Translations under genes and position numbers: made by a program | DNA from: Octopus bimaculoides | Taxonomy: Eukaryota | Direction: 5' to 3' | NCBI RefSeq assembly: GCF_001194135.2 | Contig: NC_069008.1 | Span: 14,964,261 to 15,016,388 of the forward strand | Length of the DNA: 52,128 bases | The notes under the pieces: generated by a model | What the model saw: only the letters and a program-made list of their open reading frames with translations | The model's database searches: none | What the model was told of the DNA's origin: nothing | Shown: one piece after another, positions 1-52,128 of the stretch | Layout of the letters: every line of letters starts with the position of its first letter | How positions within the stretch are numbered: the first letter of the stretch is position 1

Positions 1-489
1 ATACACACACACACACACACACACTCATCATGCCTTTGGAACAGCAACAATCACAAAATGATTTTTTTTTTCCTTAATCGTAATTTTCTGTCATTTTATC
101 TTATTCTACATTTGTAACTCACACTAAAAGAAAAAAAAAACTTACCACACTCTTCCTTCCTTCATTGTACTTTTCGTAATGAAAGAAAAGCCAAACACCG
201 CAAGTGGATGCGTGAAAAACGAAATTTGAATTTTTAAGTGTATCTATAAAGCAACATTTTAGTCATTTATTTAAACTTTCTCTACTAACTCATCAAATTC
301 AATTACATGAAATAAATGGGGTTTGAGATTTAAATTTGGTAATTATTTTCTAAGATTTTAATTCTTGTGTATAAGGGGCCCACCGAACCTGAAGTGCCCC
401 GGACCTCCCATGGTTTAAATCCGGTCCTGTACGTGCATATGTACGAAGAGATCCCTCCCAGTATCTAGGACATAAAAGGCAGAAAGCGT

Positions 490-1060
490 TGACACAACAA
501 ATATCAGCTGTGCAAGTCCAAGATTGAAGACATCAACCACGTTGTTGTCAACTGTGAGAGACTGTCTTTCAAATATTATCTTCCCATGAAACATGATAAG
601 GTGGCCAGAAGAGTCTAGAACAGGATAAAAAGGAGAATAGCTACAAACGAAGTTGATCATATTAAGACCGATGGGTCAAAAGAGTACTGGTGCGACTTGA
701 AATTTGAAATAGCTACCAAGTTAAAATACAACCAACCACATATCGTTATACTTTGGAAATCAGCTGCCCTCTGGACAAGAATGTGGTTCGAAAATTACAA
801 GAAAAAGAAGACATCTATGAACCATTGATAAGGGGTTGGCAAATGTAGTACCCATGATACACTTTCAGCTTCATATCCATTATTATTGAAGCAACAGAAT
901 AAATACCAACTTGTCTGGAGCAAAGTAACGTTGAACTTGAAACCTTGGGGAGAGAATCCAAATCCTTAATCTATATGCTACAAATGATCGCGATATCTGG
1001 GGGTATAAAAATTTGCAAGACATTCTTAAGATTTTAAGAGCGATGGTTAAAACAAGATGT
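490..1060 (+). mobile_element. Degraded R4/Dong-like (RLE-encoding) non-LTR retrotransposon, zinc knuckle/endonuclease region
   Basis: Translates to QLCKSKIEDINHVVVNC...MKHDKVARR (CCHC knuckle + RHD motif), followed by stops and frameshifts. Confidence 0.7.
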
Positions 1061-1336
1061 TTTCCTTCACAACCTTGCTACGAAATCGGTGAACGGTCAG
1101 AATTTACTCGAAAATTAAAAAAGAGAAGATATACACAGAACATCATCATATCAAGCAGACGAGAATCCCGAAGTCAGTCAATGTTGGATCGAAGGTTTAT
1201 TGTGGCGAGGAGGTGGGGGTATTGATCAGTTGAATTGTGAGCATTGGTGGCGGTCGACTTGGTATTGGCCGATAACAATAATAACAACAACAATTAACAC
1301 TCGGAATAGCAGCTGGTGTGGATATCCTGCGACTGA

Positions 1337-1415
1337 TTAGTTCGGTTTCATTCGAATGAATATGGCCATGGAATCAGCTGTTCCATATCCTGAAAGTAAC
1401 AACATTATCATCATT

Positions 1416-1459
<44 letters not shown>

Positions 1460-1803
1460 TTATTCAAACCCCAAAGAATTCCTCTCAACACATGGCTATG
1501 ATGCTCCTCCACTATTTCTGCTCATGGAGACATTGATGCACATATTGTGAGCCACTAAGGGATATGGTCAAACAACTGGTTACAGTCAAACAATTGACAA
1601 GCAAAGCTGTGGTGTTGAGCAGAATATTTGCTGTAGCCCTTCTTTTATACCAAGACAAAACAGTGTACATGATAACACTTCCAAACAGTTAAGATGAGAA
1701 GCCATGAAAGCCACTACCTGGTACTGCATCAGGACATTTATTCCTCCTCTTCTTCTTCTTTTCATTATTATTATTATTGTTATTATTATTAATAATAATA
1801 ATA

Positions 1804-1885
<82 letters not shown>

Positions 1886-3623
1886 AATAAATAAATAAAT
1901 AAATATTTAAAAAATGAAGTAGACTGACATATCAAATTTTGAACCCGTTGAAGGTACACGAGATACCGAAATATCGTTCAGCAAATTTAATTATGGGAGC
2001 TCTTCTTTTTTATTTACATATTCTCTCCAGAGGAGTCATACCAGTCCTAATATTATCTATAATAATAATAATATAGAAAGGATTGAGATAACTCCTCCTG
2101 AAGATATATAATCGAAATTAAAAGAAGAGTGCCATTGTTATCTAGTGAACGATATTTCGACATCTTGTGTGTCTTCAACTGGTTCAAAAAATAACATTGG
2201 CACGAGACGAAAAGCCAAGGTGATAAAATAGACAGACGACGAAATACTTACCGTTACGCCATATGGTTTTCGACTTTGTATTAGAGTATAAGATTGAAGG
2301 GAAATAGCTTGACCTTTCCCAAGCACATGCAAGGAATTTTTCATTAATACACAACCAGCCGGTATCACCGGGACATCCTTTGTGAAAAGCTGACACATAA
2401 AATCGGCGGACGCTTCTGTTGGGAGAAAAATATAAAAGGGCTGGTTTTACATTTTCTTGTGAATTCCAGAAGTGTTCAGTCGTTTTCATGAGACATTTAT
2501 TAATCTGAAAGAAGAATAAAACTTTAATTTCCTTCAAACTAAATTTGCCTGACTTAAAATGTATATGTTGTAGCGCTCCATTCACTTCGTGATGGCCCCA
2601 TCGTAGTCATTCAAAATAAAGGTGCCTAGGACCCTTACTACAACTTCCGTCTTCAAAACGACTGTCCCTCAAGATCTCCTTCAGCTTTGGGAACAACCAA
2701 AAGTTACAGGGTACAGGGTCTGGACGGCAGGGAAGTTGAGGAACAGTTCTAATGTTCATCCCTTTCAAGTAATTGGTTACTAGAATGTTTGTCACTGTCC
2801 ACCTTGACATCAAACTTTGCACAGATTTTGCGCATGTTCAGATCTTCATGAATAGGCACAGACGTGGCTGTGTAGTAAGAAGCTTGCTTCCCAAACGGAT
2901 GGATCCGGGTTCAGTCCCACTGCATGGCACCTTGGGCAAGTGTCTTCTATTATAGCCTCGAGCAGACCAAAACCTTGTGAGTAGATTTGGTAGACGGAAA
3001 CTGGAAGAAGCCTGTTGTATATATCCTGTCAATAGGCACGTACATTCACATGAAGGATGACCGATGTTTGTTGAGATGTAAGTATGCGTAGAATTGTGTG
3101 CACGTGCGTGTGGGTGAGTGCTTGTGTGCGTCAATGTATACAGGCGTACGCGCACAAGTATACATATGTATGTGTATGAATGTCTGTCTGTGCGTGTGAG
3201 TAGTTGTCGGTATCTGATCCCATCATCGTGCTTGACTGCTCTAGCCAGCCATCAAACGCTTACACACCCCTCCATTTACACTGGATTCTTTGTAATTTTT
3301 TTAATATTTTCTAGCAACGACTTCTTGACCACAAATAGAAACACCCCAACCCCCTTTTTTTTATATTAGATGCTCTGTGTCTTTACCCGTTTATTATTTT
3401 TCCTGGCCACATCTTTCTCACTTTACCAAATGTGTCCGAACTGTTGGCATCTCCCCATCAGTATACAACTTGAAGTGAAAATAGAATGTAAATCTGGGAA
3501 CAGTCTCCTTTGCACTGTACGTTGCATCTGGTGCCATTACATCGTTCCACGCCTACTAGAGAGCAGTGCAGAATATACCCGAAACGAGTGATGTTAAACA
3601 CCGTCTTCCGTATTAATCATTTA

Positions 3624-3676
<53 letters not shown>

Positions 3677-5270
3677 NNNNNNNNNNNNNNNNNNNNNNNN
3701 NNNNNNNNNNNNNNNNNNNNNNNNNNNNNNNNNNNNNNNNNNNNNNNNNNNNNNNNNNNNNNNNNNNNNNNNNNNNNNNNNNNNNNNNNNNNNNNNNNNN
3801 NNNNNNNNNNNNNNNNNNNNNNNNNNNNNNNNNNNNNNNNNNNNNNNNNNNNNNNNNNNNNNNNNNNNNNNNNNNNNNNNNNNNNNNNNNNNNNNNNNNN
3901 NNNNNNNNNNNNNNNNNNNNNNNNNNNNNNNNNNNNNNNNNNNNNNNNNNNNNNNNNNNNNNNNNNNNNNNNNNNNNNNNNNNNNNNNNNNNNNNNNNNN
4001 NNNNNNNNNNNNNNNNNNNNNNNNNNNNNNNNNNNNNNNNNNNNNNNNNNNNNNNNNNNNNNNNNNNNNNNNNNNNNNNNTATATATACGATGGACTTCT
4101 TTCAGTTTCCGTCTACCAAATCCACTTACAAGGCTTTGGTCGGCCCAAGGTTATAGTAGAAGACACTTGCCCAAGGTGCCACGCAGTGGGAATGAACCCA
4201 GAACCATGTGGTTGGTAAGCAAGCTACTTACCACACAGCCACTCCTATATATAAATATTGCATTTCGAAATCTCTCAGAGGGAGTTATGCATATCTCTCT
4301 CTGAGAGATTTAGAAATGCAATATTCTATTTTTGTAGATCAGAGAATTTTATTTCACTTGAAATTCTATGTTTTCACCAGCGGTTTAGCAGCGACATGTA
4401 ACAAGGCCAGACTGATAAAGAGCAATTACCCTGAAACTAGTCTCTGGGTATTGGCTTTGTTGGGTAGAGATGCTTATCTCCCCTGTTTGAAAATTTAAGG
4501 ACACAGAACACTTGTGTCCCGTAGTCAACTAGAAACGGTGTTTCTTGGGGCTAAATAGCAGTAGCATTCTCCCCTTTCCTGGGACTGCCACATTAAGTTG
4601 GTAACAATCCATCACTTTATCCTGCTGTTACTGCATAACTCTCTCTCATAACAAAGAGCCAGCGTGAAATTTTGCGTTAAACTTGGGAAGTCTGCTAAAG
4701 AAACATTGAACATAGTTCGGCAAGCTTACGGCGACGAGACAAATGGGTCATACGCAATGTTTCTAGTGACACAGGTGCTTCAGAAGCGAAAGAATGTACG
4801 TGGAAGACGATGAGCGATTTGGAAGACCTGCCACGAGCGTCACCCCCGGAAATGTGGAGAAAAAATTCATCAGCTTGTGCAGGAGGATGGTCGGAGGACA
4901 ATCAATGACATTGCTGATGTGGCTGGCCAATCGCAAGCAATCATAATGTCCGCGAAGAATTGGATTCTTCACGACGACAATGCCCCCTGTCACCGAGCTC
5001 TTCTCACTCATGAGTTTCTCACCAAAATCAACATGGTATCAATTCTGTTACTTCCTGTTTCTGTTGTGCTTGTAATTCAAAAGGTCAGCCTTGTCACACT
5101 GTGTCACGCTGAATATCCCAGAGAACTACGTTAAGGGTACACGTGTCTGTGGAGTGCTCAGCCACTTGCACGTTAATTTCACGAGCAGGCTGTTCCGTTG
5201 ATCGGATCAACTGGAACCCTCGATGTCGTAAGCGACAGAGTGTCAACAACAGTTAGATAGACAGACAGAC

Positions 5271-5340
<70 letters not shown>

Positions 5341-5954
5341 CGTTTATTAAAACATAATCTAGAAATAATTAATAATTTATATTAAAATATTCATATAATG
5401 AATTTAATGTATTGTTTTGGAAAATGTAAAGTAACTCCAAACAGTCTCTATATCAGGAATTTCGGAGAAAAGGCACAGAAGTGAGAACATCCATCTTGGA
5501 TTTCCTTTGTATTTATTAATTTATTTATTTATTTTCTCTCTTCATCAGCTCTGAAAGAGTGAAAAGCGAAACTGATCTCGGTTAAATTTGAACCTAGAAT
5601 CTAAATGTAATTAAGTAATGTAAAGTGATAATGGTGACCTACACAACGCCAACCATTGAGAAACTATTTTTGCTGCTTGTTGCGAGATCGTCCCATGGAG
5701 AACTTTCCAGATTTTTATCAGAGAACCAGTTTTCAAGGGTTGTATTTCGTCCATTAAAAACCATTGTTACAACAGCTGTTTGGTTTTTGTATAACACAAG
5801 TTTCACCTGAAAAAATGAAAAAAAAATATATAAATTTTACATATACATGTGGGTGTGTGAATGCACGTATGTGTGTGCATATGTACCTAGGCATGTGTGT
5901 GTGTGTGAATATACACACACACACATATGTATGTGTGTGTGTGTGTGTATATAT

Positions 5955-6017
<63 letters not shown>

Positions 6018-7659
6018 TGTAGGAGCCGGAGTGGCCGTGTGGTAAGTAGCTTGCTTACCAACCACATGGTTCCAGGTTCAGTCCCACTGCGTGTACCTTG
6101 GGCAAATGTCTTCTGCTATAGCCTTGGGTCCCGACCAAAGCCTTGTGAGTGGATTTTGTAGACGAAACTGAAAGAAGCTCGTTGTATATGTGTGTTTGTG
6201 TATATATATATATATGGAGATTTATTCACATCCAACCTTTTTTATTAAAAAGTCTCCAACAGCATATATAACAATGACCAACATATGTTTCTACTGCAGC
6301 AACTGCTCTGCATGTAATTATCCATCAATTTTATCAAGGGTCCACCACTCACGATGTTTTCAAAGTAAACTAATTCAAACAAGCTTCTTGCGTTGGTATT
6401 AAGTTGAAGGTGATGGGGTTACTTGTTATATCGAATTGATATATTATAACACTGGGCAACAAAGAAAATTATTGTCTGCTACCCAGACAAATGGTGCTGT
6501 ACTAAATTAATCGAGTCCGCTGATTCCGAATTTGAATTCAGAATTGCTGTAGTGCGTCAGGATTTTGAGTTATACGCATAATTATATATTAATACTCTAT
6601 TAGTATCAGGAATAGTTAAGTTCAAAGTAAATAATTATTATGATAGTATATTAGTACTGTGTATAGTATATTTATGTTTAAGGCAAATAACATTATAATA
6701 TAATGGTACATTGTATATTTATGTTAAGGGAATACTCACTTTATTTTTTATATGCTCAGCTCAGAAATATTTGAGACATTTGCTCTTTTGCTTAAGCATC
6801 GTGCTGGTCTCCCGTTGTAGAAACCAGTAGTAGTCACCCATCATGTGTGGATTGAATCGGCCTTGATACCTCGTTTCCATCTTAGATATGTCTTGGTGGA
6901 ACCTCTCACCATGCTGATCACTAACGGCACCAAGATTCGTTGGGAAAAAAATCAAGATGAGAATGCAAGAAGTGCATTTTAAGGGACATTCGGCATCCCA
7001 TTCTTTCATACGTTGTTAGCATATTGCTTATTATATCGGCATAGTTTTCAGCTCTATGATTTCCGAGAAAGTTCTATACCATTAACATGAATGAATCCCA
7101 TGCTGTGAGCTCAAATGGATTCAGTTTACCTCTGAATTTGCTATCAAACATCAATTCCCTGATCTCGGGTCTAATGAAAATACCTGCTTCAGTTTTGCGT
7201 CACTTTCCTCTGCACCAAATTTTACTTTTAGGTACTGGAAGCCACAACCACCGTATGTCATTGCATTTACAATGTTTTTCATGGGACCGAGTTTGATGTG
7301 AAGATCTTTTGAGGGTCTACCAGTGGCATATGCTGTACATTGTACTGACCAACTATGCGCTCATCTCTTTTAGGCCAGTCTTTTACAGTGTAATGATTAC
7401 TGTCGTCGCGGCTGTTCCAAACAAACAAGAAGCACATAGTTTTGGTGCTTGTATGTGTGTGTACGTTTGTATGAGCGACTTCCATTATAGATGGCATTTC
7501 TGGTGACCCATTTCGTTCTGAGTTCAAATTCCGCTGCGGTCGACTCTGCCTTTCATCCTTTCGAGAGTCAATGAAAAAAAGGACTAGTTAAACACTGGAT
7601 GTGGGGAGGAGTAAGCAACTAGCTTCCCAATCGCCAAAATTTCAAGTCATGCACCTACG

Positions 7660-7732
<73 letters not shown>

Positions 7733-7927
7733 CTGCATGCATACCTGATCAATTGGAAGTTTGTTCCAGATATCGAGTATTGGGTGTCGGAAGAAATTTG
7801 GACAATAGTCGCCATTGCATTTGTCCACATTCCAAGTTGAAGGACTTCCTATATTGAGTATGGAATTGTAGATTAACGAATTTGCTCCCATTGATAGGGC
7901 ATAGGCTTTTATCCATTCACTACCTGA

Positions 7928-7994
<67 letters not shown>

Positions 7995-8739
7995 GAATTG
8001 AAAAAGAGACTGAATTAATTAGAGGGGAAATATGAATTATTATGAACTAATATTATGAACTAATCTGTGAAAATGATGTAAGATCCAGAAAAGGAAGAAA
8101 GTTGAAAAGAAAACCTGGATTCTCACCAAGAGCCGAACAGATCATAAAAGAAACACCTAAAACGCCTGTACCTAAAATATAGCACACTCAAGAGCCTGAA
8201 GAAAAAGGATAATATAATGATCCTAGGAAAAACAGCCAGGAAAATGATGTCGAAACAGAATTTGAAGACCACATATTTGCTATACAACATAGAAAATCTG
8301 TCATCGAAATGAAGCAGGAAGTTCTGAATGAGCTTGCAGTTGTAGGGCATACAAATATGAATGATAGGGAACCACTCCATAAACTCTCAAATGCACACCA
8401 ACATAAAAAGCAAATAAGAATTGGCAACTGCGTTACACAAGAAATCATACAACTAAAACCCGATCTTAATAAGTTAAATGAAATCATTTACTCTGTTGCT
8501 AAGGTAATCGAAAGACGCTGTTTAACACCCAAAAAGCCAACAATACCAAATTCGAAAAGAAAATCAAACTGGAGGAGTAGAATTGAAAACTGAGATTGAA
8601 TCATTGCGAAGGTGTACGAAAAACACTCGGCGAGAAATGGAAGAAAATTNNNNNNNNNNNNNNNNNNNNNNNNNNNNNNNNNNNNNNNNNNNNNNNNNNN
8701 NNNNNNNNNNNNNNNNNAAAGAAAGAAGAAGAAAAAAAC

Positions 8740-8788
<49 letters not shown>

Positions 8789-10061
8789 GGGTTTCAAATT
8801 TTGCTAGCTTCTCAACCATACAGCTACGCTAGCACCTAAAATATAGCATTAAGATCCTCCGAGACATGGACAAGCTATTTCGTTTTCCCTTTTATTTTTA
8901 TAGAAACCCAGCAGTTGAGTATTCATGCATCTCTCCTCTGCGCCACCGAGGTTGCCTAAAGAAAAGTGAGCTGCTTTTAAGGTCAATATACCTTGTCCTT
9001 TGCGTTGTTGCCTGAGTGCGAAGATTTGGAAAGAGTACAGCAAATCATTTCGGTTCACACTCTGACAGTTCTAGTAATCAGTTCCCCGAGATTGGTTTAT
9101 ATGCATCGATCCCGAATGGATAAAAGATGACGTTGAACTTAGCGGGATTGGAACACAGACCGCCCTATTTGAAACAAATAACCTAGTCAACGCCCCTAAA
9201 AGACTCTTTTCCTTCGCCGCTCTGATAACTCATATTGTACGGCCATAGAACGAACCCTCTTGTCATAGACGACAGATGAGCGTTCCACAATTTTTTGCTA
9301 AACAACCTGCACAAATGATTCATCTATTGTTATCAAATGCCTATACTGTGCATTAAGCTCAATCCTCTCTATCAAATCGATATTGCTTGCACAAATGTAT
9401 GGTTTGCTACACATTAGATGTCTAAGTGATCGCAGAGCAACGTAACAATAAGTCATTCGCACAAGACCCCACACACCAACCAAAATGGCACGCGCCTTCA
9501 TATCGTTCGACAATAACCGCTTAACGAACAATAACATCGTAACAAAAGTTACCGGAAATGGATGTGCAGCAGTAAGTAGAAGCTACAAAGAAGCGAAGCT
9601 GTAACAGAATTAAAAACAGTAATAAAAGAAGAAAACATGGATTATCTGATTATCAGAAATCGTTTGATAACATGCCACACACATGAATATCGGAAACGTT
9701 CCATATCGATAAAACAACTCATCAACCAAGCCATATCAATGTTGGTTTGGCCGATTAGTTTCGTCCGTTGCTTTCCTTGAAATTACATAAATCCTTCCTA
9801 ATGTTATTTGAATTAACACGAAACTTTTCATCTTTTTTTCTTTCAGCTTTTACTTGTTTCATTTATTAGACAGCGACCATACTGGGGCACCGCCTTGAAG
9901 AAGATTTTAGTTGAATGTATCTGCCCTAGTACTTATTTTTTGAAGCATAGTAATTATCCTACAGGTCGCTTATGTCGAACCGCTAAGTTACGGAAACATA
10001 AACACACCAGCACCGTTTGTCAAGCGGTGGGAGTGGGGACAAACACAGACTCACACTCACA

Positions 10062-10132
<71 letters not shown>

Positions 10133-10466
10133 NNNNNNNNNNNNNNNNNNNNNNNNNNNNNNNNNNNNNNNNNNNNNNNNNNNNNNNNNNNNNNNNNNNN
10201 NNNNNNNNNNNNNNNNNNNNNNNNNNNNNNNNNNNNNNNNNNNNNNNNNNNNNNNNNNNNNNNNNNNNNNNNNNNNNNNNNNNNNNNNNNNNNNNNNNNN
10301 NNNNNNNNNNNNNNNNNNNNNNNNNNNNNNNNNNNNNNNNNNNNNNNNNNNNNNNNNNNNNNNNNNNNNNNNNNNNNNNNNNNNNNNNNNNNNNNNNNNN
10401 NNNNNNNNNNNNNNNNNNNNNNNNNNNNNNNNNNNNNNNNNNNNNNNNNNNNNNNNNNNNNNNNNN

Positions 10467-10528
<62 letters not shown>

Positions 10529-12146
10529 TAAGATACCAGGAAACCCCAAAATGGCTGAAGTCCAAAAGATAGTGCTCATGGGAACTGCCCATATCCTACG
10601 TAAAATACTGTCTATGTGATCTCAAATTTTAAAGCAAACATAATTTTCTTATGGTTTCTTAAACATTCACTTGAACAAAACTGTACAAATCCAAATATAT
10701 GGTACCCTAGGCATAACACCTACATGAACTTCTAACTTGTTGTCTCTTGAGGTCTCTGGGTGAGACTTGGATCCAACTTGTACAAATGCAAAACAAAAGT
10801 CAAACATAAAATAATAATGATAATAATGGTTTCAAATTGTGCCACAAGGGTAGCAGTTTTGTGAAGAAAGTTTATTAAAAGCTGCTACAGTCACAGCAAG
10901 ACATAGGGAAACCAAAACTCGAACGAAGTTAAAAGCCAGAAAAAAAAGACCAGAGATTATTTGACTGGCAGGAGAAGACGTTGCATAGTAGATTCCCAAA
11001 GACAGTTGCAGCAAAGAGTAGTAGTGAGACATGGTTATGGCTGCAGAATGAAAAGCTGAAGAGGGAGACAGAAAGTTTGATCGTAGCTGCACAAGATCAA
11101 GCATTAAGGATTAATTGGATAAAAGCCAAGATAGACAAGAACCAAGTAGATTTCCAATGTAAATTATGCAAATCAAAAGTGGAAAGTGTTACTCATATGC
11201 TAAGTAAATGTTGCATGCTGGCATAGAAAGAATACAAGAAAAGACATGACAATCTAAAGAGAGTGGTTCACTGGGAGTTGTGTAGAAAGCTAAGATTTGA
11301 ACATAGTGATACATGGTATGAACATGAACCTAGTAAAGTACTAGAAAGTAAGAAATACAAGATGTTTTGGGACTTTAACATTCAAACTGACAGAGTAATA
11401 GAAGCTAAAAGGCCTGATTTGGTAGTAGTACAAAAAGAGAATAGAAAGTACCGGATAATTGACTTCACAGTCCTAAATGATGAAAAAATCAATATGAGAG
11501 GTAGAGAAAAAATAGCTAAGTATCAGGACCTAACCATTGAATTACAGAGACTATGGAAAGTGTGGGTAAAATACATCCTAGTAGTTATATGTGCATTAGG
11601 ATCTGTCCCTAAAGATTTGAACAGATGGGTAGAGGAAATAGGCATAAAACCCAATTTAGTACAGCTCCAGAAAACACTGCTATTAGGGATAGCTAGGATA
11701 CTTAGGAGGGTTCTTGGCATCTAAAGTCAGTTGTTGTCGCTCGATGTTAGGATTTTTTTCTTTGCCAACAATCTAATCTGTTGGGTGCATATGAAAATAA
11801 TAATCATTCACTTACTTTTGTAGTAGGAAATCTCATTGCTGTCCAGCATGTTAATGACTGTCATTATATTTTTCGGTGAGTAATTCTTACAAACTTGGCT
11901 GACTTTATTGTAAGAAAAGAATTCCGATTGGCTGTTTAGAGCGATGATGGCACATTCCAGTTGACTTCGGCTTGGATAGAATTTGTCTGTTTGAGATGTC
12001 TGAAGATAACCATAGGAATAACCAGGAACCAAAGATTTGTAATATGCTTCATCAAAATTCTGGTCTGTGGCACCGGTCAGAATTGTTGCAAGGTTTACCA
12101 GCAGCACGATGGTCACGGTTGGATCGGTAGAAGGAAACTGGTACAT
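1337..12146 (-). CDS. Five-coding-exon gene for a 296-aa predicted secreted protein (signal peptide + PAN/Apple-like module + uncharacterised Cys/Trp-containing domain). Coding exons: 12146-11816, 7923-7745, 5806-5643, 2415-2252, 1389-1337
   Basis: All four introns are GT-AG (donors GTAAGT, GTATGC, GTAGGT, GTAAGT; acceptors TTTCAG, TTTCAG, CAACAG, TTTCAG) with matching phases 1/0/2/1. Exons sum to 891 nt with no internal stop and end ...GYGTADSMAIFIRMKPN*. Hydrophobic VTIVLLVNLATILTGA near the N-terminus. SRSQLECAIIALNSQSEFFSYNKVSQVC resembles PAN/Apple. AATAAA on minus strand at 1201-1196. An acceptor AG at 12149-12148 implies a further upstream exon. Confidence 0.88.
1403..1905. repeat. Microsatellite cluster: (ATC)n 1403-1460, (ATT)n 1764-1790 abutting (AAT)n 1791-1880, (AAAT)n to 1905
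   Basis: Direct reading. Confidence 0.9.
2590..2830 (-). mobile_element. mariner transposase C-terminal relic
   Basis: VPQLPCRPDPVPCNFWLFPKLKEILRDSRFED matches the mariner YSPDLAPxDFxLFxxLK motif region. Confidence 0.75.
2855..3024 (+). mobile_element. SINE family A, 5' half
   Basis: Aligns by eye to 18136-18302. Confidence 0.8.
4081..4246 (-). mobile_element. SINE family A, 5' half
   Basis: Reverse complement of the family A head, ending in (TA)n at a gap. Confidence 0.8.
4655..5045 (+). mobile_element. Internally deleted mariner transposase relic
   Basis: ASVKFCVKLGKSAKETLNIVRQAYGDE (HTH), EDDERFGRP, WILHDDNAPCH (catalytic HDNA motif). Confidence 0.8.
5083..5250 (+). mobile_element. SINE family B, 3' half
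   Basis: Near-identical to 17870-18030. Confidence 0.85.
6021..6190 (+). mobile_element. SINE family A, 5' half
   Basis: Same head sequence. Confidence 0.8.
6449..7460 (-). mobile_element. DNA transposon 3' relic, probably Chapaev(3)-like
   Basis: Minus-strand fragments CFLFVWNSRD..HY..KDWPKR, PLVDPQKI, LHIKLG, NLGAVSDQHGERFHQDISKMETRYQG...MMGDYYW. Terminus CACTGGGCAAC at 6449. Family name from recalled motifs only. Confidence 0.6.
7505..7630 (+). mobile_element. SINE family C fragment
   Basis: GTTCTGAGTTCAAATTCCGC...GTCGACTCTGCCTTTCATCCTTTCG, shared with 51055-51251 (-) and 9040-9165 (-). Confidence 0.7.
7995..8650 (+). mobile_element. Probable N-terminal ORF fragment of an R4/Dong-like LINE, bracketed by (AAT)n tracts
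   Basis: Disrupted ORF (DREPLHKL...LNEIIYSVAKVI...WRSRIEN) resembling the pre-RT region of these elements. Flanked by (AAT)n at 7930-7993 and 8740-8787. Confidence 0.45.
9855..10132 (-). mobile_element. SINE family A, 3' half with expanded (GT)n
   Basis: CCGAACCGCTAAGTTACGG-like...GGGGACAAACACAGAC matches the 3' half of 18136-18548. Confidence 0.7.
10528..10827 (+). mobile_element. Extremely 5'-truncated R4/Dong-like 3' end
   Basis: KIPGNPKMAEVQKIVLMGTAHILRKILSM* (RLE C-terminus) directly after (AAT)n, then a 3'UTR and ATAATAATGATAATAAT tail. Confidence 0.7.
10870..11805 (+). mobile_element. R4/Dong-like LINE 3' region (zinc knuckle + restriction-like endonuclease), one in-frame stop
   Basis: Same-frame ORFs 10981-11226 and 11263-11724: ETESLIVAAQDQAL, CKLC..ESVTHMLSKC, RHD, WDFNIQTDRVIEAKRPDLVVV...IIDF...EKIAKYQDL. 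Short AATAATAAT tail. Confidence 0.9.
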
Positions 12147-12321
12147 CCTGCACTAGAATCAACAGAAACAAAGAGAAAGAGAGAAATGGTGAAAAGGATG
12201 GGGTAAATAAGAGAAGGAAAAAGAGAAGAGATGTAGAGAAACTTATGGAAGAGACGAGAAAGCGAGAAAAATATGGACAGGAAAATGACTGAGAAGGAAA
12301 AAGTGTGGGAACGAAGAACAA

Positions 12322-12440
12322 TGTTTTAGAAAGAAGATAATGAAGGGGAAACAGTGTTTTAGAAAGAAGATAATGAAGGGGAAAGTGTTTTAGAAAGAAG
12401 ATAATGAAGGGGAAACAGTGTTTTAGAAAGAAGATAATGA
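12322..12440 (+). repeat. 31-33-bp minisatellite (TGTTTTAGAAAGAAGATAATGAAGGGGAAACAG), >=3.5 copies running into a gap
   Basis: Head-to-tail units with no spacers. Confidence 0.9.
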
Positions 12441-13204
12441 NNNNNNNNNNNNNNNNNNNNNNNNNNNNNNNNNNNNNNNNNNNNNNNNNNNNNNNNNNNN
12501 NNNNNNNNNNNNNNNNNNNNNNNNNNNNNNNNNNNNNNNNNNNNNNNNNNNNNNNNNNNNNNNNNNNNNNNNNNNNNNNNNNNNNNNNNNNNNNNNNNNN
12601 NNNNNNNNNNNNNNNNNNNNNNNNNNNNNNNNNNNNNNNNNNNNNNNNNNNNNNNNNNNNNNNNNNNNNNNNNNNNNNNNNNNNNNNNNNNNNNNNNNNN
12701 NNNNNNNNNNNNNNNNNNNNNNNNNNNNNNNNNNNNNNNNNNNNNNNNNNNNNNNNNNNNNNNNNNNNNNNNNNNNNNNNNNNNNNNNNNNNNNNNNNNN
12801 NNNNNNNNNNNNNNNNNNNNNNNNNNNNNNNNNNNNNNNNNNNNNNNNNNNNNNNNNNNNNNNNNNNNNNNNNNNNNNNNNNNNNNNNNNNNNNNNNNNN
12901 NNNNNNNNNNNNNNNNNNNNNNNNNNNNNNNNNNNNNNNNNNNNNNNNNNNNNNNNNNNNNNNNNNNNNNNNNNNNNNNNNNNNNNNNNNNNNNNNNNNN
13001 NNNNNNNNNNNNNNNNNNNNNNNNNNNNNNNNNNNNNNNNNNNNNNNNNNNNNNNNNNNNNNNNNNNNNNNNNNNNNNNNNNNNNNNNNNNNNNNNNNNN
13101 NNNNNNNNNNNNNNNNNNNNNNNNNNNNNNNNNNNNNNNNNNNNNNNNNNNNNNNNNNNNNNNNNNNNNNNNNNNNNNNNNNNNTCTTTTTTTTATCACA
13201 GGTT

Positions 13205-13980
13205 TTTGTTGTAACTCCTGGAACCTTGCATGCGTGGCGGGCGGGCTGGCTCCCTGCAGCCTACGACACTATGTTATCTGTTCTTTTCACTATCTAATAC
13301 TTTCCTGATTATTCTGGTCGTGCCAATGTGGCAAACCTTTTGTATCAGTTCTACTCAGCACTCTATTCCAATTTCCTTTATATTTCTCTTGATGTCTTCT
13401 GATACTGTCCGCAAGGATCCAACAATAATTAACATTCTCTTAACCTTCTTCATTTTCCATAGTCGGGCTATTTCGTACTTAAGAGGGTTGTATTTATCTA
13501 TTTTTTCGCCTTCCTTCGTGACTATTCGTGGGTCAGAAGGGCACGCAACATCTATCACATGTGGTGCATCTTGTCGACCACCACTAGGTCCGGTCTGTTA
13601 TGTTCTAATACCTGATCTATTTGGATTGGGATTTTGCAAGTCTCCAACTCCGCCACTCTTTGCGGTTTGTGCTCATACCAGATCTTATATCTCTCTAGTC
13701 CACACTTTTCGCAGTTTCCAATATAGCACTTCTGCTACCTGATCATGTCGCCACAACTTGTAGTTGTTTTGGGCAAGTCTAGGGCATTCGTTCGCGATAT
13801 GAACAAGGGTTTCGTCCACTCTATTACGGACGCGGTACAGTGGTGACACTTGCTCGTTCCCAAGGCTGACCCTTCAAAGCAAAGTGTGGGGCTGCCAGTG
13901 TAGTGCTCTCAGTCTCTTATTTCTAGTGTTTCTTTTCTTCAACCAAACGCACCAATGTTTTCCAGCAACTTCAGGTGTGG
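13205..13980 (-). mobile_element. R4/Dong-like LINE 3' fragment
   Basis: IDVACPSDPRIVTKEGEKIDKYNPLKYEIARLWKMKKV (RLE). 5' junction abuts (TTA)n at 13982-14028. Confidence 0.8.
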
Positions 13981-13981
13981 C

Positions 13982-14029
<48 letters not shown>

Positions 14030-14039
14030 TATTTTTTAC

Positions 14040-14770
14040 TTTTAATCTGCATGTTTGTTACAGTCACTTGCCGAGACCCAGTGTCCTAGGGCGAGTGAAG
14101 GATAAGAGATGTTACAGTTTGACTGAGAGCTTGGGGAGGAGACGTGGCAGGGACAGTAGCGAAATATTTTCATGTAATACAACACAGACATTTAAACGTA
14201 TAGGGGTTTTTCTAAGGATGTGGGCACAGTACTTGTCAGAACAATCTTTTGGATTTCTTTGAGACATGGTTCTCCTGGGACCTTATCTAGATGTTTCTGA
14301 CATCCTTTTTTATCATACTTAGGGCACCTACAATAACAGGAGTAATTCTCGTTTAAAGTACCACATCTTTTGCATTTCAATTTCCAGGCCCCCCTTATAT
14401 TTACTTAGTTTGTCAAATTCCTTGACAAAAATATTTTTATCAGTGAGAAGACTTACATCTATTAGTTTACAGGTATTTTCTTCCCTGTCTTTAATAATTA
14501 TGTCTGGTCGATTAGCCTTGATCGTTCTGTTGTGTTGACCGGAAAATCCCAGAGGATAGTGAGATTTTTACTTTCGACGACTGGCTCAGGATGATGTTCA
14601 CCACTAAGCAGGAGTGCTGATTTTGTAGTGTTTACATATTCTCCAATGTAAATACTGCCTACCCTATCGTGGCAATTTTTGTATTCGTTTGGTGTCAGCA
14701 CAGGACATCCTGAGACGAGATGGTCCATTGTTTCATCAAATTTATCGCAGATTCTGCATTTAGGGTCAGA
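14040..14770 (-). mobile_element. Second, different R4/Dong-like LINE 3' fragment
   Basis: DHLVSGCPVLTPNEYKNCHDRVG...EPVVESKNLTILWDFPV. Ends in the (TTA)n tract shared with the element above. Confidence 0.8.
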
Positions 14771-14789
14771 ACACTGTTGAGAAAAGACG

Positions 14790-15160
14790 CCGACAATGGG
14801 AACCTGGTAGGGAATTTTCTGCCCCTAACTCTGCTAAACAGAATTCAAGATTCTGGCCAAGGTGTTAGTGGAAACGTTGATGCTTGTCGACGGTAGTCTG
14901 GTTGGGGAGGCACAAACGTGCGCAATCCCGAGCAGGTCTATCCACGACAACCTCCACCTGATGCGATACATCGAAGAGAGAGCTCGAACTAAAGCTGGCT
15001 TCGGTGGGGCCCTTAATTTAGATCAATCGAAAGCTTTCGATAGGGTCGACCATCACTACTTGGAAGCCGTCCTTAAAGTGACTGGTTTCGGACCCGTTTA
15101 CAGAGGCTGGATTGCTGCAATGCACAGCGGCACTTGTACGGTAGTCAAAGTAAATGGCAG
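14790..15160 (+). mobile_element. Tx1/L1-clade reverse transcriptase fragment
   Basis: QTCAIPSRSIHDNLHLMRY...LDQSKAFDRVDHHYLEAVL...GFG...WIAAM. Confidence 0.8.
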
Positions 15161-16644
15161 TATACTCATCATGACTACCCGACTGATGGGGGTACACCAA
15201 GCATATGCATCACAACCACATGTGCACGACATGGTGATCTCATATCAAGATAAACAGCGCATAATCTTGCAAGTGGGGTCTAGTTAGAATTCTCTTCAGG
15301 TTGAGTAGCCCATCCCACTCAAAAGGTCCCTGAATAAGGTTTGTTTTAAGGATGATGAACAAAGCATAAATGTTACGGAAAACCTTCAAGAAAGCATATT
15401 AAACGTCTCACGCTGCTCGTTTCAACAGGTTCAAAACTTTAGGGTTACAACCGATAAAGTTTGGTTAAGAGANNNNNNNNNNNNNNNNNNNNNNNNNNNN
15501 NNNNNNNNNNNNNNNNNNNNNNNNNNNNNNNNNNNNNNNNNNNNNNNNNNNNNNNNNNNNNNNNNNNNNNNNNNNNNNNNNNNNNNNNNNNNNNNNNNNN
15601 NNNNNNNNNNNNNNNNNNNNNNNNNNNNNNNNNNNNNNNNNNNNNNNNNNGGGGGTGTAAAGCAGAATACGAGAGGGAGTCGAGAGATCGTTGGGGAGAA
15701 AGGTGTACGGATTGGTAACAGAACACGCTTTTAATGATGTGAAAAAGAGGCATGGAAGTTCTTTTGAGAGAAAAAGAGAGAGACAGACAGACAGACAGAC
15801 AGGCAGACAAGCAGACAGACAGACAAGCAGACAGACATACAGACGGACAGTTGTTCTACATCTGATACATGTGAATAAAAACGGGATGGTCGCGACTGGA
15901 ATAACTGACCATAGAATTCCTCGGCCAGGCTTGACCAGGAGCAAAACAACAAAAACGACAACATCCTGATTTTGTATTCACAGTTACCGTATTCCTGAAC
16001 AAATGATGAGATCGTTATGGTCTGAACAGCTTCGATTATTGATCTGCTCAATTACAGATGACCTAGGGTTAAGCAAAAACAGTTATAAGTTTAAAGACTA
16101 CCTCCAACCTCCAGATCCATTAGACCGCAACTTGTTCCGGTTTGTAAGGCGTTTAAGTGACCGAGAGTGCAATACTACCTAATCAACAGAACGTCAGTCC
16201 GACACAGCTCCAGCTGTCAGTTGTGCTTATTTTAAATGGAGTGGACTGGAGTAATGTGAAAAATGAAGTATCTTGCTCAAAGGTAGAATGCTCAATTAAG
16301 AAGTCAGTCTTACGATCATGAGTGAGATCAGGACCTTAACTGCTACGCTACGCACCGCAATCCTAAACCTAACACATGCCACATACATATATACACACGC
16401 ACACATACACGTGCGAAGGCTCTCACACAGGCACAGACACACGTGCACGCATGCACACGAAGTAAGTAGATTATGAAACAAAACTTACCTTAATTTGGGG
16501 TTGAGGCAGTAGCTACGCTTTCAGTGGACAATGAGAGACGTTGTCAGGTCTGCCCACTATGACAGTGAAGTAATGTCCTCTGCTCGGATGACCGTCCACT
16601 TATATTGGTAATGTCACAAAATATCAAGATTGGCCACAAATTTT

Positions 16645-17040
16645 TGTATTATCTACTGCTTTCAGGACTACCACAGAGGTCAGCACCGTTTCTAGATGTC
16701 AAGTCAGAACTCCTAAAATGCCAATATTTTTCACTGCTTTGAAATGTCGCCGAGACCGATTTTGCTTTTCATCTTTTTGGACTCAATAAAAAGGTTTTCA
16801 CCCTTTTGGACTCAATACCAGTTGAGCAACGAATTCGATGTTATTGACTAAACACTTCCTTACAAAATTCCACGCCTTGTAGTAAAAAGAATATTATCCA
16901 CTGCATTCAAAACTATAGTGGAGGGCAGCACTACCTCTAGATATTAATCCAGAGCTACAAATACCGATATTCTTCACTGCTTTCAGAATTACCACAGAGA
17001 TAAGTTCTGACTCTAAATGTCAAACCAGAGCTCAGGTTTT
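16645..17040 (+). repeat. Diverged ~76-bp tandem repeat
   Basis: Recurring (C/T)ACTGCTTT...CCACAGAG...CTAGATGTCAA at about 76-bp spacing. Confidence 0.5.
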
Positions 17041-17284
17041 CAAACTGTCAATTGATAGCAATTGACTTTCCGCAACTGTCAGCAATATCCACTAATATCA
17101 CAACTCTATATAATAGCCAATGATGTCCACTTTGGTCAGCACACTTCATTGAGATGAACACAGTCCACTTTGATATAATTTCTTCGCTAACGCACTACTA
17201 AACTAGGTGTGTTACACATCATTATGAACAGACACGCTTCACTGAGCACATTCGATAAACAAATGCGTAATCATTTGGATTTGT

Positions 17285-17475
17285 CCGATGTTGTTGTTGT
17301 GGTGGAGGTGGAGGTGGTGGTGGTGGTGGTGGTGGTGGTGGTTGAGGTGATAGTGGAGGTAAAGGTGATGGTAGGTGCGGTGGTGTTTGGAGACGGTTGT
17401 GATGATGGTGGTATTGTCGTGGTACGGGGGTGGGAGTGGGGTAGGCTGTTATGTTTACGGTAGTGGTGGTGTTCA
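17285..17475 (+). repeat. Imperfect (GGT)n low-complexity tract
   Basis: Visible GTG/GGT run. Confidence 0.85.
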
Positions 17476-17538
17476 TGGGACGTTGAGCATAATAGAAAAT
17501 ATCGGTGGTTCTTAATCATAAAAGGTTTAAATACATAC

Positions 17539-17574
<36 letters not shown>

Positions 17575-17657
17575 TACACATACACATACACAAATGCGCT
17601 CACAGGCATACATACTCACATACACATACATGCAGCCATCATGATTACACGAGTATT

Positions 17658-18036
17658 GTGGAGGCGCAATAACCCAGTGGTTAGGGCAGCGAACTCGCGG
17701 TCGTAGGACCGCGAGTTCGATTCCCAGACTGGGCGTTGTGAGTGTTTATTGAGCGAAAACACCTAAAGTTCCACGAGGCTCCGGCAGGGAGTGGTTACAA
17801 CCCTGCTGTACTCTTTCACCACAGCTTTCACTCTTTCTTCCTGTTTCTGTTGTACCTGTATTTCAAAGGGCCAACCTTTTCACACTCTGTGTCACGCTGA
17901 ATCTCCCCGAGAACTACGTTAAGGGTACACGTGTCTGTGGAGTGCTCAGCCACTTGCACGTTGATTTCACGAGCAGGTTGTTCCGTTGATCGGATAAACT
18001 GGAACACTCGTCGTCGCAACCGACGGAGTGCCATGA
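17658..18036 (+). mobile_element. Full-length tRNA-derived SINE (family B) with 12-bp TSD
   Basis: Head GGCGCAATAACCCAGTGGTTAGGG...GAGTTCGATTCCC. TACACGAGTATT at 17646-17657 and 18037-18048. Confidence 0.88.
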
Positions 18037-18135
18037 TACACGAGTATTACGGTATACCTTATTTTCCAGGTAATATGGAATTAGAGGTGATATTTAATAA
18101 TTATAACTTGCAAACAGAAAATTAATATAAATCTT

Positions 18136-18548
18136 AGGCGTAGGAGTGGCTGTGTGGTAAGTAGCTTACTTACCAACCACATGGTCCCGGGTTCAGTCCC
18201 ACTGCGTGGCATCTTGGGCAAGTGTCTTCTACTATAGCCTCGGGCCGACCAAATCCTTGTGAGTGGATTTGGTAGACGGAAACTGAAAGAAGCCCGTCGT
18301 ATATATGTATATATATATGTGTGTGTATGTGTGTGTGTGTGTGTATGTTTGTGTGTGTGTGTTTGTCCCCCAACATCGCTTGACAACCGATGCTGGTGTG
18401 TTTAGGTCCCCGTAACTTTGCAGTTCGGCAAAAGAGACCGATAGAATAAGTACTAGGCTTACAAAGAATAAGTCCTAGGGTCGATTTGCTCGACTAAAGG
18501 CGGTGCTCCAGCATGGCCGCAGTCAAATGACTGAAACAAGTAAAAGAG
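18136..18548 (+). mobile_element. Full-length tRNA-derived SINE (family A) with internal (TA)/(TG) microsatellite
   Basis: A-box-like GTGGCTGTGTGGTAAG and B-box-like GGTTCAGTCCC. Multiple copies of the same sequence elsewhere in the window. Confidence 0.85.
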
Positions 18549-18565
18549 TATGTATATCACTAATA

Positions 18566-18725
18566 GGCGTGGACGTGGCTGCGTGGTAAGAGGTTTGCTT
18601 CCCAACCACATGGTACCGAGTTCAGTCCCACTGTGTAACACCTTAGGGAAGGGTCATCTACTATAGCCCCGGGTCGACCAAAGCCTTGTGAGTGTATTTG
18701 GTAGATGGAAACCGAAAGAAGCCTA
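18566..18725 (+). mobile_element. SINE family A, 5' half
   Basis: Same head sequence. Confidence 0.78.
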
Positions 18726-18734
18726 CATTTCTCT

Positions 18735-19445
18735 GGACCGACCCCAGAGTTATACGGTCGCTATGCAGACGTCTGTATAGGCGCCACCCGCCTCTCCTGC
18801 GTACAGCTCTCCAATTTCATCCCTTTCGTTTCTAACTCCCACCCTTCTCTCGAATTTATCTCTACCATCTCTGACACATCCCGTAAACTTCCTCGATCTA
18901 TCTCTCTTTCCGTTGATCCTCTCACCCACTCTCTCATCACCTCCGCCTTCTTTAAACCAACGGACTCCCACTTCTACCTCAACTTTTCCTCCTCCCACAC
19001 CAAATGAGCCATCTCCTACTCCCAGTTCCTTCTCCGCCTCCGACGCTTGTGCAACCGGGACTAGGATTTCGAGACCCAGTCCCAATACCTGGTCCTCTTG
19101 TTTAAATGCGTCGCGGACACCTATCCACTCTTGTCCAAACTGCCCTTACCCGCGCTCGTCAAATCGATCGCACTACCACCCTCTCTCCTTCCCCCATACT
19201 GATCCCCGAACCACATCCCCTTTCCCCTTTTTTTCCACCCTTCCACTCTACCCTTTTGTCAGAAGATCCTGCGGGCCTTCCACGTTACCAGCTAGATACC
19301 ACCACCCTCCCGATTTTCCCCGACCCACCTTTGCCCTCTTTCAAACGTGCCCGCAACCTACGCTGTCTATTGGTTCGTAGCTCCCTCTCCCACCTCCATT
19401 CCAACCCAACCAGGATCTTTCCCTTGCTCCAGACCCCGTTGCCAC
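18735..19445 (+). mobile_element. Penelope-like element RT C-terminus/linker fragment
   Basis: LYGRYAD.CIG...FKPTDSHFYLNFSSSH...AISYSQFLRLRRLC...FPDPPLPSFKRARNLRCLLVRS, frameshifted, runs into a gap. Confidence 0.8.
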
Positions 19446-19887
19446 NNNNNNNNNNNNNNNNNNNNNNNNNNNNNNNNNNNNNNNNNNNNNNNNNNNNNNN
19501 NNNNNNNNNNNNNNNNNNNNNNNNNNNNNNNNNNNNNNNNNNNNNNNNNNNNNNNNNNNNNNNNNNNNNNNNNNNNNNNNNNNNNNNNNNNNNNNNNNNN
19601 NNNNNNNNNNNNNNNNNNNNNNNNNNNNNNNNNNNNNNNNNNNNNNNNNNNNNNNNNNNNNNNNNNNNNNNNNNNNNNNNNNNNNNNNNNNNNNNNNNNN
19701 NNNNNNNNNNNNNNNNNNNNNNNNNNNNNNNNNNNNNNNNNNNNNNNNNNNNNNNNNNNNNNNNNNNNNNNNNNNNNNNNNNNNNNNNNNNNNNNNNNNN
19801 NNNNNNNNNNNNNNNNNNNNNNNNNNNNNNNNNNNNNNNNNNNNNNNNNNNNNNNNNNNNNNNNNNNNNNNNNNNNNNNNNNNNNNN

Positions 19888-20066
19888 ATATATATATATA
19901 TACGACGGGCTTCTTTCAGTTTCCGTCTACTAAATCCACTCACAAGGCTTTGGTCGACCCGAGGCTATAGTAGAAGACACCTGCCCAAGGTGCCACGCAG
20001 TGAGTCTGAACCCGGAACCATATGGTTCGTAAGCAAGCTACTTACCACACAGCCACTCCTGCGCCT
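19888..20066 (-). mobile_element. SINE family A, 5' half
   Basis: Reverse complement of the head. Confidence 0.8.
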
Positions 20067-20798
20067 ACAGTACAATTATTTCATTTTTTTGATATTTTTT
20101 GTTAAAGTGTATAAACAATTTTTGTTTCAGAAATAAATACATGTTTGCATTTAGAGTGTGTAATTTTTCTTTCTTTTTTTTTTCTTCTTCGCTTATGAAT
20201 ATATTTTGTTTGCTTTTAAAGTGTATTAACATATTTTGTTTTCTGTACATATGAAATCATTTTCTTAACCTGGAATTGAAACCACAGCTTGAATTTTTCT
20301 GGTTGTAAACAATGGCCTTGCTATCTATTCAAACCTTGGTTATTTGCTTGCATATTGCATAGTCTTAATGAATGAAAGACTCATTCCGCTAGTGTCGTTC
20401 GCTTCCAGTTCTTCGTGTAACCATGTTGGGGTTGTTTGTTGCTCAACAGACTGGGCGACTTGTAAGCTCGCTTAGAACGTGTGACAGTTGGTATCAGGAA
20501 TGTCGCCTGACAATAGAAACCTCTGATCCATGCATCATCGATATATATAGAAGTTAAAATCATTATCGTTTGTCGACCTCAGGTTTAAAAGATTGAGTAC
20601 TAATTCTGCTCTCAGAATTAGGTGTGAAACCAGGATGATTAAGAGGATTATAATCAGTATTATTACTTGGAAATAAGTTTACATGAAATATCAAGAACTA
20701 GTTCAGGAAAAGTTTGTTTAACACAGACAGACAGCCAATTGCATAAAACTACAGATTGACAGGTACGAACAAGAGTTAGCTCCCCTATGTTTTATATA

Positions 20799-20956
20799 AA
20801 CGCATGCGCATTAATTGTACTTCCGTAATTACCTTCACATTAAAAAAATATTGTTTCCGCTCGAACCTTAGACACACGCACACTTAAAGTACGTTTAATA
20901 AATGTTATACACACACTTTATAACAACTCTTTACCTTACAAAACATATCCGTGAGT
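20799..20956 (+). promoter_or_regulatory. ZNF-A promoter/non-coding first exon: NRF1-like CGCATGCGCA (20801-20810), ETS-like ACTTCCG (20819-20825), donor GTGAGT at 20951
   Basis: The same motif arrangement and donor context (GTRAGTAYTAAAC) recur upstream of all four ZNF genes. Confidence 0.7.
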
Positions 20957-21290
20957 ATTAAACAATGGAAATATTTAATCTTTGAATTCTGTAGACTCTG
21001 TGTTTCCCCACATCTTTTATGGATGAGAGATGCCTGCTATTTCTAGCTGTAGAAGCTCCCTTCTACCCTCTCCATCGTTGCCCCGTTTGTTGTTTTAGTT
21101 TTGAGAAATATTTTGAAATGCGCCTCAACCACTGAAATGTTCAAAAACCTAAACTTTATTATTGTAATTTGTCGAATGTTTGTTTCTTGATATAACTACC
21201 AATGTCTACCTACCAACCACACCGGCAATTTGTTTCCTCATAATTTTCGTCATTTCAGAGTGTATAGATTACGATCATATCAGAATTTAA

Positions 21291-21527
21291 CCCCAAGATT
21301 CCGAGTTCGATTCCAAGCAGTGACCTGAATAATAATAATAATAAAAACAACATCGAAAATACCTTAGGAATGAGAACCCAGGTTCGAGTTTTTCCCAAAA
21401 ACACCTGATGAAGGCTGGAGTGTATAGCAGCCGAAACGTTGTGTTAACAACAAACAAGATGAGGACAAATATCCGTCAAATGTAAATAATGTACATAATT
21501 CCTCATCTCTTGAATATAGAACTGTAT
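21291..21527 (+). mobile_element. Short retroposon (SINE/Penelope-like derived) in ZNF-A intron 1, with 13-bp target-site duplication
   Basis: TATCAGAATTTAA at 21278-21290 and 21528-21540. Pol III B-box-like GTTCGATTC at 21305-21313. Contains a hammerhead-like core. Confidence 0.7.
21400..21445 (+). ncRNA. Candidate minimal type I hammerhead ribozyme
   Basis: Stem I AACAC/GTGTT, core CTGATGA(+A), stem II GGCTG/CAGCC, GAAA, palindromic ACGT stem III, GUU cleavage triplet. Confidence 0.55.
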
Positions 21528-21659
21528 TATCAGAATTTAAAATTTTAAAAAAATATAGCTGAGCTACACATACTTAGCATGCATCATATCTACAAACATT
21601 GTGATGTGTGTCAGTATATGTGCATGCTCGTTTTCTTTTCAATTCACATTCCAATATAG

Positions 21660-21900
21660 TTGTAATCTACACACTCTGAAACGTATTTGTAGAAAATTTC
21701 ATGAAAAAGTAGCCATTTTTCTGAAAGTTATAAGGAAACTCAGCCGACAAGCGTGAATTTTCCGAAACCCCTTGGGAAAACATTATCACCACAAATTCCG
21801 ATACAGTCAGAAGCTATACTACTGAAGTATATTTGTAGAAAACTTCATTAAAAAATGTCCATTTTTCTGGAAGTTCTGAAAAAACAAATTAAGTTAGAAG
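21660..21900. repeat. Dispersed repeat with two internal subrepeats (ATTTGTAGAAAATTTCAT...GAAGTT), also at 49230-49480; possibly Helentron/DINE-like
   Basis: Direct sequence similarity between the two loci. Family label is tentative. Confidence 0.5.
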
Positions 21901-22638
21901 CACACTTATGTAGGTACGCGAACTTTGTTTCCTCATAGGGTTTAATGATGTACATTACAATTCTGTTGGAAAATGAAATTACTTTTGAGCACTATTTCAC
22001 CATTTTTTTTCTGGAATTAACTAATAAAATGAAAATTTATATGTTTAGTTAATGCTTCTTTTTTCCCCAATTCAGTTGTTTTTTTTCTTCATTAATTTTT
22101 GTCTGATCTGTGACAAAAAAAAAATTGCAGGAACTGTAAAAACAACAGTTTTCTTCATAGCTTTCTTTGTGGTCACATGAACTACTAGAAATAACAACAC
22201 ATTTCCCTTAAATTTCACCTTCATTTATGAATATTGATGACTGCATTGGATGATGATGTCCAAGATATACAATGCTAGAGAGACAGGCTGAATGGAATAT
22301 CTTTAATCGTATTTCTGCTCAGTTAGAGATGCCTCAGGGCTAAACAACAATGTCAAATTATAAGTTCAGTTGTTCAGGTAAATGTTTATTTCTGTGCAAA
22401 TGTAAATTTCCCACTTTTGAATCTGTATTTTCTAAGTAGCCTCCATATTTTACACTGATGTATCTTTATTATTTCAGAATATCATATGACAGTGGGATAA
22501 CTGAAGATACATCCTCAATATTTATCATATTTTAAGACTGCAAGAAAAGGATGTACAAAGCAAATTCTTTGTAAAGAGTGAACTATAAGAAGGAAAGCAA
22601 GGACATTATATATAAATTGTGATTTGAGAAGAAAAATA

Positions 22639-23559
22639 ATGGAAAAGAGTGAGCAGGTTGAAGAAGTGATTTCGCATGAAGACATGATAAAAGAGATGAG
22701 AAAGCCATCATATGACTGTGATGTCTGTAAAAGGACCTTCTCTCGAAAAAGTAACCTAACTGTACACAAACATACTCATACAGGAGAGACTCCATATCAC
22801 TGTGATATTTGTGGTAAATCGTTCTGTCGCAGTAGTCACTTGATTAGACACATACGTATTCATACAGGGGAAAAACCATATCATTGTGATAGTTGTGGTA
22901 AATCATTCTCTGACAGTAGTGACTTAAATAAACACAAACATATTCATACAGGAGAGAAACCATATCGCTGTGATGTCTGTAAAAGGTCCTTCTCTCAAAA
23001 AAGTAACCTAACTGTACACAAACATACTCATACAGGAGAGACTTCATATCACTGTGATATTTGTGGTAAATCGTTCTGTCGCAGTAGTCATTTGATGAGA
23101 CACATACGTGTTCATACAGGGGAAAAACCATATTGTTGTGATATTTGTGGTAAATCATTCTCTGAAAGTAGTCACTTAACTGCACATAGACGTATTCACA
23201 CAGGAGAGAAACCATATCGCTGTGATATCTGTGGAAAATCATTCACTCAAAATAGTGACTTAACGGTACACAAACGTGTTCATACAGGAGAGACTCCTTT
23301 TCAATGTGATGTTTGTGGTAAATCATTCTCTCGAAATGGTGACTTACAGGTACACAGACGTATTCATACAGGAGAGAAGCCATACCATTGTGATATATGT
23401 GGTAAATCATTCTCCAAAAGTAATCAATTAATTAGACACATACGTACTCATACAGGAGAGAAACCATATCACTGTGATATCTGTGATAAATCATTTTCTG
23501 ACAGTAGTGACTTAACTAAACACAAACGTATTCATAAGGGAGACAAAAAAAAAGGGTAG
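22639..23559 (+). CDS. C2H2 zinc-finger protein ZNF-A, 306 aa, 10 fingers, no recognisable effector domain
   Basis: Ten CX2CX12HX3H units, mostly TGEKP-type linkers, uninterrupted ORF. ATG at 22639 is homologous to the starts of the three paralogues. Coding-exon acceptor TTTCAG ends at 22477. Confidence 0.95.
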   Translation: MEKSEQVEEVISHEDMIKEMRKPSYDCDVCKRTFSRKSNLTVHKHTHTGETPYHCDICGKSFCRSSHLIRHIRIHTGEKPYHCDSCGKSFSDSSDLNKHKHIHTGEKPYRCDVCKRSFSQKSNLTVHKHTHTGETSYHCDICGKSFCRSSHLMRHIRVHTGEKPYCCDICGKSFSESSHLTAHRRIHTGEKPYRCDICGKSFTQNSDLTVHKRVHTGETPFQCDVCGKSFSRNGDLQVHRRIHTGEKPYHCDICGKSFSKSNQLIRHIRTHTGEKPYHCDICDKSFSDSSDLTKHKRIHKGDKKKG

Positions 23560-23959
23560 TTTGTATGGTTTCTTTTGTCAACTCTTTTTTTTATATTGCT
23601 GTAATGGAAATTATGAGTCTGAAAACAATGTATTTCCAAACGTTTGTTTATTGCTTTCTTTTTAAAATTTTCTCCCAGCCCCTTCTCCTACTTCCATTCC
23701 CTTTGCCATAATGGATGTATCTCTATATGGAAACTCCCTCCTGCCAGCCCTACACATGGTTCTTTGTTGAATATCACTTCTACATTTTACTGTATATTTA
23801 TTGTTAATTAATTTTGAAATGCATCACTCATTAAATATGTTAATAATAACATTTTTTATAGCTTTTTCATTAACAATAATATGGTAAAGTTGTCAAATAT
23901 GTACATAATATAACCTCCAGTACAAAACAAAGAGGCCAGAAAGGTAAAACATGCTGAAG

Positions 23960-24540
23960 CCCTTTTCATTCTTCTGTAGAAGCCATGCCAAAGCTGACAA
24001 CAGAACGAAAGACAGTCATTAAGTGATGACAAAAAAGGAGAATTCAAGGACCGAGAGGTTGGTCAATGTTCTGTTACGTGAGGACCGAAGGCTTGAGGTT
24101 TCCTGGTTTGTGAGGCAGTGTACCTGAGAAGATTGTGATTTGGGAGAGACCTGGGTGCAGAAGACTGATGACATGCTTGCACTTACTGCTTCCAAAAAAA
24201 GAAACAAGGAAGTGCTATTATGAAAGGCCACTGAATGTGGAGAAGGAATAGTAGAAAGAATCTCCCTGATATGAACTGACAGGATCCAGTTATACTTGTT
24301 GACAGCACTATTTTAGATAAAGCAATGACTATAAAACCTGGGAGAATCACTTCTGCATCAGGGATTACTTCTGAAATACTTAAAATGTTTGGAGTAGGAT
24401 ATGCCATCATCACTATATACTTAATCAGTTTGTACAGGAAGGTATCAGGCTCAAAGTTTGGTGTAAAGCAGTTAACAGTGAGTACTGTGATGAATTTAGT
24501 ATGTAGGTTTAAGTTATTCAGATTTTGGTTATCACCAATC
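23960..24540 (+). mobile_element. Highly degraded RTE-clade LINE fragment downstream of ZNF-A
   Basis: KPGRITSASGITSEILK resembles the KAxGPxGIxxEMLK pre-RT motif. Similar position to RT relics downstream of ZNF-B and ZNF-C. Confidence 0.45.
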
Positions 24541-25029
24541 ACTCACTATTTATCATAGTCCTTCTCATACCCTTCCCTGAATGTCCATCACTCTGGGGAC
24601 AAATAAAATAATTAATTTTATTATCATTACAATTATTTCATTTTGCTATTTTTTTTTTCTTAAAGTGTATAAACAATTTTTGTTTCAGAAATAAATACAT
24701 GTTTGCATTTAAAGTGTATAATTTTTCTTTCTATTCGTTTTTTTTTTATTTTCTTTTTGCTAAATATAATTATAAACTACGGTTTAAACAATAAATTACC
24801 TGCCCCTGGATACCTTCTAACGAAGACAGTACCCACACAAGTAATTCCCAGGAGTGCCTCCGGATTTAAACATCCCCTGGTTGCTTGGATACTTCAGACT
24901 ACCCCTGAAAAATTGAAGCAATCTTATCATTTACCTATATATATATATATATACACACGCATAATATGTCACCTATTACCATCAGGCACTTGCTACTAGT
25001 GGCTTCTTGCAAAAAATAGCATTCACATC

Positions 25030-25225
25030 CAACACTAGGCTTAAGAACTGTCTATTCTTGAATCGATCCACCCTCATTCATACCGATAAATGGTCCAGCT
25101 ATAGAAATTTACAGCAACTTGTCTATATTCACTTAACGGTAAACCATTTACAGAACTTCGTTGACCCTGAAACCGGCGCTTGCACAAACCACATTGAGGC
25201 CTATTGGTCCCGACGGTTGAAGTAT
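25030..25225 (+). mobile_element. Merlin (IS1595/ISXO2-like DDE) transposase relic
   Basis: TLIHTDKWSSYRNL...HLTVNHLQNFVDPETGACTNHIEAYWSR matches the Merlin/ISXO2 catalytic region. Confidence 0.8.
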
Positions 25226-26769
25226 GTCACTGGATCATCGGGTTGGCGAATATATGTATGGATTTGTGGCGAAGAAAAATTTCCAGAATTTCTATACATT
25301 TCTCGGATCTATTTTAAAACGGGGGCACCAGTTTTCATTTATGTTTTATGTAGTGTTTTTGGTACTGAAAGACTTTCAAACTTCGTATACTTATCTATTT
25401 TGTGTTATAGAACAGAAAAAAAATTTTTGTATTTGAATTTATTTCATGTAAAAAATTGTCTTATTTCGATAATTTCTACTAATCACTGACGTCTATTCAG
25501 TTGAAAACAGTTAGCGCTGTAACGGTGTATATCGTATTNNNNNNNNNNNNNNNNNNNNNNNNNNNNNNNNNNNNNNNNNNNNNNNNNNNNNNNNNNNNNN
25601 NNNNNNNNNNNNNNNNNNNNNNNNNNNNNNNNNNNNNNNNNNNNNNNNNNNNNNNNNNNNNNNNNNNNNNNNNNNNNNNNNNNNNNNNNNNNNNNNNNNN
25701 NNNNNNNNNNNNNNNNNNNNNNNNNNNNNNNNNNNNNNNNNNNNNNNNNNNNNNNNNNNNNNNNNNNNNNNNNNNNNNNNNNNNNNNNNNNNNNNNNNNN
25801 NNNNNNNNNNNNNNNNNNNNNNNNNNNNNNNNNNNNNNNNNNNNNNNNNNNNNNNNNNNNNNNNNNNNNNNNNNNNNNNNNNNNNNNNNNNNNNNNNNNN
25901 NNNNNNNNNNNNNNNNNNNNNNNNNNNNNNNNNNNNNNNNNNNNNNNNNNNNNNNNNNNNNNNNNNNNNNNNNNNNNNNNNNNNNNNNNNNNNNNNNNNN
26001 NNNNNNNNNNNNNNNNNNNNNNNNNNNNNNNNNNNNNNNNNNNNNNNNNNNNNNNNNNNNNNNNNNNNNNNNNNNNNNNNNNNNNNNNNNNNNNNNNNNN
26101 NNNNNNNNNNNNNNNNNNNNNNNNNNNNNNNNNNNNNNNNNNNNNNNNNNNNNNNNNNNNNNNNNNNNNNNNNNNNNNNNNNNNNNNNNNNNNNNNNNNN
26201 NNNNNNNNNNNNNNNNNNNNNNNNNNNNNNNNNNNNNNNNNNNNNNNNNNNNNNNNNNNNNNNNNNNNNNNNNNNNNNNNNNNNNNNNNNNNNNNNNNNN
26301 NNNNNNNNNNNNNNNNNNNNNNNNNNNNNNNNNNNNNNNNNNNNNNNNNNNNNNNNNNNNNNNNNNNNNNNNNNNNNNNNNNNNNNNNNNNNNNNNNNNN
26401 NNNNNNNNNNNNNNNNNNNNATTTTTGAAGCTGCGATTTTGAAAATTTTTTTCAGAATCGGAATCTAGATCCGGATCCCGGTAGGCTCACGGGTGTTACT
26501 TAAATACAGAGATCCCCTAAGGGTTTGGGTTAGTTTTTAGGGACCTCTGTATTTAAGTAGTGCAAACGGAACGTCTACCTACAAAATTAAGATTACATTA
26601 AAGAAGTGATTTTAAATTCTCAATCGCAGAATAATGCTAATAATATAGCCTGAACAGGATAAACTACCCCTATTTTGCAGAGAAAAGTGTAGGTGAACTT
26701 TCTAAGGACATCTCAACGCTTCTAAAAGCAAACTTCGTTTGTTTATTTACGTATTTACGTTTGTCGTAA

Positions 26770-27000
26770 TTTGAATTTAAGATTAAATATTTTCAATGTT
26801 TAATACTCACAGAAATGTTTCGTAAAGGAAAAAATTATTACAAAGTGTGTGTATATGTATTAAACGTACTTTGAGTGTGTGTGTGTGTGTGTATGAAGTT
26901 CAGAAACAATCCAGGGTTTGTAGAAGTTAATCCATTATCGTTTAAAAATTCTAACGTGAAGGTAATTACGGAAGTACAATTATTGCGCATGCGTATCGTT
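26770..27000 (-). promoter_or_regulatory. Inverted paralogue of the ZNF promoter/first exon, ~115 bp upstream of the MULE gene ATG (candidate bidirectional promoter)
   Basis: Reverse complement reads CGCATGCGCAATAATTGTACTTCCGTAATTACCTTCACGTTA versus ZNF-A CGCATGCGCATTAATTGTACTTCCGTAATTACCTTCACATTA. Similarity continues through AAAGTACGTTTAATA and the donor GTGAGTATTAAAC (26810). Confidence 0.75.
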
Positions 27001-27109
27001 TGTATATATAACATACGGGAAGCGAATATTTTTTTTTCCCACGAGAGTTCCGGACCTCAGTAAAGTATTCGTTTGCAAACAACCAAGTTAACATATGCTA
27101 GCATTCGTA

Positions 27110-30100
27110 ATGGCAACCTCCGATGGCCATGCGAATCTTGTATTGTGCTCTCATTCAGATGCCAATATCATCGATACTGAACACACACGCTGGTTAGCGG
27201 TAAGTTTGAATTACTACAGCAATCAAAGATAATGTTTTTGGCGAATACGAAAGTACGGAAACTGCTTGAAGTTTTTATAAATACACATTGATTCATTGAG
27301 GTAGTTTTAAATCTCTGAGCGAAGTGTTAGCTAATAAACTTTAAAAGATTTATCCAAAAAATCTTATTTAGCTGTTATTTTTGGCACACCTCACAACCAC
27401 CTCAATGAACAATGAAAAAAAAAAGAAACAAACAATTTAAATATGCTTAAAAAACAAACATTTAACTTTCAGTTACTCTGTCNNNNNNNNNNNNNNNNNN
27501 NNNNNNNNNNNNNNNNNNNNNNNNNNNNNNNNNNNNNNNNNNNNNNNNNNNNNNNNNNNNNNNNNNNNNNNNNNNNNNNNNNNNNNNNNNNNNNNNNNNN
27601 NNNTTATTCTTTGTAAGCCTAGTACTTATTCTATTGGTCTCTTTGCCGAACTGCTCAGTTACGGGGACATAAACACACCAGCATCGGTTGTCAAACAATG
27701 GCGGGGGGACAAACACAGACACACACACATATATACATATATATATATATATACGACGGGTTTCTTTCAGTTTCCGTCTACCAAATCCACTCACAAGGCT
27801 TTGGTCGGCCCGAGGCTATAATAGAAGACAACTTGCCCAAGGTGCCACGCAATGAGACTGAACCCGACACAGTCACACCTGTGCCTAGTATATATTTTTT
27901 TTTTCGCTTTACTTATATATTTTTCTTATTTCTTTCATTGCAGGAGTTCCTACCTGAGAACTATAAACATCACATTTGTAACATAGAAATTGTCGAGAAA
28001 GAAGTAAAAGTAACAATGAGGTTGGCTGTTTCGACCAGAGAAGGGGCTAAAGAATGGTTGGAGTCCATGCAGAAGTCATCCCTGTCAACTTTCCGAGTGG
28101 AAAGAACTTATCCTTCCTCTGGTGAAAAGGTTTTGTTCAAGGTGTGTATCACACATTCGACAGGTTTGATGAGATTAAAGAAAAGATAGATACATATACA
28201 ACTAAACAATTTTGTTACTTTTGTATATGCCCCTAAAGCCCAGTTCACACTTAACTGGATTGTCCTGCGGATACTTATGGATGCAACTTTTATGGATATC
28301 CATATTCTTCCACAACGCTACGGCGGGGTAATTGATATAAATAGGAGTCATTTATGAATGTTATAAGCATCTTTCCACCAAGAATAGGGAAAATTCTAAG
28401 GAAACTTACAAACAATATGTGAAAGTCTGACTGGAAAATTCCGACGAATGCTATTTAAAGACTTCTTCAGGCAATTCACGGACTCTTTCTGATTCTTTAT
28501 TTAATTTATGGAATGTGGTGTCATCACATGACCAAGCACTTCAAAAGGTGTGTACTTGGTTGTATATACTCATGCATAATCAAGGAATTGCTCCTGGCTG
28601 GTCCCCACGATGTTCTATGACATTTGTATTTATCTCTAAATGTCCGTAAACAATTCAAATTTCGCTTTCAGCAGAATTTCTTTCTACATTCATGTAGTTT
28701 TAATGTTTTATGTCCAGTTAGTGATTGCTAGCTACATGTTCATTTCACCTAAGAAGTACTTTTGAAGAAATGAATTTGTCCTTGTATGTTCTAATTGTGA
28801 ATTCTTTCAGCCCTGATCCAATTTCAAAATACTGAAGTTTGCACATGCAAGTTTTACTTTCTCACCACTCTCACTTCAGACTGAATTTCGCTGTCAACAT
28901 AACACAAAACCAAGAACCGCAACAGCTGATCAACGCAAGGGCTCAAAGAACACCAATTGTCCAGCAGGCTTGAGCATTGTTGGGAAAGTCAGCACCTTTG
29001 AAAAGTCAGATGGCAAAAAGAGGAAATGCAGGTAATTGAATTTTGCATCCATTTTCACCCAGATACAACCGTTCTGATTGTTCGTAAATTTTTGTACAGG
29101 TTCTGTTAGTTCTCTGTATCCGAATCTCAACTTTCTTTTGATAGGGTGTCGCACTTATCACCTCTATGGAAAAAGGGTGTGAAAAAATGATGAAATCTAT
29201 ACCTGTTTTTTTTGTTTTTTTGTACAATTATATTAGTTAAGACCAAGCATTGCAACAGAAATTGAATGCAGTGCATTCAGTTCATCATATAAAACGGCAG
29301 CCTATGACATACATGTTTGTTCTGTTTTTTTTTTTAGGTCTTCAGATCCTCATATGCCTGATCATCCAATGATTGTGAAATTCAAGTGCACGCATAACCA
29401 CCCTCTTAGGGCTGAAGATGCTTTGAAGCATAGGGATGTGAGTGAAGAGGTTAAGGTAAAGTTCCTGGAATTGTTCAATAGGGGTTATACTCCTTCAAAA
29501 GCACTGGAACTGCACAAGTATGATCTTCAACTCCAGCACAGTGACAACTACATTTTCATCAGTGCCGATAGATCCATCACTCCTGATTTACAGTACTGTT
29601 ACAGGTTAGTAGATTACATATTGAAGGGGGCTGTTTAATGCAAAATCATGTGTTCAGTATGGTTAATCTATGCATTTCGACACTGTATCTTACATATTTT
29701 GACAAGTACTCCTGTACATCGCAGGCAATAAGTTGATTTTTCAGGGATCACAATGGCAGCCATGATTTGAAAATGAGCAGCCCTTTTCCTTGTGAGAGTG
29801 TAGATATTCATAGATGAACTTTGGTATACAGTATAAGTAGTTGGTGATTACTTATTGGCAAGACACATGGGTTCAGGTTTGTCAGTTTGGAAACCAGAGT
29901 TCTCTGCAGAAAATATTTTACACTTGGTGGAAATGCCAAAGAATGAACAGTTTGAATAACTTGAAAAAAATTACACTTGGTATTTAAAAAAGTTACACTT
30001 GATTGTAAAATTGCAACCCCATAGACTTTGACTTTGCACACAAAACTGAAAACTTATGCTTGGTGGAAAAAAAAATTTCCCTTGGTGCTGCAGCTGCTTT

Positions 30101-33081
30101 TCAGAGTGTCGTAATGGTGGCAGTGTCGTAATGACTCAACTCAACTTGGGCCTCCTTCTACAACTCAACTTGAGCTTGAACTACTTTAGACTCAACTTGA
30201 CTTGGGACTCGACTCAACTTGTGACTCGACTACTAGCTCAACTTGACCATGACTAGGACTCAACACAGTTGTTGACTTGATTCGATTCAACTTGATTATT
30301 TAAGCATACCTAAAATCCACAAACTGTGTACTACTACAGTAGAACTAGTCAGGCATAGAATGGTGTATGCCACTCTGTGAATACAGCATAGCAGGTCTCA
30401 CATAAGCACCACCCCCCATCCTCATAGATCAATTGAGCACCATCTCCATATGGAGCTAGCATTAGGTACCTATGCCCAGACTGAGATTAGTGATACTGCA
30501 TGTACCCATTGATATATGCAAGGAGGGCGCTATACGACACAACGCCATATTGATTACGATGTTTCCAGATCAACACCAACATTTTAAATTAGGAATGTAC
30601 AAAATCAGTCAAAAAAATTAGGAAGTTCAGAGTAATTTCTTTCTACACAATATATTTTGTCTATGGGGGTTAAAAATGTGTAACTCTCAAAAAAATTGAG
30701 AAAATGTGAAATTATATGTACAACATGACTAGGGAGCTCACTCATCATGTCATCAGTGCTGCCAATTTGCATAATTTACTAAAAAATGTAAACAAGTCTA
30801 ATTACCTTATTTTATTTTTGTCCAATTTTGCTGATTTCTCTTTTGAAATATAAAAAAAAAATTATTTGTTTAGATTAGAACAGTAAAATTTTATGCGTTT
30901 AATTTCCTTTTAAGTACACTTTTAATTCGGACTAACATAAAAACACCTTTCAATATGTACATTTGTATGGTACGTTGGTGTCGATTTTTCCAATGAAAAT
31001 AGAGTGTTCATAAATAACAGACAACTTTGTTTTCACCCATAAATCAACTGCTTTAGTATGGCAATTTTATAGGAGTTTCGCAAGAGATAGCACAAATGCA
31101 TACTAACACACACACACACACACAAATACACACATGGTAAATGACATTCACAGAGAAATTTGGTGGTAGCACTGAGTGTATTATACACTGGAGAAAACAC
31201 TGGTGGAAACCTCGCTTTGTGTGTGGTGTGCAATTTACTCTTGCAAATGTATTTCTAGTTCATAGTAATGTAATACTAATTTGTTAATGTACTATACTAG
31301 TTTGCTAAAATGGGGAGATGGCGAAGCAAAAGTCCTCGTTTGTGACCCTTTGTGAAATGTGTTCCTACATTCTCTATTTGTGGTGCTGATATTACTTCAT
31401 TCCCTTTCTCTTCAGGTTATACTACCAGACATTCAAGAAAGAGTATGGTGAAGCCAAGGGAGAGTTTATCCTCGAGGAATTGAAGAGGAAGATCGAGGAA
31501 GGGTCATTCGGTGATGACATCAAATTGTCACTTGTTGGACCAGAGGGAAAACAAGCTGCCATTGCCATTGTAACGCCGCTGATGAGACGTGTGCATAAAC
31601 TGATCAAACATTCTGGTGAACTAGTATTCATTGATGCCTCTGGAAACATGAACAGACAAGGGTGTCGAGTGTTTTTGCTCTTGACGCACAGTTGTGCTGG
31701 AGGACTACCACTTGGAGTGCTGATTACAACAAGTGAGAGCACAGAAACAATTACGGAGGCTCTGAAGTTGTATAATTCTCTGTTGGATAATAGTGCATAT
31801 TTTGGGCGAGGCTGGAAATCTGGGCCCGAAATCTTCTTGACAGATGACAGTCCATCGGAAAGTCAATCACTCCATGCTGTCTACCCTGATGCCACACTTC
31901 TTCATTGTGTGTTTCACATTCTTCAGGCATTTTGGCGCTTCCTCTTGGAAGCTAAGAATGCAGTTAGGAAGGAAGATAGGCCACATCTGTTCTCCTTGTT
32001 GAAGGACATGATTTACTGTGACACCATCGAGGCGCTGAAGGCAAAACATGGTGAAATCATGAATGATGAAACATTGAAGAGGTATGCGTGTGTACAAAAG
32101 CACTTGGAAGACATCTATGCCAAAAAGACATCGTGGGCAGTGTGTTATCGAGTTGGCCTGAATGTTCGTAACAACACAAACAACTACGCAGAGACAGCCA
32201 TGCGGATAATGAAGGATCAGATCCTTGAAAGGACCAGGGCCTATAATATGATCCAGCTGGTTGATTTCATCGTCACAAGAATGGAGACATATTATGAAAG
32301 ACGGCTAATCGATGTCTGCAACAACAGACTAGACAAGTTGCTCCAGTCTCGATTTCTTCCTGATATCGTGGCTGGATCTAAAATTGATCCAAACGAAATT
32401 GTTGGGATTGCCAACAGTAAGAACTTGTTCATGGTTCCAAGTGAGACAGATGATCCAACAACCTACATGGTGGATATTGCTCTTGGTGTGTGCCAATGCA
32501 GGAAAGGAATAACTGGTGGACCATGCAAGCATCAATACCTGGTTTTCAAGAAGCTGAACATCCTGTCATGCTGGAACTTCATTCCTGTAAATGATCCGTC
32601 AATGAGGGAGTTGTTGTATGAAGTGGCGACAGGCTGTTCGAATGTTCCAAAACAATGGTTTCTGTCCCCGAACTGCCAGAATGAACCAGATCAAGTGGAC
32701 ACAAACAGTATAACGATGGAGTCCATGAATAACATAAAAGCTGAACCTCATTGTGCTGACAGTGACGACAACTGCATGGAGTCAAACAATCAGAAAAATG
32801 AAAACGATGGAGCTGACTGCAAGGATATGGAGATTTCAGATGGTTGCACATCAAAACCAAGCACTGAAGATGGAAGTGACCCAATAATCAATGAGCTAAA
32901 CAAAGCTTTTCTTGCTTTACAAGAAAGTTATGCTCAAGACAAAGAATTCTTTGGGGGACCAGTACAAAAATTCACCAAGCAACTTCTAGAACTAACTTCT
33001 GGAACAGATATTGCATTAGCTTCCGCGCTTCACTGGTTTGGTTGGCACTCTGATGTGGCAAGAAAAAATGAAAATATCTAG
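27110..33081 (+). CDS. Spliced Mutator/MULE-family transposase or transposase-derived gene, 790 aa. Coding exons: 27110-27199, 27944-28141, 28880-29031, 29338-29604, 31416-33081
   Basis: Four GT-AG introns with compatible phases 0/0/2/2. Total 2373 nt, no internal stop. Motifs: RCQH...NCPA...HNH (WRKY/GCM1/FAR1-like Zn DNA-binding domain), VFIDASG, FLTDDS, CVFH, TNNYAE (MULE DDE core), CQC-x7-CKH (SWIM finger). Confidence 0.9.
27604..27862 (-). mobile_element. SINE family A in intron 1 of the MULE gene
   Basis: Matches both halves of family A across the internal microsatellite. Confidence 0.8.
30121..30300. repeat. Cluster of GACTC/AACTTG subrepeats (hAT-like non-autonomous element relic) in MULE intron 4
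   Basis: Repeated GACTCAACTTG / GACTCGAC motifs following CAGTGTC. Confidence 0.45.
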
Positions 33082-33214
33082 TCAATATGAAGACAATTGG
33101 TGTGCATCCAGGAGAAAGATGGTTGGTGGTAGAGAAACCGGTGACCATTGAAGAATTGTTTGAAAAGTGTGAAAGGAAAGGTGCCATTCAGCTCTCAGAT
33201 TATGCCTAGATGCA

Positions 33215-33540
33215 AAGCTCAACATAACACTCACGAATATGTTAAACACAACCAATCTCTTGGCAAAACACACTCTACCAAATAAATAATTATCATCATA
33301 ATGATGATTAATCATCACCATCATAACAGTCATCAAATTAATGTCATTGTCATCATCATCATCGCTACTATCATAAATGTCATCATCACCATCATCACCA
33401 CCAACATCACTGTCATCGCCATCATCATTACAATTACAATTCATCATCACCACCATGACAATCATCAACATCATCATTGTCATCTTGAATCATCATCATC
33501 ATCACTGCTACCATCACCAACATCATAACCATCATCGAAA
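33215..33540 (+). repeat. Imperfect (CAT)n low-complexity tract
   Basis: Visible ATC/ATC-like trinucleotide run. Confidence 0.85.
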
Positions 33541-34334
33541 GAGAAAATAAGCATGGTTATTCCTTACCCAAGTGACCATGTATAATAAATTACAATATTG
33601 CGAAATTTCGTTGTTCATAATGATAAAAACAATTATAATACAATAAAATGGGGGGAAAAAATCAACAGTACGCCTCAGTCTGTTAATATTATGGGGAAAA
33701 AAATTAATTTTATTCCCAAACCTTTTGGAAACAACATTAGCATCATCTAGCTGTGACTGTCAATAATAGACTAGCGTCATAGAATTAAATACAATAATCA
33801 ATAATATTAATATGACAACTTGTTTTTGTACATCCATACTTGTGGCGTGTGTGATACTTGCTTTAAAGGAAGAAGTGAGTGGCAAAGCGGGAGAGGAGGA
33901 CAGAGAGAAAAAGAGAGACATTAAGTGATGATGGAATTCATTTTGTGTTTTTTAAATGTTTATCAGATCGCAAGAAAAGTTGATACAAAGATTGAAAGGA
34001 AAGTTGATACAAAGATACACACGTTATTAAATTAAAAACTGGAAAGAGGAGGAACACCGAGGAAGTGAGAGAGACAATAGATGCATAGATTGAAAGAAAA
34101 GTTGATTCATAGAGACATAGACACGTTTGTTAATAACTACAGCAAATATTGGATGTCACTTTCCTCTCTGGCCAACCTCTCATCAACTTTTTCAAGTATT
34201 ACTTGATGAGGGAGGTGAGAATAGAGAGGAAAGTTCAACAAATGGTAGGTGAATGTGGCAGGGATGGTACGAAGGAATGACGGAATCACCTTGAGCATGA
34301 TCCTATAGAACAAAGAGAAAAAGTGTTTTGCTCT

Positions 34335-34484
34335 CATACTCTTTTACTCTTTTACTTGTTTCAGTCATTTGACTGCGGCCATGCTGGAGCACCGCCTTTA
34401 GTCGAGAAAATCGACCCCAGGACTTATTCTTTGTAAGCCTAGTACTTATTCTATCGGTCTCTTTTTGCCGAACCGCTAAGTTAC
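34335..34484 (-). mobile_element. SINE family A, 3' end
   Basis: TTTCAGTCATTTGACTGCGGCCATGCTGGAGCACCGCC is the reverse complement of 18500-18540. Confidence 0.8.
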
Positions 34485-35579
34485 TGTTTGGTGATGGCAG
34501 GATATTAATGTTAATGTTTTTTTGTTTTTTTTGTTTCCGAAGTTACCGTGGTTCTTTTCGTAGGTTTTTCTTTCCACGGATAAACCTAGTCAACGTTATA
34601 TCTACTCTCCCTTTTGGGAAATCTAATTGTTAAAAACTTTNNNNNNNNNNNNNNNNNNNNNNNNNNNNNNNNNNNNNNNNNNNNNNNNNNNNNNNNNNNN
34701 NNNNNNNNNNNNNNNNNNNNNNNNNNNNNNNNNNNNNNNNNNNNNNNNNNNNNNNNNNNNNNNNNNNNNNNNNNNNNNNNNNNNNNNNNNNNNNNNNNNN
34801 NNNNNNNNNNNNNNNNNNNNNNNNNNNNNNNNNNNNNNNNNNNNNNNNNNNNNNNNNNNNNNNNNNNNNNNNNNNNNNNNNNNNNNNNNNNNNNNNNNNN
34901 NNNNNNNNNNNNNNNNNNNNNNNNNNNNNNNNNNNNNNNNNNNNNNNNNNNNNNNNNNNNNNNNNNNNNNNNNNNNNNNNNNNNNNNNNNNNNNNNNNNN
35001 NNNNNNNNNNNNNNNNNNNNNNNNNNNNNNNNNNNNNNNNNNNNNNNNNNNNNNNNNNNNNNNNNNNNNNNNNNNNNNNNNNNNNNNNNNNNNNNNNNNN
35101 NNNNNNNNNNNNNNNNNNNNNNNNNNNNNNNNNNNNNNNNNNNNNNNNNNNNNNNNNNNNNNNNNNNNNNNNNNNNNNNNNNNNNNNNNNNNNNNNNNNN
35201 NNNNNNNNNNNNNNNNNNNNNNNNNNNNNNNNNNNNNNNNNNNNNNNNNNNNNNNNNNNNNNNNNNNNNNNNNNNNNNNNNNNNNNNNNNNNNNNNNNNN
35301 NNNNNNNNNNNNNNNNNNNNNNNNNNNNNNNNNNNNNNNNNNNNNNNNNNNNNNNNNNNNNNNNNNNNNNNNNNNNNNNNNNNNNNNNNNNNNNNNNNNN
35401 NNNNNNNNNNNNNNNNNNNNNNNNNNNNNNNNNNNNNNNNNNNNNNNNNNNNNNNNNNNNNNNNNNNNNNNNNNNNNNNNNNNNNNNNNNNNNNNNNNNN
35501 NNNNNNNNNNNNNNNNNNNNNNNNNNNNNNNNNNNNNNNNNNNNNNNNNNNNNNNNNNNNNNNAAACGCATTCTATTTT

Positions 35580-35762
35580 ATAGCGGATTAGTGGAGATGA
35601 GGTACGACGACGATCTCGGGGTGAACCTAGGCGTCGACGAGGAATACCTGACCCGCCTGTTCAAGACGACTTTCGGGCCGGGGCCTATAGACAACTTCCA
35701 GAGATCCCTGGCCTGGCAGTGCTACCGAGAAGCGCTACCCGTTTGGGATAAGCTGTACTGAA
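35580..35762 (+). mobile_element. Tx1/L1-type LINE fragment (zf-RVT region)
   Basis: GC-rich island translating to FGPGPIDNFQRSLAWQCYREALPVWDKLY. Confidence 0.55.
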
Positions 35763-35937
35763 ATAGCAGATGTAAGTCTGGGTACTTTTTTTTTTTTATC
35801 TGGTCTTTAAAACTGTCAGATAAGCTATGGAGGAACAAGCCACTTACCCAGAAAGCATAAATACATAGAAATACCTTTAATTGCAATAGAATGCTAGCTA
35901 AAGGGAGATAACAAGCCTTAGTATCAGATATGAAAAA

Positions 35938-36088
35938 TGCGCATGCGCAATACACGTACCTCTGTCTCTTGACATCGGATTAAAAATGTCCGTTGTATGA
36001 ATTTCTCTTCATCGTCTTTTTATACGTTTCTCAACCAACACTCAAGCTCTTTATAGTAACGCTGTCCATATCACGCATTCACGTAAGT
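35938..36088 (+). promoter_or_regulatory. ZNF-B promoter/first exon: perfect NRF1-type palindrome TGCGCATGCGCA (35938-35949), donor GTAAGT at 36083
   Basis: Homologous position and donor context to the other three units. Confidence 0.68.
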
Positions 36089-36267
36089 ATTAAACAACGA
36101 AAACACTTAATCTTTTATCTTAAATATTGTAGACGTTCAGTTTTTGGCGTATTGATTCTCTGTCTTTTATGGGTGATAGATGTCTATTATTTGTGCGAGA
36201 GTTGGCTGCTATTTCTAGCTGTGGATGAGGGCTGTCTATGATTTGTGCGTGAATTGGTTGCTATTTC

Positions 36268-36364
36268 GGCGGAGGTAAAGAATACGCACACCACCCGTTT
36301 TCGGCGTAACCTTAACCCTAAATCTATTCTTAAACACCGGGTGTGCGTATTCTTTACTTTCGCC
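36268..36364. mobile_element. 97-bp hairpin MITE with 25-bp TIRs and near-perfect 8-bp TSD in ZNF-B intron 1
   Basis: TIRs GGCGGAGGTAAAGAATACGCACACC / GGTGTGCGTATTCTTTACTTTCGCC. Flanks GCTATTTC / GATATTTC. Removal restores the intronic 52-bp repeat. Confidence 0.8.
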
Positions 36365-36529
36365 GATATTTCTAGCAATGGATGAGAGATGTCTATGATT
36401 TGTGTGAGATTTGGCTGCTATGTCTAGCTATGGAAGCTACCTTCTACACTCCATCGTCGCCGTGTTTGAGAAATATTCTCAAATACATTCCAACCACTGA
36501 AATATATAATGAAATTGTATAGAGTGCTC

Positions 36530-37420
36530 AGGCGCACTGCAACTCTAAAAGCAAAAAAAAAAAAAGGGAGAAACAGGTATACTGTTGGCGAATTTCATGA
36601 CGTATGGAATTTTGAGCGATATAGTGTCTTTTACAGCTAACAGATCCTTGTAGTTTATTTCAAGCTTCAGCAATTCTAAGCATGAAAAAATGTTCCCGAA
36701 AGTCGTGGGTGTTTTGTTGGTTTTTGATTTTGTAAACCTGTCTACGAGTATAAGCTTGTCTACCAAGTCAGTTGCCAAACGTCGAAGTTTTAATGTGTCC
36801 AGAGTATGGTAGGTGCCTGACAGCAGGTATTCGTTTAGTTGCATGTTTCTGAACAGTTTCGAGGAGATTGATATGCTGCTGGATGTACCATAATCATATA
36901 CAGCTTGAAATTGATAGCTGGAGAGCAGCTGACAAAGGTCTTAACTGAGTGATGCTAAGACATCCTCAGCCTTCTGGATAGTCTTAGAGATGTAGCCTGT
37001 CTAATCACAGTAATACCTAGGTCCCATTCACTAACAGACTTCTTAAGATTGGTGTTGTTGAGGGAGTATGTAAAACCTGGGATTTTCTTCCCCAAATTCA
37101 CTTGTCTGCAGCTAGCTTCAGTTGCCAGTTGGTAATCCATTGCTGCATTGTATCCAGGTCTGATTGCAGTAATGATTTGTAGCGCATAGGATCTGTTCTT
37201 TTTATCACGAGGTACAGCTTGATGTCATCTGCATATTTCAACACTGACACTCTTCAGTATATGCAACAAATGGTAGGGGTCCCTGTGGTACACCAGATGT
37301 CATCTCATAGGGCGAAGAATGGTATCCTTGAATTGTGAGCACCTCTTTTCAACCAAGAATGAAGAACTTCAGCCTTTTATAGAGATCATCCTTCACACCC
37401 ATTGTAGATAAGAGAAAGGG
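36530..37420 (-). mobile_element. CR1-clade LINE RT/C-terminal fragment in ZNF-B intron
   Basis: SGVPQG, KYADDIKLY, SEWDLGI, TLKLRRLATDL on the minus strand. Confidence 0.75.
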
Positions 37421-38268
37421 CAGTATTCTTTGTTGGCGGTGCTGCTGGGATCAGATTTAAAATCTCTTCAGAATGATAACATCAGACTTTATGAAGCGGA
37501 ACAGATTTTTCTATATTGGCATGTACTTATGGTTTCATTGCTGGTGACTTCAGCTACCCTGAAATTGATTAGGAAACCCTTTGTTAGCCACAAAGTGCAG
37601 ATGATTTCCTTGACATCTTTGGAGCTAAACAACAATGTCACATTATATTTCAGGAGAGAGAAGAATGTTATTGTCCACTATTTTCTGGTTTAATCTAAAT
37701 AATATTATACAATGTGAAGGTGTAGCTGTGGTTTACAAATATATAAGCTATACACAAGATTCTGTGATGTAAATTTGAATTAATGAAAGTGTTCAATTGT
37801 TCAGGTAAATGTTTATTTCTACAGTTTATTGAAATGTAAATTTTCCATTGTTGAATCTGTATATTTTAAGTAACCTCTATATCTCCACTGTTGTTTCTTT
37901 ATTATTTCAGAATATCAAATGACATTGGGATAAGTGAAGATACATTCTTAATATTTGTCATCTTATAAAGACTAAAAGAAAATTTTATACAGAGCAAATA
38001 TATAAAACTATTTCTTTAAATCTATGGTAGATACTATAGGAAATATTTGCTCTGATCTGAGATTATTAGCAAAAATTCTGAACATCACTGACTGGACTGT
38101 CTACAAAGAGTTTGTGTACTGAGTAAAATTTGGATACATTTACATATAAGTGTTGTTAGAGAAAAGTAACAGTGGACAGAAATGAAGCACTGGAAGTTAT
38201 TATAAGAATAAACTATATGAACAAAAACAAAAAATATATATATACATTGTGATTTGAGAAGAAACATC

Positions 38269-39780
38269 ATGGAAAAGAGTGAGAAAATTATAGAATTGAT
38301 TTCCCATCCCCATGGAAACATGACAGAGAGACAAAATTTGTCATATAATTGTGATGTCTGTAAAAAGTCCTTCTCTCAAAAAAGTAACCTAACTGAACAC
38401 AAATTTATTCATACAAGAGAAAAGCTATATCACTGTGATATCTGTGGTAAGTCTTTCACTCGCAGTATTGACATAACCAGACATAAACGTATTCATACAG
38501 GAGAGATGCCATATTGTTGTGACATCTGTAATAAGTCCTTTTCTCAAAAAAGTAACCTGAATACTCACATACGTAGTCATACAGGGGAGAAGCCATACAT
38601 CTGTGATATCTGTGGTCAGTCATTCTCTCAAAGTTGTAAATTAACTTCACACAGACTTACTCATACAGGAGAGAAGCCACATCACTGTGATATCTGTGAT
38701 AAATCATTCTCTCAAAGTAGTAGCTTAACTAGACACAAATATATTCATATGGGAAAGACACCCCATCACTGTGATATCTGTAATAAATCATTCTCTCAAA
38801 GTAGTCACTTAACTAAACACAAATGTGTTCATTCAGGAGAGAAGCCATTTTATTGTGATGTTTGTGGTAAATCATACACTGTAAGCAGTACTTTAGCTGC
38901 ACACAAACGTATTCATACAGGGGAGAAGCCATATCACTGTGATATCTGTAGCAGGTCATTCACTGAAAGTAGTTCTTTAACAGCACACAAACGTCTGCAT
39001 TCTGGAGAGAAACCGTATCACTGTGATATCTGTGGTAAATCGTTCACTGTAAGTAGTAGATTAACTGAACACAAGCGTACTCATACAGGAGTGAAACCAT
39101 ATCATTGTGATATCTGTGGTAAATCATTCTCTAAGAGTAGTAACTTAACTCCGCACAAACGTATTCATACAGGAGAGAAGCCATATCATTGTGATACTTG
39201 TGGTAGATTATTCAGTGAAAGTAGTGCTTTAACAACACACAAACGTCTTCATTCAGGAGAGAAACCATATCATTGTGATATCTGTGGTAAATCATTCTCT
39301 GACAGTAGCAACTTAACTACACACAAACTTATTCACACTGCAGAGATGCCGTATCACTGTGATATCTGTGGTAAATCATTCCCGAAAAGATATTACTTAA
39401 CTACACACAAACGTATTCATACAGGTGAGAGGCCATATCACTGTGATATCTGTGGTAAATCATTCCATAAAAGGCATCAGTTAACTAAACACAAACGTAT
39501 TCATACAGGAGAGAAGCTATATCATTGTGGTACTTGTGGTAAGTCATTCATGGAAAATAGTGCTTTAACTACACACAAACGTCTTCATTCAGGAGAGAGG
39601 CCATATTATTGTGATATCTGTGGTAAATCATTCTCTCAAAATGGTAACTTAACTATACACAAACGTATTCATACAGGAGAGACACCATATCATTGTGATA
39701 TTTGTGGTAAATCATTCACTGTAAGTTGTTCTTTAACTAGACACAAACGTATTCACATGAGGGAGACCATTTCACTGTGA
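38269..39780 (+). CDS. C2H2 zinc-finger protein ZNF-B, 503 aa, 17 fingers
   Basis: Seventeen C2H2 fingers with (T/S)GEKP-type linkers. Homologous MEKSE start. Acceptor ends at 37910. Confidence 0.95.
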   Translation: MEKSEKIIELISHPHGNMTERQNLSYNCDVCKKSFSQKSNLTEHKFIHTREKLYHCDICGKSFTRSIDITRHKRIHTGEMPYCCDICNKSFSQKSNLNTHIRSHTGEKPYICDICGQSFSQSCKLTSHRLTHTGEKPHHCDICDKSFSQSSSLTRHKYIHMGKTPHHCDICNKSFSQSSHLTKHKCVHSGEKPFYCDVCGKSYTVSSTLAAHKRIHTGEKPYHCDICSRSFTESSSLTAHKRLHSGEKPYHCDICGKSFTVSSRLTEHKRTHTGVKPYHCDICGKSFSKSSNLTPHKRIHTGEKPYHCDTCGRLFSESSALTTHKRLHSGEKPYHCDICGKSFSDSSNLTTHKLIHTAEMPYHCDICGKSFPKRYYLTTHKRIHTGERPYHCDICGKSFHKRHQLTKHKRIHTGEKLYHCGTCGKSFMENSALTTHKRLHSGERPYYCDICGKSFSQNGNLTIHKRIHTGETPYHCDICGKSFTVSCSLTRHKRIHMRETISL

Positions 39781-40539
39781 TGTTGGTACTAAATCATTCT
39801 TGATGGTAGTACTTTGACTTTGCACAAACATATGCAAAAGAGAAGTCCTTGCACTGGTAAATCATCACAGAAAGTAGTAAATTAGCTGCACCCAGACATA
39901 TTTATACAGGAGAGATAGGAAAGGGGGAGTTTGTTTTAGTGTAAGCATTTGTTTTCTTTTCAATATTCCCATGTTTCATGTGATGGATGTTACAACTTTG
40001 AAAATAAAATATTTCCAAAAGTTTCAGTCTTTTTCTCTTTACATTTTCACCCATCACTCTCCTCTACTTCCAAGCCCGTTTTTCTTTCCCATGATGTAGG
40101 GATCTCTATACTAAAACCCCTCTTCCTAGCAACCTTAAACATGGTTCTTTGTTGAATATCACTTCTACAATTTACTGCATACTTATTGTTTATTAATTTC
40201 TAATTGCTTCACTCATTAAATATGTTAGCAATAGCAGAAGTTATTGCTTTTCCATACAGAAGAATGCAGTAAAGTGAAATATGTACTAAAGTAACAACCA
40301 GCAGTAGAAAACAGAAAAGACCACAGAGGAAGAACAATGGGCATATAGTTTAGTGCCCCACAACTGACTATTTCTCTCACAACTTTCTGAAGAATTGTTC
40401 TGTAATTTAAACTTAGCAGAGTCTAGGTTATAATTATCTTATGGAAATTGAGGAAAAAATGTTCAAGGAGATTCTAATCATTCTCAACTCAACCATGATA
40501 CTCTCAGGGTTATAACTCAACTAATTAGGAAGAGAGCTT

Positions 40540-40960
40540 AGATGAGATGCAGTTTTGCTTTGTGCCAAAGAGAAGCATTCATTGAAAAATAAACCTATGT
40601 ACTAGGTATTCTTTGACATGGAGAATGTGCTTGACAGTCCCTGACTACCTTATCTGGTGGTCAGTGTGGAAGCTCAGGATATGAGTGGTTGGTGAGAGCC
40701 ACAGAAATTATGTACAGGGTTGCTATCATTAAACTTAATGTTGGCAATGAGTACAGCAAAAAATTTAATGTACAGATAAGTTAACCAAGGAGTGGTCTTC
40801 AACTTGTACTTATTTATCATTGTCCTCTGGGCCATAACAAGAATTTAAGACTGGTTGCTCCTATTTGATGATGAACTTGTTCTTATACAGCTATAAGAAT
40901 TAGAGAATAAATTTCAGATGTGAAAACAAGGTTTGTATTCAAATGGCCTTAAACTGAATT
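40540..40960 (+). mobile_element. Degraded RTE-clade RT relic downstream of ZNF-B
   Basis: ATGCAGTTTTGCTTTGTGCC... is homologous to the RT relic at 47756. Confidence 0.55.
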
Positions 40961-41089
40961 TACCAAAATCCAGTAGGTAGAAAAGCAGACAAATTACTAA
41001 TTCCTTCCAAGAGATGATAAGTAGAAAAGGTGTTAGCAGAAATTCTGTAGGATGTACCTAATGCAACAACATAGAAACATAAGTAGCTG

Positions 41090-42090
41090 AATTCATCCTT
41101 CCCTGACATAAAAACATTTCTCCAAGTCCTGTGGTATACATGCAGGCCCACACCATGAAATAATCACCCCCACACGTTTTACGGTTGGTACCAGACATTC
41201 AGCCTTAAATGCTTCCCCAACTCTGCGACGCATGAAAGTTGCACCAGATGTAAAAACATGAAAAATAATATTACCTTTATGTTGGATACTTTTTAATTTA
41301 TATATTTTGGGCAACAAACCAGTTACATTAAGTTTATTTGTTGATTGAATACATGTACTATCTTACCTTATAGTTACTTTCATCAGACCATATGACTTTC
41401 GACCATTGCTCACTGGTCCAATTTGAGTGGTTTTTAGCCCACTGAAGACGTTTTTCCATATTCACTTCAGAAACCCATGGTTTCTTCCTGGCTTTACAGC
41501 CTTTAAGACCGTACTCTACAAGCCTTTTAACAGTTCTGACTGATATTTGTGAAGTATTTGCCTCGCTGAAGTCTGCACAGAGCTCTGACGATGTTTTCTC
41601 CTGTTTCTGAGCGACTGACAGATGATAGATCTATCATCTCAAGGTGACGTAACCTTTTTTTATACTTGTTCTTTCTAGTGCCTTCGCATCTTTTGTCTCT
41701 CTGAAACGCTTGAGAGTCGTATGTACCGCACATCGAGAACATTTCGTCTGATGAGCAATTTGCCATCATGATGAGCTGATTTGACCTCGCTCACCTCTCT
41801 TGTTTTAAGCACTTTACTGTTTATTAACTATCTACAACGTATTTTAGCATAAAACCCTGAAATAATCAAGGAAACATAAGTTAATTTTAGACGTTGGTCT
41901 TATTCATAATTGGTTACATATGTCCAGTACAGTATAAAAGCGGTAATTGATGCTAAAGGGGGGATCAGCCAGATATTAACACTAATGTATATTGTGAAAT
42001 ATACCATAATCTACCATGTGCACGCGTTTCATTAACATTGAGAATTTCAAAACATTGGGGTGGCCTAATACTTTAGGCCAAGGCCGTATG
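41090..42090 (-). mobile_element. Tc1-like transposon relic
   Basis: MRRRVGEAFKAECLVPTVK on the minus strand. Plus-strand IKAVIDAKGGSARY* and GTGTGGCCTAATACTTTAGGCC terminal segment, possibly within a long TIR. Confidence 0.6.
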
Positions 42091-42099
42091 TATATATCT

Positions 42100-42456
42100 G
42101 TTGTTGGCACTCCGTCGCTTACGACGTCGAGGGTTCCAGTTGATCCGATCAACGGAACAACCTGCTCGTGAAATTAACGTGCAAGTGGCTGAGCACTCCA
42201 CAGACACGTGTACCCTTAACGTAGTTCTCGGGGATATTCAGTGTGACAAGGCTGGCCCTTTGAAATACAGGCACAACAGAAACCGGAAGTAAGAGTGAGA
42301 GAAAGTTGTGGTGAAAGAGTACAGCAGGGTTCGCCACCATCCCCTACCGGAGCCTCGTGGAGCTTTAGGTGTTTTCGCTTAATAAACACTCACAACGCCC
42401 GGTCTGGGAATCGAAACCGCGAGTCCGCTGCCCTAACCACTGGGACATTGCGCCTC
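42100..42456 (-). mobile_element. SINE family B, full-length
   Basis: Reverse complement of 17660-18033. Confidence 0.88.
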
Positions 42457-42652
42457 CACACACACATATACGTNNNNNNNNNNNNNNNNNNNNNNNNNNN
42501 NNNNNNNNNNNNNNNNNNNNNNNNNNNNNNNNNNNNNNNNNNNNNNNNNAAAGTGTTTAAAAATTCACAACTGCTGTTTCGGCAGCGTTTTATTGATGAA
42601 TACTTCGATCACATCATCATGACAAAAATCTGGAATTTTAAAAAATAATATA

Positions 42653-43091
42653 GGTAATCTTCCAGTTTCGGGAGGTAAAAAAAGTAAATAAAAATACAAG
42701 GGAAATAACTTAACGTCTTACTATCCGTACTACTCTGAAATGTGGGTTTTTTTTTTAGCTGTTTATAAATAAATCACACACGTGATTGAAGTTACCTGTT
42801 TATATATAAATCACACACGCGATTGAATATCATAGTACTGGCTGCACAACAACTTATGATAACGTTCCAGTATAGGGAAATAATGGTCAAACTAAAGCGT
42901 TTGACCCGAGCTCAAAAAAAAAAAAATGTCTAATAGGTGTAAAACAACTTGCTGTGAACGAATATAAAGAAAAAAATGCGCGCTCGCGAACGGGTGGGGT
43001 GAAGAGAGTACGGATAATACTAGTAAGACGTTAAGTTATTTCCCTTGTATTTTTATTTACTTTTTTTACCTCCCGAAACTGGAAGATTACC
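42653..43091. mobile_element. 439-bp MITE, Merlin-like (GG...CC ends, ~72-bp TIRs, 8-bp TSD ATAATATA), ~200 bp upstream of the ZNF-C promoter
   Basis: TIR GGTAATCTTCCAGTTTCGGGAGGTAAAA...GTCTTACTA nearly perfect at both ends. ATAATATA at 42645-42652 and 43092-43099. Confidence 0.88.
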
Positions 43092-43290
43092 ATAATATAT
43101 ATACATGTCTCTGTGTGTGTATTTATATATGTATATCTATATGTCTATGTATTTCCACCCCACCAACATTTGACAAAATGTGTTGGTATGTTCACGTCCC
43201 AGTAAATTATAAGGTCAGCGAGACAGCAGAATTGTGAAAATTAAAGGGAAGTAACAAATGATAGCTACCGTAAACACTACGTATAAAACA

Positions 43291-43434
43291 TGCGCATGTG
43301 CATTAAACGTACTTCCGTATTCATTTAAACGATATTAAATATCTCTTACTTAATTACCACACTTTTAATACATTCAATATACATAATGCTCGCATTTATA
43401 ACAACACTATCCTTAATGAAACATTTCTGTAAGT
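43291..43434 (+). promoter_or_regulatory. ZNF-C promoter/first exon: TGCGCATGTGCA (43291-43302), ACTTCCG (43311-43317), donor GTAAGT at 43429
   Basis: Paralogous to the ZNF-A promoter by direct sequence comparison. Confidence 0.68.
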
Positions 43435-43826
43435 ACTAAACAATGAAACTATTCAATTTTTTTAATATTGAAAGCTTTCGGTTTATGAATGAGAGATGTC
43501 CATTATTTATGCACTATTTGGCTGTCATTTCTAGCTATGGATGAAAGATGTCTATGATTTGTGCAAGATTTGGCTGCTATTTCTAGCTATAGAAGCTACC
43601 TTCTACACTTCACCGTTGCCCCGTTAGTTTGTTGTCTGTTTGAGAAATATTCTCAAATACACTCCAATCACTGAAATGTTCAGAAACCAATACTTTATTG
43701 TAATTTATCGAATGCTTGTTTATTGGTATAGCTACCGATATATGCCCACCCCACTAGAAATTCATTTCCTCATAACTTTCTGAAAAATGGATATAAAAGA
43801 GACAAGAATATTCAATTCAGCCATGA

Positions 43827-43867
<41 letters not shown>

Positions 43868-44034
43868 NNNNNNNNNNNNNNNNNNNNNNNNNNNNNNNNN
43901 NNNNNNNNNNNNNNNNNNNNNNNNNNNNNNNNNNNNNNNNNNNNNNNNNNNNNNNNNNNNNNNNNNNNNNNNNNNNNNNNNNNNNNNNNNNNNNNNNNNN
44001 NNNNNNNNNNNNNNNNNNNNNNNNNNNNNNNNNN

Positions 44035-44073
<39 letters not shown>

Positions 44074-44770
44074 ATGGGCTTCTTTCAGCTTCTGCCCACC
44101 ACATCCACTCACAAGGCTTTGGTCGGCCTGAGGTTATTGTACAAGACACTTGCCCAGGGTGACATGCAGTGGGGCTGATCCATGCAAACATAGAAAGTTG
44201 GATAGTTAAACGAGGATGATGTTCTGTATAAGAAGTCCCTGCTAAGAAAAATCCCTGCATAAATGAAATCTAATTAAGTAATTATTATGATTTGAAAAGC
44301 TAGTTTTCCATATTTGCCGTTTCCATGCAGACAAAATTCATAGAAGGAGAATTTTTATGGTCAGATACCCTTCCTGTTTCCAAGCAAAGTAATATTTCCC
44401 CGTGTCTGAACATATTTCCACGGAAGATTAGGCACAAGCATGACTGTGTGGTAAGAAATTTGCTTCCCAACCACATGGTTCTGGATTTAATGCCATTGTG
44501 TGGTACCCTGGGCAAGTGTCCTCTACTATGGTCTCAGGCTGATCAAATACTTCCTGTTTCCTAGCAAAGTAATATTTCCAAACATGTTAATGTCCATTGA
44601 AATATATCGTGTGATGTGAAAAGAAGACACTCACGGCAATCTTCTTTCAGTTTCCATCTTCCAAATCCACTCAAATGGTTTGGGTTGCACTGGTGCTATG
44701 GTAGAAATATTTGCACTTTGGTACTGAACCTGAAATCACATGGTTGGGAATGAAACTTCTTAACTACTGC
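44035..44770. mobile_element. Three degraded SINE family A fragments in ZNF-C intron 1 (44035-44175 -, 44432-44545 +, 44625-44770 -)
   Basis: Recognisable CCACTCACAAGGCTTTGGTCGG and CTTCCCAACCACATGGTTC segments. Confidence 0.65.
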
Positions 44771-45703
44771 CAGGCCAGTTGTAATTTTTTTTTTCCTCAT
44801 TCAGTTTCCTTTCTTCATTCATCAATGTTTATTCTTCTTTTTTAATTGTAATAAAATTGTTGGACCTGGTAAAAAAACATTTTTCTTCATAGTTCTGTAT
44901 GTGGTCACACGACCTACTAGAAATAACAGCACATCTCCCTTAAATATCACTTTTTGGTCATAAATATTGAAGACTGTATTGGATGATGTAGGCCTAGAGA
45001 TACAATACTACAGAGGAAAGGATGTTCATGGATGGAATGTCTTTAATCATAATTTTACCCGGAGTTTCTTCAGGGCTAGACAACAATACCAAATTATATT
45101 TCAGGAGAGAAAATAATATTATTGACATCCATTTTGTAGTTTAATCTAAATAATATTACACAATGTGAAGGCATAACTGTGTTTTACAAAGATGTAAGCT
45201 ACACAGAAAATTTTGTGATGTAAATTTTAATACATTAAAAAGTTTAGTCGTTCAGGTAAATGTTTGTTTCTAAAGGTTATCTCTATAGTAATGTAAATTA
45301 TCCACTGTTGAATTTATATTCTTAAAGTAGCCTCTATATCTTAAACCGATGTTTCTTTCTTTATTTCAGGATATCATATGACATTGGCATAACAGAAGAA
45401 ACATACTGAATATTTAACTTTATTTAAAGACCAAATGAATATGCTATACATGGCACATGTTTAAAACTGTTACTAGAAATCTATGGTAGAAGTTCTTATC
45501 TGATATTATTGAAAACTTTCTGTACATCTCTGACTGAAGTGTCGAGAAGATGAATTTACATAAGTGTTGCTAGAGAAAGGTAACATCATTATCCTCATCA
45601 TCATTATCGGACAGAAATACAGCAGTGGAAGTATTTATAAGATTATATGATAGGTACAAAAACAAGGAAAGTATTTATATATTGTGATTTGAGAACATTA
45701 ATA

Positions 45704-46972
45704 ATGGAAAAGAATGAGAAGCTTAAAGAATTGATTTCCCATGAAGACATGATAAAAGAGAGACGTAAATTGTCATATGAATGTGATGTCTGTGGTAAAT
45801 TATTCACTCACAATAGTCACTTAACAGAACACAAACGTATTCATACAGGAGAAAAACCATATCATTGTGATATCTGTGGTAAATCATTCTCTCGAAAAAG
45901 TCACTTAGTTGTGCACAAACGTGTTCATACAGGAGAGAGACCATATCATTGTGATATCTGTGGTAAATCCTTCATTGATGGTAGTGCTTTAACTCAACAC
46001 AAACGTCTTCATTCAGGAGAGAAACCATATCATTGTGATATATGTGGTAAATCACTTGCTGATAGTAGTAGCTTAACTGCACACAAACGTATACACACAG
46101 GAGAGAAACCATACCATTGTGATATTTGTGGTAAATCAGTCTCTGACAGTAGTAGCTTAACTTCACACATACGTATTCATACAGGAGAAAGACCATATCA
46201 TTGTGATATCTGTGGTAAATCATTCACTGTTAGTAGTACTTTAACTAAACACAAACGTCTTCATACAGGAGAAAAGCCATATCATTGTGATATCTGTGAC
46301 AAATCATTCACTGTTGGTTGTGCTTTAACTCAACACAAACGTCTTCATTCAGGAGAGAAACCATATCATTGTGATATCTGTGGTAAATCATTCTCTGGCT
46401 ATAGTCACTTATCTTTACACACGCGTATTCATACAGGAGAGAAGCCATATCATTGTGATATCTGTGGTAAATCGTTCACTGTTGGAAGTACTTTAACTAG
46501 ACACAAACGTATTCATTCAGGAGAGAGACCATATCACTGCGATATTTGTGGTAAATCATTTTCTGACAGTAGTAACTTAACTGCACACAAATATATTCAT
46601 GCAAGAGAGAAGATATATCATTGTGATATTTGTGGGAAATCATTCTCTAAGAGTAGTGAGATAACTGCACACAAACGTCTTCATTCTGGAGAGACACTAT
46701 ATGACTGTGATATCTGTGGTAAATCCTTCACTAAAAATGATAGCTTAATTAGACATAAACGTATTCATACTGGAGAGAAGCCATATTGTTGCAATGTCTG
46801 TGGTAATTCATTCTCTGATCGTAGTCATTTAACTAGACATGTGCGTCTTCATTCAGGAGAGAAACCATATCATTGTGATATCTGTGGCAAATCATTCTCT
46901 CAAAATAGTAACTTAACTAAACACAAACATATTCATACAGGAGAGATTCCATATCAAAGTGATGCCTACTAA
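45704..46972 (+). CDS. C2H2 zinc-finger protein ZNF-C, 422 aa (441 aa if upstream in-frame ATG 45647 is used), 14 fingers
   Basis: Fourteen C2H2 fingers. MEKNE start homologous to paralogues. Acceptor ends at 45369. Confidence 0.95.
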
Positions 46973-47749
46973 ATCATTGACCATCATGCCTTGACTTCAC
47001 ACAAATGAATTCATACAAAGGTGAAGCCATTTCACTGATAAATCATTTGCTGAAAATAGTAAATTAACTGCACACAAATGTATTCATACAGGGGAGAAAG
47101 GAAAAGGCTAGGTTATATAGGTTCTTTTGTTAACTTACTTTTTCTTTTTAATGTTCCTGTTTCATGTAATGGACATCACAACACAGAAAATAATGTTTCT
47201 CCAAAGATCTCAGCTTTTTTTCCTTCCTTTCTTTTCAAATTTTTTCTCAGCTCCATCAGTTGCTTCTATTTCTGTTTCATTTCCCATGATGTAGGAACCT
47301 TTATATTGAAATTCCTCCTAGCAACCCTACACCTGGCTCTTTGTTGAATATCACTTCCCTAATTTACTGTATATTTATTCATTATTAAATTTCAAATACT
47401 TCTTAAATGTGTTAACAGCTACGTGTATTAGGGGTTTCTTAAACACAGAAATGCAGCAAAATTGTCAAATATATAAATAAACAATGACCTCCAGTACAAA
47501 ATGGAAGACACCACAAAAGCATGGAACACAACTATGGTTTAGGGCCCCACAACGGACTGTTTTCTCTTAACTTTCTGAAGAATTGTTTTTTAAATTAAAC
47601 TTAGCAGATTTAAGTTTTCAAGGGTCTAGCTTACAATTATCTTAATAAAATTGATGAAAACAGTTTTCCAAGAAGATTGAGATCCTTCTGAACTCTACCC
47701 TGCTTTTGTCAGTATCGTATCCCATGTAATTAGGAAGAGAGTTGACCTA

Positions 47750-48450
47750 GAGGCAATGCAGTTTTGTTTTGTACCTGGAAGAAGCACTACTAATGCTATC
47801 TTCCTAGTAAGGCAACTGCTGGAGAATTTAGTGACTGATAAACCTCTGTACTTGGCTTTTGTCAACCTGGAGAAAGCTTTTGACAGAGTTCCTCACTCCC
47901 TTATCTCTTATTTATCTTTGTTTTTCAGGTCATTACAGAGAAATTTAAGGCCGGATGCCCTTGGGAGCTCCTCTATGTCAGTGACCTTTTTTTATAGCTA
48001 ACTGTTTGTTTGAGTTAGAGAATAGATTAGAAATGAAGACAGAACATCTGGAATCCAAATGCCTTGGAGTTAATTTAGCAAAGACCAAAGTCCTAGTAAG
48101 TAGGAAAGCAGACAAATTCCTAATCCCTTCAAGGAGATGGCCTTGATTGAAAAAGTAGTCTTTGAGTGTGGCAAATGTGCAAGTATAATAAACACTAAGA
48201 ATGTACAGGAAGTAGACTTCCTCAAATGTCTAGGGTATCTTTACAAGTAGTAGCTTGTGTTACCTATGCAACCAAGTTGGAAATGGAAGAGAATGTTCCT
48301 ACAATAAGAACCAACGTGGCAAAGTTTGGAGAGCTATTACTTTTTTTGGTAGCAAAAGGCCTCTCTCTCAGAGTTAAAGGCAGATTATATAATGCCTGTG
48401 TATGGCCAGCTATGCTCTATGGCAGCAAGACATGGACTGCCATGTATATT
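47750..48450 (+). mobile_element. RTE-clade LINE RT relic downstream of ZNF-C
   Basis: QFCFVPGRSTTNAIFLVRQL...LYLAFVNLEKAFDRVP and KGLSLRVKGRLYNACV.PAMLYGSKTW. Confidence 0.8.
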
Positions 48451-48657
48451 ATATTTCTGTCATAATTTGTATTTATGCACATCACTGCTTATTGCATTCA
48501 TTCCATATTTTATTTAGTGAGCCACTATCTAGTGCAATCAATCATAATATAATGATGGAAAGGTAAGAGAGGCAGCCATTTTATGTTAGCAAATTTTGTG
48601 GACGATATTGAACCTGAATAATTCAAAATAACGTGAACGAATAAGTATTACATTTGA

Positions 48658-49022
48658 CAGATTAATAGGAACACTAAAAATGTTTTTAGGTGTTTTTTTT
48701 TCTAACACACACATAACATGACCTCGCTTAGTTAGGATTACAAGTGAGTTACTTTGATAAAATTTATTTATGGGGAGAAAAATATTGAAAGATATCAATA
48801 GATGTGTGAGTGAGAAAGAAACAAAAGGGAGTTTTGGGGATCTGCTAGAAACAACAGCCAGATTTCCCTTGAATCATACATTTTCCTCTGAAATTATTAA
48901 CAATTTGTTTTTAAACCGAAAATGTTTCTCTCGCGGGTTTTAAGTGCGTAGTGAAAAAAAAAAAGTCGAAATCGTTTTTAGGTGTAAGAAAAAAAAACAT
49001 TTTTAGTGTTCCTATTAATCTG
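48658..49022. repeat. ~30-bp inverted repeat pair (CAGATTAATAGGAACACTAAAAATGTTTTT), likely DNA-transposon subterminal repeats
   Basis: 48658-48687 versus 48993-49022. No TSD seen. Confidence 0.65.
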
Positions 49023-49867
49023 GGGTGGTGAGGGGGTGGCGGGAGTAAAAAAAATATATTTGCAAAATTTTTTCCTTTTTTTTTTCTCGTGAAAAAATGC
49101 CTCCCATCATTCTGAAGATTTTGGTGAAAAACATTGGAAAAAGTCCCCGTCGAAACGGAGAAATTCCCACGTATGTGGGCCGTCGGACCCGGAACTCCCC
49201 TCCCACCCCTTCCAGAAAGTTTGTCAACAAATTTCTTTGTAATCGTAATCTACACCATTTGTATAAAATTTCATTAAAAAATACCTATTTTCCAGAAAGG
49301 TATGAGGAGCAAAATGTCGGGTTTTCTGAATTTTCCGAAACTCCTCTCCCCAACCCCTCGGAAATTTTGTTTTCCAACAAATCTTCACACACACTCATTC
49401 TACAGAATAAAATGATCGTTTGGTGAAAGTTTCATTAAAAAGTATCCCTCTTTCTGGAAGTTATGAGGCAACAAAGTCGGTGGGGTATTAAAATGTAGTT
49501 GTGCCTTTTTTTCAATACAAGTTAACGTTAAATTCCGTTACATTTTCAAAGAATTAACGGATTAAAGTAGTTAACCTTTTGGTTAACGGATTAACGAAAT
49601 TTCCTTTTCAATTAAAGGTACCCACCTCTGTCTATATATTTATTTGTTTACATAGGTGTAGTTATAAATGAGTCCTTTTGTTAGTGTTTGTACTTTTAGT
49701 TGCGTATGTATATATAATATATATACACACATTATTACATATACGTTCACGTTCTGTGTCCTTTTCATCCGCACATTAAATCTATCGTAAATACAGAGAT
49801 ACCTTCCCTTGCTAGATAACGATTGTAAAGGGAGGTAACAAGCGGGGATGCTGGAAATTGTATGTAT

Positions 49868-50052
49868 CGCATGCGCAGTATCCTACTTGCCGTTTCTGAT
49901 ATCAAATTGAAAATGTTTGTTGCTTGAATTTCTTTTTATCAACTTTTAATACATTTATAATACTTATAACACACATTTATAATATATTTCTCAACCACCA
50001 CACACACTTCTAACAACTCTATCTTTTTATAAAGAAGAACATTTCCGTAAGT
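49868..50052 (+). promoter_or_regulatory. ZNF-D promoter/first exon: CGCATGCGCA (49868-49877), donor GTAAGT at 50047
   Basis: Paralogous motif and donor context, followed by the same ~52-bp intronic repeat. Confidence 0.66.
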
Positions 50053-51054
50053 ATTAAACGATGAAAATGTTTAACCTTTTTATTCTGTAGATTTTTGTGC
50101 GAGATTTGGCTGTTATTTCTAGGTATGAATGAGAAATGTCCATAATTTTACAGGATTCGGCTGCTATTTTTAGCTATAAAAGAGAAATGTCTATTATTTG
50201 TGCGAGATTTGGCTTCTGTTTCTAGCTATGGAAGCTACCTTCTACACTTTCCGTCGTTGCCCCGTTATTTTGTTATGTAATAAACATTGACATTTTGTTA
50301 TGTGTTTTAGTTTGAGAAATATCCTGAAATAAACCCCAAACACTGAAATGTTCAGAAACCAATACTTTATTATAATTTATGGAATGCTTGTGCGTCCGCC
50401 CCACTAACAATTTGTTCCTCACAACTATGTGAAAAATGGATTTTCTTTAATTAAATTTTCGATAAAAGCCTTTCAAATGTTGTTGATAACGATTATTTGG
50501 TAAATTGTGAAAAAATACAACTTAGGTTAGTATATAGGTAACTTATACACCTCGACTTTGTTTCCTCAAAGATTTTAATGATGTAGATTACAATTATTTT
50601 GAGAAATTAAATTACTTTTAAAGACAATCCCATCATTTCTTCTTTTGAATTAATTGAATGAATATTTCTTAATGATATAAAAATATTGAGAGATATCGGT
50701 GTAAAGTTATCCCCTGTTAATCTGGAAAGAAATTCCAAATTGCTGCCGGGACAAACCTGAATCCGATTTCAAATTATACCTCCCGATTTCTCTGATTTCC
50801 GTGAAATTACAACTTGTAATATACGTTTATAACATTGAGAAAATTGTAAGGTAGAGGTCTGTACATCAAAGTACCTAGAACAGGGATGGGGAGCAAAAAA
50901 AAAAAAGAACACAAAAGAGAATAACACAAAAACACGATATGTAATAATAATAATAATGATTTCAATTTTTGGCTCAAGGCCAGCAATTTCGTGAGAAGGG
51001 ATTGCTGGCCTTGTGCCAAAAATTGAAATTATTAATGATAATAATAATAATCAT

Positions 51055-51251
51055 AATTTCAATTTTTACCACAAGGGCAGCAATTTGGGAGGAGGGGATG
51101 AATCGATTACATTGACCCTAGTGTTCAACTGGTACTTATTTTATCGACCCCGAAAGGATGAAAGGCAAAGTCGACCTCGGCGGAATTTGAACTCAGAACG
51201 TAAGGATGGACGAAATACCGTCGAGCATTTCACCCAGCGTGCAAGCGATTC
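51055..51251 (-). mobile_element. SINE family C in ZNF-D intron
   Basis: Reverse complement of the family C head and body. Confidence 0.75.
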
Positions 51252-51528
51252 NNNNNNNNNNCAGAATATCAAATGACATTTGCTTAACAGAAGATACATT
51301 CTCAATATTTATCATTTTTTAAGACTAAAAGAAAATAAGATACAAAACTGACTTACAACACTGTTTCTATAAATCTTGTAGATTTCTGTGAAATATTTGT
51401 CCTAATATGTTATTGTTAGAGAAAGATAACAGTGGCCAGAAAGACAACAGTGGAAGTATTTATAAGATTAAACGATAAGAACAAAAACAAGAGAAGTATA
51501 TGTACATTGTGATTTGAAAGCAATAATA

Positions 51529-52128
51529 ATGGAAAAGAGTAAGAAGCTTAAAGAACAGATTTCCCATGAAGACATGATAAAAGGGAGACGAAAGTTGTCA
51601 TATGATTGTGATGTCTGTGCTAAACCATTCACTTACAAAAGTCACTTAACAGAGCACAAACATATTCATACACGAGAGAAACCATATCATTGTGATATCT
51701 GTGGTAAATCAGGCTCTGACAGTAGTGCTTCATCTGCACACAAGTGTATTTATACAGAGGTGAAGCCATATCATTGTGATATCTGTGGTAAATCATTCTC
51801 TTACAGTAGTCACTTAACTTCACACATACGCATTCATACAGGGGAGAAACCATATCATTGTGATATCTGTGGTAAAACATTCTCTCAAAATAGTCACTTA
51901 ACTATACACAGACGTATTCATACAGGAGAGAAGCCATACCATTGTGATATCTGTGATAAATCATTCACTGTTGGTAGTGCTTTAACTACACACAAACGTC
52001 TTCATTCAGGAGAGAAACCATATCACTGTGATATCTGTGGTAAATCATTCACTGACAATAGTACATTATCTATACACAAACGTACCCATTCAGGAGAGAA
52101 GCCTTATCACTGTGATGTCTGTGGTAAA
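51529..52128 (+). CDS. C2H2 zinc-finger protein ZNF-D, 5' part, runs off the window (>=6 fingers; finger 2 degenerate). Absent from the supplied ORF track
   Basis: Manual translation from ATG 51529: [47 protein letters not shown]... stays open for 200 codons to the window end. Confidence 0.93.

What the first reader, a model, noticed from the sequence alone, without database searches (positions are those of the whole stretch)
27110..33081. Intact five-exon MULE transposase gene inside the ZNF cluster: candidate domesticated transposase
The 790-aa frame is open across four canonical introns, two of which have accumulated SINE/MITE insertions, indicating long residence. It retains the Zn DNA-binding motif, all three putative catalytic residues (D in IDASG at 31633, D in LTDDS, E in NNYAE) and a SWIM finger. 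I found no TIRs or 9-bp TSD by eye. Every other TE in the window is broken. MULE domestication is established in plants (FAR1/FHY3, MUSTANG) and fungi (Aft1/Rcs1), and an animal spliced example embedded among ZNFs would be notable. Autonomous MULEs can have introns, so an active element is the alternative.
Basis: partly seen in the sequence, partly recalled or inferred. Interest (0 to 1): 0.74.

Follow-up and report, generated by a model that had tools for sequence, protein, structure and literature searches.

The report
Octopus gene tamed from jumping DNA
An octopus gene at this spot is a captured "jumping gene" enzyme (a Mutator-type transposase) that arrived by horizontal transfer from a family also found in sea urchins and a mantis shrimp, can no longer move, and has been kept intact by natural selection in at least two Octopus species.

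Summary
Window 27095-33081 (+) carries an intact five-exon, 795-codon gene, the annotated Octopus bimaculoides LOC106873077. The assembly gap lies inside intron 1 and does not touch the frame.

The protein is a Mutator/MULE transposase. It keeps the D314/D385/E500 triad, the CH motif and the SWIM finger, and its predicted fold is closest to an IS256-family transposase.

**Evidence for domestication:**
- O. vulgaris has the same gene at the syntenic site.
- dN/dS between the two species is 0.18 (p = 4e-18).
- The 2388 coding bases have no indels, against 47 in 3504 aligned non-exon bases.

**Evidence that it is an immobilised transposon:**
- A 65-bp left terminal repeat survives at 27022-27086. 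It aligns to the terminal inverted repeats of full copies in a mantis shrimp (perfect 9-bp target duplication) and in Lytechinus urchins.
- No right end exists.
- The ancestral 85-codon C-terminal tail is a frameshifted relic at 33082-33285.

**Origin:** horizontal transfer. Octopus-urchin dS is only about 0.7 and their introns still align. All four introns are ancestral to the element.

**Not tested:** expression, genome-wide copy number and other cephalopods.

Verdict: a young domesticated MULE transposase, a new member of a known kind.

The parts
27013..27021 (.). Candidate left copy of the 9-bp target-site duplication (ATACGGGAA), directly outside the element terminus
   Evidence: Its position follows from the terminus alignment. 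It is conserved in O. vulgaris. No second copy next to a right end was found in the window or in L001, so it cannot be confirmed.
27022..27086 (+). Relic of the left terminal inverted repeat of the ancestral MULE. It starts GCGAA, has its core CCCACGAGAGTTCCGGACCTCA at 27038-27059, and now forms the 5' flank/UTR of the gene.
   Evidence: It aligns to both inverted ends of the Oratosquilla elements (L002, L003), to the left end in L006 and L007, and to the right ends in L004 and L005. It is the only occurrence in the window, and there is no inverted partner. Identity to O. vulgaris is 96%, against about 90-93% for neighbouring non-coding DNA. The sample is too small for that difference to be significant.
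27095..27199 (+).
   Evidence: It is homologous to exon 1 of the L. pictus copy (window 27132-27206 matches L005 10005-10076).
27200..27943 (+). Intron 1, holding the assembly gap 27483-27603 and a SINE copy at 27604-27866
   Evidence: The O. vulgaris counterpart (L001 10106-11309) is gap-free and holds two inverted SINEs.
27944..28141 (+). Exon 2 (198 nt, phase 0/0)
   Evidence: The exon has the same length in L. pictus, and the cumulative coding length across exons 2-4 is the same in Oratosquilla.
28880..29031 (+). Exon 3 (152 nt). It carries the first zinc ligands of the N-terminal DNA-binding domain (C106, H108, C128).
29338..29604 (+). Exon 4 (267 nt). It carries the zinc ligands H171 and H173 (KCTHNHP).
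31416..33081 (+). Exon 5. It encodes the DDE catalytic core (D314 at 31633-35, D385 at 31846-48, C405/H408, W481, E500 at 32191-93), the SWIM finger (32491-32532), an acidic linker, a C-terminal helical region, and the derived stop TAG at 33079-81. The fifth intron of the relatives is cleanly missing at about 32517/32518.
33082..33285 (+). Broken relic of the ancestral C-terminal tail of about 85 codons, ending at the ancestral stop 33283-85. It lies outside the present ORF.
   Evidence: It aligns to the coding tail of the urchin copies. Both Octopus species share a 10-bp, a 13-bp and a 6-bp deletion and an in-frame TGA. Each species also has one private indel.
33289..33560 (-). Fragment of the element's 3' non-transposase region, in inverted orientation
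   Evidence: An exact 18-mer plus a GAT-rich run are shared with L009 7899-8150. There are weaker matches to L004, L005 and L007. O. vulgaris has the same arrangement.

Best explanation
The locus is a molecularly domesticated Mutator-like (MULE) transposase gene.

**How it arose.**
- An intron-bearing MULE entered the Octopus lineage as DNA, by horizontal transfer. Its family also lives in Lytechinus sea urchins, in the mantis shrimp Oratosquilla and in one unidentified marine sample.
- Before O. bimaculoides and O. vulgaris split, one copy lost its right end. Its 3' part was rearranged, intron 5 was lost, and a 10-bp deletion cut off the basic C-terminal tail. The copy could no longer move.
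- Since then the remaining 795-codon gene has been held by purifying selection in both species. The old left terminal repeat sits just upstream of the start codon. From its position it probably serves as promoter or 5'UTR.

**What it most likely does (inferred, not shown).** It probably works as a sequence-specific DNA-binding protein for the host. It could be a regulator in the manner of FHY3/FAR1. It could also be a truncated-transposase repressor of related incoming elements. A retained cutting activity is possible but not demonstrated.
For: **Gene and identity.** The five-exon open frame equals the annotated LOC106873077.

**MULE nature.**
- Pfam MULE matches 47 of 51 family members, and SWIM matches 22 of 51.
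- The conserved columns D314, D385, E500, C405, H408, W481 and the SWIM residues C600/C602/C611/H613 are all kept.
- The AF2 model has pLDDT 78.6. Its best PDB match is the ISCth4 (IS256-family) transposase at E = 1e-7.

**Transposon origin.**
- The terminal sequence at 27022-27086 aligns to the inverted ends of the relatives.
- The Oratosquilla element L003 4672-17687 has a perfect 9-bp TSD, GGGCGGGGG.
- Copies are dispersed in Oratosquilla. Lytechinus carries internally deleted copies.

**Horizontal transfer.**
- dS is 0.67-0.71 between octopus and urchin, against about 1.9 to the shrimp.
- Intron DNA is alignable between octopus and L. pictus at 73-80%.
- The tree is incongruent with host phylogeny.
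- Named proteins of the other taxa in the hit list, including the urchin Strongylocentrotus and the gastropods Pomacea and Littorina, are at most 46% identical. No other cephalopod appears among the hits.

**Immobility.** There is no right TIR and no second TSD copy in the window or in 10 kb of O. vulgaris flank. The 3' fragment is inverted.

**Host-level constraint.**
- The orthologue is syntenic.
- dN is 0.026, dS is 0.147 and the ratio is 0.18. There are 48 nonsynonymous against 67 synonymous changes, p = 4e-18.
- Both branches are constrained: 13:25 and 23:31 nonsynonymous to synonymous, against a neutral 3.75:1.
- There are 0 indels where 32 are expected (P = 1e-14), and 0 nonsense changes where 8-16 are expected.
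- The discarded tail right next to the ORF did collect frameshifts, including one private indel in each species.
Against: - Selection is measured on one species pair only, at dS 0.15.
- The O. sinensis counterpart is named a 'LOW QUALITY PROTEIN' in the O. vulgaris record. That could mean a broken copy there or an assembly error.
- Genome-wide copy number in Octopus could not be searched. Only annotated proteins and this window were examined.
- The octopus protein itself scores below Pfam's gathering cut-offs (MULE 25.0 against 27.6 bits).
- Retention of the catalytic residues is uninformative at this low divergence.
- No function is known.
Confidence: 0.72

Rival explanations
1. A dead transposon copy that is drifting neutrally. 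It merely happens still to be open, and annotation pipelines picked it up as a gene.
For: It is clearly a transposon remnant: a left TIR relic, a broken tail and a rearranged 3' part. No expression data are available. O. sinensis is labelled low quality.
Against: - dN/dS is 0.18, with p = 4e-18.
- There are 0 indels where 32 are expected and 0 nonsense changes where 8-16 are expected.
- Both lineages are constrained.
- The adjacent tail relic decays as neutral DNA should.
Confidence: 0.06
2. A still-functional transposase source gene. The copy cannot move itself, but it supplies transposase in trans to non-autonomous relatives elsewhere in the octopus genome. It would then be part of a live transposon family rather than a host gene.
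For: The DDE triad, CH motif, W and both zinc modules are intact. The family is or recently was mobile in other hosts.
Against: - Selection among transposon copies cannot preserve a copy that does not itself multiply.
- The conserved basic tail found in the full-length relatives examined is lost.
- The terminal motif occurs only once in 52 kb and once in the O. vulgaris locus.
- No other octopus protein of this family appears among the 120 hits.
Confidence: 0.1
3. An autonomous, currently mobile MULE.
For: The ORF is intact and has introns, as some autonomous MULEs do. A left terminal repeat is present.
Against: - There is no right terminal repeat or TSD.
- It sits at the same chromosomal site in two species.
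- It is a single annotated copy.
- The tail is truncated and the 3' part inverted.
Confidence: 0.02
4. An ancient bilaterian host gene inherited vertically and lost in most lineages. This would explain the shared intron positions.
For: Intron positions and phases 1-4 are identical in three phyla. Amino-acid identity is 68-80%.
Against: - Synonymous divergence to the urchins is only about 0.7, and intron DNA is still alignable.
- The relatives are bounded by TIRs with a 9-bp TSD and are multicopy.
- No close counterpart appears among annotated proteins of Strongylocentrotus, of the gastropods in the hit list or of other cephalopods.
Confidence: 0.02

Closest known systems
Autonomous animal MULEs, e.g. 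Muta1 of Aedes aegypti (Liu & Wessler 2017, PMC5225508); MuDR/Jittery in plants
   Same: [quoted passage not shown]
- IS256-related DDE core with a CH motif and a W between the second D and the E.
- In the relatives, terminal inverted repeats and a 9-bp TSD.
   Different: - The octopus copy has only one end, a truncated tail and a fixed syntenic position.
- It is under host-level purifying selection.
- Its family carries five introns and a SWIM finger. According to that paper, 13 of the 14 Muta families carry a FLYWCH finger instead.
FHY3/FAR1 and MUSTANG (plant MULE-derived genes)
   Same: A MULE transposase retained as a single-locus host gene, keeping the N-terminal zinc finger, the core domain and SWIM. 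The working model, a DNA-binding regulator, is borrowed from these.
   Different: - Independent origin in an animal.
- No significant FAR1-domain match: 1 of 51 relatives at E = 0.0055.
- Far younger.
- The DDE triad is still intact.
- No functional data.
Vertebrate ZSWIM1/ZSWIM3 (Pfam PF21056, ZSWIM1-3 RNaseH-like)
   Same: Animal proteins with a MULE-type RNase-H-like core plus SWIM. The octopus protein gives a weak match at 20.9 bits.
   Different: The match is below the gathering score of 27.2, so there is no orthology. The octopus gene derives from a separate, recently transferred element.
'FHY3'-type MULE-derived transcription factors reported across Metazoa, one in Octopus (Mukherjee & Moroz 2023, PMC10027918)
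   Same: That paper already states that MULE-derived genes occur mosaically in animals, including one in Octopus bimaculoides.
   Different: - This accession was not found in the supplementary files held. Some of those files were cut when stored.
- The passages of the paper read here present no synteny, selection, terminal-repeat or horizontal-transfer analysis for it.
ISCth4 / IS256-family bacterial transposases (PDB 6xgx, 6xg8, 6xgw)
   Same: Best structural match of the predicted catalytic core: E = 1e-7, TM 0.42-0.47 on the target.
   Different: 11-15% sequence identity. They are prokaryotic, with no SWIM finger and no WRKY-like N-terminal finger.

Membership tests
Mutator/MULE transposase superfamily | DDE triad in an RNase-H-like core related to IS256 | tested here: met
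   D314, D385 and E500 fall in columns at least 90% conserved. The Foldseek top hits are the ISCth4 IS256-family transposase at E = 1e-7.
Mutator/MULE transposase superfamily | CH motif and conserved W between the second D and the E (PMC5225508) | tested here: met
   C405, H408 and W481 are at least 90% conserved in the family and present in both Octopus proteins.
Mutator/MULE transposase superfamily | Pfam MULE domain (PF10551) above the gathering score | tested here: inconclusive
   The octopus protein scores 25.0 bits against a cut-off of 27.6 (E = 2.7e-5). 47 of 51 relatives match, with a best E-value of 2.6e-10.
Mutator/MULE transposase superfamily | SWIM zinc finger CxCxnCxH (present in many MULEs) | tested here: met
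   C600, C602, C611 and H613 are invariant in 51 sequences. The Pfam SWIM match is sub-threshold for the octopus protein (E = 0.027) and matches 22 of 51 relatives.
Mutator/MULE transposable element (mobile unit) | Two terminal inverted repeats flanked by an 8-10 bp target-site duplication | tested here: not met
   In Octopus only the left terminus is present (27022-27086). No inverted partner and no second TSD copy were found in the window or L001. The feature is met in the relatives: L003 4672-17687 has a perfect 9-bp TSD.
Domesticated (exapted) transposase gene | Orthologous copy at a syntenic position in different species | tested here: met
   The O. vulgaris locus L001 is colinear on both sides, including the downstream C2H2 ZNF gene. 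It has the same five exons. Only two species were examined.
Domesticated (exapted) transposase gene | Intact ORF under purifying selection after immobilisation | tested here: met
   dN/dS is 0.18, p = 4e-18. There are 0 indels against 32 expected. Both branches are constrained.
Domesticated (exapted) transposase gene | Loss of mobility and single copy | tested here: inconclusive
   The element is one-ended and rearranged. There is one annotated locus per genome. The whole genome could not be searched for unannotated copies.
Domesticated (exapted) transposase gene | Expression and a host function | not testable with these tools
No paper names the gene.
FHY3/FAR1 family | FAR1 DNA-binding domain (PF03101) and shared descent with the plant genes | tested here: not met
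   The octopus protein has no FAR1 match. 1 of 51 relatives matches at E = 0.0055. The nearest relatives are animal transposons.

The most novel reading that the evidence does not exclude
The octopus protein may be more than a DNA binder. It could be a still-active domesticated cut-and-paste nuclease or recombinase, co-opted within a short evolutionary time after a cross-phylum transfer of an intron-bearing MULE (echinoid, octopod and stomatopod lineages). It would act on host DNA, for instance at sites resembling its old terminal repeat. It would then be an animal counterpart of RAG1, PGBD5 or Kat1 arising from the Mutator superfamily.
Probability: 0.12. Interest if true: 0.85.

Novelty: new member of a known kind. 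Interest (0 to 1): 0.58.

Why it matters
Transposase domestication is a known route to new genes. Well-documented cases from the Mutator superfamily are mostly in plants and fungi.

This case is unusually complete. The donor family can still be seen as full transposons in other phyla, with terminal repeats, a 9-bp duplication and the same introns. The steps of immobilisation can be read off the locus: the lost right end, the inverted 3' part, the lost intron and the frameshifted tail. The selective constraint has a built-in neutral control in that discarded tail.

It also documents DNA-level horizontal transfer between a sea urchin lineage and an octopus lineage, recent enough for the introns to align. 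That bears on how mobile DNA moves among marine animals.

It gives cephalopod biology a lineage-restricted candidate gene that can be tested.

Tried and rejected
- **PDB by sequence or profile.** Only spurious epiregulin matches to the Cys pattern of the SWIM finger were found.
- **N-terminal domain model.** A single-sequence AF2 model of the N-terminal 217 aa had pLDDT 40 and was unusable. It was not fold-searched. The WRKY/GCM1-like nature of the N-terminal finger therefore stays an inference from its C..H..C..HxH ligands and beta-rich prediction.
- **Inverted repeats flanking the gene in the window.** All are SINE copies or distant repeats, not TIRs.
- **A supposed third orthologue (L008).**
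  - I first took the ENA contig L008 (sample ERZ26222911) for an orthologue from a third octopod.
  - Its synonymous distance to Lytechinus (0.34) is smaller than to Octopus (0.47).
  - The same sample holds a second copy, L009, which keeps intron 5, an uninterrupted tail region and the urchin-type 3' region.
  - I therefore rejected it. It is another transposon host, organism unknown.
- **The two full Oratosquilla copies.** They looked like independent insertions but lie in a 24-kb segmental duplication. Independent mobility rests on L006, which is on another chromosome.
- **Viral vector.** A search of IMG/VR with the family alignment found nothing.
- **Literature.** No paper names the gene or its accessions. 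The Octopus 'FHY3' of PMC10027918 could not be matched to it.

Full report
**1. Observation**

The window is Octopus bimaculoides. Joining 27110-27199, 27944-28141, 28880-29031, 29338-29604 and 31416-33081 gives an open 790-codon frame with four GT..AG introns. An in-frame ATG at 27095 adds five codons. The resulting 795-aa product is 100% identical to XP_014775784.1, LOC106873077.

The flagged assembly gap (27483-27603) lies inside intron 1. The gap-free O. vulgaris locus (L001) is colinear on both sides of it, fills the interval with two inverted SINE copies, and has no exon there. The frame therefore does not depend on the gap.

**2. What the protein is**

Pfam gives sub-threshold matches for the octopus protein: MULE 25.0 bits against a cut-off of 27.6, ZSWIM1-3 RNaseH-like 20.9 bits, and SWIM at E = 0.027. 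Across 51 aligned relatives, MULE matches 47 and SWIM 22.

The family is large. It has 2887 50%-identity clusters at E <= 1e-3.

Several columns of the alignment are invariant or at least 90% conserved, and all of them are kept in both Octopus proteins:
- D314, D385 and E500.
- C405 and H408, and W481. These are the CH motif and the W that Liu & Wessler describe for MULEs (PMC5225508).
- The SWIM ligands C600/C602/C611/H613.
- An N-terminal ligand set C106/H108/C128/H171/H173.

An AlphaFold2 model built on that alignment has mean pLDDT 78.6. Its best PDB matches are the ISCth4 transposase of the IS256 family, the bacterial kin of Mutator, at E = 1e-7. Hermes comes next. The protein is therefore a Mutator-superfamily transposase by sequence motifs and predicted fold.

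**3. Relatives and the donor element**

The nearest proteins outside Octopus are from these hosts:

| Host | Identity to the octopus protein |
|---|---|
| Lytechinus pictus / L. variegatus (sea urchins) | 71-80% |
| Oratosquilla oratoria (mantis shrimp) | 68% |
| Lineus (nemertean) | 52% |
| Everything else, including other echinoderms and gastropods | 46% or less |

A neighbour-joining tree groups them as (Lineus,(Oratosquilla,(Lytechinus,Octopus))), inside a family with many paralogues per genome.

In the relatives the gene is multicopy:
- Oratosquilla has five proteins in the 90% cluster, on three chromosome-scale records.
- L. pictus has two loci sharing the same internal deletion of the catalytic domain.

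Exons 2, 3 and 4 have the same lengths in L. pictus as in Octopus (198, 152 and 267 nt). In Oratosquilla the cumulative coding length from intron 1 to intron 4 is the same. Intron phases agree in all three. The shrimp and urchin copies have a fifth intron inside the SWIM finger, which Octopus lacks.

The ends of the element could be defined.
- L006, on another shrimp chromosome, shares only the element itself with L002.
- L002 and L003 carry inverted terminal arms.
- In L003 the element spans 4672-17687. It runs from GCGAATTT... to ...AAAATCGC and is flanked by a perfect 9-bp duplication, GGGCGGGGG.
- The same terminal sequence is at the left end of L007 and, inverted, at the right ends of L004 and L005 in the urchins.

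The relatives are thus genuine MULEs whose transposase gene has introns.

**4. The octopus locus is a one-ended remnant of such an element**

The 65 bp at 27022-27086 end 8 bp before the ATG. They align to those terminal repeats from the very first bases (GCGAA). The 22-mer at 27038-27059 differs by one base from the shrimp sequence. O. vulgaris has the same 22-mer.

No inverted partner exists in the 52-kb window or in the 27-kb O. vulgaris locus, even allowing 5 mismatches in 22. The 9 bp outside the terminus (ATACGGGAA) have no second copy next to a right end.

Downstream of the present stop, 33082-33285 still aligns to the last 85 or so codons of the urchin gene, down to the ancestral stop at 33283-85. 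It is broken by lesions that both Octopus species share: deletions of 10, 13 and 6 bp, and an in-frame TGA. Each species also has one private indel. The 10-bp deletion created the present TAG.

Directly after that, 33289-33560 matches part of the element's 3' region in inverted orientation. The match includes an exact 18-mer.

The copy therefore lost its right end, had its 3' part rearranged, lost intron 5 and lost its basic tail. All of this happened before the two Octopus species separated.

**5. Horizontal origin**

Synonymous divergence was measured between the octopus gene and other copies:

| Comparison | dS | Fourfold-site identity |
|---|---|---|
| Octopus vs Lytechinus copies | 0.67-0.71 | 0.63-0.65 |
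| Octopus vs shrimp copy | about 1.9 | 0.43 |
| Between the two Octopus species | 0.147 | 0.90 |

Intron DNA is still alignable between octopus and L. pictus:
- Window 28701-29097 matches L005 23952-24340 at 73%.
- Window 29333-29776 matches L005 26068-26498 at 80%.

For lineages separated since the protostome-deuterostome split, neutral sites should be saturated (established knowledge). This, together with the patchy distribution, therefore requires DNA-level transfer of the whole element, introns included.

Direction and vector are unknown. A scan of viral contigs found nothing.

**6. Host-level constraint**

The O. vulgaris locus is colinear with the window from upstream of the gene through the downstream ZNF gene. 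It has the same five exons and a 795-codon ORF of identical length.

| Measure | Value |
|---|---|
| Differences in the CDS | 115 of 2388 nt: 67 synonymous, 48 nonsynonymous |
| dN, dS, dN/dS | 0.026, 0.147, 0.18 |
| Binomial test against neutrality | p = 4e-18 |
| Polarised changes, nonsynonymous:synonymous | 13:25 on the O. bimaculoides branch; 23:31 on the O. vulgaris branch; neutral 3.75:1 |
| Indel events | 47 in 3504 aligned non-exon bases; 0 in 2388 exon bases, where 32 are expected (P = 1e-14) |
| Nonsense changes | 0, where 8-16 are expected |

By region, dN/dS is lowest in the SWIM finger (0.02) and the N-terminal zinc region (0.09). It is highest in the C-terminal part (0.29).

An orthologous, immobile copy cannot be preserved by selection among transposon copies, so this constraint is at the host level. 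That is the standard signature of domestication.

**7. Mechanism**

Shown: the structural modules of the protein and the constraint on them.

Inferred:
- The old terminal repeat now lies in the 5' flank and probably contributes promoter or 5'UTR. It is 96% conserved against about 91% around it, but with only 80 bp this is not significant.
- The protein most likely acts as a DNA-binding factor for the host.
- The intact DDE triad does not discriminate between a catalytic and a purely binding role. At dN = 0.026 any given residue is expected to be unchanged.
- Loss of the basic tail would fit a regulatory or repressor role, as with truncated transposases of other families. This comparison rests on my own knowledge and was not tested.

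**8. Limits**
- No expression data could be obtained.
- Only annotated proteins and this window speak to copy number.
- Only one species pair was available.
- The O. sinensis counterpart is named 'LOW QUALITY PROTEIN' in the O. vulgaris record and could not be examined.
- A contig I first took for a third octopod orthologue (L008) comes from an unidentified sample that carries several urchin-like copies. It was set aside.

**9. Comparison with what is known, and novelty**

The locus works like other domesticated transposases. FHY3/FAR1 and MUSTANG are the Mutator-derived examples in plants. It is not a member of those families: it has no FAR1 domain and an independent animal origin. It is not a ZSWIM1/3 orthologue either, since that match is sub-threshold.

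Mukherjee & Moroz 2023 reported one MULE-derived 'FHY3' gene in Octopus. They gave no synteny, selection or terminal-repeat evidence in the text read here, and this accession was not found in the supplements held. Dupeyron et al. 2019 already suspected cross-phylum transfers of animal MULEs.

No paper found names this gene or this octopus-urchin transfer.

I rate it a new member of a known kind. It is well supported as a young domesticated transposase, and it carries an unusually legible history.

Noticed in passing
window 33289-33560 (minus strand); L001 17635-17865; L009 7899-8150: A fragment of the element's 3' non-transposase region lies inverted right after the ancestral stop codon. It shares an exact 18-mer, ATGCTTATTTTCTCTTTC, and then a GAT-rich run that would encode an acidic stretch. 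This suggests an inversion or an aborted transposition that removed the right end. The rest of the 3' region could not be found.
   Followed up: partly
L008 and L009 (ENA analysis ERZ26222911, organism unknown): One unidentified low-coverage assembly holds at least two copies of the same MULE, 95% identical over a 738-bp overlap. At synonymous sites they are closer to Lytechinus (dS 0.34) than to Octopus (0.47). L009 keeps intron 5, an uninterrupted tail region and the urchin-type 3' region. L008 exon 2 has +1 and +5 indels that create a stop, which may be an assembly error.
   Followed up: partly
L002/L003 (Oratosquilla CM102919.1), L006 (CM102933.1): The mantis-shrimp element is about 13 kb, with arms of about 370 bp carrying repeated copies of the terminal motif, and a 9-bp TSD. 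Two full copies sit in a 24-kb segmental duplication 950 kb apart. L006 is a shorter copy on another chromosome. It lacks the roughly 4.9-kb upstream segment of L002/L003 and the region from intron 5 almost to the right arm.
   Followed up: partly
L007, L004, L005 (Lytechinus): The urchin elements carry 4-9 kb of extra sequence between the transposase stop and the right terminal repeat. Two L. pictus gene models (P0023, P0027) share an identical internal deletion of the whole catalytic domain, as expected for non-autonomous derivatives. What the extra 3' sequence encodes was not examined.
   Followed up: no
window 29612-30703 (intron 4): About 1.09 kb of intron 4 is absent from O. vulgaris. 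Part of it (29706-30106) aligns to intron 4 of L008, so it is ancestral element sequence that was deleted in O. vulgaris. It is not an insertion in O. bimaculoides.
   Followed up: partly
window 25007-25489 (+), abutting gap 25539-26420: An ORF fragment matches the ISXO2/IS1595-like DDE transposase domain (Pfam PF12762, E = 3.7e-9). It is a remnant of a different DNA transposon, just upstream of the MULE gene.
   Followed up: no
window 27072-27086 versus shrimp/urchin terminal repeats: The terminal repeats of the shrimp and urchin elements contain GCCAATCAGAG, which looks like a CCAAT box. In both Octopus species the matching bases read AACCAAGTT, so that box is altered.
   Followed up: no
window 18142-18548, 27604-27866, 34340-34484, 19888-20064, 4082-4246, 2856-3024 and others: One abundant SINE family is scattered through the window in both orientations. 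Several assembly gaps abut its copies. O. vulgaris has additional, species-specific insertions of it inside introns 1 and 2 of the gene.
   Followed up: no
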